A stretch of DNA of 64,000 bases from Oopsacas minuta (lineage: Eukaryota > Animalia > Porifera), in NCBI GenBank assembly GCA_024704765.1, contig JAKMXF010000006.1:1-64000 (forward strand), given 5' to 3'. The notes beneath the pieces are model-generated. The model ran no database searches. It had not been told where the DNA came from and was given only the letters and a program-made list of their open reading frames with translations. Shown one piece after another: positions 1 to 64,000 of this stretch (positions within the stretch are counted from its first letter, which is position 1; the number at the start of each line of letters is the position of its first letter). The translations under genes were made by a program, and so were the position numbers.

Positions 1-28
1 ATTTAGCTCTAATCATAATTCCTCAAAT

Positions 29-1285
29 ATGTTAATTACAAGAAGAATAATCATTGCAATCATCATGGTACTTCTGACTGCGACTGGTATAATAATGAAT
101 TTCTTTTACACACAAACACTGACAACTCCCATTGAAAATACTCCCAAAATTTCAACACATCCTCCAAAGATCAAAAACAAGAACATGACAGCTATTTTGA
201 ATAATTCACCATGGATTGAGTACAGAAACAATTGGAAAGGTAAAATAGTAATCGTATCTGATATGAAAAACAAAAAGATAATCCTTCCAAATCAATACGT
301 CATAACTATGGAGAAGAAAGGTCCACATCCTTTGACACAAGTTTATCCCAAATTTCTAGATCGTATTAACTCAGTGAATGATAATTGTGCAAAGTTAACT
401 CACAAATTTACCCACGAACTAAATCTTGGTAGCTCCATCTATTCCTTACATTTCAATGCTGATTATGAAGTAGTTCGTTGTCTTGTACCAAAAGCAACAT
501 CTCATATTTGGACTAAGAAATTTGGGGATATGATGAACACTGACCATCATTATACTAATGAACAAATCAGGCAGAAAGTAAGTGTTACAAACCATTTCCA
601 AAGTCCTCTAGATACAGCACGTCGTATGCAGACATATACAAAGTTTTTCATTTATAGACACCCATTTGAACGACTTATATCTGGATTTTGTGACAAATTT
701 GCTGCCACTACATTCACAACGCAGTCTTTCCTGAAACGTTATGGTAAACAAATTATTAAAATAAATTACCTTAAAAATTACAAAATATCTTCCATTAATG
801 AATTAGATGCTAAATATCCGAATTTGGACAAAGACAAAAGGCAAGAAATTATCAAGCAAATTGACCGTATGAACTTACCTATTCTAAATTATAATCTCAC
901 ATTCTTAGAATTTGTTACTTTTGTTACCGATTCTCTGAATATTCATTCGATAGATAAACTGAACATTCATTGGAAGCCAGTATCGAGATTATGTAATCCA
1001 TGTTCTGTTCATTATGACATCATCATTGATCACGACTTTGTAACTACAGAATCACAACTGTTAGTCGATTATCTCCAACAAAACAAAGAAACTAATCGTC
1101 CAATATATTTTGAACCCTATCAAAGACTTTCAACCCGTGAGAAATGTAACCAGTATTTTCGTGATATTCCGAATAACATTCGGTTGAAATTGTATGAAGT
1201 TTACCGTGATGATTTCACTTTATTCAGGTATAGCTATAATGGTGCTAGCAAGGAGTTTGCTTGTGAAGAGAATAGAACTGATTGA
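29..1285 (+). CDS. Golgi carbohydrate sulfotransferase (Sulfotransfer_2, CHST8/9/11-like), type II membrane protein
   Basis: N-terminal TM anchor; 5'-PSB-like CLVPKATSHIW; 3'-PB YRHPFERLISGFCDKF; HWKP..LCNPCSVHYD; C-terminal YxxDFxLFxY. Intronless 418 aa. Confidence 0.9.
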   Translation: MLITRRIIIAIIMVLLTATGIIMNFFYTQTLTTPIENTPKISTHPPKIKNKNMTAILNNSPWIEYRNNWKGKIVIVSDMKNKKIILPNQYVITMEKKGPHPLTQVYPKFLDRINSVNDNCAKLTHKFTHELNLGSSIYSLHFNADYEVVRCLVPKATSHIWTKKFGDMMNTDHHYTNEQIRQKVSVTNHFQSPLDTARRMQTYTKFFIYRHPFERLISGFCDKFAATTFTTQSFLKRYGKQIIKINYLKNYKISSINELDAKYPNLDKDKRQEIIKQIDRMNLPILNYNLTFLEFVTFVTDSLNIHSIDKLNIHWKPVSRLCNPCSVHYDIIIDHDFVTTESQLLVDYLQQNKETNRPIYFEPYQRLSTREKCNQYFRDIPNNIRLKLYEVYRDDFTLFRYSYNGASKEFACEENRTD

Positions 1286-1847
1286 TGACAGAGATACGGA
1301 TTGCTTATTGTTGCATACTGTATGATTTCCTTTAGTTTGGAAATTATCTTGATCTCTTGTCTACTAAAGTCTATGCTTGAGCCTAATTGCGTTGATTTTG
1401 TTAGGCCCAATTTTACCTTCTTTGGCTGTAAGAATTGGCGACGAACCCGGAGTGTTGGGGGATGTCACGAAAATTGGTCCTGGATACCAAATTTGGCCAA
1501 CCAAAAACTTATCTTAAATTATCAACAACTCCAGAGACACTGTCACAATATGCAGAGGCTAGCTTTCTACGCTAATGTCCAATTTCTGCGTTGACAATTC
1601 TAAAAGCAAGTACAAAACATAGGACCATGGAATATTGTTTCTAGATTGGTGAAAAAACTCCCCTGACAAATTTTACCCGGCCAAAATTGGTTCCGATCAT
1701 TGTTGGTGTTGGCTGGCTAAAACTGTCAGAACAACATTGGCCAGCATTTGTAAGTGGAATAACAATAATAATAATATACACTTCTATAGCGCAGATTCCA
1801 TATAAATATGTTCAATTGCGCTGTACAAGTAAAGTGCATGGATACTA

Positions 1848-2014
1848 TGGTCAAACCTCGTTAATACGAATTTCTGGTTAAGACGAACAGAATTTTACAC
1901 AATTTTAGTCCATACAATGGATGTACGATTGTTTTTACTCTGGTTAATACGTCTCCAGATAAAGAGTACAAATCTCGACGGTCCCTTGGTGTACGTATTA
2001 ACACGGTTCTACTA
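1848..2014. mobile_element. Degenerate Tc1/mariner (pogo/Tigger-like) MITE
   Basis: Imperfect TIRs tggtcaaacctcgttaatacg / cgtattaacacggttctacta, TA on both sides. Confidence 0.5.
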
Positions 2015-2862
2015 TAAATGTAAAAATTATAAATTTTTGTGTAGATACTTATTTATGTTGTGTACTGTATTCTGAAAGGGGGGACCTTCACTTGACTGAA
2101 TCATTTTCAATATGTCACTTCTCCGAAAGTACTGATGTTTTAAGTATTCTATGAATTGATTGTATTCAATTGATTATTCTAACATGCATGGGTAATACAA
2201 GGAAAATGAAATTGAAATAAGAACGAAATGAAGTAGATTTATGATTAGGTGTATACCTTGAAAATTGAATCAATAGTTGAACGGCATACGGGACAAGTTT
2301 GTCTTAGATTTTTATATTTTGGCGGCAATCGGAGCAACAATTTGCATGCCTGCATGGTATAAATACCCAAGTTTCCAGTCGTGGCATACAATACAATGGT
2401 TCCCCATTGTTGGAGTATCATCGATCACACCTTCATCTTCAGAGCTACTTGAGAATTCATCTTGAGTACTCACAACATTACCTCATAGCTTTTAGGTATT
2501 CTAGTGGATTGTATACTCTATCTTTGAGTTCATGTTTACATTTCATTCTGTCTTCATCGTGTTTCCCTACTTCCTCGTTGTAGTTTTGGGTCTCTGAAAT
2601 AGATATCTAGGATCTAAATTTCATGGAATACTAGTTCTAGAAATGGGCAAAGATCTCGTAATTTTGGCTCCTTGGACCAATTTGCCATTCGCACCGAAAT
2701 TTCGTGACAGAGCAAAAATCCATTAAATTTCAGAATTTACTATTTGCCCGCGAGAAACCATATAACTCAGGCTTATCCGTTAGAGTTTGCATCTTTGCGT
2801 TTAGATTGCTTTCTACTGATTTCATTTTTCTAAAAGATTTAGATTTGTATTTGCTTAATCTC

Positions 2863-3837
2863 ATGGCTTCAGCAGAAGAGGATGTGAAAAAAATTAAAAT
2901 CACCCCTGAGGGAGACAGCAACAATGACATTATCAAAAACAAGAATTCTCAACTGATCGATTTATCAAAATTCTTAATGACTAGTGTCCTGAATCAATTG
3001 TCTCGTAGTAAAGATATATTCATACTCGGAAAGTTCTGCGATCAGCCTGAAGGCGAACAGGCCATCGTCTTGATTAATAAAGATACTATTACAGGAGAAT
3101 CACTAGTACCTGCTACGTTTGAGAATATTTCTCTATCTGCTGATATGGGTAATGATATTTATGAGAAATATATTGCAAAGTTGCCTGTCCAACTAAGTGG
3201 TGGGAAAATCACTGTAATCCGCCCCGCGACAGAGCAACATATACGAAAATATTCCGCGCAGTTATACGGTTTTATACACGAAACACCGGAAATGTATCAG
3301 AAAATCACGAAACAGTTTATCGAGGAAAAATCACTTTCCCATAATTGGGTGTATAATATATTAGAAGATAAATCTGAAGCAGATCGAGTACTATGCAGAG
3401 ATAATGATCCTTCCATAGGATTTGTATTAATGCCAGATCTTAAGTGGGATATCACAGATAAAACAACTCTATACTTACTGGCTATTGTAATGCGTCGTGA
3501 TATCAAATCTATTAGAGATTTGACAAAAGAACATTTGCCATTGCTTAAAAATATCCGAAGCAAATCCCTTGCGTTTATCACAGAAAAATGGGGATATTCT
3601 CAACGCGAAATTCGCAGTTATATCCATTATCAGCCTTCTTACTATCATTTCCATGTACACATAACATTCTGTGGGTATGAAGCTCCAGGCACGCATGTTG
3701 GTAAAGCTCATTTACTGGAGGATGTCATTGACAATATAGAGCTAGTTTCTGAATTTTATTCCAGGAAAACTCTATCTTTCATTTACCCTACCACACATCC
3801 ATTATTCACGGCCTTAACAAAAACCTCATCTACCTAG
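2863..3837 (+). CDS. DCPS: Scavenger decapping enzyme (m7GpppX diphosphatase)
   Basis: HIT-family motif HYQPSYYHFHVH, F.LMPDLKWD, IKSIRDLTKEHLPLL, GKAHLLEDVIDNI. First in-frame ATG is 2863 (MASAEE); the ORF-track start at 2704 is a GTG extension. Confidence 0.93.
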   Translation: MASAEEDVKKIKITPEGDSNNDIIKNKNSQLIDLSKFLMTSVLNQLSRSKDIFILGKFCDQPEGEQAIVLINKDTITGESLVPATFENISLSADMGNDIYEKYIAKLPVQLSGGKITVIRPATEQHIRKYSAQLYGFIHETPEMYQKITKQFIEEKSLSHNWVYNILEDKSEADRVLCRDNDPSIGFVLMPDLKWDITDKTTLYLLAIVMRRDIKSIRDLTKEHLPLLKNIRSKSLAFITEKWGYSQREIRSYIHYQPSYYHFHVHITFCGYEAPGTHVGKAHLLEDVIDNIELVSEFYSRKTLSFIYPTTHPLFTALTKTSST

Positions 3838-4373
3838 ATTTATCTCGATGTTGAGTATATTCTTAATTCTACTGGACTAAATCACTTTAGTTAATTTGAT
3901 TTGAATTGTGTAGTTTTCTTATTATTGTTATTCGACCCATTATAATACGTAATTCATAGTAACAGATTGAATGATGACTCATCGAAATTTACCTAATACA
4001 GTGGAACTCGGATAATACTGTTTTGACAAAATGGCCCACCCCCGACATGATTATTAGTTATTTAACCATGGATTGCGGATTTCGTATTTATGATATATTG
4101 TAATCCCCTTCCAATCTCGCATCAAAAATCCTTGGACAACATCCAACCAGATATACCTACTCTCCATGGTAAATTTATAATATTTAATACCAATTTCTTA
4201 AGGGACCATTTTCGTCAAAACAAGGCTTCATCGAGAAATCAATCAAGTACGAATTATCCGAGTTTTACTGTAGTTTAGAAGCGGTAAATTTTGATGCATC
4301 ACAATATGTATTTCAACCACCCTTTCCATTTTCTGAACATGCCTATCATGCTGATATCCTATATTATAACAAC

Positions 4374-4776
4374 CAGAGCATTAAGCGCTCCTTATTCTTT
4401 GGAGCCCGCCCTGAAATAAGAGCGGCCCACCTCCGCTCTTTACTGAGAAAAGGAGCGCACTCCGGTTCCCGCTCCAATCGCGCTCCTTTAATTCTTTCAG
4501 ATTTACATTAGATTTGTATTTTAAGTAATCAGGATTGAATATAACCATTGTATATTCGGGTAATCGCTAAATGTGTAACTTCAAACCATTTCAATAAATT
4601 GTGAATTATGCAAAAGCGTCCCAGCATCACTCTTATAGCAAGAATACTGAATTTTATAAAGAATAACGATGAAATCTGTAAATTGTTTGCATTTAATAGG
4701 AGCTCCTTCAAAAATGGAGCACCACTCCACCTTTCGCTCCTGAATCATAAATAGAGCGCCCTCCTTTAATGCTCTG
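4374..4776. mobile_element. hAT-like MITE with subterminal GAGCG/CGCTCC repeats
   Basis: 11-bp TIR cagagcattaa / ttaatgctctg; 8-bp flanks ataacaac / atgacaag (6/8, degenerate TSD). Confidence 0.6.
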
Positions 4777-6240
4777 ATGACAAGCTATTGTAAAATGCTA
4801 AAGAGACGGAGGTATTCGTATAACCTAGGGGGGTATACACCAGCTTTATGATAAGCTTACATACCGTTACATAATCAAAAATATTCTGGAATTAGTATAT
4901 TGTACAACTAATACACTGTTGTAATAATTATTTTTAGAATTAATTAGGTGCACTATTTGGATAGGCTTTCGGTTGCTATAAATTTGAATTAGTTCTATAG
5001 GAATCCATTAGATTATATTAGATGCTTTGTGGCTAATTCTCCTAATTAGAGTTACTCTATAAATTATTATCGAATAGGAGGGGGCCTGACCTTAGAGCTC
5101 AGTGAACATGAACCAGTTGTTGGCTAAAGGATTTCTGTTCGTTCAACAAAAATTTGCGCCATCTTTTCCTTTTTCATGGACGTAAATAAGAGTGGGGTAG
5201 ACGGGTATATATCCTGTTCCAATTTAGCCTTTTCTTATTTAGTCTTAGACATATCCCTTCAGGGTACAAAATTACTAGCAGTATTCGAGTGTACTTCTTT
5301 TCCGAGTTCTACTGTACTTACATTCATTAATGATATGTTTGAATACAACGCTCGTATTTACTACTTCGGCCTCTTTTCCTAATCCTCGGAGAAGCTAGTA
5401 AGTATTTTCTGGAATATCAGACACTGAATTGTCCATTTAAAATACATATTCCACGCACTTAAAAGGTATGAGCTCCGCAAATATTTATTCGAGCTATCAA
5501 CTACCGTCCCAATCAACCGTGAGATTTTACCGTTAGATCCACGATAATCCGTGAGGCTCATGGATAACCAGTAAGAGTAGGCATATCTGCGCTTATTCAG
5601 GCATTTACGATATGGTAGATTGGTGACGCTAGTGTTACCAGATTATGTACATTAGAGTTCATGCCAAGTTTATGCCCAAAGTCCACGCTAATGTTCATGA
5701 TCCCTGTCATTTTCTTGTCATTAGCCAAAAGTTCTTTACCAGAGCAAAAATATGAACTTTGTTCATTATATGGCAACACTCTGACAATCAATTTCTATTA
5801 TTTGTTATTGGCTGTCAGTATTAATTGATGCTTCATGATTATATATGAATTTTACTGTACCAAATGTAATTAGTTACTCAACCAGAATTGTAATATATAT
5901 TTCTCATACTTGAGATTACACAATACGTATTTTATCACTCTTTCTGTTTTCCTTATTACATTCTATTACCACGACTTTTATAGCTACAAAGTTTGTTCTT
6001 CGTCCAACTGCTTCTCAAGTGGAAACGATTATCAGCTTATATGAATTTACCCACTCAACTACAATATCTTTATTTGCCTTCGCTTATTTTGCGTTTATTT
6101 CCTATATCAAATCAAGATCTCTATGTTGAAGAGCTCAAATCTATACATCAAATATTGAACAGCATCGAAAACACCATTTCCAAAGCATATTTCCATTTTA
6201 TGAATATATCTCTCAGTAAAAACGTAAATTTTCCTAAAAC

Positions 6241-8166
6241 ATGGCTAAAATCAATGTCAACCGTGAAGTGACCGACGTTTTCTATCGCTACAAAATGCCC
6301 GCAATTGTCGCTAAGGTCGAGGGTAAAGGCAACGGGGTGCGTACAGTCCTACCGAACCTTCATGATATCGCTAAAGCCCTTGAACGCCCATCCGTCTATC
6401 TTCTGAAATTTTTTGGACATGAAGTCGGAACACAGACTCAGATGGAGAAACAGTCTCCACAAGAGGTTAGTAATTCTTGTTTACTTAATTATTCATATCA
6501 TGTGTTTCTCTACTCTTTTATTTGGAGAAATTTGTTAATATATCTCCCTAAAATATTTTCAACTTTCCCCCACATTTTTGGTAAATATTCCCATTATAGA
6601 GTTCACTTTAGCTGTATTTTCACATAAAACATATATAGCCAGCACAAACTGAATAACATCTCTGTTCCCTAATTTAACTAACTCACTGTATTTTCTTATT
6701 TATCCATGGTACAGTGGTCCTCGTTAATACTGAATACGGTTGGTACGAATTTACGGAGAAGAAGAACAAATATTTACACATAATCAGCTCCCTACAATGG
6801 TTATTCATTGTCTGTCAGTATTCTTATTAACCATGTTCTGCTGTACTTATAATCTTATTTACAGATTCGCTATATAATCAATGGAATTCACAGTGCTTCC
6901 AAGCTCCAAGACATTCTCCATCATTTCGTGAAGAGATTCGTTTTGTGTTCTGAATGCTCCAACCCAGAAACTGACCTCTTCGTTAAGAATGACAGAATAA
7001 CTATGAATTGCAAGGCCTGTGGTTACATTGGTCAGATTGTAATTGTCAGCAAGAGTGAGGGTAAAATGGAGTCATATATCGTTAAAAATCCGATCGATGA
7101 TACAACTGGCAGCAAAAAGACCGGTAAGAAAAGTAAGAAAGCTCATGAGAAGAAGCAACGTAAATCACCAGATGATGAACGTCCTTCTGACGTCATTTCA
7201 CCAGAAGTCAAACTATCTAATGCAAACCAAGTTGATGAAGTATCTTCTGAGGAATGGACTGAGAATGTAACCAGTCTCAGTGATAAATTGAAGGGCAGAG
7301 CTATTTCGAACGTAACCGCTCTAATACAAGATGATGCTATTTCTCAGCAAACTCTACAGCAAAGAACTAATACATTATTAGAAATGGCTAAAGATATCTA
7401 CGTTAAGAAGGGTATTAGCGGTCTCAGAGGGTCGGTGACGTATCTGAAGAATGAAGCAGGTAAACTAGATTTGGAGAATAGAGCTGCTCCTATTCTTGCG
7501 GAGATTTTGTATTCTAAGTCTATTATTGAAGAAATACCAAAATCTGCTGAAGTTCTCATTCATGTAAGTTAATACATAGCTTTGTTTAATATTACTATGC
7601 CATAAGTCAGGGCCGGCCGTGAAGCTGGCAAATTGTGCCGTGACCTGACAGTATTTTCCTCGCGGGAAACTGGGAATCGAGACACAATTTTTTTGATTGA
7701 ATATAATAAAGTTAGATTAAATGATGGATTCCTTTGAAAGATCTTAATGTTATTGCATTTAGAAAGGGCGGGCATGCACCTTTTTCAAAAATTTCCCATC
7801 CATCCCCGAGGTTATTTTTCGAACACTGGCATTTTGGGATGGGATTTGGATTTCGGGTCCATCTTTCACATTTTGGATATTAATCATATCTTCACAGTTC
7901 AGTTCACATCTTAACCGATCAGGCCTGAAGTTTCACTTTCGTAATGAAAAGGAATGCTAAAATTTTCCATTTCGTATGACTAATTCCCGCACCAAAAATG
8001 ATATTTTAGCACTTTTGACATCATAAAATCAAATATTTTCCCGCAAAATTCGGTTATCGCTTAATATATGTAATTTTTAAACTGTATACTATTAGTAATA
8101 ATTATTACTTAAACACCTCTAGGCTAGTTAATCACCTTATGAATAATGTACTAATTCATTTGTATT

Positions 8167-8232
<66 letters not shown>

Positions 8233-8672
8233 GTGTATATTTTCTATAGTTCACTTATGAGAATCCAAAAGCTCAGAGACATGTGTTAGGCGTAATGGAG
8301 TCCCTTGTATTACAACATCGTTCTTTCCTACTAAAACGCGTTCCACACATCCTCAAATGTTTCTATGACAACGATCTTATTGAAGAGGAATGTATTCTAG
8401 ACTGGGATTTGAACCCAAGTAAGAAATACGTTCCAGACCATGAGCTACAGATGGAAATGCGTAAATCAGCTGGCATATTCACGTCATGGCTGAGAGAAGC
8501 AGAAAATGAACCAGGCTCAGGCACAGACGATATTGGTGATGACATCAAAGTTGAATTCGCTGAAAACAATGTAGTGAATAATTCTAACTCAGGAACAAAC
8601 CATGTTTCAGTAGGACAGGTGTCTGCACCTGTGGTTGATACAGATCTAGATGATCTCATAGATAACATATAA
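6241..8672 (+). CDS. EIF5: Eukaryotic translation initiation factor 5; exons 6241-6465, 6865-7563, 8250-8672
   Basis: INVNREVTDVFYRYKMP..KVEGKGNG; GT-AG phase-0 splicing joins ..SPQE|IRYIINGIH..; zinc ribbon FVLCSECSNPET..CKACG; W2 domain FTYENPKAQRHVL..FYDNDLIEEE..F..WLREAE. Confidence 0.95.
8167..8232. repeat. (TAC)22 microsatellite in EIF5 intron 2
   Basis: Perfect TAC run ending 17 nt before the acceptor at 8249. Confidence 0.95.
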
Positions 8673-9368
8673 GCACATTATAGACTGTATTAGATAGTGT
8701 GTTTGTAGATTAACACAGATTATTAGCATCTGTTAGAAACACTGATTAGTTATAGAGTAGTGTTTAGTCCATCTGTTAGTTAACTTACCAGTTAGTGTGA
8801 TGGTTATGTATTTGATTTATCAGCTTATTATCTGTTGTTATACCGGTTACAAGGTATTTCTGTTGTCCATATATCTGGGATGTTTTACGAATTTCGCGTA
8901 AAAGTGGAGCATGTTTATATGGGGCGAGGACTCGGGATACCCACCTAATTTTTCCTAAAATTATTCTTGCCATTGCATATTGCAGCCAATTTTCCAATTT
9001 CTGTTGATCTATTTCAGGATTTCTCAGACTCTCATGAGCTCTGACGAAACTTTGTTTTTTCAGGACCACACCCAGGACGACATATTGGTCAATTTTAACG
9101 AAATTGGTCATGTAGCTTATTAAACCTGGCCAAAATTCCATAAATTTTATATGTCCACAGTGTGGCCAAGTTGGCCTTATGACCACAGGTTAAAAACCTT
9201 AATCAATTTTTCTTTGTTATATTTATTCCGTGGAATCAATCCTCTAAATATTATTTGATTGAGAAATCCTAATGTATATTAGCAACCATAGTGGAACATT
9301 GGTATTTTCAAGTTGTACAAGTATAAATTGATCAATTATTGGGAAATGATATTTACATAACTGGAATA

Positions 9369-10238
9369 ATGGCTACAAATGAGACAATCAAAGTTATCGA
9401 TAAGTATTCTGAGGTAAAAGAATGGAAGCTACTAGACTACTCTCTCAAGAAGCAGCCTATCATAACTGTTAAGAAGGGACTAAATGCTAATGGTCTAGCT
9501 ATAGATGAACCCAATCAGCTGATCTACATGATAATTTACACTGATCATGGATTCTATTCTATACAAATTGTTACATTTGACGGAAACTTCATAACGAGTT
9601 TTGGAAATTACATGCTCGGACAACCAAATGCTATAGCTGTAACAGAGGACTGTGTATTTGTTTTGGACCTTGCGCTCTTTACTGTATTCCAGTTTAGTGA
9701 TTTCAAGATATCAGAAATTGATACATCTGCAGCTGAAGAGGAATCGCTAAGCAGCCCGTGCGGAATATGTATAGATTACAATGGAGATTTGTATGTAGCT
9801 GACACATACAATCATAGAATTTGTGTATATTCAATTGATTTAAAATTCCTGAGTTGCTTTGGTCACCAAGAGCTACATGATCCTCAAGATGTAACAACCA
9901 CTCATAGCACTATAGTAGTTCTAGATTTCGGTCCCAATTGTGTACACTTTTACTCGAGAAATGGAGACCTGTTACACTCATGTGTTTCTAATGGTCCCGA
10001 TGATTTAGTGTATTATCCAACCGTCTTCTGTTTGGATCCAGCAGGATTTATTCTTATTGCTGATTATTGTCGTCATAATATTAAAATACTATCTCCCACA
10101 GGGCAAATAATCCATGCTATAGGGAGGAGAGGACATGGTAAAGGGGAATTTGTACGTCCACAAGGTATTTGTATATCTAGTCAAGGAATTATATTTGTTA
10201 GTTCTGTTAATCGTAATTTCCCTTTACAGTTATTCTAG
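9369..10238 (+). CDS. NHL-repeat beta-propeller protein lacking the N-terminal coiled coil
   Basis: Repeats such as PCGICIDYNGDLYVADTYNHRI and GRRGHGKGEFVRPQGICI; paralogue of 55978-57207; ATG 9369 (MATNE). Confidence 0.85.
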   Translation: MATNETIKVIDKYSEVKEWKLLDYSLKKQPIITVKKGLNANGLAIDEPNQLIYMIIYTDHGFYSIQIVTFDGNFITSFGNYMLGQPNAIAVTEDCVFVLDLALFTVFQFSDFKISEIDTSAAEEESLSSPCGICIDYNGDLYVADTYNHRICVYSIDLKFLSCFGHQELHDPQDVTTTHSTIVVLDFGPNCVHFYSRNGDLLHSCVSNGPDDLVYYPTVFCLDPAGFILIADYCRHNIKILSPTGQIIHAIGRRGHGKGEFVRPQGICISSQGIIFVSSVNRNFPLQLF

Positions 10239-11198
10239 ATTATTTCTTTTACCTGTACTTATTTCAGAATGTAGAAATGCTGGGGTTAACAGCAAATCCT
10301 TCATCCCTCAAAATCAATTTACAACTCTCCAAATTTTGTTTTAAACGCTGTTACATCATACACAGAGTTAATTAGTTGCTATTAATATTGTAATGACTTC
10401 CTCATCAATATACGTACTATAAATTTGTTTCATTCTACTCTAACTGAAATATTGTGACGTCAATCTGTTTCAGATGTCTTGTATACTATTTAGAGGCACT
10501 GATATTCAACATCTATAATATTCAAGAGACTAAGACATTTTGAGGCTCGGCGATTGTCGCGCGAAGCTCTTTGTCAAGTCTTCATATTTCTCGAAAATTA
10601 GTTCGGAATGTGATCGAAATTTGTTATGTAGTAATTGCTGGAAAATCTTCATTGTTCCGCGTACAAGTCTCAAATAGGCTTCAGAACTTGAGACAGCGCT
10701 TCGCTTGTCAATCGCGCTCAATTCCGCTACGCTCGTTAGCACATTTAATATTTAAGGAAGTGAGGGAATTAATCCCCTTGAATCAAAATCCTACATCAAT
10801 CATTGATCAAAAATTTCACAAATTTTCACCATGAAATAATAAACATGTAGAAACTATTTGCCATAAGCTCTATTTCACGTAATGGACATGCGCTGTGTAC
10901 TTCTTATTACCTCCGAGCTCAAATATCCATGGTACTTTAATACAGTGCCTCACAAAGCAGGACCTAAAATTATCCAGCTCAAATAAAATTTTAAATTTAT
11001 TAAAACTGCAAACATTTCTGGTCGCTACTTGTGCTGTTTCCATCCGTAGTTATTTTCATACAGAACCCGTGAGACTTGCTGCTTTTCCTTAAGATTCGGA
11101 ACTTCCGCTTACAGCTCGTCTATTACGTCTATTTCTTATGACAAATACAACTCAATAAATCCATTCCAAGCTTATGCTATGTTATTCTGATACAATTA

Positions 11199-12459
11199 AT
11201 GGCCTCATTTGAACCAAATCAATCTTCCCCCCGGTATTCCAGTTCAATCACGTAACTTTCCGACTTATGGGTATCAACCACAGTCGAGGAAAATCAATTT
11301 TGATTGTTTGAAAGATTACATAAAAGAGAAGAAAGAAGAAATCAAGATTCATTTTAAAGTATACTATGATACCCTCAAGGAGACTGAATCTATGTTACTG
11401 GGAGATCTGGACGCTATTCTAGATATTATAAGTAAAGAGAAGGAAAAGGAACAAAGGCAATTGAAAGAAATTACAGCTACACAACAATTCATGAAGGAAC
11501 AGCTAAAAACCTCTGAAAATGAAATGTTAAGAAAGCATTATATTTCATTAGCAATTGATATTCAAAAATTGTGTAAGAAAGCAAGTGAATTTTCAGAAGT
11601 TAAGATTGAATGGAAGCATTTAGGTTTATGTGAGATAATAAATGAAGTTTGTGACATCACATATCCTAATACAACTCGTTACTATAATAACCGTGAAGTA
11701 ATAATGTCTGCTGCTCCTGGGTTTCCTGAATGTTCCCACTGGGATTGTTGCTATGATAAGAATGATAATATGATCTATTTACTTACGACTATGCAAGACA
11801 ATACTGGATATACCACTCTCATTTATACATTTGATCAGAAACTTAATTTGCTTTCAACAGGTGAAATACCCAATAATTCCGGTTACTGGTCTCCTTGGAT
11901 CACAACTAGCCAAGATTATATATTTATTACTGCAGGAGTGAATTGTGAAGATTTTGTGATGCGTATTTCAAAATCAAACTATTCAAATGCAAATATCAAA
12001 AGTCTTGATATTGTACCGACAAAATCAGTAGTTCTAGGAGGTTATCTGTTTTCAACTTCCGATGTTAGTGCGGTTTTGTATAAATTCAGAATTAAGGATC
12101 TTAATAAAGAGAAGGATGTTACTCTAACAGGTTGTAGGCGAGATGGCACTAATATTGACTTTTCATATGGTAGGGATATACATCTACGAGATTCAGAATT
12201 CTACATTCTTTTCAATTCAAGAACATTACGTGCTGTATGTTCTTTCAGTGAAAAAGGTGCTCTCCTTAGAGAGATTGTTACAAATCCTCGTAGATTGACA
12301 AACCCTACTCACTTCTGTATGGATAATGATAATAATATCATTATAGCTGATCGTGGTAAGATAATAATATTTGATAGTTATGGCAGACCAATCGGCAGTT
12401 TTGAAATGGTCTCTTTAGTATTAAATCTATTACTTATAATTCTATCACTAATCACATAA
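11199..12459 (+). CDS. Coiled-coil plus divergent NHL-like propeller protein; start requires a one-base correction
   Basis: Long ORF with helical N-terminus and LTNPTHFCMDNDNNIIIADRG. ATG 11199 is one base out of frame; removing one C from the C6 run at 11227-11232 gives MASFEPNQSSPGIPVQSRN. The 3' end may be spliced. Confidence 0.6.
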
Positions 12460-12635
12460 TTATTCTAACAGCAAAGAACGATAAATGGTTACATGCTTAC
12501 TAATTCCTATCTCTAATTACTAAATAGTATATTCGTAATTTTATTTTATTTTCACTTATTCTATCATTCTATTTATTTTTTTATGATGCATATTCTTTAA
12601 TTACTTTATTTCTGAGCTCAGTTGCTGGTCATGAA

Positions 12636-12903
12636 CAGTGTTCTCGCTAGGCCTTTTTTGGGGGGCGCAGCCACCCCTTATTGTGATTATGCACCCCTAT
12701 CGTGCCTAAATAGACATAGTGTACCCCTCTATCGTGCCTAAATAGACATAGTGTACCCCTCTATCGTGGATAAACAATGTTATATATTCACCCAAAAAAC
12801 GGGCCATCATCTTCTTTCTCCTTAAGGGTGTATTTTTACGCGTATTGTGCACAGAGTGTGTACGGCGCACCCCCCCTATTACATAATCCTGACGAGAACA
12901 CTG
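12636..12903. mobile_element. hAT MITE containing a 32-bp tandem repeat (12697-12768)
   Basis: TIR cagtgttctcg / cgagaacactg; perfect 8-bp TSD gtcatgaa (12628-12635, 12904-12911). Confidence 0.92.
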
Positions 12904-14550
12904 GTCATGAACTTGTATATTGGCAATGGTTACAATTTTTTGAAATATTTTCAATTGCTTTTAACTCTAACATTAATCGCATAATCGTTCTAGCAAAAAT
13001 GATAAAAGTTTACAGCTTACCTAAGACCTTATCTCAGGTTACTAATACTAACTGGATTTCTATTTGTGATTAGATTTATATGTATTTTTATATTCAATTA
13101 ATAATCTCTTAATGTAACTTTTTGGAATTGTCCAGTCGACAGTTTGGTAGCGTAGCTCCTATTAATGTTCTATCGATGTTTCCCTCACAAATGACTAGCA
13201 ATTATTTTCCATCAAAACGGGGGTAATTGAGACCTTTTTATTAGTAATAAGTAGGAGTTACTTTTGATTTGATTTGGGAAGTAATTTCCACGAAACTGAG
13301 TGGCGAAGCTCTCTCAATTTTTGAAAAAGACCCCCAAGTGGTCGGAGCCTCTCATTGCTATGGCAACCACCGCAAAATTCGGCCCAAAATGACCGCTTCA
13401 TGATACAGTAATATTCCAAATTACTCTGCTATAACTGATTAATGCCGAAGTGTGACGTTCGTAATGAAACCTTTTAACCAATTCCTGAATCAAAAACGAG
13501 ACTTTTTGAAGTTATTGAATCACACATTTTCCAGTATTGGTTAATCATATGATAAATCTGTGAATTTGTAACTTTCAGACTCTGAAAATCTCAAAATCGG
13601 ACTCTACGCACCCAATTACCCCTGACAACATGTTGAAACCTAGTCTCTAGCTTGCTTTTGTATTTTACATAGAAAGGTGTGAAAATATGATTAATCGCCA
13701 AATAGGTCTGAAGATACCACTTTCGAAAATATTCATGTTCCTTATCGTATAGATTTATGTTGTCATTCTCCTTTTGTTATCAAGTATGTGAATGTAAACT
13801 ATTCCACATACCACAAAATATTTCTATTGTCAATCTATTAATTGTCTATTTCCCTCTATGCCATTCTAATTCTATTTCAATGAAACCTGATTTTGTTATG
13901 AACAAACTGCTATAGGATAATTATACATATTTATATATAGGCTTCTTGGATCTATAACTGTAATAATATACTATTTGTTTGTCAGATTATCTCTAATTAT
14001 TTATTGACAGATCTTTATCATTGTGATTGTTCATTGGTAAGTGTGTGTTAATTAGTTTATGTATGGTATTGTGGTATATGTACGGAAGAACTAGGGCATA
14101 ACAGGGGGCGCGGGCGGACCAGGTTTGTTCAAAGGATGGCTACCCCCTCTCCCCTTCTTACAATCTCTCTCATATATTACAATTTCGGGATTGAAGTTTC
14201 AAAATCCGGTATTAGTAGGAGTACAGAATTTATAGAAATATTTGAAGAAATGTTACTGAACTGATCATAGAATGTATCCAAATGTGAGTCGAAAACGAAG
14301 TTATTGGTTGTTTAAGAATTTGAATCGTATTTACTTTGTCTCGGAATTTTAGTAATATTTCTAATTTAAGCAAAAACCTGTGACAGTTTAAGCAATTTGG
14401 TGCCAAACAGAGATTGAGAATCGGGATGAGGATTAATATACAAATTTCTAGAATTTCATCCTGGAGGTTATATTAGCCGGTTTCTGGATTGTAAAACCTA
14501 AGTAGAACCTCGTTAGTACGAATACAGTTTAGGAGTAGGTTCAATTAGTT

Positions 14551-14703
14551 CAGAGGTTCCTAATCTGGCGTCCATAGGAGAAAGTTAGAGGTCACAGGAA
14601 TGACAGGATATAAATATTTGTATTGAAGTCTATGAGATGGGAACCACATTACGTGTGGCAATTGCCTGAGGGCTCCACGGATAAATACGTTTGGGAACCA
14701 CTG
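14551..14703. mobile_element. hAT (Charlie-like) MITE, 153 bp
   Basis: Ends cagaggttcctaatct / gtttgggaaccactg; same length as and internally similar to 53135-53287; TSD not preserved. Confidence 0.6.
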
Positions 14704-15790
14704 GGTTATTTATCCTGTTGTACATTACTTCGAATATTTGGGTATAGGACTAAAGGTGTGTATATCAATTAGCCTGAGCCCATCATATACATTCGAAGAG
14801 CTACCATCTCATTTGGATAATAACAAGAAATTTCTTCATGGTAGGGATCCTGTAATTCCAGTGTAACCACATCAGAAATGGGACCAGTCAGCTTTATATG
14901 ACCCGCGCGACCGATCGTCCGATCAATCTGAAGCAACTGTAAATCTATAATCTATACTATGAAAACGCAATTAATCTCTATGTACGTGTGTGTATATGTA
15001 TATATGTTGTTGTTCGGAATTGATTGAAGAAGCTGGAAGACTCTTACGGCTGAATTTGGGCATACAGGGGTATTTTGGGCCTGGCTCAGACATATTTGAG
15101 TCTTGGACGAAAATTCACACCTATGACAAAATTATGACGTCATTGTCATCTTTGTTTAGAAATCGAAAAATCACATTATTAACCACTGCTCAGCCAATAT
15201 ACATAATATTAGTTTGAAATTTGAATCACAAGTCAACCTGTAGTCAGACCCGGCCAGCCGGCCAACACTGACCGGTTCCATCTCTGGACCTTATATAATT
15301 AGACTGGCAGCATATGAATGAAGAATTTCCACACAGGATTTTCAAATGCAAATTGCCAAATGCTAAATATTTCCATTACAATCCAGATATGGATGGAAAT
15401 GGAGTTCTCCAATTACTAATGCAACATCGATTTTCCTCAGTAAGGCAGATGCTGAACACATCAATGTTTACATCCGTATACGTACACTATAGGAATATAA
15501 GCGATTGAATAAACAGCGAGTTATTTTCATTGGCATCCTCAAAATTAACTGATTTAACTCGGGTTCATAACTTGGGTCCTGGAACGATCTATTCAGAGTG
15601 ACTCCGGTACTAACCCAGGCATTTGTGTCTTGAGCTCGAAATTTGTATCATATATTTCTATTTCCATATTGGTACGCACATATTCATTCTCGATTGTCTA
15701 AGACTCAAGGTTATATTTATAGCAAGTACTATTGGTATATTTACATTTTACAATAATTTAGCATGTACTTGTGCCCATCACATACTCAGA

Positions 15791-18700
15791 ATGGCAGATA
15801 AAGGATCTCCCAAACATATACCACTCTTGAGCATACATGATGACGCTTCTCCAAGTCCTGTCTCAACTGTAGGCAAAGCATCGAAATCAGTCCTCTTGTC
15901 CAGATTCTGTCGTTACCATGGAAAAAGTCACAGTGTATTCGATATAAAGAAAGTGAATTCAAACAAAGATGTCTTTACGGAGGATTTATTGTTAGCTTCT
16001 GAAGACCGTAGATCCTCTGAGCCAGATTTAGCTGAATTATCTCTTATACATCTCAAAACAGGAAATACTTTTAAGATAAATAGAAACATGTTGAAATTCA
16101 TAACAATACCTCAACTACCAAACATTTTGTATCAAATCATTGATTCAGGTAGTATTCAAGCGTTAGAATATTTCTTTCGAAACGGGCCAGACTTGAAAAC
16201 ACTGTCCACTACGCACAATTTATTTCCATTGCATTATTCCGCCGAGAGATCGCATTCTGAGATTTTAATTTGGATGCTCGAGAATAAAAGTTTGAAGAAT
16301 TTATCCGAGAAGACAGATTCTAAAGGAAATACATTATTACATGCAGCGTGTATGTCAAATAATTCTGAATGTTTTAAGTGTTGCTTTGAAAAACTCAAAG
16401 AAGTTTCCGTTGATCTTTCCAAAATTATTGACATTCAAAATAATACATTCCAGACACCCTTATACGTTGCTACGCAGAATCAGTTTCAAATGGCAATAGA
16501 GATTCTATTAGAGTCAGGTGCAGACCCAATGATACCAGGACCAGGTGGATTAACGTCTATACATTTAGCTGCACATAATGGTCTTATTCTATTGCTGCAC
16601 ATGTTATTGAGACAAGCAGATTCTAATAGGGATGAATTGAAGAAACTATTTGGTAAAAAAGTCAGTTTAGAGAATGGAGAAGAGTTTAACATTATGCAGA
16701 TGGCAGCACTTGATACTGTATCATTGCTAGTACAATTTGGTGCTGACCCGAATACATCACGGAAAGAATCACAGATTTCTCCTTTAATCCAGGCTGCACG
16801 TGAAGACAACCTTGAGCTTCTACGTGTTCTGCTTCAGTCAGGAGCTAATCCAAACCTACCTGATAGCAATGGTAATACTCCGTTAATGGGTGCTATTACT
16901 ATTGGCAGTGTAGACGGAGTAGCAATGTTATTGGATGCTGGAGCTTCACCTAATCTTCCTAACAAAGCTGGGTTCAATGCTGTTAACCAATGTGCTCAAT
17001 ATGGTCATGTGGATGTGTTAGATTTATTGGTTAGAGCAGGTGGTCTACTCGTGAGTGAGGATATGTTCACTTCTGCACTGCACTCAGCTGCTTTCTGGGA
17101 CGAGGCTGAGATTCTACGTATCATGCTAACCAAGTACAAAGCACCAGTTAATACACTCAGTAAGATAAGCACTCTCCCAGTACATCCCGCTATTCGTAAA
17201 GGACATTCTGCTTGTCTACGAGTATTGATAGATGAGGGTGCTAATATATATTTTAAGAGTCCTCTAACCGGTGATACCTTGCTGCATCTAGCTGTGAGAG
17301 AGAATCAACGAGAAGCAGTACGTCTGTTGGTTAAGGCTCGTATTAATCAGGATGAAATTGATAATGATAATTTAACTCCACTAATGTTAGCTGTACAACT
17401 CAATCGTCATGATTTGATTCCTATTCTATTCGCTGCAGGTGCTAGCTTAGATAAAACTAACTTACAAGGTAACACGTCACTACATATCGCGGCTATTCAC
17501 AGTTCCCTACGATCTGCAAAGTGTATTCTCGATCTGATTCAAACACTACGAGATACGAATACCGATAAATGTTTGTTTGAAGTTAAAAATCTCAAAGGTG
17601 AAACTCCATTCGATATAAGTTTAAACAAACCTAAAGAGACAGTATCACGGTTATTCATAGAATATGGGTCGAGTGAGTATTTCCTAAGATCTCCCAAATC
17701 CCAAGAAGACGACACCAAACGTTCACTAGCCGCAAATTTGCCATTCAACATTTTCCATCGTGTAATGAACAATAATAGATTTAAAACTATGCGAGTTTTG
17801 CAGGAAAAAATGGTTTCATATAGTGACTCGCAAAATGTAACACTGACGTCATCATTTTTGGACATAGATGAATCCGGGTTTTTACCAGATAATGAAAATT
17901 ATAATTTTCGTTCTAAAACTGTGCTTCACAAGCTATTGGATTGCGCTGAGACTGAAGTCAAATATCATCCACTAGTCAACATTGTAGTCAACAAGAAAAT
18001 ATCAATTTATCGGAATTGGTATTTGTTTTCTTTTCTACTATACTTTGTCTATCTTATTTTCTTATCATTCGCGCTTTTTCAAGCTGCAACTCTCTGTGAC
18101 CCTCTCTACTACACTGGAACATTAGATTATTTGCGGCTTTTTTCGGAAATTGTAGTCATATTCTTTGTGATTTCGTTCTTTCTCTCTGAATTAGTGGAAA
18201 TCTGGGTTGATTGGTATAATATTATTCAAGAAAAACGTTTGGAGAGTGATATTGCTGTCAAAACTATCGAATATTCAGGTCAATTCTCATCAGCATTTAC
18301 ATTGCATAAAATACGTGAATTGTTCCAGAAAATTGACCGACGTACATTTTACTTTCCATCAGCTTTTTACTCGTATTTTTCTGATTTCTACAATTTTCTG
18401 GATATTTTTTCTATAATGTTCGTGATATTCGTTTTCATTCTACGTTTATCTGATTCACGAGCTCAATGGGTATTCGCTTCAATAATGTACATCATAAATG
18501 TATTCCGTTTATTCAAATACATTCGCATAATCCCAGCTCTCGGCGCATACTCTGTCATAATTTTCAGGATATTCTTGATTGACATGCCAAAGTTCTTAGC
18601 TGTATTCTTCATTATCTGCCTTGGTTTCTATGGAGGTTCTCTGCTTGCCTTACGCTTTTCACCATATGCACCTATCACAAACAACTGCACATTATCAAAC

Positions 18701-19525
18701 CCAACAACCTCATCTGTAAATTCCACCTGTACAAATATAGATCTTAGATACTTCAATCATACAAACGTATTCCGTGATCTTTTAATTACAGGAGTTTTGT
18801 TGTTAGTAGATGGCGGAGCTAGTGGTCACGAAGCTGATATTAAACTGGATTATAGATGGTATTTTGAAACTGTCTATATTATTTCAGCATTCATTATATC
18901 CGTCGTGCTGAGTAATATTCTAATCGCTCAGCTGACAGACACATATTCACAGATTTCTGTTCAGAATGAATTGCATTATAAACTGGAATTAGCCGTAACC
19001 TTAGAACATTCTTCTAATCTGTTCTTTTTCTGTGGCACAAAGCCTAGGAAATATTGCTCTTTTGAGAAAATTATATTACCCACGCAACAGTGGGAAGATT
19101 TGACAATGCAAAGTTACTCTAAAACAACTGAAGAGTTATTGTATGACGTCACAGAGAATTTATTAGAGTTTCGGCAGGAAGTTGATCAAGATTTGGATAT
19201 TAATCTAAAGTCAAGTTCTGACCTTCATAACAAAGTTGAGAATCTCGAAGAAATGTCTAGTCTTTGCCTCAAAAATATCTCAGAAATTATCACAAATCAA
19301 GAATCTATGCTCGCTAATAACAGTGGGAATGTGAGCACTGTCCCTTCGAAAATTGACGAGGATCTTTCCAGTTTCTTAACTCAATCTCGTTCAATCATGG
19401 ATCAGCAAATGAAATATTTGCAGGATTTGGAAACTCGAATGGAAGAGCGAATTCAGCGTTTAGGCAATCAATTAGATGAACGTTTAAAATCCGTGGATGA
19501 GCGGTTACAAGCACTACAAAAATAA
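15791..19525 (+). CDS. Ankyrin-repeat TRP cation channel (TRPA-like architecture), intronless
   Basis: About 14-16 ankyrin repeats, HPLVNIVVNKK pre-S1, six hydrophobic segments, S6 exit NILIAQLTDTY, C-terminal coiled coil. First ATG 15791. Confidence 0.9.
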   Translation: MADKGSPKHIPLLSIHDDASPSPVSTVGKASKSVLLSRFCRYHGKSHSVFDIKKVNSNKDVFTEDLLLASEDRRSSEPDLAELSLIHLKTGNTFKINRNMLKFITIPQLPNILYQIIDSGSIQALEYFFRNGPDLKTLSTTHNLFPLHYSAERSHSEILIWMLENKSLKNLSEKTDSKGNTLLHAACMSNNSECFKCCFEKLKEVSVDLSKIIDIQNNTFQTPLYVATQNQFQMAIEILLESGADPMIPGPGGLTSIHLAAHNGLILLLHMLLRQADSNRDELKKLFGKKVSLENGEEFNIMQMAALDTVSLLVQFGADPNTSRKESQISPLIQAAREDNLELLRVLLQSGANPNLPDSNGNTPLMGAITIGSVDGVAMLLDAGASPNLPNKAGFNAVNQCAQYGHVDVLDLLVRAGGLLVSEDMFTSALHSAAFWDEAEILRIMLTKYKAPVNTLSKISTLPVHPAIRKGHSACLRVLIDEGANIYFKSPLTGDTLLHLAVRENQREAVRLLVKARINQDEIDNDNLTPLMLAVQLNRHDLIPILFAAGASLDKTNLQGNTSLHIAAIHSSLRSAKCILDLIQTLRDTNTDKCLFEVKNLKGETPFDISLNKPKETVSRLFIEYGSSEYFLRSPKSQEDDTKRSLAANLPFNIFHRVMNNNRFKTMRVLQEKMVSYSDSQNVTLTSSFLDIDESGFLPDNENYNFRSKTVLHKLLDCAETEVKYHPLVNIVVNKKISIYRNWYLFSFLLYFVYLIFLSFALFQAATLCDPLYYTGTLDYLRLFSEIVVIFFVISFFLSELVEIWVDWYNIIQEKRLESDIAVKTIEYSGQFSSAFTLHKIRELFQKIDRRTFYFPSAFYSYFSDFYNFLDIFSIMFVIFVFILRLSDSRAQWVFASIMYIINVFRLFKYIRIIPALGAYSVIIFRIFLIDMPKFLAVFFIICLGFYGGSLLALRFSPYAPITNNCTLSNPTTSSVNSTCTNIDLRYFNHTNVFRDLLITGVLLLVDGGASGHEADIKLDYRWYFETVYIISAFIISVVLSNILIAQLTDTYSQISVQNELHYKLELAVTLEHSSNLFFFCGTKPRKYCSFEKIILPTQQWEDLTMQSYSKTTEELLYDVTENLLEFRQEVDQDLDINLKSSSDLHNKVENLEEMSSLCLKNISEIITNQESMLANNSGNVSTVPSKIDEDLSSFLTQSRSIMDQQMKYLQDLETRMEERIQRLGNQLDERLKSVDERLQALQK

Positions 19526-20344
19526 CAGTACTAACATACTGAACTATTTTTATATTTCTTTTACCCTCTTGATATTATTTATTCTGTAGTTAAGTACACT
19601 TTTTTAGTAGTTAACATATTTGCATCCTCCTATTTATTATACTAATATTATTACATTGTAACTTGATTGTTGTTCGTTGCCTAACATTTCGGTACGCAGA
19701 TGATTGGGTACAAAATAATTACAGTCGTTACTAAAGTGCCTGTATCCTTGTCAGAAAATTTAATAGAATATAGAATAGCATTCTTCTAAAATTCTAATTT
19801 ATGACTTTCTCATTGATTTAATCAACTTAATACGATTTGCACGAGGATATATGGAAATACCCGCTTTTATACAAATAAATCTGAAATTGTACAAATTTGT
19901 TCCCAAACCGTCTAAGTATCATTTATAACCTTTCTTAAATCGTAGGAATTATCGCGGTCCCTTGAGTTTCTGTATAACTGAAGTTATTGTAATCATGCTG
20001 AACGTCTGTGGACTAGAGTTGTAGTAGTAACGAAAGCTAGATAGTAAACTATGTGTAGTTCAAGCACAGATATAATTATTTACATTGAATAGTACTAACA
20101 GGGTGTCCCGAAATTCTGTCCTTGTATTTATCTACTCATACAGTACGTTATTACAGGTTATATTTGTGTATTTATTGTAGGCGCTGTAAGCAATTTATCA
20201 AGGCGCAAATAATAGACACCCTGTTCTTGGTTGCATAATGCAAATTTGTGACAGATTTCAGCTGTTCTACCCCTTTATTTTTCCTGTTAATCAATAAAAT
20301 TTTATCTATGATAACATCATAAAATATTTATAGTAATAGAGTGC

Positions 20345-20528
20345 TAGTGGAGTTTCCCCAAACGGACACTCCGAAAAGCGGACAACACCTCTAAAACGGA
20401 CAAGTTCGTGCAACGAAATAAGTTAATAATACATGTAAATAATATTTAATCAATCTCTGAGAAGCGGACATCTCCCTACAAAGGACAGATCTAATCCCCA
20501 GTGTGTCTGTTATTGGCAGACTCCACTG
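20345..20528. mobile_element. Tc1/mariner (Tigger-like) MITE
   Basis: Ends tagtggagtttccccaaacggacac / gtgtctgttattggcagactccactg followed by TA; internal cggaca repeats; related fragment near 57361-57395. Confidence 0.6.
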
Positions 20529-20650
20529 TATGCAATTTTTCCTCTCACATGTTCAATTACAATTTAAACATTAATATTTACCTAATAGACAATTTCTATT
20601 TCAATTCTTGGTTTGATTCAAACAATATTTTAGCACCGACATAATCCCAC

Positions 20651-20983
20651 ATGGATCACAATATCAGAAACCGTTACCAACCTCCTCCAACCAAAATATC
20701 CACAACGCGGCCAAGACTTAACTTCAAACCTAAATCAGATCCCAATCAAATAGAGCGTATTCCTTATAAAGCAGTTATCTTAACAATTTTCCTGTTTTTA
20801 CTCGGCATATTACTTCTATTGCTTTCTCTGAGAATTTATAGAGGCCATCACACAAGAGAATTTGATGACAAATTTATTCCTGCTTTTGTATTAGGCGTAA
20901 TATGCTTTATCCCTGGTTCATATTACATGTGTATCCTGCTGCACATTTTCTTGGATACAAAGAATTCTCTTATTCAGATATAA
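20651..20983 (+). CDS. TMEM230: TMEM230/TMEM134-family two-TM protein
   Basis: IPYKAVILTIFLFLLG..LGVICFIPGSYY matches the TMEM230 pattern IPYKAI.L...LF..G...G...F.PG.YH. Confidence 0.75.
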   Translation: MDHNIRNRYQPPPTKISTTRPRLNFKPKSDPNQIERIPYKAVILTIFLFLLGILLLLLSLRIYRGHHTREFDDKFIPAFVLGVICFIPGSYYMCILLHIFLDTKNSLIQI

Positions 20984-22780
20984 ACACTTCTATTGATTGA
21001 TTTATAATTACAAATATTTATTGTCTATTTTTGGCTAATAAATATTCATATTTACTAACGAAATAATTTGCTTAATTTTGAATTCGCCAGTTTCAATACT
21101 AAAGTTGTCTGCTGGTTCGCTTTCTGATTTTTCGGTTCCATTCATTTCAGTTTCAGTATAAACTATATTGTTTTCTACTTGTATATTTCTTTAATATTCT
21201 GAATAAAAGAAAGTGAGTTTTGTCATTCTATTTTCCTTCAACAATGTTACACGAATATTTTAGTTATTTATTCTACTGATGCTTTGTTGTACCGTGTAGC
21301 TTGCTGAGTTAATTAATGTGTTGCTTTGCTTTGTTACATGAAACAAAATGCATCATGTATGGTTGGCTTTATATGATCAATGTTATCTCATCAAGATGCT
21401 AGTGATCTAATTCTACCTCCAGAAATGTTGTGCTTAAAATACACAATTTCCATTCCCTACACACAGAATTATACGTAAGCTTATCAGTTTACATGTGACT
21501 TCCTAAATCTGACTCAATTGTATATACCATATGCATTGTTTTTTCAGGATTTCCTTAGAGAGGGTCTGTCAACAATTAGAGTTCCCTCACCTCAAAATGT
21601 AATGATTTTGCTTAGCATGTTACAAATTAGGCCCCTGCTGAAAAATGATAGGTCCCAAAGGGCCTTTATTATGGCTTATAAAACACTGACCATGTGCACG
21701 CATTGTCACGATTGTTAGGAGTTAGTATTCTATCTAACAATCCAAGGATTGTAAAAGATTTCATTCAAACCAAATTAGCAAAGGCTATTCAATCAAAATT
21801 CTTCAACTGGATTAAAATGTAATTGTAATAATATTGTACTGAAGGGACATCCCAAGTAACCAACCAAATACGACTTGTTTGACCAGCATTTAGGCCTTTA
21901 TCTTTGTGTGTGACTTTCGGGAAATATTTATCAGGGTGCGCGAAATCTGACCTTCATCAGGTGGTATCCCTAGAGCCTAACTACCATTGAGGCAGGGGAG
22001 GCAGTTGCCTCCTCGCTCTTGGATCTCTAGTTACGCCCCAGTATCCCCATGTTCTTAATACACTAGGGTGCATGGGTTACCTAACTCTAGATGAAGCCCT
22101 GCCAGCATTGCACATCGGTAGCACTAACCCTTGTAATATATTACCTCCATTGTATAATATTAGAATATTAAATTGTACTCGACTATTACCGCAACAATGT
22201 AATAATTATACAAAAGGTAGTAATGACTAGTATAAGTACTCTTTCAGAAGAAAGTTTATTTCGTGAAAACAAATGTCTAATAATTACAGACTAGAATTTA
22301 TCGTAAGTTCCACCCAGTGGCAGACACTAGGGTCCCTAGGGGTTGCTTGTGCAGCCCAATACTTTGGTGTAAATGTGATTTCATAAGTGAGTGAACAAAA
22401 ATATAATTCCAGTTTGATAATGGTGCACAAAGTACACATATGATTTATGATCAAGTTGAAAAGACAGCTGTACGAAGTTATCTTTAAATACAATAAGTGT
22501 TCACATAGGAAATCAACTAAATTTTATTCGTTTTGAGCACCCCCAATGGTTCCCAAAGTGTCCGCCACTGGTTCCAACCCAGTTAACTCAATCTCTTTGC
22601 TCTATTACTCTTGATAGTACAGACAACGAATATATACATAATAACATGAGTATATGATCAAACAGAGGATACATATATGAGTACACTTACAAAATAGTAC
22701 AAAATTAGAATTAGAAAAGTATACACAAACAAAGATCATAATCCATAGTCATTGTTACTTTAAAACACAGCTGATTGGCT

Positions 22781-25700
22781 CTACAAAGTGGATTGATCCG
22801 TAGCTTTTACATCAGTTTCCTTAGTAAGTTTCATTCTTACAGTTTCATCGTTTCTCCTCCTCAATCTCCTATCTTTTTTCCTATCATCTTCCCAGAAGCA
22901 ACAAAATACCAAGAAAATCCCCAAAGCTATCAAACCAACAATTATCAGCACCACTACGACAAAGATGGGAGTTACGATGCAGAGTACGCAAACAACTGGT
23001 TCAACCACTAAAATTAAAATTACATTTGATTAATATACCCGATGAAATACATAGAATTCGAAAATATTTGTATATACATATTATACTCTTTCTAAAGTAT
23101 TAAATTCCTTTATCCCGAGGTCTGTGATCCGTGTATTATTGATATAAAGTAGTTATTTTTACTATATTTGTGATTAAATTATCCATTTTCTCATTGTAGA
23201 CTTATGGATTTGTATAAATGATAAATACATAGCAAATTTTGCCTTGTACTAGATTCACAATACAAGTCCCATTAATCTTCAAATATTCCAGGATTTTCGC
23301 TCCTTACCGGCTTATCCTATTGGAAATTCCATCTCCCCCTAGGACTAACTGTTAATTCACACAATACAATCGCCCAAAACATTTTATTAACAATTTACCT
23401 AAAGGAAATGTAACAGCTGATTCTGTTTGTGACCTTGGCCCCTCTCCTATAATATTCACCACAGTAACATACACTTTGTACTCTTGATCCACTGTTAAAT
23501 TTGACAAAATATATGAGTAAGACCCAAGAGTAGTCACAGGATAGAACACAAATTCATATTCACACTCTGAAGTATAATATAGGTTGAATCCAGTCAGATT
23601 TGAGTTGAGAGAGGTAATGTCTATCTCCCAAGTTACTGTAACACTGCTCGGATCATCTGCGGTAACTGCTACATTAAGTGGTGCTCCAGTGGGACCTAAT
23701 TGGAAAATTGATTAGAGACAACTCCCGTAATATCGAACATGGATATATCAAAATACCCGCTTATATCGAAGTCTGAAATTGTGCGAATAAGGTCCCAATT
23801 CGCCAATTGACCATCTAATGACAATTCGCCTGATAGTAACTATAATTCTATTCCAATGAGTAACTGTTCGCATTTTGTTTGTAAAACATTTTCATCAACA
23901 ATATTTTCAAGCTGGGGTCTTTGTGTTAAATTTTTAAGGCACGGTACGTTACTACAGTAGATCTGGAAATTTATATTTTGAATATATTACGTGTGCATTT
24001 TTTCATGTCTTGCATGACTACAGGACAGGGCACCCAACAATGGGTCGACGAATATTCGTTATATTTTCATTGCTACACAAACCACGAAAATATTTTGACT
24101 ATCTGCCTTATATGATTACTGGTAATTGTCTGTTTTTGTTTTAAAATTCAATATATTTAATTCAAACGCTAAGACTGTTATCATTAAATATTATAGCACG
24201 AAGTCCGATTATAATACCAATTAATTGATATATTTCAACCAAATATGAAATCGCTTATAGAATAGAATGAATTATTAACATTCTTTCGAATTAATTATTC
24301 CAAATATTAGGTCAACAAGTCTAATGAAGTGGGAGAGAGGTTATCTCCAATAAAAGACTTAATGCATATTTAATGAGAACTTACTTGCTTCTGTTGTTGA
24401 GTATTCAATTACAAGAGCTATTCCAGTTCCTTCAGAATTAATCGCGCTGATTTCGATTTCATAATTATTAAATTCCTTCAACCCGGTGATTTGTAAGAAC
24501 TCAAAGTGTGTTGCTGGATAGGTCTGATCTGCTACCCATAAGTATTTAGTTCTAGTTAAAGTATCCAATACTAGGCCTGTGTAACTAAATTTATAGCCAG
24601 TTATCAAACTGTTCTGCATAGCTCCTTCAGGAGGGAGTATGTATACATCCAAAGAGTTAGAGCCTGAAATTACTTTATACAGAATTGGTGCTCCAGTGGG
24701 TGCTGTAGATAAAATGGGTTCAATAAAGTTGTACACAATTTTGACATATAATTTACGTATTTGTTCAATATGTACCGAAACAAGCTTGTATATACTACAA
24801 ACAAGGAATTATCCAGGAGCGTGAAAATTGAGGATCTTTACCCATATCGTAACACTAATTGACTGATTTAGGCATATGAAATTATTTTGGGAATTTTTTG
24901 ATTTCAACGCCTACCACGGTATATGTCAACATGTTCCGTAATATAGACGCGGTTATAACATACCACCTAGTGCATACTTGCCAACTGTCTCGTTTTTGGC
25001 GTGACGTCCCGATTTTTTGGACATATGTTAATGTCCCCCCAAAACGTGACAAAAAACTTGAATTGTCCCGCTTTATCGTAGTCTAGTCTAATACAAATAT
25101 GCCGTCCCGCGATGTCCCGCTAAATTAGTGTCTACCTTCAGAAATTTGGTACTAAGATACACAATTTCCATTCCCTACACACAATACCTGAAGGTTGAGT
25201 AGTCATTGTGAGTATCAATGGGTAACCTAGTCCAGCATTATTCTCAGCTCTAATCTCAATTGTGTATGTATCGTATTCTTCTAGCCCTCTGATTTCATAA
25301 GATTCGTTTGCTGTAGCAGGATATGTTGTATCAGTCACTGTAATAGACTCTGTGTAAGTAGTTGTATCGAATCGTTGTCCCGTGTATTTAACCTCATAGC
25401 TTGTAATCAATCCGTTCTGTAGGGTATCATTGGGCGGATTTACTACCACCGTGATGGTAGTTGATTCTGAACTTATCATGGCTAATTCTGGTGCGTAAGG
25501 TACTAAAAGATATATGATTGATTATAAATTAACCAATGCCAGTATTGTTGTCAGCTATCTATTGAATTGTATTATAATTACATCCTGTGCTGACAGGATA
25601 GTAATCTAATGGAATTATATAGTGACTCTATTAATTTGAGGCACTAAGAGTAATTTTATTAATTTGCTATGCTGTCTACACAGATTCTAATTTTGCATTA

Positions 25701-26888
25701 TTTTTATTGTGAAACCGATGACTTGTATGATATTTAACCACAATAATGGCGAAATCTAATTAGATGAACGCGAAGAGTAAGAATTTTATTTTCCAACCAA
25801 ATAATAATTTGGCCGAAATGCATGCAATTATATCAGTTGCCGATTCATTTAAGTACTCGATTTTAATTCCATAGAATAATTATAGCTGATCCTCACCTGC
25901 TTTTAAAGTAACACCAGTTATTGCTGAAGTTGCGGGACTTTGTCGTGTTGCACCAAGAGCCTTTAGGGTCAAGCTATATGTATTCATCTCCTCCAATCCA
26001 GTTATAGTGTAGCTAAACTCCTCTAGCGGTACAACACACGGCACATTGTAAGTTATAGTAGTAGTAGTTCGTTCTAAAGGATATCCTTTGTATACAATCT
26101 CGAATCCTTCTTCAATCTCTAAATTTGGCTGGACTGTTGGAATTCTCCAAAACAATTCAATCGTAGTTTCAGTGGTAGTCGTTACGCTGAAATCGATGGG
26201 AGTTTGTGGTGCACCGGGGACTATAATAAATAGAGATCAAATATACTGAACAATGTTAATTCAAATATCGTCATGATCATGTGAACAGAATGTACTAGTA
26301 TAATGAGAAAAATTGACCACCCTTCACTCAATAACGTTCTTTTCTTTGACTTTTTCTCCAATCCCACAATCGAGATATGACTATTACCAGAGGCGGAACA
26401 TGCGGCATATGCCACACCAACAATTGTGTGTACCCACCAGAATCTTATACAGAAAGGTATAACGGGTGCGACATTACCGCATCTGTGTCCACTTCTTTGC
26501 TACACCTATCCCTATGATCGTGTGATCCTGGCTACGCCTCCGACTATTAGTCTCTAGAGCTCTAATGAGATACGTACAATGTTTTGATTTATAACCACTC
26601 ATGTTTCCTAAAACCTATTAAGGGCAGCTCCTATAGGCATGGACGATGTACGACGTCCGTACTAGTCCTGAAAATCTAGTAGTCCGATTTACATATAAAG
26701 AAGCTAATGGCATCGATATTCTAATATGTAACAATCGATTATAAAATGTTCTGATAGCAATCATTTATATATTGAATGTATCGGATATGAAATATGAAAA
26801 TAACAGTTATTCACTTACCTAGCGCCCTTGCAGAGAGAGCTAACGAAAAGAGTAGAGCTATGAGTAGGGTTACTTTATTACTAATCAT
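22781..26888 (-). CDS. Type-I membrane protein: signal peptide, 4 FN3, TM, short tail (516 aa). Exons 26888-26819, 26220-25897, 25502-25188, 24702-24385, 23695-23399, 23007-22781
   Basis: All five introns are GT-AG and phase 1; the spliced frame is open (1551 nt). Signal MISNKVTLLIALLFSLALSARA; FN3 motifs such as NGLITSYEVKY..GLEEYDTYTIEIRA.N; TM VVCVLCIVTPIFVVVVLIIVGLIALGIFLVFCCF. Confidence 0.9.
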
Positions 26889-27379
26889 CTTGAGTACCTA
26901 AAGATTAATTGTAATTGTTGAGACATGAACGAAATCAAATAAGTCTATCAAGAAAGAATTTTGATTAAATTTTGATGATAAAGTTGTTGCATAGTTTCTA
27001 GTGATAGTTGCATGCAACATTCCTGCAAGAAACTTACTGTTTGGAAATAGGAACATGTTCATTTCCTGCAAAAAGTTGAATGAATAATTTCATACAACGT
27101 TTAAGAACCCTGTACGCCTTGTTATATGCAACACATTTCCCTCAAAATTCCCCAAAAAATTTGAATGCAATTTTGTTGCTTAAAAATTCAACATTCACCA
27201 TACAACTTCTTTGCATTCAACAAAGTTGCATCGTGTATAGGGGCTTAAACGAAAATGGCGGTCTGGACTTTTTAAGTTATCTGAAAAACTTTAAGGCAAC
27301 CATACAACCTTGTTGCACCTAACAATGTAAAATACACGGTGCAGCAATTTTGCATGCAGCAAAGTTGCATCGTGTATGG

Positions 27380-27516
27380 TTAGCTTAAGATAGTCCCATT
27401 TAACAAAGTGAGAATAATAAAACTAGCCTCCTCAGGAACATATATATCCTTACATGCACGGTACAAATAAAATACAGTATAACCTGTGATAATTCCACTA
27501 CTGTGAATCCTGTTTA
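27380..27516 (-). pseudogene. FN3 domain relic upstream of the FN3 receptor
   Basis: SGIITGYTVFYLY..SFIILTLLNGT resembles the FN3 NGIITGYxVxY..LxxL motif; ends at a MITE-like end near 27378. Confidence 0.4.
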
Positions 27517-28161
27517 CTATTACAAAAAGTTCAAAAATATTAATCGGACATAAGTACGTACTTTTATTATCTGACAATTTTCGTATCTAACGAGTATCTG
27601 ATTAAACAAGTTTATTGCTACTATAAGATATTAGGAATTTTGAATATATATTTTTACAATATCAACAAAGAAATGCGATCTACTACTTACAAAATATATT
27701 AATTCATTGAAAATTGAATTCTTTTATTACGAATATTAAAAGTGAAAATATTTCTGTTATTATAGAATAATCAAACGAGTGTCCCCTTAATAATAATTGT
27801 ATTAAATTACACATCAACCAGCAGCCAACCTTGATAATGAAAGCAACAACACAGTAAAGGAATATTTATTCTACAGAATCTTTTCTTCTATTATATAGTC
27901 ACAATCTGTATTGTCACTCTGGTGGAGATAATAGATTTTTATAGGGAGCTATAATATGTAAAATATGTGATTCAAATTCGGTACTTAGTACAATCAGGTC
28001 ACAATTGAAAATGTCAAATCGATAGACTTGGGTTGCAACTGAGGTATTTTCTTCTCTATAAATGATTAGCAGTTACAAAGTAATGACTAATAGTAATTTG
28101 AAATACACAACTCAATATGAATGTCTGTAATCTGTTTTCATTTTATAATAATACAGTGGAC

Positions 28162-28687
28162 CAGGACTGTATCAACTCATTTTGATGGCAAAATCAACTC
28201 ATTTTTTTCTACCAACTCATTCATTTTTATTGCATCAACTCATTTCAACTCATTCAATAAAATGAGTTGATTTTGCCAACTCAAAATGAGTTGATACAGC
28301 CCTGGGGCCAAGATAGTGAGTAATTACCTGGGTATGGTTGATCAGTAAAGTATCTTATCAAATTGTGTTACACTATGTATGATTAGGAATATAAATGCAG
28401 TCTGATATACATTGAATGGTTGGAATCAACTATGGTTTTTTCTTCACAAGACAATCTCCTATTACCGTATCAGAGATCATTAACATAATAAACCGAAAGA
28501 AAAATATGCGTAAATGAGTTGATCAGCCAACTCATTATCTAAAATGAGTTGGTTTAATCAACTCATTTCTAAAAGGAGTTGGTTCAATCAACTCATTTCA
28601 ACTAATTTCATTGAACTATCAACTCATTCAACTCATTCAATAAAATGAGTTGATTTTGCCAACTCAAAATGAGTTGATACAGCCCTG
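28162..28687. mobile_element. hAT-like non-autonomous element with one left and two right ends, rich in AACTCATT repeats
   Basis: Left cagg(a)ctgtatcaactcattttga; identical 60-bp right ends at 28245-28304 and 28628-28687; outer 8-bp flanks cagtggac / tagtggac. Confidence 0.85.
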
Positions 28688-31012
28688 TAGTGGACTCAAC
28701 TTAATAGGATTGCATCGGGAAACTGTGGACCAAGCCATTTTTGGCTCGATTAACGTCCTGGTCTGATTAATCGGACACATTTTACACTATTTGTATAATT
28801 CTGTTCTTGGCCAAGTGACCAGATTGACCAGATGTTATACATGTAATTTGATTCTGTGATGTATATGTAATATAATTCTGTGAAATAATCAGGATCGTAT
28901 TCTACGCACTCTTGACAATGTGTTGAAATCCAATTTCTTCAAAATGTATATATGGTCAACTGACTCAACTCCCGGTACCGTTTAATATATCCAAATGCCC
29001 GCTTACATAGGAGTAGAAATTTTCAAATATGGTCCAAAACTGCCTAAGTAACCTAGATTTCATCTGCTTAATAGAATTCCGCTTATACCAAATCTATTTT
29101 CAAATACATTTTCAATTTGTCAATCTTCATGTTATTTAATATATCTACTAGATATATCAACACGGAAAATCATGTACACCCGCACTACAGTCGTAGCTCT
29201 ATGATTTTAGAAAGGGCAAAACAGCTCCAGTTTACCAAAGAGCGATAGTTACAGTAAGAAACATAAAAAGCATATATCACACAAATATTCGCAACATAAC
29301 AACTATTTCCCAAAAACCAATGATTGTTGCCAGAAATATTTTGACTCTTAGACATTCAACAATAGACATTAATGAAGCAAAGATATTCAAACGAATACAC
29401 TGCATGAATGATTTATGTATATTGTTCCCTATTCAGAAATCTATTCCATTAATATATATTCTTTGTAGTTGGTTGAGGTGCTATTTGCAAGAAGATAGTA
29501 GACATATTATGAAATATGTAGAGTTTTCATTAGCTTATCTCCTGTATGCGGGGTTATATCTTTTTCATATGTACTTGATAGAAAGAAACGATATTATTCA
29601 AACTATACTTTGTAAGTATCTCTATACAAGACATATTTAGATTATTTCTTATTCTGTCCTGCTTTGCAGTTTTGAAATGATTTATTCAATATTAAATCAT
29701 TATTCATTATGTAACACTGTTGTGATATGTTAGTTAATTGATATTTACCATACAAATGTAAGTACCAGCCAATTGGATTTCGTCTATTTTGGTCGCTACA
29801 AAATAAGTTTCTTCAAATTTTAGAATTAAACGAGCATTATGGCTCGTCGTTTCGAAATGAACTCTGCGCATTGCGCCTCGAGGTATCCATTATTCTCCAA
29901 ATTGACAGCCCCTTTGTGTATTATAATAAAGATATACGTATATGACAAATATATTATTGAATTATTTTGTAAGATCAACACCCTTTGTAGCTGTTGAGAG
30001 CTAATATCTACGTATATTTTGAGATTTGGCTAATTTGTTACTTTATATTCATAAAAATAAGAATAAATTTCACCAAAAATAAGATATTTTGACGATGATA
30101 ATCACACATCAAATATTTATCTTGCTGCTCATCATGGATCACCCTAGACGAATCTGTAATAACTATTATAAATTTGTGGATATTCACTGGTTTCTCTAAT
30201 GTGTGCTAGAACTCAAATCAAATACATATTGATTATGCTATCAGCTGCAAGATGAATTCATAACATGGTATGAATTCCTGCAACAGCTGATAGTATCATA
30301 TTCATTCCAATGGATCGAATTTTGTGGATCGATATCTGTTTCTCAACGTCTTAAGTCTTAACCGAGTTCCAGTATATTTGACGATATATAAATTCGATTC
30401 TAAGTTGTATAATACGTTATACGTGATATATTTGAACGTATTATGCGACTAGGTTAATCTCGAATAGGAGATTTTGACATGTTTAGACTTGTATAAATCA
30501 CATTATTATCAAGTATTATATAATTTGGTCAACTAAGCTGATATTTCTCATTAACAATTCGAGAACTACTGTTTTCATTGAAAATATATATTGCAAAAAT
30601 CAGCCCGATAGAAGTTACGTCACCAAAAATTGTAGATTGAAAGTATAATACGTATTATACGTAATACGTCTTCATTAAAAGTCGTATTAAACAACTTAAA
30701 ATTCGAATACCTGTATACTCTATCTTCTTGATGTGGATGTTAAATGTAACCTTCTTTATAATATACAATGGCATCTCAATACCAAGGAATATCGAAATGT
30801 CCCGATTATCATGAGTTCGTATTAGCCAGATTAGTACCAAGTGAATATCCTTATTTTAGTAGGGAACAGATTTGTATAAATATTTGTGTCTTATCCGAAA
30901 ATTTGTATTAACCGTGTTCGTATTAAGGAGGTTCCTCTGTAATCATTGTATGAACTGGTTTCCAAGTGTTCTTACTCTGTGTATGTATAATTTTAAAAAC
31001 CTTTAGTTTCAA

Positions 31013-31867
31013 ATGTCAACAACAATAACAACAACAACAACAATAACAACAACACGTGGTAACATTACATTATTTGGAATTCCCATAATGATCCTACCAT
31101 ATTCTATACAGTACGCGATTATATTAATCGGATTTCTAATCTCATTTTCTATTCAAACTCTGATACCAATAGTAACAGATCTAAGACAAGATATTAGTAT
31201 AATTTTCCTATTGCAAGATCTATTTGTATTCATATTCGCTTATATCATGAAGCTAGCACGACCTCCATCACGATCTGATTGTCCAATCTTCTATTATTAT
31301 TTCTTGTCTGTAGCTTATACAATATCCTCTGTATTTGGTTTCATAATAGAAATTGATCCTAAATACTGTTTCCTTGCGAAAATATTTGTGGTTTTCGCCC
31401 TAATATCAGATGCTCAAAATAAATGTATATTTATATTGGTAAGATATATTATACTGCTATGTCTTATAGCAGCTGTATATTATCTTGTTAATGAGATTCC
31501 ATATATATTTGGATTATATGGATTTTCTTTTCTCATTTTCTTGCAAATTCTATTCAAGATTGAAGCGAAATATTCCCCAGTTAACTCTGAGATAATTTCC
31601 TATTTATTCGGTATCTCTTTTGTATTATCTTTTTCTTTTTATATTTTCCAATCGGTTCATAATACAGATTTTCCTAGCCATCTTGGTATATCTGTTTTGA
31701 TTGCTTACGCACTCTCAAATTTGATTTTTGTGAAGATATCTTTCCTATTAACTGGGTTAAAAATATTTGGTTCCAATTCTATCAAATTTTTTATTTTATT
31801 TGAATCTATTCTGTATATATTTATCAAACAAATTGGAACTAATTTTCTAGTTAATTATTTTGATTAA
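31013..31867 (+). CDS. Multi-pass membrane protein, divergent SLC35B (UAA / PAPS-transporter-2-like)
   Basis: About 8-9 hydrophobic segments; ITLFGIP..Q..I...F, KYSPVNSEIISYLFGISF and LLTGLKIFG parallel SLC35B3 motifs as recalled (VVVLG, HNASNSEMVLYSYSIGF, LALIKIFG). Confidence 0.6.
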   Translation: MSTTITTTTTITTTRGNITLFGIPIMILPYSIQYAIILIGFLISFSIQTLIPIVTDLRQDISIIFLLQDLFVFIFAYIMKLARPPSRSDCPIFYYYFLSVAYTISSVFGFIIEIDPKYCFLAKIFVVFALISDAQNKCIFILVRYIILLCLIAAVYYLVNEIPYIFGLYGFSFLIFLQILFKIEAKYSPVNSEIISYLFGISFVLSFSFYIFQSVHNTDFPSHLGISVLIAYALSNLIFVKISFLLTGLKIFGSNSIKFFILFESILYIFIKQIGTNFLVNYFD

Positions 31868-32129
31868 AACTCTGAATAAATAATTTATGAATTCCGAATT
31901 TTAATTATTCTCATTACAGAGACTGTTAATGCGTCTTTACTTAATAAATGCAATATTATAATGGCATTTCACTGAGCTTACTTTTAACAATATTTGGTTT
32001 CTTAGTCTGGATTCGAATTGCATTATATGCTATACTTTTCATGCAACTGAATGGTCTATTCATTTATATGCATATGATTTCGATTCATTAATGATTCCAA
32101 TTTAATAATATATTGTTTTGAGATAAGTT

Positions 32130-35100
32130 ATGAGCGATATTGTCCCGATACTTTCACCAGGGGTTGTACAGGAATACACCTGTCATTGCAGCCGAAAGAG
32201 TAAAATTCTTAAAAGATGGAAGAATGCAAAGATTGCTATCATCAGACAGGTCAATGTGGAACCGCCATTTCGAATTGTAGACAATGAAGATGATGTAGAG
32301 CATCTATTCATGCTCAATCAGGGCGAGAATGATAATGTGTTAGTCGAATTCGTTGATGATGACCCTCATGAACCAGAAAAATTCCTCGGAATCACCGTTA
32401 CTTGCAAACTAGAAAATTCGGTCACCACATTAAAAATGAAAGATATTGCACAACAGAGATGGTTAATGGCTTGTCTAGGTGCAACAGGTCGTGGTCTGTT
32501 CTCTCCTATCCTGGGATTGGAAGAGAGAAAGATTGAAGAACAATGGGAGGGGATCTGGGATATTACCCACGGAATCAACCCATTACAAACAGCTGAGGAT
32601 ATACACCATGCGATTTCACACACGACTTCCAAGATTCCAGATGATAAATGTCCTGATTACACAGAAGGTGACCTGAATGTATACTTGAGGGTACCCACAT
32701 ACAAAGCTCACCAACAGGATAAAGGGATGTTGACTGAACCCTTGAGAATACTACAAGAAGGAATAGCGATTACGAATAGACAACTTCATGATACTTTTCT
32801 GCCACCAATTGGTCCTCCAGTTTACGTTCTTATTAACATTGGATTTGGGTTAGAAGTAGGATTGAAAGCAGGACTACAAGAGCTCTGGGATCCTGTATTA
32901 AAATCTCGAATATTCATTGATCACAATCAACAACAAACTTTCTACCAAGATCCCAGAGAAGCTAAACAACCACCCCTACAATTAGAATGTCGCCAGCTGA
33001 TATATGGACCAGACAGGTTAGATGCAGGAGTGCCACGCGGCGACGAGGCCTGTTCCACTGTAGCATATCACGTGGAGAAAGTTGTTAGCAAGAAGTATAA
33101 ATGGGGAGCATGGATTTTGGCGAAAGGTATCGATGGAGTACACGGTCCGAGTGGACAGTTAGGAATGATAGGGCAAGTTGGTGCGAATGGGGTACATGGT
33201 GCGCATGCAGGAAGAGGAGGACCAGGTGGGCAGGGGGGTCAAGGATACCCAGGGACAAACGCAGGCATAGGTACGAATGGGACCAATGCCTCGGACCTCT
33301 CATTGTACCTATCAGGAGATTCTGAAAATCTAAAAATAGAAGGAACCTTAGAAGATTGCGTGAATTTAGGCGATCAATGTAGCGAGTATATTATGTGTGT
33401 GGATTGTACAGGAGGACATGGTGGGCACGGGGGTCCTGGCGGTCAGGGAGGGAAAGGAGGGACGGGAGGACATGGAGGGCATGGTGGTAGAGGACGCAGA
33501 GGGCACAGCGGAGGCAGTAAGCATAGAGGGGGAAGAGGAGGACGTGGGGGTGATGGTGGACAGGGCGGTCAGGGTGGTGTTGGAGGGATTGGTGGACGAG
33601 GTGGTGACGCAGCAAATTCTGGTAACGGAGGACATTGTGTTATCCACTCGAGTGATCCTAAACTGCTGCATCTAGTTGAAGTAGCAGTGAATGCAGGAGA
33701 ACCTGGTAAGGGGGGACATCCAGGATTTGGAGGGGAAGGTGGAGATGGAGGGAGTGGGGGACATGGAGGGAGTGGGGGGTCGGGAGGTAGTGGACATCCG
33801 AGCGGATCTTCTGGGTTCTCAGGATCAAGGGGTCCGGATGGGATGACTGGATACATTGGGCAAAATGGACCACCTGGCAATAACGGATTTAAGGGACGAG
33901 ATGGAGGATTACTTTTCATACTCCTTAGCACAGATGGCCAGACAGTGATCGAACAATCTGGCTATAGATACCATGTAAAAGTTGATTCCCAATCACTCAA
34001 TATTAGATCTGCAGTAGACGATGGGATATTTGAGCCTAACGAAGAAATCACAGTGGATAAATTTACTCTACAGAACATCGGGCAAATGACTTTACCTGAA
34101 GGGGCACTTGTATCAATGGTATCGACTCCAACTGTAAAATTTCATCCAATAATATTCAAGCTACCCATCCTAGCTCCACAACAAACGATGGAAGTTACTC
34201 AAGAATTTGTAGGTAGAGTATTTGATGTTCCGTCGCCCAATTCCGAGGGTCCGTATTTGGGTGAGGCCTACTTTGAAACAAGAGTTGATCTTCTAGGTCG
34301 GCCATTTGACAGTGCGAAGACAATCCACAGACTTATTGTGCAATACCCTGTTAAGGTAGATAGCATTGTTATACCAGAGAATCTAGGTAGAGGGGAACAA
34401 TCCAGCATTCATGTTACTCTAACAAACATTTCAATGCTCCATTATGGTAACTCCCCTGGATCAGGTGGAGAAATTGCCTTGAAAGTTCATTTCGACAAGA
34501 GAGTGCTGCCATTTGCAATTGTAACAGAAGATTCGAGTTGTCCTTACAGAATACATTATGATCCTAATGTGCCTGATAGTTTCTATGTTGATGTGATTCA
34601 AATACAATCTGCTAGCAAAATTACAGTCACTTTCAATGTTGTTATATCAAATACTGCTGAGTTGTTTGATAGATGTCCAGTACAGGTGGATCTCCTTTTG
34701 AGAGGGAAACTAATAGAGTATCGTCAGCATTTTATTCGTGTTATTCCCTTCTACATTCCTTCACAGCCTCCAGCTGATATCTTATTCATAACTGATAGAT
34801 CTATTTCTAGAAAAGAGTTCGTTCTCTGGCAGAGATTATTCGAATTACTAGGTGCACGAGTGGATTTCTGGGATAGAGATCGATTTGAAGGGTTCTCGTA
34901 CAAAGGTATGACAAGGTTGAGACATGAATTTAGTTGGGTAGGAAGACATAGTGGGTCACTGATTCTATTTCCAAACTCACCGTTTCAATATTTCGATCCA
35001 AATGATGTGGTTGCTCATCTTAAAGATGATAGTAGATTGAGCATTGATTCCAATTCTGTGGCAAATGATTCAGCAGTATTGTTTATAGCTGATTTACAAA

Positions 35101-36026
35101 CAGAAGACCTAGTTATTAATGAGGTGAAGAAATTTATACAATGCGTTTGTCTACAGGTCCCGAAAACTACGCTGGGAGGGGCGGATTTCGGAGGAAACCA
35201 CCTGTTCAGTCCGGACGCTGATGATTTCAAAGAGAGACAGAATGAGATTGTCAAAAACTTTGAGACGGAGCCGCCGGTCAACCGTTTCTACATTTCAAAT
35301 GTTGATTTTAAACCACAACGACTTAAATTTGTTACATTCTCTTATGGGTCCCTTGATATACAGAGACTCCCTATTGACCCTACAGCCAAATTTATGATTG
35401 TTACAAGACCAGTGAATCGGTTTACATTAGACGATCCCCACTTCAGTGTCGGGCAAAACGAAATCCCTCTAGGATGTAACTGGGGGCAAACATTACTATA
35501 TGTTCTCCATGGACTCCCGTGTCATTTAAAGTTTTCAATTTTACAAGGAAATCGTGATGAAGAGATCTCTATAAAATTTGTGACACCTTCAGGTACGATC
35601 TTGGAACTTATAGAGTTAGTACATTTATCAATAACGAAGGAGATAATCGCAGAAGTCAGCTGTTTGTCGTTAAACCTGCCGAAACTAGCTGCACTCACTA
35701 CTCGTATTCTTGGTGAGTTGGATACTTTTATCAGAAACTCTATTCATATCTTCCCGATAATCACTGCTGTCAAAGTATACGCGAAAGACAATATCCCGAA
35801 AAAACAAAAAGACGTGAAACAGAAAGTTCTGGAATATTGTAGACAGATAAAAGACAGACTTATCGAATTCGGTGGAAAGGAAATTGGAGAACAGTACAAA
35901 AGATCAATGAGTTTCTCTGAAGATAAGAAACGAATATATTTCGAGAACCTTGTCAATAGTGGACACACATTTGAGCCTCATGTATACAATCTCAGCAAAT
36001 TGAACAATGAACTGAATCGCATATAG
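32130..36026 (+). CDS. 1298-aa uncharacterised protein: PH-like, WW-like, interrupted Gly-rich (GxxG/GGx) region, beta-sandwich, alpha/beta domain
   Basis: Single 3.9-kb ORF. SKILKRWK..QQRWLMACL (PH-like); LQELWDPVLKSRIFIDHNQQQTFYQDPR (WW-like, 32862-32957); Gly repeats about 33126-33905; DDGIFEPNE. Confidence applies to the CDS; domain calls are by eye. Confidence 0.88.
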   Translation: MSDIVPILSPGVVQEYTCHCSRKSKILKRWKNAKIAIIRQVNVEPPFRIVDNEDDVEHLFMLNQGENDNVLVEFVDDDPHEPEKFLGITVTCKLENSVTTLKMKDIAQQRWLMACLGATGRGLFSPILGLEERKIEEQWEGIWDITHGINPLQTAEDIHHAISHTTSKIPDDKCPDYTEGDLNVYLRVPTYKAHQQDKGMLTEPLRILQEGIAITNRQLHDTFLPPIGPPVYVLINIGFGLEVGLKAGLQELWDPVLKSRIFIDHNQQQTFYQDPREAKQPPLQLECRQLIYGPDRLDAGVPRGDEACSTVAYHVEKVVSKKYKWGAWILAKGIDGVHGPSGQLGMIGQVGANGVHGAHAGRGGPGGQGGQGYPGTNAGIGTNGTNASDLSLYLSGDSENLKIEGTLEDCVNLGDQCSEYIMCVDCTGGHGGHGGPGGQGGKGGTGGHGGHGGRGRRGHSGGSKHRGGRGGRGGDGGQGGQGGVGGIGGRGGDAANSGNGGHCVIHSSDPKLLHLVEVAVNAGEPGKGGHPGFGGEGGDGGSGGHGGSGGSGGSGHPSGSSGFSGSRGPDGMTGYIGQNGPPGNNGFKGRDGGLLFILLSTDGQTVIEQSGYRYHVKVDSQSLNIRSAVDDGIFEPNEEITVDKFTLQNIGQMTLPEGALVSMVSTPTVKFHPIIFKLPILAPQQTMEVTQEFVGRVFDVPSPNSEGPYLGEAYFETRVDLLGRPFDSAKTIHRLIVQYPVKVDSIVIPENLGRGEQSSIHVTLTNISMLHYGNSPGSGGEIALKVHFDKRVLPFAIVTEDSSCPYRIHYDPNVPDSFYVDVIQIQSASKITVTFNVVISNTAELFDRCPVQVDLLLRGKLIEYRQHFIRVIPFYIPSQPPADILFITDRSISRKEFVLWQRLFELLGARVDFWDRDRFEGFSYKGMTRLRHEFSWVGRHSGSLILFPNSPFQYFDPNDVVAHLKDDSRLSIDSNSVANDSAVLFIADLQTEDLVINEVKKFIQCVCLQVPKTTLGGADFGGNHLFSPDADDFKERQNEIVKNFETEPPVNRFYISNVDFKPQRLKFVTFSYGSLDIQRLPIDPTAKFMIVTRPVNRFTLDDPHFSVGQNEIPLGCNWGQTLLYVLHGLPCHLKFSILQGNRDEEISIKFVTPSGTILELIELVHLSITKEIIAEVSCLSLNLPKLAALTTRILGELDTFIRNSIHIFPIITAVKVYAKDNIPKKQKDVKQKVLEYCRQIKDRLIEFGGKEIGEQYKRSMSFSEDKKRIYFENLVNSGHTFEPHVYNLSKLNNELNRI

Positions 36027-37819
36027 GTTAATACATAATTCTAGTTATGGATTTTTAGTGTACCGACTATACTTTAGTATAGTGGCCCAGTATTGAAATG
36101 GTTGCCTCTTTATTATTATTATTATTATTTTTTTCTCTGTGAAAGCTTTGCAGTCAAAACTGGATAGAATTAAGGTGATATATGGTGTGAGAAATATTGA
36201 AGATATTCCTCGGGTATGCTTCTCCCCTTTGCTAATCGTTCCGACACCAAGTACCACTATTTCACACTTTTGTCTGGACCTTAGCAAAAATTATGAAAGG
36301 AAAGGTGCCAAAGTATTCACACCTTTCGAAAGAGCAAATATTCTACACCTTCCTACTTTTCTAGAATTTTTATATTGGTTGTAGTTTTTTTGCTGAAGGT
36401 AAATGAAAAATATTCATTTATAGCACTATGTCATTGGTAATATTTCTATTGTTCTTAGATGTTAAATATTTATTAATTAAACAATAGCTTTGATTATTTA
36501 TATAATATTTATGAATATAATATTTTTCAAATTCACAATGGATAATTTAAAAGATATGTATTTCCCCGATTATTTAACCTTTGAATAATCTTAGAGGATT
36601 GTTCTAAACAGCAAAAGGGGTAATTCAATATGTTGATTCCGAATTTCATACTCTTGAATTTGTACCTATAAAATCTCCTCTGGTATTTCCTTCTATTAAT
36701 ATTATTTAGTCAACTGATAATTACTGAAAACAAATTGAACATTATATGAACAGTATGATCATAGTAAATTGTAAATATATTGTTTGATGCATTTGAAATA
36801 CGAGCGGAGCGAGGAAAAAATATAAAATTACAACCTGTGCTGACAGCTCCATTATTTAGATTAAGTGAAGGACATGTCTGCTTTGATGTAAATTCCTTTC
36901 CTTGCATCTTGTTGATTGGTTAATTTGTATTAATTTACTAACTTAGTGATTCTATTTATATAATCCGTTTGCTAAATAAAAATACTAATACTGAGCAGTT
37001 TCATTAGTTATTAAGTGAATTTATTCAATCCTACACACGTTTGTACAGTTGCATGGACATTTAATCAAATCAACTATAGTGAAAAGAATGTGTCTAATAG
37101 GCAGGATGTCCAAATCGCATTCTAATGTCATTTTTTGCATTGGTTTTTGAATAATTTGATTGTTTAGAGGATGTTAGTAGACTTTTGTGGATTTTCTACC
37201 TCTTAGGTAAATTCATGATTGTATTTCCTCTGTAATATAACAAGTAATAATATTGAAGCGAAACATGTTTTGGAGTTAGCTTTTTTTACACTAAATTTTT
37301 TGAATGTTGATTATAATTTTGAATTATTTATTAAGAAAATATCATTTATTCAATGTTTTGTTTTCTTTCTACAGATTCTTATCAAACCTCTTCACTATGT
37401 TCAACAAGTAATACTTATATGATTAGTTATTAGTATTCAGCAAGATTTTTACAATTTTAAACATTCTTAAGAGAAGACACGTTTCGTATTAGTGGTGTTT
37501 ATGTTCACAACATTGTGTCCCTTCAGGAATGAGGGAAGCAGAACAATGTGTTAAACCTTATGAAAGCCTATTTACTATTACACATTAACACTACACACAG
37601 ATTAATTACGTTTTACTGTATAGATATATTAAGGAGTACGCTAGTGGAAATTTTCTGCTTTTCCACCTTCAAACCAATATTTTGATTCCCATTTACCACA
37701 AAATCAATCTCACAACAAATAATATAAATTCTTCTACTTTTACATATGTAAACACTAAGAATAGAAATTCTATTTATACAATTACAATTTACAAAGTTTA
37801 AATCAAGTCTTATTGTGGG

Positions 37820-37870
37820 TACAAAGTATATCTCTATATTACAAAGTATATCTCTATATTACAAAGTATA
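37820..37870. repeat. 20-bp tandem repeat, 2.5 copies
   Basis: tacaaagtatatctctatat twice plus a partial copy, just 3' of the MACPF gene. Confidence 0.9.
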
Positions 37871-37912
37871 ACAATGCAATAGATTGTAAGTTAAAAATTC
37901 AAAAAATACACA

Positions 37913-39244
37913 TTACCAATTAATCTTAGACCTCAGAAGGTAAGACCCATTTTCTTCTGATGACCAAATCATCTCCCAAATAGTATTACGAGTACACTCA
38001 CAATCAACGCCGTATAAATTACAACCTTGCCAGGCGTTACCAGATCCCTCAAAAATAGTAGGAACCTTCCTACCTATATTCGTGCTAGACTGAAAAGTTT
38101 TGTAAGACACACAAGAATCTCCTCTACATTCACACCAGAATGCATCTCTATAATGACAATCTTCCTTAACTTGACAGCCATAAGGGGCTATAATACATTC
38201 GTATTGAGGATAAGCATCAGTACTTGTCTCACTATGGTTAAACTTCTGTAACTCAACGTTAGTAGCACTCACAAGGTAATCACAGCCGAAATTAAGATAT
38301 CCCTCGTAGTAAGCTTGTAGATTAATTGCCTTAGCGTAATGCTCTGTATTATAATATTTGCTTTGCAAAAGTTCCCAGATTGGCATGAATTTGTATTGGA
38401 TTGGTGAATGAGTAGAGTTAGCTTCTTCGAAGAATTTCTTGGTTAGTTCTAAAGAGTGGTTGACGTAGAGAGCTGATCTTGTAGCTAGCGTACCTCCTCT
38501 TAATACGAGGCGAGAAGAGATAGACAGACTAGATACGGATGAATTATCTTCTTTTGTAACTCCAGAACAAATATCCAACCCAATACTCCCTCGTGGAATT
38601 GATCCTGCAAAATCTAAACAAGCTTTAATACCATATTGTTTGGCAGTATAACTATTACTTGCATCTGAAAAGCAATGCTGATATATTCCCGAACCATATT
38701 TCACATCAGTTACAATATGAGAGTTATATGTATCAAGGAATAACTGGTAGGGTGTCCATTCCGATTTCAACCAAGGTTTCTCGATGGTTGTAGGTAATTT
38801 CTCAAACGCCTCGACCAGTGAAACGTCAAGAGCTTGATTGTGCAAACATTTATGATCCATAGAAGCCTTAGAACTTTGTGAATATGCGCTGTAAGTAGAA
38901 CCACGTACCTTATTAGAACTACCACTAATACTATTAGTTATGAACCCCAGTGTAAACCCCATAGTAAAGTCTACCTCTAATTTGAGAGATATGGATGTAT
39001 CACTTGCAATGGAATGATAGAAAGACTTTGTATTCTCATAGAAACTAGAGTCACCTTGTATTATATCAACATCAGGGAGGGAGAGTATGCACTGGGGAGG
39101 TAGGTCTTTGAATACGGGGTATCCTCCAACTAGGTCATCATCCAGGAGACCGACTTTAGGCACGTAGAAGCTGGTACCGATCGGTGAGGTATCTGGCATA
39201 GCTCCCTCCAATAAGAAGATAATTGGAATGAGAATCAATAGCAT
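37913..39244 (-). CDS. Secreted MACPF pore-forming protein of the sea-anemone PsTX-60/AvTX-60 (DELTA-alicitoxin/thalatoxin) type
   Basis: Signal peptide; SFYENTKSFYHSIAS, KPWLKSEW..Y..FLDTYNSHIV, KAC..FAG, LVLRGG, SPIQYKF.PIW.LL..KY..TEHYAKAINL..YY.GYL.FGC, GCQ..EDCHYR.AFWCEC. Confidence 0.9.
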   Translation of the reverse strand: MLLILIPIIFLLEGAMPDTSPIGTSFYVPKVGLLDDDLVGGYPVFKDLPPQCILSLPDVDIIQGDSSFYENTKSFYHSIASDTSISLKLEVDFTMGFTLGFITNSISGSSNKVRGSTYSAYSQSSKASMDHKCLHNQALDVSLVEAFEKLPTTIEKPWLKSEWTPYQLFLDTYNSHIVTDVKYGSGIYQHCFSDASNSYTAKQYGIKACLDFAGSIPRGSIGLDICSGVTKEDNSSVSSLSISSRLVLRGGTLATRSALYVNHSLELTKKFFEEANSTHSPIQYKFMPIWELLQSKYYNTEHYAKAINLQAYYEGYLNFGCDYLVSATNVELQKFNHSETSTDAYPQYECIIAPYGCQVKEDCHYRDAFWCECRGDSCVSYKTFQSSTNIGRKVPTIFEGSGNAWQGCNLYGVDCECTRNTIWEMIWSSEENGSYLLRSKINW

Positions 39245-39374
39245 TGTCTTTGACTATAAATGATGCTACAATAATCTACAGCATAGTTGTCAAGTCTCGC
39301 AGATCTAAAGTGCGATTCACGAAATTTCACGTTCATTAAGTGTTGGTAACTTGGGGTATAGGTTATTGAATATA

Positions 39375-39613
39375 CCATTATTACCTTGAATAGTGGCCGG
39401 AGCGATCATTAATTTCAAGCCCCTTGAGAGGGAAGTTGCGATCTTTGTAAGCACGTTAATTTTACATAATTATACCAATGAGCTTGTGCTTAAAGTATGT
39501 TTTTATCCTAAACAATAGATTGTTCAAAATAGTAATAGGTGAAATGTCGATTCACTGTATGCAGTTATTAGTTTTAGGAGCTTCTGGGGAGGCGATTATT
39601 CTAGGTAATACGG
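39375..39613. mobile_element. pogo-like MITE about 130 bp upstream of the MACPF gene
   Basis: ta|ccattattaccttgaatagtggcc ... ggcgattattctaggtaatacgg|ta. Confidence 0.55.
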
Positions 39614-40303
39614 TATTCGCAAAATTTCATGCTTTTGGAGGTAAACTGTTTTTTTAAATAGTTTTATTTCATGCAAAATGCAATCCAATACTACATAAAC
39701 TTGTGTATTAAATTCCACTCTTAAGTATTGTAATACTTAAGATACATGATATGATATGAATCATAATCTTAACATCTCTATTGAATCATTATATATACAT
39801 ACCCAACATTACCTAATCCTGGGATAAACTAAGCTGGTTAGTTCATAGGTTAATTAAGATAAATTGTAAGATTAATGGTGCAATGAAACTTGAGTAGTTT
39901 TGTAATCCTGAATTAACTAATATTGACCCTGCATGTAAATCCCTGCTATAGTTTTCTACACATAAATTAGGAAAGGGAGGAGTGAAGAGCTCATTGACCC
40001 CCTAGAGTCCCAGACAACCGATACCAAGCACCTAATTTAAATATTAATTTACTAAAATCGGTTAGTGCAGGTTAGTGCCAACTGACAACAGTGCAGGGAT
40101 TTCTTTCTATTTTCACCATTTTAGGTCCAAAAAGGTTACAACTACTCATTGGATGACTCGGGATAAGCAATCGACTTCCTATCCAATGCGAACGTAGGGA
40201 TTAACGAATGCACACAGTGACACACAAATAAAACAAAGGTCTTAGCTTTCGAAACGCTTCGAATGATCAACTATTACATAGCATTAATATTAGTAGTATA
40301 CAG

Positions 40304-40461
40304 CAGTTAACATCCGGTAACTCGAACCCTTTTGGGGAAATCAAAGTCTGTGCGAGAGAGCGAATGTTCAAGTTAACGGAAGGGATATATGCTAAAAATT
40401 CACGAAGGGAACTGAATATTTGTTCAAGTAAACTGGCGTTCGAGTTACCGGATGTTGACTG
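40304..40461. mobile_element. Tigger-like MITE
   Basis: TIR cagttaacatccggtaactcgaac / gttcgagttaccggatgttgactg, followed by TA. Confidence 0.75.
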
Positions 40462-40976
40462 TATTTATATACATAATACATATATTACAATTTAGCTATA
40501 AATACTCTTACTGACTTTTCCGTGCAAAATATTCGGCGAGCCCAGATATATTTCGAGCGACAAATCAGAGCCTAGTAAGTATTGTCTATAGTCATTGTTA
40601 ACTGTTCTACTTACAGCTGAAATTACATAATTCGATAAAAATATGCGATTATTCAACATTACGAACTCTAATATTGGCTATTCAAAGTCTTATTAATTGA
40701 ATTATTAATATAAGTATATACAAAGTAAACCGTTTTTATACGAATTTTTGTCTTCATTTAACGGGGATTTAGCATCATATATATACACTGCCTATTCGAA
40801 GGTGTACCGTGACACCTGATATAACAGATATCTCCTGGGTTAGGTAATATAATGAATTTAACTTTAGTGTCAATTCAATGAGGCAGAATCTTACTTCAAA
40901 TATGTATACATGACATGGGTAATGTAGTTTCTGCTTTCCTGGTCACCTGGGACCTTATTCATTAAACTACTTAAAC

Positions 40977-41040
40977 TTAAGTATTGCTAAAACTAAGTAT
41001 TTACAATATTAAGTATTGCTAAAACTAAGTACTTACAATA
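40977..41040. repeat. 32-bp tandem duplication
   Basis: ttaagtattgctaaaactaagta(t/c)ttacaata twice. Confidence 0.9.
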
Positions 41041-41200
41041 TTATGGGGGACGAAGCAAATACTTAGTTTGAACTTAGTTTTCTTGTCGATACTAAGTATT
41101 TATTTAAGTCTAGTCCAGAGATGAGTTACCTCATAAATTGTTTGTACGTATATCATTACGAAAATTCTACCTGAGTAATGATAGTAGCACCGGTGTAGCA

Positions 41201-42212
41201 GTCCAGGTCAATAATCAACTAATGCACAGCACATGGGTTACAAATACTGGATGCAGGCTTCCAATGAATATCCAAATTGTATATACCACTTTCATCTCTC
41301 GTATTAATTATGTAATTCAAAAACTCAATAAAGCTGATGGCATATTTATTCTGGTACTGAACCAAGTCGGTCTATTTGTTTGAGAATATCTTACTTCTTT
41401 GAATCAGACAAATGTGTGTATTGTCTTTCAAAGCTTTGCCTATCGTGAGGATATCTCTTCAGGTAATTTGAATAATAATAGCTTTTGCATATGTATTCAT
41501 ATACTCATATCTAGGTGGATCTACGAATTTGTTACAATAACCTGAGACAAGACGTTCGAAGGGATGTCTGTGTACGAAAAATTTCGTATAAGTTTGGATA
41601 CGATGTGCTATTTCTCTGAGCGGTTCGAAGTGATTAGTCAAACTAATGTTATATACCAAATCCATACTAGTAGGTACATTTGGGCCTATCATCTTTGCAA
41701 ATTGTATTGTCCATGTATCAGATGATGCCTTTGGTACAAGGCAATTTATTACTTCAAAATCATCATTGAAATGTAAGAAGTATAGAGAAGAACCAAGCAC
41801 AAGTTTGTAGTCTATTTTCTCTGGAAGTTCTTGGCAGGTCTTATTCACAAATTCAAGACGTTCAAAGAACTTTGGGTAGGCTTGTGTAAGAGGATGTGTT
41901 CCTTTCTCTGTCATAGTCTGAACATATTTCTTCGTGAAAAGTATTTGTCTTTTACTAAATTCGGTTTCTATCAATATTTCTCCATTCCAATTATTTCTGT
42001 ATTCAACCCAGGAGTTGGATGAAGAGTAGAAACTTGTACTGTGTAATTATTCGGAATTTGTAACGTGTGAGAAAGATTTCTGTATGATAAATTGGAATTT
42101 GTTCTTTCAAATATTGCTCGGATGATAAAAATATTATTGCAAAAAGACCTGTTAGAAGTGTCCATACTAGACTCAAGGTTATGTAGTAAAATTGAAGTTT
42201 TCGGGCATGCAT
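41201..42212 (-). pseudogene. Sulfotransferase pseudogene, paralogue of 29-1285
   Basis: TM-anchor ORF, then frameshift to SWVEYRNNWNG..HPLTQAYPKF..HRHPFERLVSG, further frameshift, in-frame stops (SKK*DILKQIDR; CNPCAVH*); the C-terminal motif was not found. Confidence 0.88.
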
Positions 42213-42431
42213 ATAAAGGTTTGTAAATGAATCACTAACTGTAACTGTATCAAGATGTTTTCGAAATGCCTTTTAGTTTTTGAACTGTTTATAATAAGGA
42301 AACTGATATTTATAATGATTCTGTTACGCGATTGGCTATTTATAGTGCTTTCCTAATTCAAGGAACAAAATGAACCATTTTGATACCCTAATTTCCTGGA
42401 CGGAACTGACAAGTTCTACTGTGCCGATCAC

Positions 42432-42623
42432 ATAGACCCCAACCTATTATTCTCCATATGCTGGTCATCACACCGTTTATATGGCTTATTGAAAATATTG
42501 AAAAGCAATGGTTATAGTTTCTATTAAAAAATATTACTGTAACATAACATTGAGACTAGGATAATCAAAATATATAATTTGGTTATACAAGTTATTGCTA
42601 AAAATGCATTTGGCTGGTCACTT
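42432..42623. repeat. Dispersed repeat, copy 1 (copy 2 at 63581-63791)
   Basis: Shared atagaccccaacctat..ggtcatca.accgttt..atagtttcta..catttggctggtcactt, same orientation. Confidence 0.8.
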
Positions 42624-42859
42624 AAGGCGTATGTGATTAGACTTTAGTATAAGGCTCGGTATTGATCTCAGTGGTTTTTTGTTTGTAGTTCCGTATCCGC
42701 TCTACAACACACAACGTTTATGACTAAGAGCTGAAAATATACCTTGCGTTTTCGGTTTATATAGACGCACAGATATATTGAAAATCCGTCCAGAATTGGC
42801 CCGAAATGTGACAATGAAGAATTATTTGCCAATTTTATTTTGGATGCTAAAAAAATCGG

Positions 42860-45800
42860 TTAACCTGCTGGTTCATCCTTGCCAACTGTCCCGCGATCTT
42901 TATCAGTGTCATAGAGGAATAATTCAGAATCACATTTGGAAGAAGCGAAATACAATGGAAGACACAATGGAATATACAAGAAGATAAAGTATAGGAAGAT
43001 CGTCATAAAAGTAGGAAAAAGGTAGCAATAAATGTTTCGTAATTTATCATAACATACATATCTCATGAAGATCAATTCTTGCCACAAGTCATTGGAAACA
43101 ATCATATAGTGTATCTGGATATCTCCTCTTCAACTCCTCAACTAGTAATATCCGATAGGTGATATCATCAGGGTTTTTAACAGCCTCATGGGTCAGTATA
43201 TTACCTTCTTCATCTGGGATATCTAGACATGAACCTGTTTTTAGAAGTTCTGTAAATGCATAAACATTCAGATGTTGTATAGCATCGTGCATAGCAGTTC
43301 TTTTATGCTTATCTTGAATACAAATTAAGTGTTTTGCACTGCAAGGGGCGTTTTCTTCGTGCTTTCCATCTAATTTTTCACAAGCATTCAGTACGCTGTC
43401 GAGGATCGGTTGATGAATTGTGGATACCTCTGTACATTTTTGACCATCTGAGAATGATGGGATTATTGCAAGATGAAGGGGTGTTCGCTCATTATCATCT
43501 CGGATATACATTGCTCCTATATCAACATCTAAAAGAATGTTTACTACGTCAGAATATTTCCGTTCTATAGCTAGATGTAATGGCGTGTAGCCGTTATGAT
43601 TTTTCAGACGTGTAATAATTCTGTCTGAATCTGAAGAAGGTTCAGGCTCATTTTTCAAAATTGTTTCAATAAGGACCATTCGTTTTACTGAATCTAGAAA
43701 TTCAACTGCTATATGTAGTATTGTTGATTTATCGTCTTTATGTGGATAGAATGGAGATTTTGATTGAAGAAGAAAATTGGTAACTTCGATATTACCATTT
43801 TGTATGGCTAGATGCAGAGCTGTGTCGCCATTCAAGTTTCTTATTGACAGAAAGGTTTGTTGATTGGGGGCATTTTCATGAATAATTTGTACATAAAGTA
43901 AATCTTCTGTTTTAACAGCATAATGTAGCGAGGTTTCACCATTATTGTCTTGGACATAAAGATCTGGTTTGTGTTTCAAGAGAACATTCAAATTATCCAT
44001 TGTTTAGCATGTATACAAGAATGTAACATAGTTTGTCCTGAAGAATTTTTCAAATCTAGTATACTAGAATATTTACTCGTCAATTTGATGGATTGAGAGA
44101 TCCATTCTAAAACGCGATTAATAAATTCACAAGATTTACCTTGGACAATCATAAGTTGTATTAATGTGTTCTTTCTTTCACCATGTGTGTAGTGCAGCTT
44201 TGGAAAATGTTTGAGGAGAGACATTAGGGCATCTGGAGTTTGATCCAAAATACTCAAAATTTCTAAAGAGATGTACATTTGATCAGATTGTCGAATAAGA
44301 TTATGGAGAGATTGATCCAATTTTGAATCTACACTGCTAGTAGTATCGACCTCAATCTCTTCACTACTACCTCCAATCAACGCTGTACTGTTCAAACAAA
44401 ATTCTAGGAGGTCCGTTTCATCGTAATCATTTGAATCGCGTTTCAATTGTTGAATTCCAATAATACATAATGTTAAATCCAAATGTTCCTCTACACAAAT
44501 AGATTGACAAAATTGCCTATCGGTCTCATTGAAAGTATCAGGAAAAGGTTCGGGGGATCCACTATTGTCAACTATCTCTTCGTGTAAACTGTCTGCCATT
44601 GGTTGACTTTCTGATTGTTCACTTGAGAGTGAATCTAAAATAGTTGCTAATCCTCTCGAAATTTCTTGCTTTGTAACATTAGGGTTTAACATAGAAAGAA
44701 GATGAATGATTTGAGGATTGAGGATAGCTTCTCTCTGAAACAAATTCAAATCTCTTCGTAGAATTAAAATTTGTAAATCAGTGAAGAAGTTAAGGGAATA
44801 GAATTTGTTGTGTGCAAAATCTAAAGTGACACTCCAGGTGTTTAGTTTTGCATTTCCCAACTCAATCTCACTTTTAAGTATTGGGATAGCTTCAGCCTGG
44901 CATTTAAATTGCTTAACATAATTAACATACGAAATATGGCCAAGATACTTCAATTTTTCAACCATCAGGCTTATTTCAGTGATATATCCGAAAATTGATG
45001 TGAATAATTTTATATGTTGCGTAGCATTTGATTCTGCTTTTATCAATGCAATTTTACTCTGAAGATCTTTCAAATTTTCCAAGTTATATACCCGACTAAT
45101 AGGTGAATGTTGTATGTAAAGGTGGATATTTCCATCACCACTATTGTTGTCAAGGTTAACCTCAAAATATCCCACTTCGAAGATGTCTGTGAGTTCCTGA
45201 ATTGTACTTTTACCCACTGAACTATGGGCAATTTCTAAATGTTTCCAAATATGGAGCAAGTTAGCAGCTTCATTGAAAGTTTTCAAAAACCTGTCTTTAT
45301 CCACTATTTGATCATTCACTTGATTGAAAAGGTTTATGAATTGATCGTAATTACAATTTGGGCTCATGTCGAATATTAGGGGAGCTAAAGTATTACAGAC
45401 TGAACGCAGGCATGTAATGCGGTTGATATCGAAGTCGGTTACGTCGCAAGATGTTAGTGCTAAATCTACGAAAACTTTCACTTGCTGTGTATCTTTCAAT
45501 GTAGCTCTCGCCCAAAGAATGAAATTTGGGTGATTAAGAAAAGTTTTGAGAAGAGATTCAGCGAAAGAATCGAACTTATTTACTTGTGCAAATATCGTTT
45601 CTAACTCTACTGTAATGATTTCCAAGGTATTCTCTGTTATGAATTGCTCCTTCTGTAGGTTAACTAGTGTATCTAATTGCACAAAGTCTCCTTCTTTACA
45701 GTAATGTACATGTACTTGATAAATTAAGGTAGCTACTTTTGAGGATTCTTGGAGTTGGAAATATTTAAATATCAGTCTAGCAGAGTTATTGATTTCTTCG

Positions 45801-48739
45801 TCAGGATTTCGGAATTTCAATTTCATTATACTAATTGCAGAGGATAGACAGGAAATTTCATGCTTGATTTTATCTTTAGCTTCTCGAAAAATGCTGAAAT
45901 GTTTTTCAACATCACTAAAGAATTTTGCGATTATGCAAAGTTGTCACTGTAACTTCACATTTCAGGTATGCAGGGTACCAAATTTCGTCGTAAACTTCCT
46001 GAATATCAAGGATCTTAGCTTGACTAAAATTGTATTTGCGCAATACTATTCTTTTAAAAATATTCAAAAATACATTAGATTTTCTCAAATGAAAAGACGC
46101 GTTTAGCATTTTTTGAATATGAAGCAAATTTAGATTAGTCGCTAGGATTGAATTTGGGAGAATGCGATAATCAACGGGCAAATTTCCATTGCAGATTTCA
46201 TCTAGTGGCTGCGCCTCAAAATCTATTTTCAAGAAATCTTTTAATTCTTGTGACTCTAAGAGGTGAGTAGAGAAATTGAGGATACAAATGAAATTGAGGA
46301 TTAATTTAGTTTGCTCGTCAAAAAAGTCTAATTTTTCCTTAGAAACTTGAATGACATCTTCAATACTAGCTCGATCGAATTCTGCTTGACGAATTATATT
46401 TCTAGAAGTGAGTGTGTCAAATATAGATAAAAACCTCTCCCTACCTTCGTTAAGATGTCTCAGATTCTTCATTTGAATGTTGACTGCTTTAGAGACTGGA
46501 GAATAATTACGAACTCATCTTCAGCATGTCTCACTTGTTGAGTTATTCCATAGCTATTATATTCAATCCCGTGTAACGAGAATTTAAAGAGTATTTGCCA
46601 TGGCGTCCAAGAGAGAATGTGAGACGTTGGATTCTCCTCAAAAGTATCTTTTTGTTGTTTGTAAATGACATTTAGGATTTCGAGCAGTTCTGCAGTAACA
46701 GGTAGATGTAGAAGATTTGCCAAAATGATTTCCAGGGAGGCGTGGTCTTGTTTCTGACTTAGTAAATCTATGATGCGAAATTTAAAGTAAGAATGTATTT
46801 TTGTTTCGAACTTATGGTTTGTTGATAAATATACGAAAACTTTTAGCTGAATAGTATCACTCAAATCCTGAATTGCCAGTAAGAATTGCTTTTCTACTAC
46901 TTGCTGCCAATTATAAGTGTTTGGAAATTGAAGTGAAAACAATGAATCCCATACATTTATTCGTTGGATAATTATCTCGAAATTTCTTTTATCTCGAATA
47001 TTGAGAAATGAATCAAGTTTTTGAATGAGAATCAAAATTAATTCTGAGGAAGATTTGAAATGTTTTGCATTGACGAAAAATGACTCAGAATCGTTAGTTG
47101 ATAAAATATTCTGCTGAATTTCTTCCAGCATTTGTAATATTTTTACTGTTAATGTTAGGTGTAAAAATACAATATCCGTATTGATGAATTTATCGTCTAA
47201 TTCCCATAGATAGAAAATTGATTCACACATTAGATAGAGGTCTGATTCAGTGATAAATTGCTGATTTTCATGGAGTTTGGAAATCATATATGAGTATATC
47301 TGACACCTCAATTGCATTGGTGTATAGTCACTCGGCCAGGATTTTATTCTATATACAAGAACTGGTAATAAATACTGATAGTTGATAATATTTGAGGAAA
47401 ATTGTTGAAAGTTTTCATTACTTATTGTGATCAATACAATACTGTAGGGTAGAATTGGATCATAATCCCTCAATATTTTTAGAGCCGATTCACAATAGTT
47501 CACATCCTGAAAATTGTAACAACATTTAGTATCGATATTGGCTGGGAAGCCCCAGTATTCATTAGCGAGTATTTCTTGCTGCTTATGGAGTATTACAAAT
47601 CGATTTGAAAATTTAAACATACAATGGTATAATGGTAGAAACGTTATTAAGTGTTTGCTTGAGACATTATGAGAGCCTGTAAAAATAATATTATCAAAAC
47701 ATTCTTGCAAATTTTGAATTGTCTTTTCACTATTTTGAAAGTTTTCAAAGAAGAAAATTTTATTGGCAATTAGATATGCTATACCATGCAAAGTGAATGT
47801 ATTTAATACTTTTTCCAAAAGTTTCTTGTATTCTTCTTCAGGTTTTCTCTTGCGTACCAAAAGTAATGAAAATATCAAAAATCTTAGTGATTTTTCGGGG
47901 GAATTGTCTATCTTTATCTCACTAACTATCCATCGTGTAACAGAGTCAACCTCAGGGTTAATAAAGTCGTCCTTAACTCCCAAATATGTAGAGAAGATAC
48001 CTTGTGATATAGTTTGGAGAGTTAAAACTTGTTCTTCAAAGGTAAAGAATTTTTCTTTAATATATGTATGGTTAGCAAATAAGTGGAATGAAATTTTCCC
48101 TAATTTTATATTACTTAACTTTCCTATTTCATTTGGCAATACCATGGTGTCGTATTTATCAATTATGTTATCTTGTAAGTTTCCCCATCTAATATAGAGG
48201 CAGCGGTTATATTTATCTCCTTGCCCTAGATTTTCTTCTTTACCGTTTAGAAAGTATTTGTAAGAAATCTCAAAGGAGCTTCTTGAATGAAATCTTATGT
48301 TTTCTTGAGGTATAATTACACAACCCTCCAGGAAAATGTAATCTCTCTCTCCATATTTGATTCTCTCGGTTAGTTTCATGCATGTGGTGTCCTCCTTTAA
48401 ATTACCAAATGAAACCCCATTAAACCTCAGCGTTAGATTACCATTGATAGACTTATAATGTTCTAGAAACATGATTGTTTTGAACATTATCTTGAGACTA
48501 GAAGATTGAAACGAAAGACAAATTGTTTCTTCCAAGCATTCCTTGGGTTTCGATATAATTTCGCATTGTGGTTTGGAAATTGGAATTGATACGGCATCTT
48601 CAAACTGTAGGTTTTCTCCACACATTGGGCACACTTTAAATGAATTGGGGGCTCCATTAGGGAAATTATCATTAAATTTACAATGACTAGAGACACATCT
48701 CTTAATAAGCTTCTTTGACTGAATTGGACTGCAATCCAT
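42860..48739 (-). pseudogene. Frameshifted chimera: RNF213-like N-arm, ankyrin repeats, start of a TRP S1
   Basis: RNF213-like motifs (FKVCPMCG, EISYKY, NRCLYI, KVFVDLAL, YNLENLKDLQSKIAL, FYSLNFFTDLQ, YISLEIL); same frame continues into ankyrins (GQTMLH, GETSLHYAV, GDTALHLAI, GYTPLHLAI); frame breaks near 46470, 45915, 44000, 43095. Confidence 0.8.
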
Positions 48740-50038
48740 TGCAAAGCTAAAATTATATTAATTATTTGAAAATTCATAGTAAAAGTGTCATTCAACCTTA
48801 AGTAACGCTCTCAAATGGACGAGATTATCATAGTGATAATTTTGACCAATCGTTTGTGCTTCAAAAAGGTTAAAATTGTCTAAATGCATGAAACAGGAAA
48901 ATATGTCAGATCGTCAGTAATATGGCGTTACATATCGGTTGAAAGACCCAACAGTTAATTGGTTGTGTAATAAGAAATTTGGATTGAAAACAGTCAAAAA
49001 GCAATATTGCACTTATCTTAATATGTATTAAAATTGTAAATCACAATGAAAGCAAATTTGTATTTTAGATTAACATATTAATTAAGCATATAGACTTCTT
49101 GAAATACAGTTTGGTATTATACGATTTGAATATCTAGTTACATATATTATACCAGAACCTTTACTCCCATATTAATAACTATCAATCGTTGTCTATAGGC
49201 CGATCTGTCATTTGTCTATACTAAAGTAGCACAGGGAATACAAAATTTCCAGACTAATTTACAAATAAGACTATCAATTCATTTACATATTTGAAGATAT
49301 TCGTAGTTACGTATTTAGACTCCTTATATGGAAATTGATGTGCTTGACCAATGTTTTGAGTCTGACTTGATCGTATTATCAAGGAAACCAGTCCGATTTT
49401 TGTGAATATATTTCCATTTTCCAGATGATAAAATTGTATGCTAAACATCATCAAACCACACAAATGAAGCTGTATACTGTATTCTATTGTTACATAACAC
49501 TCAGTCAAGGAAATCTATTACTGTGTTCATTAACATCAACAAAAGAGATGGTTCAAGAAACGCAATGAGAAAACCGAGATTATAATGAGATTTGAAGAAA
49601 TTCTCTTTATTGCAGATCTTATCAAAGGCATACGACTTGGCCAATATTTCTAACCCGGGGCAAACCTGTGGTAAAATATTATTGTTAATTTATATTAGGC
49701 AGTCATGATCCGCCCCGGGGCTAGGATCTTCAAATCCGGGCCAAATTCCCCTTTTACCTCCCATAGAATCACCTAGTTTACCAAATCTATACAAAATAAA
49801 TAACCTAACGACAACATGGAAGAAAAGGAATTTACATCAAACAGACATGTCCTACACTACAATTAAATAATGGACTGCCCATTCCTCAGATAGAATTAGG
49901 AACCTATAATATTGATAATTAATCTGTAGCAGATGTAGTTATGAATGGAAATAAATTGGTAAAAGGCTAAGAGAAATATAGCTGAAAGATCGTATTATTC
50001 TAATCAATATAAGTAGAATATTGTATGGAGATATTTAG

Positions 50039-51184
50039 CAGGCTTGCCGTGGATATGGATATCCATAGGATATTCAATAATAGGGATGCTGTTATAATTA
50101 AATTGACAATATTACTAAGTACACTTACTAGTGTTGTTCAGTAGCGGCTCTAGCATGGGGTTAGATGGGGCTAGCGCCCCATCTAAATTTTGTCGGCCCC
50201 ATCAGCTAAGCTGGTGTATTACATGTAACTAACCAGCACCACACGATTATTATTTCATACCGTATGAATATCAAATTATGAAATTATTTGATTTCCCAAT
50301 TGAGAATCGATTATGATGGAAAATTAGTTATTATCGGTAAGATCGGTGAAGTCGTGTAGGTAGCCAATTATTGTAATGTCAGCAATTGTTGTGTCACGAA
50401 TAGTGCCAGATTTCATGTAAAGTTTTGAATTCTTTCAAGATCTATGTTGGTGAAAGGTAACAAATTACTATGCAATTATGATGCAATTATTGCTACTGTT
50501 ATTCATCCCTTTCACTCGTGAATTCTGGTGTTGCTAGCCAAAAGGCAAAAGGCTACTACTCTTGGTACAGAGCTCCAAGAATTCAGAGACACCCGGTACC
50601 AATGAAGGATCCAACTCAGTTTTGGCGGTACAGTGTCTTAACACGTCTGCGCACCTATGCAAAGATAATTTTCTCGGCACCAATATCTTCTACAGCCGTG
50701 GAGAGGTTGTTCAGCCAGGTCGGCAACCTACTTTCAAAAATAAGAAAGAGAATGTCACCGGCGGTCATGAAGAAATTAGTATACATCAGATACCAGAAAA
50801 TGTATATCACAATAATCAAGAAGCTGGGAATTGTAATCGAGCCAAAGGAAGTTGCGATGGCCATCAACAATGAGCCCATGTCCCTGTCATTTGAAGACGA
50901 TAGTGATATCGAAGAGTTTATGAATGACAGTTTACATAGTATCTAGAGCTTCAGTATATAACGTTTAGTATAGGAATAGATTTTCATTAGTAATCTACAT
51001 CTACATAGCGGTTACCTGTACATAATAGTCACCACTCTTGAATGGCCGTTATAGACAAGATGTTCTAGGTCTTTGAAATATTCATGGATATATCCTGGTT
51101 GTTGGATATCCATGGATATCCATGGATATTCACGCAAAAATGACATGGATATGGATGGGATTTTTCTCATCCACGGCAAGCCTG
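50039..51184 (+). mobile_element. Internally deleted hAT transposon
   Basis: Perfect 16-bp TIR caggcttgccgtggat / atccacggcaagcctg; perfect TSD atatttag (50031-50038, 51185-51192); ggatatccat subterminal repeats. Confidence 0.95.
50518..50946 (+). pseudogene. hAT transposase C-terminal dimerisation fragment
   Basis: DPTQFWR..LRTYAKIIFSAPISSTAVERLFSQVG..R.RMSP..MKKLVYIR; the DDE N-terminal part is missing. Confidence 0.88.
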
Positions 51185-51734
51185 ATATTTAGCGAGATTT
51201 ATTTGCAGGATGTAGCATGCTAATGATAATCTGGCCTAAAATACATACAAAATGTATTTATCACGTTTCGGCCGACATGACACTCAACAAATGTCGTGTG
51301 GTACAACCAACCATGGCTTTAACAACTAAGATATTTTCGCAGCTTTATTGTGCGATACATTTAAAAGTTATTTAAATGTATCGCACAATAAATCTGTAAG
51401 ATATACGTATTGGATCTAAAGTGTAATTTTATTCGAATATTGATATTGCTAGGTCTATTACATAAATAATGTTAATGGAATATCAGTGTTGCCAGGTTGA
51501 CGATTGTTTAAACCACATAAAAATTATGCTAGAATTTTCCCAGAAAATTAATTCGTATTATGCCAGAATTATTGCTGTAATTACAACTATTATTCTAGAA
51601 TTATTCTAGAATTATGCTATAATTGTTATGCAAGATTCGGATAATTACTCACTGTGAATTTGACATACTATGTGCATTATGTTATATTTAACATGGTAGT
51701 GCCTCCAATTATTAGTGTCATATTATTTATATTA

Positions 51735-51836
51735 CAGTAGAACTCGGATAAGACGTACTCAGCTTAAGACGTACACTCGGTTAAGACGTACTAATTTCTG
51801 ATTCCCGAGGGGGTACGTCTTATCCGAGTTCTACTG
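51735..51836. mobile_element. 102-bp Tigger-like MITE
   Basis: Perfect 24-bp TIR cagtagaactcggataagacgtac, TA TSD. Confidence 0.93.
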
Positions 51837-52493
51837 TATTATTTTGATTTTTTGATCTATACTGTTGAGTATGTTAATTTGGATAATTATTGAGTATGAC
51901 GGATGTTGCTGTAAAAACATCGAAATTTCTCATGATAAAGTTGGCGTGTTCCAGGGTTATAGTAGTGACCATGGATGACAATATCCCACTGTACTGGTTT
52001 CTACTGTACTGTAGTAATCTAGTGAATCAGATTCTAAAGGTATTAAAGGGGACAGTTGGATTAAGTGACACTGCTCGTATTTACATAATCCACCTTATGA
52101 TTATTGCTTGACCATAAGGTAGATTGGCTGCAGCATATATCCATGTTATCATAACCTAGGAATTCAATCATTTATGAGTTTTCTTCTATTCTTGTAACTC
52201 TTGTGATGATATATTTCATCAGTAAGATCTTATTTAACTAGCTTATAGGCTAGTATTAGCCAATGTATCTCTGTTATAAGATATTGTATTAGTATTATGT
52301 ACGCATACTTTCATATCTACCTTAAGAAATTTCTTACCACCCTACGTCCCATTGGAACAGTTAAAACTGACTCATAAAGACTATATTGAATATTGGCTCT
52401 TATAAATTGACACACATATGGGTGTAAACTTAGATTACACTAAGGTTCTGGTAAATATGTTCTGAGTAAATAGTAAATATAATACTAATAATG

Positions 52494-52871
52494 TTATAAT
52501 AATGGTAACAATTCTACTGTAATTTGAAGAGTTATGCTGTCTTCTTTACGATATTTATCTTCTAATATTTCAGTGATTGAAATGAATGCAAATTTTCCAT
52601 AACCTAGATTGGTCAGGTCAGTAGGTCTCATAAAGGATTCAGGACATTTCACCAAACATTCCTTAGTTATTTGACCAGAGTAAATCAAATTATCATTACT
52701 GTTAAACTGATCGAGTAGAACAAACGTATATTTGTATTTGATAGGCCAGTGTAGTTTATCATAATATTCTCCTTTCATAATACGAATGAATACCCCTACT
52801 TTACCTGTATTATCATGATTCCATACAATATTCTCCTGACACATATATAAACCTACATAGAATGGATCACT
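52494..52871 (-). pseudogene. 5'-truncated TRAF C-terminal MATH domain
   Basis: DPFYVGLY..GKVGVFIRIMKGEYYDKLHWP..FVLLDQ..F.RPT..GYGKFAFIS..KYRKEDSI; stop codons immediately upstream, no zinc-finger or coiled-coil part seen. Confidence 0.75.
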
Positions 52872-53134
52872 CCCTCACCCAGTTTAACAGCAAGCATGCT
52901 ACATGTTTTCAGATGGTCTATTGATAATTCGTTGAATTATTGATTACAGAATATATAATTTGGCATATTTCGACAAAATTTCTGCTTTTATGGAATGATG
53001 ACATGTATTTCTACAAGTATGTAATACATTCATTCAGCCAAAAGTGCACTGTTTCTGAGATATGCACTCCAGCATAATTATCCCAAACTCAGTTAACCAA
53101 TTCCTGATAATTAGCCAGTGCCATTGCCTTAGTG

Positions 53135-53287
53135 CAGCGGTTAGCAACCTGAGGTCCATGGACCCTTTGATGGCCAAGGGCGGTAGCAGGGGGTCCACAG
53201 GGTCTATTGCAGTCTATACCGGGGGTCCACAGATGTTTTCAAATTGGTATAGGGGGGTCAACAAATGAAAAGGTTTGGGAACCGCTG
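53135..53287. mobile_element. hAT (Charlie-like) MITE, 153 bp
   Basis: Ends cagcggttagcaacc / ggtttgggaaccgctg; flanks ccttagtg / ctttagtg (7/8). Confidence 0.85.
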
Positions 53288-53644
53288 CTTTAGTGTATTA
53301 GACTGCTATGTTCAATCATTTCCATAGAAACGAACCTCTCGAAATGCGGGGAATGGGGAATATTTGTTACGATTATGCCTCATACATTTGAAATTTACCT
53401 CTATAAGTGGGTAATTCTACGATAATTTTTCTTGGCTATACATATTGACTCAAAAATCTTTGGTAAAAGAACATTTAAAATTTAAAGTTATAAATGGGGA
53501 ATGAACGTTATCAGGAGATTCGCCGGCCCGCCCCAATGGATAGAGGTTCTAATGTACTAAGACTTTGAGAACATAGTTTCATGTGTTGTTACAATTATCG
53601 CAAGTTTTTTATGAATATGTATCTTAGTTTAGTTTCAATAAGGA

Positions 53645-53716
53645 CTCCCCGACCGGGAATCGAACCCGGGTCTTCCACGTGACAGGCGGAGATACTTACC
53701 ACTATACTATCGAGGA
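53645..53716 (-). tRNA. tRNA-Asp(GTC)
   Basis: TCCTCGATAGTATAGTGGTAAGTATCTCCGCCTGTCACGTGGAAGACCCGGGTTCGATTCCCGGTCGGGGAG; cloverleaf, anticodon GTC, GGTTCGATTCC B-box. Confidence 0.93.
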
Positions 53717-54047
53717 ATATTTTAATTCATGTATATTAATATATTTTAAGGAAAATTTACCTAGACGCATTATTGAAAATGCAAGTGCTGAATAAGTTTC
53801 AATAAAATTCAGAGCCTAACATCACGTTGAGGCTAAAACTTACCAAAGAGGACAGCACAAAGTGAAAGAGGATTGTCAGGGCTATCGAATACACATGACA
53901 CATACAGTAGCAATCGCATACTTACCAACTCATTTTGACTGTTTCCCATGTTTCCTTGGATTTCAATTTAATTATAATCTTGCAAAAATACGATTTGCTA
54001 ATAGGCGGTTTCCACTTTTCTGTGTACCACAATGCCTTCAGACACTC

Positions 54048-54496
54048 TGGAGAGCTAAATACACCACAAGGACTCTGTGTTGACTACAATGGAGACGTGT
54101 ATGTTGCTGATTATTCCAATAACAAAGTTTCTATATTCTCCAAACCTCTTAAATTTGTTAATTGTTTGGGTACTCAACAGCTAGAACACCCTCAGGATGT
54201 TAACGTTACCCTCATGTATTACTCGTAAGCTGGATGGTGTGGTGTATGGTCCCTTCTTCTTTAGTTTGGATGTAGCAGGGAATATTCTTTTTATTGATCT
54301 TTTCTGTAACAAAATCCAGATACTATCTCCTCCAGGAGAGCTAATACATACCATAGGGAGGAGAGGACATGGGAGAGGAAAATTTATACGTCCATTTGGT
54401 ATTAGTATTTCAGCATTAGGAACTATTTATGTTATATCTCATAATACCTATCTCTGTTTACAAGCTATTTTGTTTGTTGTTTGTTTTATTTATTAG
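54048..54496 (+). pseudogene. 5'-truncated tandem copy of the 55978 NHL gene
   Basis: High nucleotide similarity to about 56709-57207 plus shared 3' flank; about 74-bp internal deletion causing a frameshift near 54210. Confidence 0.88.
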
Positions 54497-54818
54497 AATA
54501 TTTCTCTCATTGATATTATTCACATATTACACTTGTTATTTACATTTATTTGCAGTTTAATGTAAGGGAATGAGAACCTTGATGAAACGAAATGAATTTG
54601 CTAAAATCTACGTAATTCATTCTCCGAAAAGCGTATTTATATTTTGTATGAATTGTAGTGAGTGATTTGTTTACTCTATTTATTATAATTAACAAAAGCA
54701 ATAGAGCTTAATATTTAGACATACGGAATTATTCCTGTGTTGAATATAGTGCATTTGTATTGAATTAAGACTTATTTATCACATGATTCATCATATAGCG
54801 AAATCTGGTATTAATTGT

Positions 54819-55402
54819 GAATGGCGGGACTTTCGTCTCAGGAAATTTGGCATCCGGAAATATTGTTTCTTGGAAATCTCATTTCTAGAATTTTCATACC
54901 TTTCTACCTTTTATATTTATCTTTTGCAACATCATCAATCTTCTTTTTCTTTTTCTATGAAACAAAGAAACACTACATATTCTGCCAAAAATTTGAACAA
55001 TATTCCTGGTCCCAATTCCCAAACATAAAACACCTGGACCCTTAAAGTCGACTTTAGCAACAATAATGACAGTTCGAAATCTAGCCATCATCTTCTCCTT
55101 ATATCAATCACATATCCCCCACCCCAGACCATTACATAACTAATCAGAACAAAACATTCATCAGAATCTAGTATAGCATTAAAATCCCCGATCAACCCTC
55201 ATATAACTTTTTGCCAGCTAATCTAAGGAATATCCCGCGATGATCCCGTCCTATCTTATACATCCCGCCCTTTCTACCACTATTTCTGCAACATTATCCA
55301 TCTTATTTTTTTTTCTATCAAACAAAGAAACATTACTAAAACCGCTGAAGGATACGAAAATTCCAAGAGACAAAATTTCCTGAGACGAAAGTTCCGTTTA
55401 CC
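54819..55402. mobile_element. Mutator (MULE)-like non-autonomous element
   Basis: TIR core cgg(g/a)actttcgtctcaggaaattt; perfect 9-bp TSD attaattgt (54810-54818, 55403-55411). Confidence 0.9.
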
Positions 55403-55977
55403 ATTAATTGTATAGGAAGTGTATTCAGAGAAAACATACTTCGGTTAGTACTTGAGAATTTTGTTACCCGAGGCTTAAGTGTTATCCCACCATCATAGAC
55501 ATACATTTTCAAGAAATCTTGAGGGAGTCCCAGACCTTATTGGCCTTTACACCTATACCCACCATAATGGAAGCTAGATAAGACTCTGTTGCTTCTTAAA
55601 TACAAACTAATTCCCGGTTGAAGCTATCGAGGTTATACACATAGAAATCTAAAAATACAAACAATACAATCTCATTTTTAACGAATATCGAAAAAGAAAT
55701 ATTTGCAGAATCCAAACAAATACATTTTTGATAATTCAAATTATTGGAAGAATAACTAAATTGGAACTGAAACTAACCATAAGACACCCGTACTACAAAC
55801 ACTAATTGTGTAATTGTATAACAGACATAACTCTAACCAAGAAACATTCCCTAACTTTACAGTAATTACTATAGCAACCATTGACATACATTGGTATTCT
55901 TAAGTTACACAAGTATAAGATAGAGTCTGTAATAGTTAAAAATATTTTTTCTAACAAACTCAAATCTAAACAACAAA

Positions 55978-57207
55978 ATGGCAACAAATCAGCTCATAAT
56001 TGAACCAGTTAATGAATTGGCACAATTCGATTATGTCGCTACTCAAATCATGAATAGGTTCGATCTCCTAATTAAGCAACTGATCGCGAGAAGGGACGCT
56101 CTCCTGGGGAAACTCAAAGATATGAAAGATGCATATTTATCAAAAGAGAGCACCCGTAAGTCAGCCATGGAGGAACTGGCCAATACTCAACGACACATGG
56201 AGGAACTAAGTCTGAAAGTTAATGAGAACAAAGATCTCCATCAACAGGCCACTGACCTATATCAACAGCGGATCAAACAGCTAGAGACTCCCACAAAACT
56301 CCAGCAGCCCTTCTTCTCCTGTTCGATGCTGTCCCAACTACAAACTCAGATCGCTGAGTTCGGAGAGGTGAAAGAATGGGAGCTAGACTACTCTCTGAAG
56401 AAAGAACCTATCCTAGCTGTTGGGAAGGAAGGGTACGGTAACAATGAATTGAATGCTGCAGGTCTATCTCTAGATGAACCAAATCAGTTAATTTACATAG
56501 CTGATTGGGGTAACAGTCGTATTCAAGTTGTGTCTTTTGAAGGAAAATTCTTGGAAAGATTTGGACAAGACATACTCAAGAGACCATGGGGAATAGCTGT
56601 GACAGAAGATAACGTCTTCATTACGGACGAAGATATCCACGCTTTGTTACAGTTCAACAAGAAGGATTACAAACTGGTGAAGAGGACTGGTAACAGAGGA
56701 GCAGGAGATGGAGAGCTAAATCTACCACAAGGACTCTGTGTTGACTACAATGGGGACGTGTATGTTGCTGAAGTTAGCAATCACAGAGTTTCTATATTCT
56801 CCAAAGCTCTTGAATTTGTTAATTGTTTGGGTACTCAACAGCTAAAACACCCTAAGGATGTTAAAGTTACTCCCACTAGCATCGTTGTGCTAGACTACAA
56901 TCCTATTTGTGTCCACTTCTACTGGAGAAGTGGACACCTTATATACTCATGTATTACTCGTAGGACCGATGGTGTTGTGTATGGTCCCGCCTTCTTTAGT
57001 TTGGATGTAGTAGGGAATATTCTTATTACTGATATTTTCCGTAACAATATCAAGATACTATCTCCTTCAGGAGAGCTAATACACACCATAGGGAGGAGAG
57101 GACATGGGAGAGGAGAATTTACAAATTCTTTTGGCATTAGTATTTCATCATTAGGAACTATTTATGTTATATCTCATAATGCTTATTTCTGTTTACAAGC
57201 TTTTTAG
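55978..57207 (+). CDS. Coiled-coil plus NHL-repeat protein (TRIM-NHL-like, no RING/B-box seen)
   Basis: Helical N-terminus; NHL repeats YIADWGNSRIQV, RPWGIAV, LNLPQGLCVDYNGDVYVAE, GRRGHGRGEF. Confidence 0.9.
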   Translation: MATNQLIIEPVNELAQFDYVATQIMNRFDLLIKQLIARRDALLGKLKDMKDAYLSKESTRKSAMEELANTQRHMEELSLKVNENKDLHQQATDLYQQRIKQLETPTKLQQPFFSCSMLSQLQTQIAEFGEVKEWELDYSLKKEPILAVGKEGYGNNELNAAGLSLDEPNQLIYIADWGNSRIQVVSFEGKFLERFGQDILKRPWGIAVTEDNVFITDEDIHALLQFNKKDYKLVKRTGNRGAGDGELNLPQGLCVDYNGDVYVAEVSNHRVSIFSKALEFVNCLGTQQLKHPKDVKVTPTSIVVLDYNPICVHFYWRSGHLIYSCITRRTDGVVYGPAFFSLDVVGNILITDIFRNNIKILSPSGELIHTIGRRGHGRGEFTNSFGISISSLGTIYVISHNAYFCLQAF

Positions 57208-58560
57208 TTTGTTGTTTGTGTTATTTATTAGAATATTTACCTTATTGATATTATTTACAGATTAAACTTGTTATTTACATTTATTTGCAGTTTAGTGTAA
57301 GTCATTGAGAACCTTGATGAAACGAAAATTATTTATTAAACTTTTACGTAATTCATTTTCTGAGAATCGGACATATCCCTATAACAGACAAATCCACCTC
57401 CCAATCTGTCCTCTCTTCTGTATTTTGTAAAGTTTAACTAATTATATACGAATACATTTCCATAAATAGATTCTTATTTCTTACTAATACGATTTGTGAT
57501 TACGAAATCTATCTGAGACCGCTGTCTGTTTCCTGCGCGTATGTCTCAAAATTTCCCCGCTCGAATCCAGATATACAAAGAGCTTACTGCTGCGAAACAG
57601 TTCTTGACAACCAATCGAAGGTTAGGAATGTCCCCATAATGGATTGAAACATGGAAATGAGAGAACTCGACTACTCAGTGACGAAACTCAACGAATACTA
57701 ATTCGTGAAATAACCCCGCTTACAAAGCAACAAATGAGACATTCCAAAGGCACTGCTTCGTATCCTAGCAACCATGGAATGCTACGAATTCCCAAAGAAA
57801 TTAATTTAATATTGAGGTGTGAAAATTCTAAACAGACAACCAAAGATTCTCAGAATACGAACACACAGGATTTCTGGGAAAAATTCAACCGATGTTCTTC
57901 TCAATTAGCAGAAATACATAGGCATAAAGAAACTGGAAAGTATTCTGCAAGAGATATTGACAGAACTAAAATGTTATGGTGAGTTCATGGGTGAATTGGT
58001 TCTCATTTGTCAGACCGAATCTTTATACAATCATAGTGTACTATAACGAAACACAAGATTAATACTTCATCCAAATTCCAAATTCCAAATTGAGCATTAG
58101 GCAATCATAGCTGACTTGTCATTAGTCAGTCGATGGTCATGGGCCGAACCATTCCGATCTGATATGGTCTTGTTTTAGCTGTTCATTATTTACAAATATT
58201 ATTATTCTTCTTCTTTAATGATGAAATGTGTCAAATCACTGCTAATATAATAAACACAGATATAGAATTCTGTATATCTCATCCTATTGAAAACGAATTA
58301 TGGTATACTGGTATATATTTGGTGAGAGAGTTTCTCAGGGATAGGTCACGACATAATCATGGTAAGTTGCTGGAAATACACACCTACAGTTATAAAGTTA
58401 ACGACCCATTGTAGCTGATTCACTTGAGATTTTCTCGATATCTTGGATTTTCAAATTTCCCTGTATTTCTATTTGTATATACAAAAATCCATATATTATG
58501 AATTTTTCACTCTTTTCTGAGAAAATGCTAGGATACCCAATAATTTCCTTTGTTCTAGAA

Positions 58561-58653
58561 CTGTGCTTCTCAAACTTTCTGGGTCGCGGCCCCAAAATAT
58601 CTTCATCACAATTCCACCGACCCCTGCTTTTGGTCTCATTTTAGTAAATATAC

Positions 58654-58698
<45 letters not shown>

Positions 58699-59590
58699 GT
58701 ATTATACAGTATCATCAATTAACTCATCTTCATCAGATCCTGAAATGTCTTGACAATCTGTATAGAGTCTATTACACTTAGTTAGGTAAGTATCCAATTA
58801 TCCTCACTTTGTTTGGTCATAAATTTCTTTTTCACCAAATTCTAACTAAATAATTGATTTAAGAAAGGGACGCATGCATTTGTCTGAATAAAGTAAGACC
58901 TGAATGAAGGAAACTGGAAGAAACTAGTAGCAGCTGAAAGCCTTGGGTTCAGTATAAAGTGGAAATACAAGCAAAAACCCGTACGACGAGAATACTAGAA
59001 ACTAATGACAGTAAATCCTATCCTGTGATTTGTAGTGATAAATCTCCTTAATAGGGACATATTTATAACATTTGCAGTCTATCTAGTTAAATGCAGCACT
59101 AGAAACCAACGATCAAATCGCCACTAAATTTGAATAGAAATCACGTGAAGTTAATTCCCCCAGGAAAATGCCAAATTATCCCAATCCACAATTTTCAGCA
59201 CGAATAATCCATAATAGGAGAAATAGCCCATCCTGAGAGCAATCTCAATTGAAATACTGAATCCAAATATTTCTGGTATACTGAAGACACCTTGTGTATA
59301 TGTCATCTGTCAATTATTAGTGACAAAATATCATATGAATGACAATGTTCACTTCTGTCAGGCAATGCATACTTCAAAATTCGGACAAATGCAGCTCTCC
59401 CATTAGCAAAGGTACAATCTAATGAAACAATATCAACTGAAGTTCTGCCTATTCTTATCACAGGATCATTGTTGTATTTATCGCTCAAAAACTATTTTTC
59501 GTAAAACACTTTCAATAACCGTTCCGTGGCCCCTTTGCAACCTCCTTGCGGACCCCTGGTGGGCCGCGGACCACAGTTTGAGTTTGACTG
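58561..59590. mobile_element. hAT (Charlie-like) non-autonomous element, 1030 bp
   Basis: Ends ctgtgcttctcaaact / ggaccacagtttgagtttgactg; perfect TSD ttctagaa (58553-58560, 59591-59598). Confidence 0.85.
58658..58698. repeat. (TTA)13 microsatellite
   Basis: Perfect TTA run inside the Charlie-like element; explains the poly-Tyr ORF. Confidence 0.95.
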
Positions 59591-59940
59591 TTCTAGAATG
59601 TTCAGGAGAATTAGAGGTAGCAGATATGTAACTACACCAACTGACTCTATTTGAGTGGCTTAATGTGGCATAGATTATTAGTAGTGTGTGATATATTAGT
59701 TATGTATTGTTAGAAGACAGATTGTGTATTTATATTTTGTATGAATTGTAGTGAGTGATTTGTTTGCTTGTGTTGAATATAGTGCATTTGTATTGTATGT
59801 ATACTAATATATCACATGATTCATCATATTTTGGAATCTTGTATTAATTGTATTATAAGATTATTCTGTAGAAGACATACTTCGGGTTAAAAGTAGCAAC
59901 ACAAGTAGCAAACACATCTGTAAGTAAATATTTCTATAAC

Positions 59941-60831
59941 CAATTCGAGTTTACAGAAAATAGAAATTCCGCGCTTAATTTTGGCAATCTAAATAAAAGC
60001 GCTGCTGTAAGAAGGAAGGCAAAATTTGATTTGTCAAGTTTACAGAAGTTCTCTAATGATAATAGGATTGAATTGGTTAGTTAACAACAGTATTATTGGA
60101 ATGCTATAGTGGGTAGTAATGTTAGAGGGTACATTCAGTCATTAGGACACAACCCCTTTATTATTCATTTATATACTGAAGACCAAATTAAAATATTAAA
60201 ATGTTTTAAAGATAAAACCATAATTCTTCACCTAGATGCTACTGGCTCAATCATTCGAAAGATTGAACCTTCCCAGCACATAGTATTTTATTATGCTCTC
60301 ACAGTACAACATCCAACTTGTTCTACCAGTCCCGTACCTCTGGCAGAGATGATCAGTTCTGGTCATACTAGCGCTGAGATTACTTATTTTCTACACAAAT
60401 TGTATCTTGATGTAAAGAAAATATTAGATTATAATATTAACAGAGGACAAGTTGAGATAGATTTCAGCTGGGCGTTAATCCATAGTGTGTGTAATGCTTT
60501 TCTTAAATGTGATATTGATACATATCTTGATAAATGTTGGAATAGAGTGGATACAAATTCTGCCAATCAGGAACTAGAATTAAAATTGATTCTCCATTTA
60601 TGTTCTGCCCATATAAGGCATGGTATTGGCTTTCACATTAATAGGAAATTTAAGTTAAATAAAGAAGTGAGAAAGTTGTTTTTGTATTTCTTTGGATATC
60701 TGGCGCGTTGTACTAATATTACTCAAAGAAGTTCTGTGATTACTTCCTTGTGTTATGCGTTTATGAGTAAATATATAAATGAACATGTATTAACCAATAT
60801 TAAAACATTAGAGTATTATATCCCGGTATGA
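59941..60831 (+). pseudogene. MULE-superfamily (NOF/foldback-like) transposase relic
   Basis: LHLDATGS, FYYAL, PVPLAEMIS, IDFSWALI, LHLCSAH (D..D..CxxH); in-frame TAA just upstream of 60109; truncated at 60831. Confidence 0.8.
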
Positions 60832-61129
60832 CTAGTTGAATTTCTGCTTTCAATTTGCTTTTCATCCCAGAGCTAATAAAATTTTTCAAGGTCGTAAGCG
60901 AATAAGAGATATATCAGGAGAAAAATGTATTGAAGAATGGTCCAGGAAAAGAAACAGCATTGTGGCTATTTGTACTCGAAAACATGAAGTAGAGTATAAT
61001 ACATCAATCAAAAAATATGAAAACACATAATGAGTTATAGTAGTTAGTTTTTCTAGAATCAATTACATTGTTCAAGCAAATATCAGTAATCCCAATTAAA
61101 GTGGGAATTTCTTTTCAACAGGGTTGGAT

Positions 61130-61957
61130 TTATTTCGTACATATACACACGCAACCAATTATCACACCAATACAGCAAATAACTATTGAGCAGGGGAGTA
61201 CACACGCTAGTATAGATGCTAGACAGATCCAAACCTCGGAGCAATTTGTGATAACTGAAGGTGCATCGTTATCATTTGTAGTCTTCGGATATGTAGATTG
61301 ACGACTAAGTCTATCTGAGTAAGGACTGTAAGTGTTTTGCGAGGAAATATTCTTGATAACAGGAGGATATCTGTCTACTTCGTCATCAATATCGAATTTC
61401 AATTGTAAACGCGGATTAGTGACTGGGGAAGAATTGCGTATTCCCATATTGGCTTGCAATGAATCATACTGAGGTGGTCGAGAAATGAGTGGTTCTTGTC
61501 CCTCGTAACTATCTTTCACATATTCAATAGTTACAACTTCAGAAGGTATGCATTTTAAAAATACTACTTCTTGGTAAGCACAAGCGAATCTTTTTTGTAC
61601 CTCGTTTTCTAAGAAATAATTACGATTGTTATCGTTTGTTAGGTCAATTGCAGAATTGGCTATTTCAGGATAGCTTGACTTTATCTTAGAGATGTTAATT
61701 TTCACAATTGTTGTTCTTTTATTTTTGTATTTCTGGGAAGTCTTATCATCAGCTGTTTCAAGCCAATTCTTGGCTTTTGCTAAGCTACTTGTAGTAGAAA
61801 TGTATTGTGAAGGGATTCTTAATCCACTCTGCACGTGTTGAGCTATACTTCTTATAGAAGTTGAATCTTTACATGTTAAATCCTGGTATGGATTTTCATT
61901 AGGTCTTAACACACGATATACATAACGAAAATTGAAATTCTCGAGGCCTAAGGACAT
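61130..61957 (-). CDS. Putative R-S-E clade ADP-ribosyltransferase domain with C-terminal Cys-rich TM anchor
   Basis: YVYR (R15), QYISTTSS (S54), YQEVV (E130) within residues 1-145; low-complexity linker; 34-residue hydrophobic tail with 8 Cys. Confidence 0.75.
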   Translation of the reverse strand: MSLGLENFNFRYVYRVLRPNENPYQDLTCKDSTSIRSIAQHVQSGLRIPSQYISTTSSLAKAKNWLETADDKTSQKYKNKRTTIVKINISKIKSSYPEIANSAIDLTNDNNRNYFLENEVQKRFACAYQEVVFLKCIPSEVVTIEYVKDSYEGQEPLISRPPQYDSLQANMGIRNSSPVTNPRLQLKFDIDDEVDRYPPVIKNISSQNTYSPYSDRLSRQSTYPKTTNDNDAPSVITNCSEVWICLASILACVLPCSIVICCIGVIIGCVCICTK

Positions 61958-63580
61958 GATATCTGGAATAGAGTGTATTTATATGCTAGAATATAATCAA
62001 ATTGCACAGGACCAATATAGATGTTAAGCTCTATGTGTATCAGATTAATATATTTGTAATCCATGATCCATACAAAATATTAGCATGGGCTCCTATCATG
62101 ATAGAGCCACGCAGGAGCTAAAAGATTTGCAGTATTCTATCAAATTGATTTGGTTATCACAATAATGTTATAAAATATGTGCAATATTAGAGAACACAAT
62201 GATATTCTTGCCCCTTTATTGACATTGGGAGCGCTTGCCCCCAGAATCGAGGCTTTGTACGTGTATACCTTGTGTGTCCTACCCAGAGGCTGCGCCAGTC
62301 GGAGAAATTAGTGAACTAGATGGGTTATACAAAACTCAGAGTGCGATGAAAACAACGATATTTATAGTGCCGACTATACTTTAGTATAAAGCTCAGATTG
62401 ATCTTAGTCCCTATATTTTTAACCGTAGACGGTGCACAGTCAAAAGTATTATAGATTAAGGGCTGAAATTGTCAGGGTAGATCGATTATTACCAATCACA
62501 GAATTTATCTAAATAATACCAATGGAATGATTAAAAATGCACCGTATATGTAGTGTTCACGTTACAAATTTCCTTAATTCTACAAACCCCGATATCTCCT
62601 AAACTTAAATACTGTGTAATAATAGAAGATGTTTAATAATACGTATCAAGTAGTAAATTTCCGCAAAAACGAATGGCTGAGTAAGATGGTTCTATTTTGC
62701 TAGAATTCATACATTCAAGCATAAAGGGGCTTACTAATAAGTGAGGGTAACGAGCGAGAAGTAATTTATTAGTTTGAATAGTTTAACTTTGAATTCTACA
62801 TTTGAATTAGCTTCTAACACTTCATCCAGTAGATCCACTACTGTGTCCACAACTCTTCAATATTTCCCTGACACAAGGAAATATCCTGGGGTCTGACTAC
62901 ACCACGGCCCAAACTCCGTCACTGGTCCTACATGAGATATGTTACGTCCTATTTGTAACTCACCTATGGTGGTGAGCTAACCCTGCCTCTGGAAATCTAT
63001 TCTTGTAAGGGATAAACTTAATTGGAAGTAATAGAGGAAAAATTTGAATCTACTAGATTATACAATATGGCAGATCAATAGTATTTCTATTTTATTATGC
63101 ACTTGTTGCATACTTACTGTATATTTGATATATCAGTTTATCCATCGATATCTAGTTACCAATAATTATATTTGTATTTATGAAGGAATTGAGTATACTT
63201 TGTATACTATCCAGTTAATGAACAACCCTTGTAATTGTATGTAGTATTTGTAAATTCTGAGGTTACCATACGTCCCTTTGGTATTATGTCAAGATCTCAT
63301 TATATATATAGGGCTGTAGGACATCATTCCTCACCACATTTAACTTTCCTGGAAATTTTACTGTTTCAATTAATTCTGTCAGTGTCCCAGATCATATCAT
63401 TCTGACCATTCAGAGGGTGGAATAACTCGAAAGGAGGGAGAGTTGTCTGAGAAAACCAAATACGCCATTCATTAATCATATAGGAAGTTATCCACTTCTA
63501 ATTTGCTACACGGCCTCGGAGACCCTTGCTAATTCCAGAAATAATGCCAGCATACCACCATGCAAGCAGAGGCGTAGCCT

Positions 63581-63791
63581 ATAGACCCCAACCTATCATT
63601 TTCCATATACTGGTGGTCATCATACCGTTTTTACGGTTTATTGCAAAATATAGATAAGTGAGGATAATAGTTTCTACGAAAAATATGACGCTAACATAAC
63701 ATAATTTTCATGAATAATTGGAATTTTTACAATTTCGTAATACTAGCTATCGCTACAAATGCTGGCCAAACCACCATTTGGCTGGTCACTT
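63581..63791. repeat. Dispersed repeat, copy 2 (copy 1 at 42432-42623)
   Basis: Shares the blocks listed for 42432-42623, same orientation. Confidence 0.8.
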
Positions 63792-64000
63792 GGGGTGTAT
63801 TGTAGCCAAGTGCCTTCCAGGGCCTGCAGTAGCGCCTAATATTAAAGTCTGAAAGTATTCGTGGGCCTACAGAAGGCCCGCAGCCAAACCTGGCAGGGCC
63901 CTCGTATAAACTGTAGACTTGACTTTAAATTATATGCTCAGTAGTGAGCATGCTCTCAGTCCTTGTGAGCACAGGTACGTCGCCACGGGCGCAGTAGCGT

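What the first reader, a model, noticed from the sequence alone, without database searches (positions are those of the whole stretch)
32130..36026. Unusual PH-WW-Gly-rich-beta-sandwich giant, possibly from a patchily distributed non-animal family
Seen: PH-like N-terminus; WW-like module with non-canonical aromatics (first W as L/W, second as Y before QDPR); three Gly-rich blocks (Gxx and GGx) separated by two short beta-type linkers; then RYHV..DDGIFEPNE, QYPV, and DILFITD..KEFVLWQRLFELLGARVDFWD. No signal peptide and no introns. Inference from recollection only: the Gly-block/linker/DGIFEPxE/DIL layout matches uncharacterised fungal and protist proteins often mis-annotated as collagen or PE-PGRS. 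A cytosolic version with added lipid-binding and proline-binding modules would be an undescribed scaffold and an HGT candidate.
Basis: inference. Interest (0 to 1): 0.75.

Follow-up and report, generated by a model that had tools for sequence, protein, structure and literature searches.

The report
Sponge PH–WW glycine-bundle scaffold protein
This is a real, intact glass-sponge gene for a large cytosolic protein that joins a membrane-lipid-binding-type domain and a proline-motif-binding domain to a rigid glycine-helix bundle; it belongs to an old, never-studied family found in sponges, a few worms, amoebae and predatory bacteria, and it is not a recent foreign import.

Summary

Tools confirm these parts:
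- a PH fold (aa 14-119)
- a disordered linker
- a WW domain with a Tyr in place of the second Trp (aa 245-276)
- three glycine blocks stitched by beta-hairpins, predicted with very high confidence as a polyproline-II/polyglycine-II helix bundle, not a collagen triple helix
- two CARDB/Ig-like sandwiches, the first being Pfam DUF7932
- an alpha/beta domain and a helical domain with no known family

The PH-WW form is a genuine animal clade (four more Oopsacas copies, one of them frameshifted; Amphimedon, Owenia, Lineus). Its composition matches the host, and every module is under purifying selection. Relatives carry spliceosomal introns. Recent horizontal transfer is therefore not supported.

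The Gly-bundle/DUF7932 core is much wider, with at least 1019 cluster representatives. These include an amoebozoan protein fused to FYVE fingers and signal-peptide proteins of Bdellovibrionales.

Most likely function (inferred): a phosphoinositide-targeted endomembrane scaffold. No paper describes the family. First-stage notes had flagged paralogues elsewhere in this genome, without follow-up.

The parts
32130..36026 (+). Complete intron-free ORF, 1298 aa, no signal peptide or TM segment
   Evidence: colinear with 25 full-length relatives
32169..32486 (+). PH domain (aa 14-119): seven strands plus C-terminal helix; basic beta1-beta2 stretch (SRKSKILKRWK)
   Evidence: AF2 pLDDT about 75-90. VIA-align Z 11.3 to the Bem3 PH domain and Z 9-10 to dozens of others. 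Foldseek top hits are nearly all PH domains. Pfam PH scores above cut-off in relative P0107.
32502..32825 (+). Disordered linker (aa 125-232). It holds the family's conserved [PL]PxY position, which is degenerate here (CPDY, aa 174-177).
   Evidence: pLDDT 29-49. [PL]PxY at the aligned column in 17 of 26 relatives; Tyr in 25 of 26.
32862..32957 (+). Atypical class-I-like WW domain (aa 245-276): W253, F262, D264-H265, T269, Y271 (in place of the second Trp), D274-P275-R276
   Evidence: An 8-sequence family profile hits 55 WW-domain sequences among 57 PDB matches, best Su(dx) at E 6e-8. Three strands at aa 249-271 in the model. D264, H265 and R276 are invariant in both alignments; D274 and P275 are invariant in A1 and at least 90% conserved in A3.
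33105..33272 (+). Glycine block 1 (aa 326-381), mostly G-x-x
   Evidence: Invariant Gly every third residue; pLDDT 89-97 with no DSSP helix or strand
33273..33410 (+). Beta-hairpin linker 1 (aa 382-427)
   Evidence: Strands 390-396, 401-405, 409-411 and 421-425; conserved S388, D389, L401, L413-G414, C426
33411..33632 (+). Glycine block 2 (aa 428-501), G-G-x
   Evidence: Invariant GG pairs; pLDDT 82-98
33633..33695 (+). Beta linker 2 (aa 502-522)
   Evidence: Strands 502-507 and 516-519; conserved C503, L512, L515, V516
33696..33905 (+). Glycine block 3 (aa 523-592), G-G-x then G-x-x. With blocks 1-2 it is predicted to form one PPII/PGII helix bundle.
   Evidence: VIA-align to 7jjv_B (nine-PPII-helix springtail antifreeze protein): Z 9.5, rmsd 2.0 A, 87 residues, model range 344-578. 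Pro is only 4% of aa 326-592.
33963..34349 (+). Beta-sandwich 1 = Pfam DUF7932 (aa 612-740), CARDB/Ig-like, with the invariant E-P-N-E motif
   Evidence: PF25560 E 2.8e-12, 47.6 bits against a cut-off of 27. Fold Z about 10-11, e.g. ILRUN Fw domain Z 10.9.
34350..34757 (+). Beta-sandwich 2 (aa 741-876), Ig/pilin/MG-domain-like
   Evidence: VIA-align Z 11-12 to pilin, CLIPPER, macroglobulin and cohesin-type sandwiches; pLDDT above 90
34779..35402 (+). Alpha/beta domain (aa 884-1091) with a conserved T..R.E...W......DxWD start; fold family unassigned
   Evidence: Alternating beta/alpha elements, pLDDT 75-93. No PDB or Pfam relative by sequence or profile. Atlas leads only, all below 0.9.
35478..36023 (+). 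C-terminal helical domain (aa 1117-1298); no known family
   Evidence: Long helices, pLDDT 84-96; no Pfam or PDB match

Best explanation
**Shown.** This is an intact nuclear gene of a glass sponge; the assembly matches Oopsacas minuta. It encodes a cytosolic multidomain protein of the uncharacterised DUF7932 family.

Its layout, from N to C terminus:
- a PH domain
- a disordered linker carrying the family's PPxY position
- an atypical WW domain
- a compact polyproline-II/polyglycine-II helix bundle made from three glycine blocks clamped by beta-hairpins
- two CARDB/Ig-like sandwiches
- an alpha/beta domain
- a helical domain

The Gly-bundle-to-alpha/beta core is ancient and widespread. The PH-linker-WW head was added in one clade that holds all named animal members (sponges, an annelid, a nemertean).

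**Inferred mechanism.**
- The PH domain docks the protein on a phosphoinositide-bearing endomembrane. In the amoebozoan relatives, three FYVE fingers take this role.
- The WW domain and the PPxY motif link copies to each other, or to PPxY/WW partners such as Nedd4-type ligases.
- The rigid Gly-bundle/sandwich/alpha-beta body is the conserved working unit, either a binding platform or a lattice element.

Overall it would be an endosome- or phagosome-associated scaffold or adaptor, not an enzyme or a matrix collagen.
For: **Gene reality and constraint.** A single 1298-codon ORF. dN/dS is 0.13 against the 78%-identical paralogue, and 0.07-0.18 in every module.

**Host origin.** The assembly is 61.46 Mb in 365 contigs, as published for O. 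minuta. GC3 matches the neighbours. Flanking genes are ordinary animal genes.

**Domains.**
- PH fold: Z 11.3.
- WW: profile hits at E 6e-8 and almost only WW domains.
- Gly region: pLDDT mostly above 90 (block means 82-98), matching a nine-helix PPII bundle at Z 9.5, rmsd 2.0 A.
- DUF7932: above the Pfam cut-off.
- Two Ig-like sandwiches: Z 11-12.

**Family-wide conservation.** All modules are conserved at 33-37% identity.

**Independent fusions of the same core to lipid-binding modules.**
- A Pfam PH domain plus a SAM domain in P0107.
- Three FYVE fingers in Paradermamoeba P0114 and in P0130.

**PPxY.** [PL]PxY sits at a fixed linker column in 17 of 26 relatives, next to a Nedd4-like WW domain.

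**Phylogeny.** PH-WW proteins form one clade (SH-aLRT 97). A clade of 24 rows (21 with signal peptides) is separated from it with support 100.
Against: - No experiment bears on function. Lipid binding by the PH domain and ligand binding by the WW domain are inferred from fold and motif only.
- The WW domain lacks the second Trp (Tyr here, Phe in most relatives), and this copy's linker motif is degenerate (CPDY). WW-PPxY coupling may therefore be weak or lost in this paralogue.
- The alpha/beta and helical domains make up a third of the protein and have no fold assignment. A catalytic role cannot be excluded, because the animal clade has invariant His, Asp and Glu residues there.
- The Gly-bundle structure is a prediction from 40 related sequences, not a solved structure.
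- Expression of this copy was not tested.
Confidence: 0.55

Rival explanations
1. Recent horizontal gene transfer: the sponge acquired a fungal, protist or bacterial gene that later gained PH and WW modules.
For: - The core is shared with Bdellovibrionales proteins and protist proteins.
- The distribution among named animals is patchy: only sponges, Owenia and Lineus.
- The Oopsacas copy has no intron.
Against: - GC3 is 0.34, the same as neighbouring host ORFs. The GC bump comes only from glycine codons.
- The genome has five diverged copies with dS about 1.
- The PH-WW proteins form one clade with all named animals (SH-aLRT 97), apart from the signal-peptide clade (support 100).
- Demosponge-type genes carry a GT-AG intron inside the PH domain, and the Lineus gene spans 10 kb.
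- Other long genes in this window are also single ORFs.
- An ancient exchange of the core between bacteria and eukaryotes stays open, but that is a different claim.
Confidence: 0.06
2. A secreted collagen-like or PE-PGRS-like structural or matrix protein, as the automatic name of the Amphimedon relative implies.
For: - Period-3 glycine over about 270 residues.
- Weak Pfam Collagen hits in 11 of 43 relatives.
- NCBI's name for the Amphimedon protein is 'collagen alpha-1(XXVII)-like'.
Against: - There is no signal peptide or TM segment.
- PH and WW are intracellular modules.
- Pro is only 4% of the Gly region, and the longest uninterrupted period-3 run is 12 triplets.
- Pfam Collagen does not hit this protein.
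- AlphaFold packs the blocks into one intramolecular PPII bundle at pLDDT mostly above 90.
- There is no PE domain.
Confidence: 0.04
3. An enzyme: the unassigned alpha/beta domain is catalytic (hydrolase- or amidotransferase-like), and the bundle and sandwiches position a substrate at a membrane.
For: - The animal clade has invariant polar residues in this region: H932, H963, H1024, E1045 and D1101-D1102.
- The Atlas feature search on aa 878-1100 lists GATase1-like and related families as leads, scores 0.83-0.89.
Against: - Those residues are not kept in the bacterial members. Across 43 diverse members, only W914 and D915 in this region are near-invariant.
- There is no Pfam or PDB sequence or profile match to any enzyme family.
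- Atlas scores below 0.9 are explicitly chance-prone, and only 1 of the 10 best hits shares a clan.
Confidence: 0.15
4. A cytosolic or phagosomal recognition factor: the flat Gly-bundle surface binds a repetitive microbial or particulate ligand (as phage S16 gp38, PE_PGRS33 and ALK use such bundles for binding). The PH or FYVE domain brings it to phagosomes of bacterivorous cells.
For: - The eukaryotes that carry the family are phagotrophs: sponges and amoebae. It is fused to FYVE in amoebae.
- Several paralogues exist per sponge genome.
- Known Gly-rich PPII bundles act as binding surfaces (PMC13243192).
- The bacterial relatives are secreted proteins of predatory Bdellovibrionales.
Against: - The non-glycine positions of the bundle vary among relatives while the glycines are invariant. 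This fits a structural brick better than a specific binding face.
- No ligand, expression or localisation data exist.
- This rival overlaps the main explanation and does not exclude it.
Confidence: 0.15

Closest known systems
Pfam DUF7932 (PF25560) proteins
   Same: The first beta-sandwich scores above the curated cut-off. All 43 diverse relatives scanned carry it.
   Different: The Pfam entry covers only about 130 residues of a conserved core of about 1000 residues. No function, structure or paper is attached to it.
Glycine-rich PPII/PGII helix bundles: springtail and snow-flea antifreeze proteins (7jjv, 3BOG), phage S16 gp38, the ALK/LTK glycine-rich domain, predicted PE_PGRS domains
   Same: G-G-x and G-x-x repeats are predicted to pack as antiparallel PPII helices. 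The model superposes on 7jjv at Z 9.5, rmsd 2.0 A. The literature list of such bundles is in PMC13243192.
   Different: - Those are secreted or extracellular. This one is cytosolic, much larger (about 270 residues in three blocks), clamped by conserved beta-hairpins and embedded in a multidomain protein.
- No sequence homology to them was shown.
- The ALK-type TNF-like frame was not seen, but it was not specifically tested.
WW-plus-lipid-binding scaffolds (KIBRA WW-WW-C2; PLEKHA5/7 WW-WW-PH; ARHGAP9/12/27 WW-PH-GAP) and Nedd4-family WW domains (architectures from my own knowledge)
   Same: A class-I-like WW domain, closest by profile to Su(dx), YAP1, KIBRA, WWP1 and NEDD4L, is combined with a membrane-targeting domain. 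A PPxY motif lies in the same chain.
   Different: The order is PH then WW. The second Trp is replaced by Tyr or Phe. The rest of the protein (bundle, sandwiches, alpha/beta, helical) has no counterpart in those scaffolds.
Fibrillar and non-fibrillar collagens
   Same: Period-3 glycine; automatic annotation of a relative as collagen.
   Different: There is no signal peptide, Pro is 4%, the runs are short and interrupted, and the Pfam Collagen model does not hit. The prediction is an intramolecular bundle, not a triple helix.

Membership tests
DUF7932 (PF25560) | Match to the family HMM above the curated gathering score | tested here: met
   47.6 bits against a cut-off of 27, E 2.8e-12, aa 624-739
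PH domain superfamily | Seven-stranded beta-sandwich capped by a C-terminal helix | tested here: met
   AF2 strands 16-102 plus helix 106-115. VIA Z 11.3, rmsd 2.1 A, 88 aa to Bem3 PH; more than 40 PH domains at Z 8.7-10.4.
PH domain superfamily | Match of this protein to the Pfam PH HMM (PF00169) | tested here: not met
   No hit for this copy even at E up to 10. Relatives do hit: P0107 39.8 bits (over the cut-off), Owenia 23.2 bits (just under).
PH domain superfamily | Phosphoinositide binding through basic beta1-beta2 residues | not testable with these tools
   A basic stretch is present here and in the upstream exon of demosponge-type relatives (GYLRRRTSILKRWK-type). Binding itself was not measured.
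WW domain | Sequence-profile homology to solved WW domains | tested here: met
   The family profile (A4) hits 55 WW-domain sequences among 57 PDB matches, best E 6.1e-8.
WW domain | Two signature tryptophans 20-22 residues apart | tested here: not met
   The first is present (W253, at least 90% conserved). The second is Tyr271 here and Phe or Tyr in relatives.
WW domain | Conserved aromatic-x-[DN]-H in strand 2 and an invariant Pro after strand 3; three-stranded sheet | tested here: met
   F262, D264, H265 and P275 are conserved (D264 and H265 invariant in both alignments; P275 invariant in A1, at least 90% in A3). Strands 249-254, 259-264 and 269-271.
Gly-rich PPII/PGII helix bundle | G-G-x or G-x-x repeats packing as a bundle of PPII helices | tested here: met
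   This rests on a predicted model only: pLDDT mostly above 90, no DSSP helix or strand, and Z 9.5, rmsd 2.0 A to 7jjv_B. It needs experimental confirmation.
Collagen | Long uninterrupted Gly-X-Y with a high imino-acid content, secretion signal, trimerisation | tested here: not met
   Pro 4%, longest run 12 triplets, no signal peptide, no Pfam Collagen hit
PE-PGRS | N-terminal PE domain followed by PGRS repeats | tested here: not met
   No PE domain in Pfam scans; the N-terminus is a PH fold
ALK/LTK glycine-rich (TNFL-GlyR) domain | PGII helices inserted in a TNF-like beta-sandwich | tested here: inconclusive
   It is not among the 50 rows listed, but PH domains filled the list, so the Gly region was barely tested.
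Class I glutamine-amidotransferase-like fold (for the alpha/beta domain) | Fold match, or profile match, to GATase1-like families | tested here: inconclusive
   There are only Atlas feature leads at 0.83-0.89. No Pfam or PDB profile hit was found.

The most novel reading that the evidence does not exclude
The Gly-bundle/sandwich/alpha-beta body is an unrecognised kind of rigid building block. In phagotrophic eukaryotes (sponges, amoebae, some worms) it is recruited by PH or FYVE domains to phosphoinositide-marked endosomes or phagosomes. There it self-assembles through WW-PPxY links into a coat or recognition layer. The same block is used outside the cell by predatory Bdellovibrionales, implying an old exchange between predators and phagocytes.
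Probability: 0.15. Interest if true: 0.8.

Novelty: new variant of a known kind. Interest (0 to 1): 0.55.

Why it matters
- **Rare cytosolic example.** Glycine-rich PPII-helix bundles are known from only a handful of mostly extracellular proteins: antifreeze proteins, a phage adhesin and the ALK/LTK receptors. This would be a large bundle in a cytosolic protein.
- **Large, unstudied family.** The family has at least 1019 cluster representatives and no literature.
- **A testable lead on location.** The same conserved core has been joined independently to PH, FYVE and SAM modules. This points to the endomembranes of phagotrophic cells as where an unstudied protein machine works.
- **Annotation.** The work corrects 'collagen-like' names. 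It also shows that an intron-free, patchily distributed sponge gene need not be a foreign import.

Tried and rejected
1. **Second 1300-aa ORF as paralogue.** The ORF at 15623-19525 is not a paralogue. It is an ankyrin/ion-transport (TRP-like) protein.
2. **Sequence-only assignment of the C-terminal third.** Pfam at E up to 10, a PDB profile search and a Pfam tally over 43 members all found nothing.
3. **Fold search for the alpha/beta and helical domains.** Both whole-model searches were filled by the beta-sandwiches, so those parts were effectively untested.
4. **TIR-like idea for the alpha/beta domain.** It came from its D-I-L-F-I-T start. It has no support. I could not build a reference, because the six-frame search found no PF01582 match in this genome.
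5. **GATase1-like test by profile-profile comparison.** I abandoned it because the Bdellovibrionales genomes gave no usable reference.
6. **Names for the metagenome-derived relatives.** Cluster look-ups gave names for very few. A word search with the C-half profile only re-found sponge-type proteins.
7. **Literature searches.** Searches for DUF7932 and for the domain combination found no paper describing the family.
8. **Exons kept apart.** The upstream PH exon and the main exon of the demosponge-type genes were examined separately by reference.

Full report
**The observation**

Window 32130-36026(+) is one ATG-to-stop ORF of 1298 codons. Given the window's base composition, a stop-free run of that length has a chance of about 3e-42. 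There is no hydrophobic N-terminus or TM segment; the maximum 19-mer hydropathy is 1.45. Glycine is 37% and proline 4% of aa 326-592. That region is arranged as three blocks (326-381, 428-501, 523-592) separated by two non-glycine linkers.

**Whose DNA this is**

The assembly holding the window has 61,460,524 bases in 365 contigs. This matches the published Oopsacas minuta genome: 365 scaffolds, about 61 Mb, GC 36% (PMC10280926). The best named protein hits are O. minuta LOD99_7720 (80%) and LOD99_14153 (53%). These correspond to paralogues on contigs C310 (78%) and C33 (52%) of the same assembly. In all there are five copies:
- this one, on C6
- C310
- C188 (76%, split over three frames by two frameshifts)
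- C33
- a divergent C44 copy (34%)

Surrounding genes are ordinary animal genes: a sulfotransferase, DcpS, NHL-repeat proteins, an ankyrin/ion-channel protein and a MACPF protein. Several are also long single ORFs.

**Domain anatomy, N-terminal half**

AlphaFold2 on aa 1-620 with a 40-sequence alignment gave mean pLDDT 78.5.
- **PH domain.** Residues 16-115 form seven strands and a C-terminal helix. The wide structural search returned PH domains almost exclusively: Bem3 PH at Z 11.3, rmsd 2.1 A over 88 residues, and DAPP1, APPL, AKT and TAPP1 at Z about 10. Foldseek agreed. The Pfam PH model does not hit this copy. It does hit relative P0107 above the cut-off, and the Owenia protein just below it.
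- **Linker.** Residues 125-232 are predicted disordered.
- **WW domain.** Residues 249-271 form a three-stranded sheet. A profile built from only eight family members over aa 233-300 hit 57 PDB sequences, 55 of them WW domains. The best were Su(dx) 6e-8, YAP1 1e-7, KIBRA, WWP1, NEDD4L, ITCH and MAGI2. So the WW call is homology, not just resemblance.
- **Linker motif.** At one aligned column of the linker, 17 of 26 relatives have [PL]PxY and 25 of 26 keep the Tyr. This copy has the degenerate CPDY.

**The glycine region**

The three blocks are predicted at pLDDT mostly above 90 (ten-residue block means 82-98), with no DSSP helix or strand. The two linkers form short beta-hairpins. The region superposes on the nine-PPII-helix springtail antifreeze protein 7jjv_B at Z 9.5, rmsd 2.0 A, 87 residues, model range 344-578. 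The glycines are invariant across relatives at 33-37% identity, whereas the x positions vary.

- the low proline content
- the short interrupted runs
- the absence of a signal peptide
- the absence of a Pfam Collagen hit for this copy

This is a prediction, not a solved structure. Known bundles of this type are few: snow-flea antifreeze protein, S16 gp38, ALK/LTK, and predicted PE_PGRS domains (PMC13243192).

**Domain anatomy, C-terminal half**

AlphaFold2 on aa 600-1298 gave mean pLDDT 87.2.
- **Two beta-sandwiches.** Model residues 16-139 and 140-275 match Ig-like, pilin, macroglobulin and cohesin domains at Z 10-12. The first is Pfam DUF7932, and it also resembles the ILRUN Fw domain at Z 10.9.
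- **An alternating beta/alpha domain** at model residues 285-492.
- **A helical domain** at model residues 518-699.

These last two parts have no Pfam hit even at E 10. They have no PDB relative by family profile, and no recurring weak hit across 43 diverse members. The fold searches were saturated by the sandwiches, so their fold class remains untested. Atlas feature leads (GATase1-like and others, 0.83-0.89) are below the level at which that tool is reliable.

**Family size and spread**

An exhaustive profile search used the Gly-free C-half (aa 612-1298, sponge and bacterial rows). It found 1019 cluster representatives at E <= 1e-3, 684 at 1e-10 and 251 at 1e-30. Named or context-identified members are:
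- Oopsacas and Amphimedon, the latter mis-named 'collagen alpha-1(XXVII)-like'
- Lineus longissimus x2 and Owenia fusiformis, called 'PH domain-containing protein' by UniRef
- a Paradermamoeba levis transcript
- a compact protist-like contig with kinase, ankyrin, cofilin and hSac2 neighbours
- an animal-like contig with cadherins, carrying a core-only form
- Bdellovibrionales/Bdellovibrionaceae MAGs, whose roughly 1000-aa proteins start with a signal peptide

Fungi are indicated only by an Atlas cluster label. Architectures vary at the ends while the core stays the same. P0107 has a Pfam PH domain, the core, then a SAM domain. The Paradermamoeba protein P0114 and P0130 have the core followed by three FYVE fingers. 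P0110 has a PH-like start and a WW domain but no Gly region.

**History**

I built a maximum-likelihood tree of 63 members on the two sandwiches plus the start of the alpha/beta domain.
- A clade of 24 rows (21 with signal peptides) is separated from a 39-row clade almost free of signal peptides, with support 100 on both sides.
- All PH-WW proteins form one clade (SH-aLRT 97) that contains every named animal.
- Amphimedon falls inside the '35% identity' group, which marks those metagenome contigs as demosponge-like.
- The Oopsacas copies fall in at least two old lineages.

GC3 of this ORF is 0.34, against 0.21-0.38 for eight other ORFs in the window. The local GC rise comes from glycine codons. 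Against the C310 paralogue, dS is about 1 and dN/dS is 0.13, with every module between 0.07 and 0.18.

Demosponge-type loci have a short upstream exon encoding a textbook PH beta1-beta2 segment. It ends exactly at a GT donor, and in L009 a T-rich tract and AG precede the main exon. I examined the two exons separately and did not join them. The Lineus gene spans 10.2 kb for 3.9 kb of coding sequence.

These facts argue against recent transfer into the sponge. They fit an old animal gene lost in many lineages. Whether the core moved between bacteria and eukaryotes in deep time cannot be decided without a rooted, taxon-labelled tree.

**Mechanism**

*Shown:* the domain set, its conservation, the cytosolic character, and independent fusions of the core to PH, FYVE and SAM modules.

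*Inferred:*
- PH (or FYVE) targets the protein to phosphoinositide-marked endomembranes.
- The Nedd4-like WW domain and the linker PPxY mediate self-association or coupling to PPxY/WW partners.
- The rigid bundle/sandwich/alpha-beta body is the conserved working unit.

I rate this scaffold reading as the most likely (0.55 for the whole statement; the functional part alone about 0.35). The rivals are an enzymatic alpha/beta domain (0.15), a phagosomal recognition role that overlaps the main reading (0.15), recent HGT (0.06) and a secreted collagen-like protein (0.04).

**Novelty**

The family exists in Pfam only as a 130-residue DUF. No paper in the searchable library mentions DUF7932 or this domain combination. 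First-stage notes of this scan had flagged paralogues elsewhere in the same genome, without follow-up. I class it as a new variant of known kinds (WW/PH membrane scaffolds and Gly-rich PPII bundles) with an unassigned C-terminal third.

Noticed in passing
window 37913-39244 (-): The neighbouring single-ORF gene encodes a 443-aa MACPF/perforin-domain protein (PF01823, E 1.9e-10) with an N-terminal hydrophobic stretch.
   Followed up: no
window 31013-31867 (+): A 284-aa very AT-rich ORF (GC 0.28, GC3 0.21) directly upstream. It has a poly-Thr start and many hydrophobic segments and no Pfam family. It may be a multi-pass membrane protein or a chance ORF.
   Followed up: no
window 15623-19525 (+): A 1300-aa single-ORF ankyrin-repeat plus ion-transport (TRP-like) channel gene. 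It is not related to the finding.
   Followed up: partly
L003 (G000:C188:304944-310958), near L003 4530 and 4900: The 76%-identical paralogue is split over three reading frames by two frameshifts. It is either a young pseudogene or an assembly error.
   Followed up: partly
L010 7073-8284, L011 3848-5104, L012 6962-8242: In all three Bdellovibrionales loci the core gene is followed by a 400-430-aa ORF with no Pfam family. In L010 that ORF starts with a hydrophobic leader and is Cys-rich. Its start overlaps the core gene's end in all three loci, so it may be an operon partner.
   Followed up: partly
L018 7684-10776 and flanks: A core-only family member (1030 aa, no PH or WW, no signal peptide) sits next to cadherin-repeat, 7TM and NHL genes. 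Animals may therefore also keep the short form.
   Followed up: no
G000 (whole assembly): A six-frame search with the Pfam TIR model (PF01582) found no match in this sponge genome.
   Followed up: no
window 43988-45826 (-) and 46469-48739 (-): Two long ORFs (612 and 756 aa) have no Pfam family. The first overlaps the end of an ankyrin-repeat ORF (43089-44000).
   Followed up: no

Follow-up and report, generated by a model that had tools for sequence, protein, structure and literature searches.

The locus

The window analysed was the whole stretch of 64,000 nucleotides at the start of an Oopsacas minuta contig (JAKMXF010000006.1). A nearly open stretch lies on its minus strand, running from an ATG at 48739 to a stop at 43089-43091. 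It consists of five open segments in two alternating frames and is not the single reading frame described in the first-pass annotation. Two independent proteins of 756 and 848 amino acids are listed here in the public annotation, the 848-residue one skipping 191 nt to bridge a frameshift; this is corrected here, the pieces belonging to one broken chimeric copy. The results computed directly are the two homology blocks and where they join, the deletions, the native stop, and how the substitutions are distributed. The coordinates of the features are given in Table 1.

Table 1. Features of the chimeric copy and its flanks in the window.
Feature	Positions	Strand	Basis
Further upstream segment of the same segmental duplication, rearranged	49404..52871	-	blastn against L001 7136-9335
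5' flank copied from the parental RNF213-like gene, comprising promoter and 5' UTR region	48740..49405	-	blastn block, 98.26% over 5158 nt
Copy of codons 1-1496 (N-arm and linker) of the RNF213-like E3 ligase KAI6659371	44252..48739	-	tblastn, 90% cluster, PDB match
In-frame 3-nt insertion (TTC) relative to the parent	48047..48049	-	Pairwise MAFFT alignment
1-nt deletion (AAA to AA), first frameshift; ends the 756-aa ORF at stop 46469-46471	46481..46482	-	MAFFT alignment, ORF frames
Two 1-nt deletions 8 nt apart (G lost in TTCGTTT; AA to A), second frame break, stop 45915-45917	45913..45920	-	Alignment to parent
Fusion junction, GAGT microhomology common to both parents	44252..44255	-	4-nt overlap of the blastn blocks
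Copy of codons 70-456 of the ankyrin-repeat protein KAI6659376	43092..44251	-	blastn, Pfam, matching C-terminus
1-nt deletion (GGG to GG) within a 33-residue ankyrin repeat, third frame break	43999..44000	-	Alignment to parent
Copied 3' flank of the ankyrin gene, holding a spurious 81-aa ORF (43105-42860)	42737..43088	-	Homology runs 352 nt past the parental stop

Parental genes

The source of the first part is KAI6659371, an intact RNF213-like gene (RNF213/mysterin family; 4864 aa) located on another contig of the same assembly (JAKMXF010000066). Positions 49405-44252 of the window were aligned by blastn to the region upstream of this gene and its codons 1-1496 (L001 14488-9334) with 98.26% DNA identity over 5158 nt. 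A tblastn search with the parent returned three pieces with 95-96% protein identity, which together cover its residues 1-1498. The native ATG of the parent is kept at 48739. No match to the first 756 amino acids was obtained in Pfam and PDB searches; Pfam has no model of the N-arm, and the identity of this ORF was taken from an exact-cluster look-up, which placed it in one 90% cluster with KAI6659371. The linker residues matched PDB chains of RNF213 (E = 5e-21), the region concerned being that of the human and mouse structures (e.g. 8s24 and 6tax). The RNF213-like N-arm proposed earlier, at about 1450 codons, is present; together with the linker it extends over 1496 codons, the first third of the ligase.

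Nothing beyond parental residue 1498 was found in the window by tblastn with the whole parent, in agreement with the earlier remark that the AAA+ core and the E3 module are absent. Homology ends at residue 1496-1498, ahead of the six-unit AAA+ core, which in KAI6659371 begins at residue 1503; the E3 module (RZ finger, and RING where present) is likewise missing, whereas the parent carries PF20173 ZnF_RZ-type. Codons 1-1496 are thus common to parent and copy, and the core and the RZ-finger E3 module are absent from the copy only. Without these and with its frame broken, the copy cannot be an RNF213-type ligase.

The second part was derived from KAI6659376, which sits 40.5 kb downstream of KAI6659371 on the same strand and contig. 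Window positions 42737-44255 are 97.04% identical in DNA to its codons 70-456 and 3' flank (blastn; L003 11723-10204). Tandem 33-residue ankyrin repeats were recognized with Pfam (Ank_2, E = 6.5e-29; Ank, E = 1.3e-23), and the passage of the open frame into ankyrin repeats at the motif YISLEIL, pointed out in the first-pass annotation, was placed at about 44252. The copy ends at the native stop of its parent (43089-43091), KAI6659376 and the window ORF both terminating in ...TLYDCFQ. KAI6659376 is the C-terminal part of a giant ankyrin protein: over its whole length it aligns with the final 456 residues of an orthologue-like 4529-aa ankyrin protein (P0024), the alignment finishing 4 residues short of the C-terminus of the latter. 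As the 4529-aa protein ends with KAI6659376, nothing follows the native stop. In the copy, codons 70-456, the stop and 352 nt of 3' flank are kept, with one frameshift within an ankyrin repeat, whereas the first 69 codons and all of the upstream giant-gene sequence are replaced by the RNF213 part. The 3' flank is the most diverged region, with 17 substitutions and two indels in 352 nt.

Junction and mode of duplication

At the junction, RNF213 codon 1496 is joined in frame to codon 70 of the ankyrin gene. The breakpoint lies about seven residues ahead of the start of the RNF213 AAA+ core; that an in-frame join should nearly coincide with the boundary between the linker and AAA-core domains is most likely to be chance. 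Copy-specific substitutions were located in a three-way alignment within 40 nt on either side of the junction. Proteins combining an RNF213 arm with ankyrin repeats, proposed earlier as something to look for elsewhere, were sought among 1.84 billion representative proteins. The junction (query residue 564) was spanned by none of the best 150 of 245 matches, in which those to RNF213 stopped at 565-568 and those to ankyrin proteins started at 563-564.

The 5' flank carries 11 substitutions in 667 nt, a rate equal to that of the coding part. Further upstream (49404-52871), blastn blocks matched L001 7136-9335 in mixed orientations with 92-98.6% identity; an insert of 1.1 kb was identified there, as were an inverted piece of 0.74 kb and the 3' end of the TRAF/MATH gene lying upstream of the parental RNF213. 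The MATH fragment, at 52494-52844, appears in the public annotation as a 116-aa MATH product. The copy takes in 667 nt upstream of the ATG and, beyond these, approximately 2.2 kb that extends into the adjacent TRAF/MATH gene. That upstream non-coding and TRAF/MATH sequence was copied indicates a DNA-mediated duplication and speaks against a processed pseudogene (retrocopy). Intron loss is uninformative on this question, the parental RNF213 region being intron-free in codons 1-3152. The genes flanking the feature in the window (sulfotransferase, MACPF and NHL) differ from those at the parental loci, which rules out a haplotig.

Frame breaks

Three of the four frame switches result from four 1-nt deletions relative to the parents; the fourth is the native stop of the ankyrin gene. 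At the ankyrin site the parent reads HAKQWDNLNVLL, whereas the copy reads HAKQWII followed by a stop and then MDNLNVLL in the next frame. Introns were excluded as the cause of the switches: there are 13-43 nt of overlap between the open frames, a 33-residue ankyrin repeat contains one of the switches, the parents are read through without a break and introns average 341 bp.

The assembly was a SPAdes hybrid of Illumina and PacBio data polished with Pilon. Any base run in which a deletion is situated is at most three bases long, and one deletion is in no homopolymer. There are four in 5.66 kb, whereas frameshifts occur at about one in 45 kb in the other long ORFs analysed (P ~ 1e-5 if this rate is applied). 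The deletions are probably real and not assembly errors. They could nevertheless have arisen in assembly or polishing, errors of this kind being likelier when a paralogue of 98% identity can attract the reads. The copy is also not alone in having such a break: in this assembly the giant ankyrin gene of the parental locus is split by a 1-nt frame break as well (L003 at about 9950).

Substitution pattern

Substitutions were counted with codons containing a gap skipped or set to X. The dN/dS ratio of the two halves, a check proposed together with the first description of the locus, was calculated against the parental genes, giving 0.81 (55 nonsynonymous and 17 synonymous changes) in one case and 0.49 in the other; neither ratio is distinguishable from 1 (p = 0.46 and p = 0.09, respectively). 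Diagnostic sites with variants specific to the copy number 83 and 42. The substitutions of the first block are distributed over codon positions 1, 2 and 3 as 26, 24 and 22, and coding divergence equals upstream non-coding divergence (p = 0.87). The substitutions of the copy look neutral. Nonsense substitutions in the parental frame number zero in about 1880 codons, the expectation being approximately 2.5 if the copy had received half of the changes under neutrality (P = 0.08). At 54 amino-acid differences, the closest of five outgroup RNF213s agreed with the parent at seven, with the copy at nine and with neither at 34; at only 36% identity, the outgroups are too distant for the changes to be assigned mainly to the copy.

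Origin of the copy

With 98.3 and 97.0% DNA identity to its two parents, four 1-nt deletions and neutral-looking substitutions, the feature is probably a recent, chimeric, partial, DNA-level duplicate of two O. minuta genes that is now a pseudogene. It is most likely a one-off and an ordinary dead duplicate. A segment would have been copied from JAKMXF010000066, starting inside the TRAF/MATH gene upstream of KAI6659371 and ending 352 nt after KAI6659376. Either in the course of copying or afterwards, the intervening 40.5 kb, from RNF213 codon 1496 to codon 70 of the ankyrin gene, would have been lost by way of the 4-nt GAGT microhomology; the deletion may have followed the copying, or the template may have been switched while copying was in progress. 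The join would have made an in-frame hybrid of about 1884 codons, consisting of the RNF213 N-arm and linker followed by 387 ankyrin-repeat residues. This hybrid would later have gained the four 1-nt deletions and the neutral-looking substitutions and become a pseudogene, the broken frame suggesting loss of function. At most, a 756-aa N-arm fragment could still be produced from the kept start codon and promoter region.

A deletion fusing two neighbouring genes, followed by decay, had been one of two explanations offered in the first-pass annotation. As regards the loss of 40.5 kb and the frame breaks it was essentially right; however, the neighbours sit on JAKMXF010000066, the window holds a diverged duplicate of them, and the partner is not the TRP-like channel at 15791.

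Chimeric duplicated (non-processed) pseudogenes and fusion genes formed by segmental duplication likewise have two source genes and flanking non-coding DNA copied at the DNA level. Joining at microhomology (here 4 nt, with 40.5 kb lost) and subsequent frameshifts and neutral substitutions are also shared, and the Oopsacas feature shows no essential difference from them. In itself it is of little weight, being a single episode in the history of how RNF213 paralogues were gained and lost in a glass sponge. It is a clean example of microhomology-mediated gene fusion in that both parents are identified and the junction is pinned to the base.

Alternative readings

The hybrid may be dead while the truncated 756-aa N-arm fragment (48739-46472) is still produced, and this fragment might regulate the full-length ligase or serve as its decoy. 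Such a case is compatible with the pseudogene reading and is considered unlikely. The ORF is intact from the native ATG, the 667 nt upstream are 98% identical to the parent and the protein is present in the public annotation. However, dN/dS over the first 500 codons is 1.03 and there is therefore no sign of constraint, and the sequence further upstream is inverted and broken by the 1.1-kb insert. The other ORF pieces were looked up as exact proteins in public assemblies, with no match; the parents were seen only in the NCBI record, so that these look-ups are uninformative on expression.

It is somewhat less likely still that the feature is a young functional chimeric gene, in which the N-arm and linker are fused to an ankyrin tail, expression is driven by the promoter copied from RNF213, and errors in assembly or polishing account for the frameshifts. 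The in-frame fusion, the lack of nonsense substitutions, the retention of the promoter-proximal region and ATG, and the 756-aa and 848-aa proteins called in the public annotation would all fit such a gene, and the assembly may contain some indel errors, as the frame break in the parental ankyrin gene would suggest. Against this, the four deletions are independent and avoid runs of more than three bases, the assembly is Illumina k-mer based and Pilon-polished, the substitutions are spread evenly over codon positions at the non-coding level of divergence, and no junction-spanning relative was found among the best 150 of 245 matches. It is equally doubtful that the frame breaks are assembly errors, or very recent and polymorphic, and that what is expressed is either a hybrid protein, with the substrate-sensing N-arm and linker of RNF213 cut exactly where the AAA core would begin and fused to an ankyrin tail, or the free 756-aa fragment; if so, the hybrid or free N-arm would represent a naturally occurring dominant-negative or decoy directed at the RNF213 family of immune ligases. 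Were reads to show an intact frame, the feature would be a modestly interesting young chimeric gene.

An assembly chimera wrongly joining the RNF213 and ankyrin loci is very improbable. Both sources are indeed on one other contig, but the flanks differ by 1.7-3% from the parental loci, some of the substitutions lying no more than 40 nt from the join on either side, and the joined pieces are therefore not the parental sequences. Moreover, assemblers join at long shared repeats and not at 4-nt microhomology, and the flanking sulfotransferase, MACPF and NHL genes differ from those of the parental loci.

The supposed channel tail

The other explanation offered in the first-pass annotation was a real architecture coupling an RNF213-type sensor to an ion channel, for which an 81-aa ORF (YDKLRNIY...SSKCD, 43105-42860) was taken as a TRP channel fragment paralleling the channel at 15791. 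This ORF supplies one hydrophobic stretch after the ankyrin repeats, and an intact ankyrin and Ion_trans channel gene does lie in the window at 15623-19522. However, the ORF follows the native stop of the ankyrin gene in another frame, has no Pfam match and shows no significant similarity to the first transmembrane segment of the channel at 15791 (E = 46). Eight of its nine nucleotide differences from the parent alter the residue and its core is 49% T; it is the T-rich 3' flank translated out of frame and is not coding. The orthologous giant ankyrin protein stops there too, without a membrane domain. Nothing channel-like, such as the six transmembrane segments of Ion_trans, lies downstream in any frame, the next gene being the sulfotransferase.

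The feature carries no ion-channel piece, its partner being the C-terminal 387 residues of a soluble ankyrin-repeat protein, and with four frame breaks besides, a true RNF213-ankyrin-TRP channel fusion is hardly conceivable. A false 'RNF213 sensor arm coupled to ion channel' architecture is thereby removed. With TRPA-like ankyrin and Ion_trans channels the copy has ankyrin repeats alone in common, and it is without Ion_trans or an in-frame transmembrane region. The channel at 15623-19522 was rejected as donor of ankyrin or transmembrane sequence, tblastn giving nothing at E < 1e-3 and only generic ankyrin matches at looser settings. The ankyrin repeats of the copy are 23-25% identical to those of this channel (E ~ 0.01, generic), compared with 97% DNA identity to the non-channel ankyrin gene.

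Reading frames and parental genes

On sequence grounds, the minus-strand RNF213–ankyrin hybrid (window ~49405-42737; hereafter the copy) is classified as a standard chimeric duplicated pseudogene. The ORF listing and a three-frame scan gave five open segments alternating between two frames. The middle segment (segment 3) matched experimental structures of RNF213 (E = 5e-21; query 13-310 aligned to residues 1377-1684 of the human construct) and segment 4 consists of ankyrin repeats (Pfam Ank_2, E = 6.5e-29); the first 756 and last 81 amino acids gave no match in Pfam or the PDB. Of the features described in the first-pass annotation, the RNF213 and ankyrin parts and the position of the junction were confirmed; the single reading frame and the TRP fragment proved not to be real.

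By exact-sequence look-up, the 756-aa first ORF was found to fall in the same 90% cluster as KAI6659371 (4864 aa, 'E3 ubiquitin-protein ligase [Oopsacas minuta]'), located on the 1.37-Mb contig JAKMXF010000066. In a tblastn search this RNF213 parent, in which the RZ finger (PF20173) is present, matched the window in three pieces at 95-96% identity (residues 1-1498, ending at window 44246), with no further match in the window beyond residue 1498. At the DNA level, window 44252-49405 (block 1) corresponds to 14488-9334 of the RNF213 parental locus L001 with 98.26% identity over 5158 nt, including 667 nt 5' of the ATG. The ankyrin parent, KAI6659376 ('Ankyrin repeat protein [Oopsacas minuta]', 456 aa), shares its contig and strand with the RNF213 parent, and window 42737-44255 (block 2) corresponds to 11723-10204 of its locus L003 with 97.04% DNA identity. 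From the record coordinates, the two parental breakpoints are ~40.5 kb apart.

Blocks in window 49404-52871 match L001 7136-9335 in mixed orientation and extend into the TRAF/MATH gene located before parental RNF213, which therefore indicates a segmental duplication at the DNA level; a retrocopy is ruled out by these blocks and by the copied 667 nt. A 0.74-kb parental upstream piece (L001 8590-9335) is inverted in window 49404-51295, 5' of the copied RNF213 start, and is interrupted by a 1.1-kb insert (50040-51183) with no match in the parental loci or the rest of the window. The 116-aa MATH ORF is a gene fragment, yet the public record annotates it as a protein. The public annotation also splits the copy into separate 756-aa and 848-aa proteins, the latter model (45826-43089) having to skip 191 nt to cross a frameshift.

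Over its full length, KAI6659376 aligned at 54% identity with the final 456 residues of P0024, a 4529-aa giant ankyrin protein from another organism, stopping 4 residues short of its C-terminus. In the annotation, the parental giant ankyrin gene appears as two genes of 3709 and 456 aa separated by 29 nt; aligned to P0024, which is continuous, they form a single reading frame that a 1-nt shift interrupts in the purine-rich run GAAGGAAGAAGAG (L003:9900-10010, just upstream of KAI6659376). Either the truncation is genuine or the assembly contains an indel here.

Features of the copy and its upstream region
Feature	Position	Strand	Remark
Open segment 1	48757-46472	-	762 codons, ATG at 48739
Open segment 2	46514-45918	-	
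Open segment 3	45943-43991	-	
Open segment 4	44003-43092	-	Ankyrin repeats
Open segment 5	43129-42863	-	
In-frame 3-nt insertion versus parent	48047-48049	-	
1-nt deletion versus parent	~46482	-	AAA to AA
1-nt deletion versus parent	~45920	-	G lost from TTCGTTT
1-nt deletion versus parent	~45913	-	AA to A
1-nt deletion versus parent	~43999	-	GGG to GG, inside ankyrin repeat
116-aa MATH-domain ORF	52494-52844	-	Copied 3' end of TRAF/MATH gene upstream of parental RNF213

Junction

Blocks 1 and 2 share a 4-nt overlap, GAGT (window 44255-44252), where RNF213 codon 1496 (Ser) is followed in frame by ankyrin codon 70. Copy-specific substitutions ≤40 nt from the join on both sides speak against a false merging of the parental loci by the assembler. 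In the RNF213 parent, similarity to the AAA core of mouse and human starts at residue 1503, equivalent to mouse construct position ~1773, which we take from the published mouse structure to be near the linker/AAA boundary. With the join before residue 1503, the copy retains the N-arm and linker and has lost the entire AAA+ core and E3 module. It differs from an RNF213 ligase in lacking these defining parts, the AAA core and the E3 module, and from a TRP channel in lacking the defining Ion_trans domain.

A 651-residue segment bearing the junction was searched against 1.84 billion representative proteins using HMMER. Among the 150 best-scoring of 245 matches, alignments to RNF213 relatives ended at query 565-568, giant ankyrin proteins began at 563 and a 456-aa protein (90% identical) began exactly at 564. 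None of these 150 spanned the junction.

Decay and origin of the copy

The four 1-nt deletions explain all frame switches but the last, which is the native stop. Introns were rejected as the cause: the parental frames are uninterrupted at these points, and the mean intron length in O. minuta is 341 bp (PMC10280926). Four frame breaks in 5.66 kb are many more than the ~1 per 45 kb in the other long ORFs examined would predict (P ~1e-5). The assembly is a Pilon-polished SPAdes hybrid of Illumina and PacBio data (PMC10280926); occasional indel errors appear possible, because the parental giant ankyrin gene is also split by a 1-nt break.

In block 1, 55 nonsynonymous and 17 synonymous changes were counted (dN/dS 0.81, p = 0.46 versus 1), distributed 26/24/22 over codon positions 1/2/3, with a divergence of 1.60% in coding and 1.65% in upstream non-coding DNA; for block 2 dN/dS was 0.49 (p = 0.09 versus 1). 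The substitutions in the copy look neutral. None created a stop codon, versus ~2.5 expected if half of the changes were neutral on the copy (P = 0.08), and the outgroups are too distant for polarising copy–parent changes. Whole-block divergence was 2.8% in block 2 versus 1.6% in block 1 (p = 0.005), for which gene conversion in block 1, a constrained parental promoter or a difference in age may account. The non-coding flanks diverge from the parents by 4.8% (ankyrin 3' flank, 42737-43088) and 1.65% (RNF213 upstream, 48740-49405).

The aligned sequences display two homology blocks, a microhomology junction and evidently disabling deletions. We infer that a ~49 kb segment was duplicated to the window locus, its ends lying within the TRAF/MATH gene and 352 nt beyond the ankyrin gene. 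The internal 40.5 kb would have been lost through microhomology-mediated end joining or template switching during copying, the in-frame join arising by chance (one in three), and the hybrid is probably decaying rather than maintained. It would gain interest only if its frame were intact and the hybrid expressed. Because the ATG and promoter-proximal DNA are retained, the locus may still yield an N-arm fragment of 756 aa or an RNA without function.

3' flank and neighbouring genes

The ankyrin parent ends ...RRYPDTLYDCFQ at the same point as segment 4 (stop at 43089-43091), and copy–parent homology runs 352 nt past the stop into the 3' flank. The 81-aa ORF (43105-42860) previously read as a TRP fragment falls within this copied flank and is out of frame with the ankyrin gene. 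The parental sequence is open there as well, and 8/9 nucleotide differences alter the residue. The hydrophobic core of the ORF contains 49% T and 9% G, a composition through which T-rich non-coding DNA typically comes to resemble a membrane helix. Nothing channel-like was present in the frames downstream of this ORF, where the next gene is a sulfotransferase. The ankyrin parent ends 4 residues from the P0024 C-terminus, and together these results show that the stop is followed by no coding sequence.

The reading of the intact gene at 15623-19522 as an ankyrin plus Ion_trans channel was upheld: the intronless ORF (15623-19525, plus strand, 1244-1300 aa) encodes ~14 ankyrin repeats and Ion_trans in a TRPA-like layout. 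The channel protein matched nothing in the copy at E < 1e-3 (tblastn); loose settings gave generic ankyrin similarity only (23-25% identity, E 0.013 and weaker), and the proposed parallel between first transmembrane segments had E = 46. Kinship of the copy with this channel beyond generic ankyrin similarity was rejected.

Directly 3' of the duplicated block lies a short Sulfotransfer_2 ORF (151-171 aa, window 41459-41974, minus strand), which may be another gene fragment or a single exon of a spliced gene; a full-length 418-aa sulfotransferase is located at window 29-1285.

Follow-up and report, generated by a model that had tools for sequence, protein, structure and literature searches.

The window analysed here is a stretch of 64,000 nucleotides of contig JAKMXF010000006.1 from the glass sponge Oopsacas minuta. 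An initial annotation had pointed to an intact open reading frame (ORF) of 275 amino acids, without naming the strand, and had assigned it to an animal genome. The ORF is indeed intact and lies on the minus strand, and the record of the O. minuta contig contains exactly this protein as one unspliced coding region of 275 amino acids. The gene and its parts are as follows:

61130..61957, minus strand: complete coding sequence of the sponge DUF7587/ADP-ribosyltransferase (ART) protein, 275 codons plus a stop codon, ATG start
61523..61957, minus strand: ART domain, residues 1–145, Pfam DUF7587, basic (pI 9.1), with strands predicted at residues 12–16, 52–56, 84–88, 130–134, and 142–144
61238..61522, minus strand: linker, residues 146–240, predicted to be disordered (pLDDT < 50 over residues 152–240), acidic (pI 4.9), 45% S/T/P/N/Q
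61133..61237, minus strand: hydrophobic, Cys-rich tail, residues 241–275, with a predicted helix at 241–274; candidate tail anchor that may be palmitoylated

By our own arithmetic, in which about 7% of random codons are stop codons at about 33% GC, approximately 1e-4 open runs of 275 codons would be expected by chance in the six frames of a 64-kb window. For the sponge ORF, 26 close and 183 representative relatives were found, and dN/dS across the ART domain was 0.26–0.44 in 10 paralog pairs, a range from which we conclude that the domain is under purifying selection. Given these relatives and this selection, the ORF is not a chance ORF. Clearly animal genes are also present in the window, including DcpS, sulfotransferases, an Ank/ion-channel ORF, MACPF, and NHL, which agrees with the assignment of the gene to an animal genome. 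It is extremely improbable that the locus is an artefact, whether a bacterial contaminant of the assembly or a decaying insertion without function. Although the domain is of a bacterial toxin type, as described below, and O. minuta hosts abundant microbes (PMC10280926), the contig is 127 kb long, carries animal genes around the sponge gene, and has a uniform GC content of 33–35% throughout. Furthermore, paralogs occur on contigs of up to 1.3 Mb, the bivalve relatives lie on chromosome-scale scaffolds of 83–95 Mb, and the ORF and its catalytic triad are intact, with dN/dS < 0.45.

When the sponge protein was searched against Pfam, only DUF7587 (PF24494) was matched, over residues 31–142, with a score of 31.8 bits against a gathering threshold of 27 (E-value 1.9e-7); the ecto-ART family was not returned. 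The same DUF7587 assignment is precomputed for the relatives. NCBIfam gave a single match, far below threshold, and the PADLOC defence models matched neither the sponge protein nor two bivalve proteins. The AlphaFold2 model of the domain had a pLDDT of 91 and a pTM of 0.86, and the best 50 matches of a Foldseek search against the PDB were almost all ARTs of the R-S-E clade, 7 with an E-value ≤ 1e-3. The best match was pertussis S1 (E-value 1.7e-4, TMq 0.61), followed by EcPltA, cholera/LT A1, TreX/TreTu, ScARP, and Scabin. Since the Foldseek search against viral structures yielded nothing at an E-value ≤ 1e-3, a viral origin is not indicated. [quoted passage not shown]

61913..61915, minus strand: codon of R15 (after Y14), the Arg of the R-S-E triad; aligned with R1403 of RhsF-CT/TreThr
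61835..61837, minus strand: codon of H41, a His between strand 1 and the S-T-T strand, kept in 186 of 190 relatives
61796..61798, minus strand: codon of S54, first residue of S-T-T, on strand 2; aligned with S1445 of RhsF-CT
61568..61570, minus strand: codon of E130, a catalytic-type Glu at the start of strand 130–134; aligned with E1497 of RhsF-CT

The three motifs named at the outset (YVYR with R15, ISTT with S54, and YQE with E130) were all found at the positions claimed for them. Among 72 diverse relatives, no column is invariant except those of R15, S54, and E130. Among the 190 relatives, each of the three is kept in at least 184: the Arg occurs in all 185 non-gap rows, the Ser in 188 of 190 rows, and the Glu in 184 of 187 non-gap rows, and position 14 is Y, F, or W in 184 of 190. 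All three also lie on predicted strands, with Y14-R15 on strand 12–16, I53-S54-T55-T56 on strand 52–56, and E130 at the start of strand 130–134. From these strand positions and the alignment to the pocket residues of 9zdm, we infer that R15, S54, and E130 converge on one cleft. As far as sequence and predicted fold can tell, the sponge protein is an ART of the R-S-E clade and a member of DUF7587, in line with both the fold and the signature that had been proposed for it.

The Q/E-x-E signature, which is defined by the residue at position -2, marks the Arg-specific and guanine-specific subsets of ARTs, not the R-S-E clade itself. This signature is absent from the sponge domain: the residue at -2 relative to E130 is Y128, and the corresponding family column contains Y in 32, S in 23, and F in 7 of the 72 relatives. 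Because this position is Tyr, Ser, or Phe, the motif does not reveal the class of acceptor, a point that the initial annotation had already made from the Tyr.

Profile searches connected the family to a bacterial toxin of known activity. The family profile (A2), when searched against the PDB sequences, reached 9zdm_B at an E-value of 7.7e-17, and a profile built solely from the closest sponge-type relatives (A1) still reached it at 1.8e-4; a single-sequence phmmer search of the same sequences returned only noise and did not reach 9zdm_B. In the single-sequence PDB search, the linker matched a capsid protein entry; this was an insignificant low-complexity match (E-value 0.43) and was rejected. 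The structure 9zdm is that of RhsF-CT (TreThr), the C-terminal tip of the Chromobacterium violaceum T6SS Rhs toxin RhsF. RhsF-CT is an RNA ART whose toxicity requires R1403 and E1497, and its pocket residues have been described (PMC13324451). The target of TreThr is the anticodon of charged tRNA-Thr(GGU) (PMC13617354). The triad R15/S54/E130 of the sponge domain aligns with R1403/S1445/E1497 of the crystallised RhsF tip. An "R-Y-E" triad has also been reported for RhsF-CT, with Y1456 as the third catalytic residue (PMC13324451). In our alignment, Y1456 corresponds to L66, in a family column that contains A in 36 and L in 12 of 72 relatives and holds no equivalent Tyr; the neighboring column 65, occupied by W65 in the sponge protein, is aromatic in 65 of the 72. 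In the bacterial relatives, the domain forms the C-terminal end of Rhs and pretoxin-HINT proteins, and relatives at the end of ricin-lectin proteins were found as well; the resemblance to bacterial polymorphic-toxin tips that the initial annotation had put forward is thereby borne out. Bacterial membership of the family rests on these Rhs/PT-HINT architectures and on 9zdm.

An RNA acceptor is favored because the only characterised member of the family acts on the anticodon of a tRNA, because the domain has a basic pI, and because Q/E-x-E is missing from the family. The most likely acceptor would be an RNA that is tRNA-like or foreign. Counting against RNA, the nearest Foldseek neighbors are protein-modifying toxins, not RNA-modifying ones. 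With the same fold and family, the acceptor could instead be a protein, such as a membrane-proximal GTPase or a cytoskeletal protein, and the tail would then place the enzyme by its target. The best structural matches (pertussis S1, EcPltA, cholera/LT A1, and TreX/TreTu) all modify proteins, and R, H, S, and E presumably follow one another in the sponge domain in an order and at distances similar to those in pertussis S1. Other ART tips of Rhs toxins modify FtsZ or EF-Tu (PMC13617354). Nevertheless, we regard a protein acceptor as unlikely: the only significant sequence relative of known activity modifies RNA, the E-x-E of Arg-specific protein ARTs is absent, and the basic character of the domain also speaks against it. 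That the domain works chiefly as an NAD+ glycohydrolase, depleting NAD+ locally or upon activation with no transfer to a macromolecule, is quite unlikely. Such an activity has a parallel in Tne5, an ART-fold Rhs tip reported to be an NAD(P)+ glycohydrolase (PMC13285283), and the non-canonical -2 residue leaves the acceptor chemistry open; however, no NADase family was returned by the sequence or fold searches, and the characterised homologue is a transferase.

Behind the ART domain, the linker differs in both length and sequence among the paralogs. The predicted helix of the tail spans 34 residues and is followed by only one or two more, and 9 of the last 37 residues of the protein are Cys. 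Kyte–Doolittle hydropathy in 19-residue windows reaches 2.5–2.96 in the tail, and the protein has no other hydrophobic segment; a strongly hydrophobic C-terminal segment is found in approximately 18 of the approximately 25 closest relatives. There is no N-terminal signal or anchor (the hydropathy of residues 1–19 is -0.11, and the first strand of the fold starts at residue 12). The Cys-rich hydrophobic C-terminus behind a linker had been recognized in the initial annotation, which took the protein to be signal-less, anchored at its C-terminus, and facing the cytosol; the lack of a signal peptide and the predicted helix 241–274 behind a disordered linker fit this description. Sequence and model thus point to a tail-anchored protein that would face the cytosol. 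The tail of the window protein matched no Pfam family at an E-value ≤ 10, and the tails of three paralogs gave only noise, so that an identity with CYSTM, which we considered for the tail, is unsupported by the Pfam search of these four proteins. The literature searched contained no example of a toxin-type ART fused to such a Cys-rich tail.

Two conserved features lie upstream of the start codon:

61958..62010, minus strand: proximal upstream region of approximately 50 nt that is conserved between the paralogs; candidate 3' splice site or core promoter
63103..63207, minus strand: conserved block of approximately 100 nt, present in all five paralogs examined; putative non-coding leader exon or promoter element

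The proximal region contains a pyrimidine-rich run and an AG located 5 nt before the ATG, the AG being shared by four of five paralogs; an in-frame stop codon occurs 24 nt upstream of the ATG. A TATA-like run 20–27 nt before the ATG was rejected as a promoter element, as it is not conserved in the paralogs and is too near this ATG to serve it. The approximately 100-nt block sits 247–1260 nt from the ATG across the five paralogs. AG|GT terminates the block in three of the five paralogs; a further paralog, L002, has a GC or slightly shifted GT donor, and the window copy has a weaker GT site. Under the splice model shared by the paralogs, the frame of four of the five closes 3–13 nt ahead of the putative donor and offers no ATG from there on; only in the window copy does an in-frame ATG precede this donor, at a distance of 43 nt, which would permit a 16-codon extension. 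The earlier remark that a splice acceptor just before the ATG leaves room for an upstream exon is consistent with the shared AG at -5 and the conserved block, but its second part, that such an exon could change the topology, did not hold: an upstream exon would not do so, because no coding extension is possible in four of the five paralogs. The same observations bear on whether the protein might be a secreted or granule-stored toxin, venom-like in the manner of pierisin and CARP-1, with an unrecognised signal-peptide exon and a tail serving as a propeptide or packaging signal. The AG, the conserved block, and the in-frame ATG of the window copy would allow an upstream exon, yet the closed frame in four of five paralogs and an extension that is not shared argue against it. 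In addition, protein conservation among the relatives begins at M1, and the bivalve RefSeq relatives have no signal peptides. We therefore consider a secreted toxin very improbable.

Animal relatives of the sponge protein were found on other invertebrate-type contigs and in four bivalves, with the domain either alone or N-terminal, and the animal copies often occur in tandem arrays. O. minuta itself has one intact copy and one 5'-truncated copy, and most paralogs come from ENA assemblies, which include ERZ25069837, ERZ25071281, ERZ25073802, and ERZ25878362. In a neighbor-joining tree, which carries no resampling support, has mostly tips devoid of a taxonomic label, and was used solely for the grouping of the sponge-type sequences and the placement of the bivalves, the sponge-type sequences formed one group and five bivalve sequences fell in two places. 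Our literature searches found nothing on DUF7587, on O. minuta together with ADP-ribosyltransferase, or on the family in animals. Next to the sponge gene, a 240-aa ORF (60109–60831, plus strand) matched nothing in Pfam and did not resemble the additional part of the O. minuta model P0025; it was not recognisable as a partner gene. Across the window and the paralog loci examined, no conserved neighbor was seen that could be an immunity factor.

The variation in copy number, the tandem arrays, and the truncated copy could also be understood if the family did not serve host defence but were the toxin half of a selfish toxin–antidote or transposon-associated element that spreads through the genomes of invertebrates. 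Transposon fragments lie near the gene copies (a hAT dimerisation fragment, a PAX/HTH transposase-like gene, and RVT fragments), and DNA transposons make up 15% of the O. minuta genome (PMC10280926). In contrast, neither terminal repeats, nor a transposase, nor a partner gene was consistently linked to the paralogs examined, and the flanks beyond approximately 140 nt upstream and approximately 50 nt downstream are not common to them, apart from the short upstream block. A selfish element is thus an improbable explanation.

Taken together, the gene probably encodes an R-S-E ART of the bacterial polymorphic-toxin type, resident in an animal genome and tethered to a membrane, with RNA as its most likely acceptor and conflict or defence as its most likely role. 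In such an enzyme, the ART domain would bind NAD+ in the cleft formed by R15, S54-T55, and E130 and would move ADP-ribose to a macromolecular acceptor. The tail helix would be inserted post-translationally as a tail anchor, because there is no signal peptide and the only hydrophobic segment lies at the extreme C-terminus behind a linker of approximately 90 residues; it may be further fixed by S-acylation. In this way, the basic catalytic domain would be kept at the cytosolic side of the membrane. The most likely role would be that of a lineage-expanded conflict or defence effector, or of a regulated effector of cell damage, in the syncytial tissue of the glass sponge. A cytosol-facing toxin of the translation type would raise a problem of self-toxicity, as no conserved immunity-type neighbor was seen at the paralog loci. 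The attachment to a Cys-rich membrane tail of an intact domain of the kind that bacteria place at the killing end of their Rhs contact toxins suggests that a bacterial weapon has been adopted by an animal and turned to use within its own cytoplasm.

A more detailed scenario can be offered tentatively, and as a whole it is somewhat doubtful. Glass sponges would keep lineage-expanded families of TreThr-like RNA/tRNA ARTs captured from bacterial Rhs-type toxins, as would, independently of them, bivalves and further marine invertebrates, and the sponge enzyme, tail-anchored on the cytosolic face, would be an innate-immune or cell-damage effector that halts translation locally in the syncytium. If this TreThr-like reading is true, the sponge protein would be the first RNA-modifying ART of the TreThr-like type to be encoded by an animal, and it would represent a new architecture among domesticated toxins; if the enzyme targets RNA, RNA ADP-ribosylation would become a candidate effector mechanism in the immunity of early-branching animals. 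Pfam DUF7587 gains a probable function through its link to an Rhs toxin tip whose structure and activity were described only in 2026. This toxin family appears to have entered animal genomes, those of the sponge and of bivalves, and to have expanded there, adding a case to the short list of toxin-type ARTs that animals encode, such as pierisin and CARP-1. How and why a syncytial animal keeps an apparently catalytically complete toxin of the translation type in its own cytoplasm is the question that these findings raise.

Among known systems, RhsF-CT is the closest in sequence. The two domains share the Y-R, H-x-x-x-G, I-S-T-T, and E-V motifs, a length of approximately 125–145 residues, and a basic catalytic domain. 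Unlike RhsF-CT, the sponge domain is N-terminal rather than the tip of an Rhs cage, is not accompanied by a FIX, PAAR, Rhs, or HINT delivery part, and is followed by the linker and the Cys-rich membrane tail. Furthermore, the sponge gene belongs to an animal host, has no adjacent immunity gene at the paralog loci examined, and encodes L66 where RhsF-CT has Y1456, which is reported to be essential.

Pertussis S1, EcPltA/ArtA, and cholera/LT A1 are the best structural matches (E-values 1.7e-4 to 5e-2, TMq 0.5–0.61). They have in common with the sponge domain the strand-1 Arg, the S-T-S/T strand, the catalytic Glu, and a conserved His between the Arg and the Ser. However, sequence identity is 15–19% and the sequence match is insignificant (ArtA, E-value approximately 1); the sponge domain is also smaller, at approximately 145 residues compared with 180–240 in pertussis- and cholera-type ARTs, and the protein has no A2/B-subunit apparatus, signal peptide, or disulphide-activated loop, with Tyr at position -2.

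The classic examples of toxin-type ARTs encoded by animals are pierisin and CARP-1, the latter from clams; neither appeared as a named match in our searches. Together with ScARP and Scabin, they are guanine-specific ARTs of the R-S-E clade that act on nucleic acids, whereas the sponge domain belongs to a different family, without Q-x-E or ricin-type receptor domains. The fold of ScARP and Scabin is similar to that of the sponge domain (TMq 0.51–0.54, rmsd 3.3–3.7), while their sequences match it below threshold around the S-T-T strand (ScARP, E-value 0.26; Scabin, 0.47–2; overall 0.26–2). The transfer of polymorphic-toxin ARTs into animals has precedents in Lepidoptera and Mollusca (PMC3482391).

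With tail-anchored and CYSTM-type proteins, the sponge protein shares a single hydrophobic C-terminal helix, many Cys residues, and a preceding low-complexity region rich in P/Y/Q/S. It differs from CYSTM proteins in the absence of a Pfam match for its tail and in the length of the helix, approximately 34 residues. Vertebrate ecto-ARTs (ARTC1–5) have a signal peptide, are GPI-anchored or secreted, and face outward. Like them, the sponge protein is, by prediction, an R-S-E mono-ART that is encoded by an animal and attached to a membrane; unlike them, it has no signal peptide, and its predicted C-terminal transmembrane helix would give it a cytosolic orientation.

The ADP-ribosyltransferase (ART) gene was an intact ORF of 275 codons with an ATG start, and direct reading of the sequence placed the motifs named in the initial annotation at the positions claimed: Y14-R15, I53-S54-T55-T56, and Y128-Q129-E130. 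The C-terminus was hydrophobic, with nine Cys in the final 37 residues and hydropathy of up to 2.96 in 19-residue windows. The gene was single-copy within the window (tblastn). The exact protein is on record for Oopsacas minuta (JAKMXF010000006.1, 126,794 bp; GCA_024704765.1) as one unspliced 275-residue coding region, with coordinates identical in the record and the window. Our calculation puts the expected number of open frames this long at about 1e-4 for a window at 33% GC, and a chance ORF is irrelevant given the homologues and selection data described below. The GC content across the window was uniform (32–38%) save for one spike, and the surrounding animal genes included carbohydrate sulfotransferases, DcpS, an eIF5-like piece, and NHL-repeat ORFs. 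Bacterial contamination is therefore untenable, because the gene lies on an O. minuta contig of uniform GC among plainly animal genes. The O. minuta genome is compact (1.59 introns per gene; mean intron length 341 bp; 15% DNA transposons), and the tissue is syncytial (PMC10280926); a term search of the same genome paper found neither "toxin" nor "horizontal gene transfer". The ART gene and further features of the window, among them ankyrin, ion-channel, and MAC/perforin (MACPF) ORFs and a hAT fragment, are as follows.

9339–10238 (+): NHL-repeat/six-bladed beta-propeller ORF, 299 aa
15623–19525 (+): uninterrupted 1300-residue ORF, many ankyrin repeats and then an ion-transport domain (TRPA-like channel layout), apparently intronless
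32130–36026 (+): 1298-residue ORF, sole Pfam match DUF7932
37913–39244 (-): 443-residue ORF with a MACPF domain (E 1.9e-10)
43089–48739 (-): long same-strand run of a 303-aa ankyrin ORF and then 612-, 185-, and 756-aa ORFs
50518–50946 (+): hAT-family dimerisation-domain fragment
55978–57207 (+): NHL-repeat/six-bladed beta-propeller ORF, 409 aa
60109–60831 (+): 240-residue ORF starting with GTG, which converges on the ART gene and ends 300 nt from the ART stop codon
61130–61957 (-): ART gene

About 22 kb separate the ART gene from the MACPF ORF, a pore-forming, immunity-type gene. The only compositional anomaly, at 32–34 kb (GC 0.459 and GC skew +0.24, versus about 0.34 GC elsewhere), coincides with the first 2 kb of the DUF7932 ORF. 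The 612-, 185-, and 756-aa ORFs had no Pfam match, and the run containing them may represent exons of a single large gene. The 240-residue ORF had no Pfam match, showed no similarity to P0025 (an O. minuta relative discussed below), is absent from the genes called in the public record, and could be the remnant of a decayed transposon. A PAX/HTH_29/HTH_32 transposase-like gene occurs just beyond the window (L005 5–466; record 64492–64953), and this gene and the hAT fragment are DNA-transposon remains around the ART locus.

The structural model of the domain, built from a 72-row alignment, was confident (mean pLDDT 91, pTM 0.86), with R15 ending the strand at 12–16, S54 within that at 52–56, and E130 starting that at 130–134, so placed that the three residues are inferred to converge on a single cleft. 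A Foldseek search against the PDB matched almost only R-S-E ARTs: pertussis toxin S1 (E 1.7e-4, TMq 0.61), EcPltA, the typhoid and PltC toxins, the A1 chains of cholera and heat-labile toxins, the Rhs tips TreX and TreTu, ScARP, and Scabin. The predicted fold is thus that of an ART, as the initial annotation had supposed, and the domain model gave zero matches at E ≤1e−3 in a viral structure library. In the full-length model, the confident domain (1–147; basic, pI 9.1) was followed by an acidic linker rich in S/T/P/N/Q (152–240, pLDDT below 50) and one helix (241–274). Hydropathy analysis of the sponge protein found no N-terminal hydrophobic segment, the first strand starting at residue 12. 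The predicted hydrophobic helix and the lack of such a segment agree with the earlier reading of a signal-less, C-terminally anchored protein, and we therefore infer a tail-anchored layout with a cytosolic N-terminal domain. Because the tail contains many Cys, its S-acylation is plausible. An ankyrin-DHHC palmitoyltransferase gene (L001 11046–12728 (+)) lies 4 kb downstream of P0002, a paralog with a Cys-rich tail, which could be coincidence or relevant to tail S-acylation; around the window copy, a Pfam scan of ORFs of at least 130 aa identified no DHHC gene.

Residues 31–142 belong to Pfam DUF7587 (31.8 bits versus a gathering score of 27). A word-indexed search returned 26 relatives, nearly all from large contigs in ENA, the longest of 1.3 Mb, and one an O. 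minuta model; in their alignment, the 145-residue N-terminal domain was conserved, the linker varied in length and sequence, and most had a hydrophobic Cys-rich end. An exhaustive search with residues 1–145 gave 183 representative relatives at E ≤1e−3. When 71 diverse representatives were aligned with the window domain (72 rows), only R15, S54, and E130 were invariant, and Y14, E21, H41, G45, S50, I53, T55, I87, A125, V131, and P138 were conserved in at least 90% of rows. Among 190 relatives that covered 80% or more of the core columns, R15 was retained in 185/185 non-gap rows, H41 in 186/190 relatives, S54 in 188/190, and E130 in 184/187 non-gap rows.

In bacterial-type relatives, the domain occupied the extreme C-terminus of delivery proteins, namely a 2481-residue "RHS repeat-associated protein", fragments with RHS repeats and an RHS core, pretoxin-HINT proteins, and one ricin-type lectin protein. 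Across the 190 relatives, it was C-terminal in 69, N-terminal in 58, essentially alone in 48, and internal in 15. This spread, together with the delivery-protein architectures, is read from sequence as the signature of a polymorphic-toxin tip, a likeness that the initial annotation had noted correctly. The named animal relatives came from four bivalves (Ruditapes philippinarum, Mya arenaria, Mytilus trossulus, and M. galloprovincialis), with those of Mya and Mytilus on 83–95 Mb scaffolds. The bivalve proteins have acidic or low-complexity extensions instead of a hydrophobic tail, and they have no signal peptide. The R. philippinarum protein P0072 (XP_060607505) has its ART domain at the C-terminus, preceded by a long serine/glutamate-rich tandem repeat and an N-terminal piece that is integrase-like by eye; this is either a different animal architecture or a chimeric gene model. 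Mid-distance relatives (30–35% identity), often paired in tandem, lay on eukaryote-type contigs where ORFs were sparse and reverse-transcriptase fragments occurred, and close paralogs were in tandem in one locus. Several ENA/JGI samples had eukaryote-type contigs bearing DUF7587 genes in tandem or in clusters:

L003: 3040–3705, 6001–6867, and about 11469–12319 (reverse)
L006: 3236–3802 and 6001–6537
L009: 2349–2927 and 4465–5013

In a rough neighbor-joining tree, the sponge-type sequences formed one group and the bivalve sequences fell in two places; because the tree has no support values and most tips have no taxonomy, no conclusion is drawn on the number or direction of transfers. Insects and molluscs provide an established precedent for the acquisition of R-S-E polymorphic-toxin ARTs by transfer (PMC3482391).

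A rival to the cytosol-facing layout is a secreted toxin whose signal exon has gone unseen, and the initial annotation had likewise suggested that an upstream exon might change the topology. Upstream of the ART ORF, an in-frame stop lies 24 nt from the ATG. Four of the five paralogs share an AG that follows a pyrimidine-rich run and sits 5 nt before the ATG, with about 50 nt conserved there, and all five have another conserved block, about 100 nt long, at 247–1260 nt upstream (63103–63207 in the window). The block ends AG|GT in three paralogs, with a GC or slightly shifted GT donor in L002 and a weaker GT site in the window copy; this pattern would fit either a leader exon followed by an intron that varies in length or a promoter element. 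By frame arithmetic, the only test applied to the splice model, the frame continuous with the main ORF closed 3–13 nt short of the putative donor in 4/5 paralogs and had no intervening ATG, and a 16-codon extension was possible in the window copy only. The putative acceptor and conserved block would thus allow the suggested exon, but the frame arithmetic speaks against the change in topology: if real, the exon is probably non-coding, and the predicted tail-anchored topology would stand. The motif GATATC recurs in this region: the block (63103–63207 (-)) has it as TAGATATCAG, common to all five paralogs, and the window copy and L003b have it again immediately before the start codon (GATATC-ATG; 61958–61968 (-)), where the remaining three paralogs have near-matches. 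A regulatory role is possible.

Across the 145 domain codons, dN/dS was 0.26–0.44 (dS 0.2–0.63) in the ten pairs among five intact paralogs, which indicates purifying selection on the domain. These values speak against the rival reading of the gene as an artefact or relic. O. minuta also has a 5'-truncated copy (JAKMXF010000109.1, L004 7731–8563; DNA 87.5% identical to window 60981–61789) without the part of the domain bearing R15 and S54. The public model LOD99_11142 (P0025) joins the linker region of this truncated copy to unrelated downstream sequence and is likely a mis-annotation.

The closest characterised relative was RhsF-CT, the tip of the Chromobacterium violaceum Rhs toxin RhsF. The family profile matched PDB 9zdm chain B ("Probable Rhs-family protein") at E 7.7e-17, with below-threshold but consistent matches to ScARP, Scabin, and ArtA around the STT strand; pierisin and the clam protein CARP-1 were not among the named matches. 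A profile from the closest sponge-type relatives alone also had 9zdm_B as its top match (E 1.8e-4), which a single-sequence search of PDB sequences did not reach. The entry is the complex of RhsF-CT with its immunity protein RhsFi. RhsF-CT adopts the ART fold and modifies RNA in vitro by ADP-ribosylation; RhsFi occludes the toxin's pocket residues R1403, S1445, Y1456, and E1497, and toxicity requires R1403, Y1456, and E1497 (PMC13324451). A second study named the domain TreThr, confirmed the need for R1403 and E1497, and located the modification at the GGU anticodon of charged tRNA-Thr (PMC13617354). Counted along the printed alignment, sponge R15/S54/E130 correspond to R1403/S1445/E1497, and H41 pairs with the RhsF-CT His in the same H-V-x-x-G motif. 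In contrast, Y1456 pairs with sponge L66, in a column that is mostly Ala in the family; the adjoining column 65 (W65 in the sponge) is aromatic in 65/72 rows.

O. minuta therefore carries an intact, selected gene of the DUF7587 family, homologous to TreThr, with a predicted ART fold, an invariant R/S/E triad (plus the His), and a C-terminal hydrophobic helix. We propose that the domain would bind NAD+ and transfer ADP-ribose, that the enzyme would be held by its tail facing the cytosol, and that the acceptor may be RNA, either tRNA-like or foreign. Rival readings are a protein acceptor, in favor of which the nearest structural neighbors are protein-modifying toxins, and an NAD+ glycohydrolase. 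The lineage-specific expansion, tandem arrays, and fast-changing linkers suggest that the proposed transferase may act in conflict, defence, or cell damage. The main difficulty of this mechanism is self-toxicity. No neighbor was conserved across the paralog loci examined as a candidate immunity gene, so control would lie in expression, membrane sequestration, substrate specificity, or unlinked hydrolases; the same result counts against the rival view of the gene as a selfish toxin-antidote or transposon-linked element. In the literature searched, DUF7587 was not named in any paper, and no paper mentioned O. minuta together with ADP-ribosyltransferase. The domain itself is of a known kind, an R-S-E ART of polymorphic-toxin type in an existing Pfam family, and what appears undescribed is the functional link between DUF7587 and TreThr, the presence and expansion of DUF7587 in a sponge and bivalves, and its fusion to a Cys-rich tail anchor.
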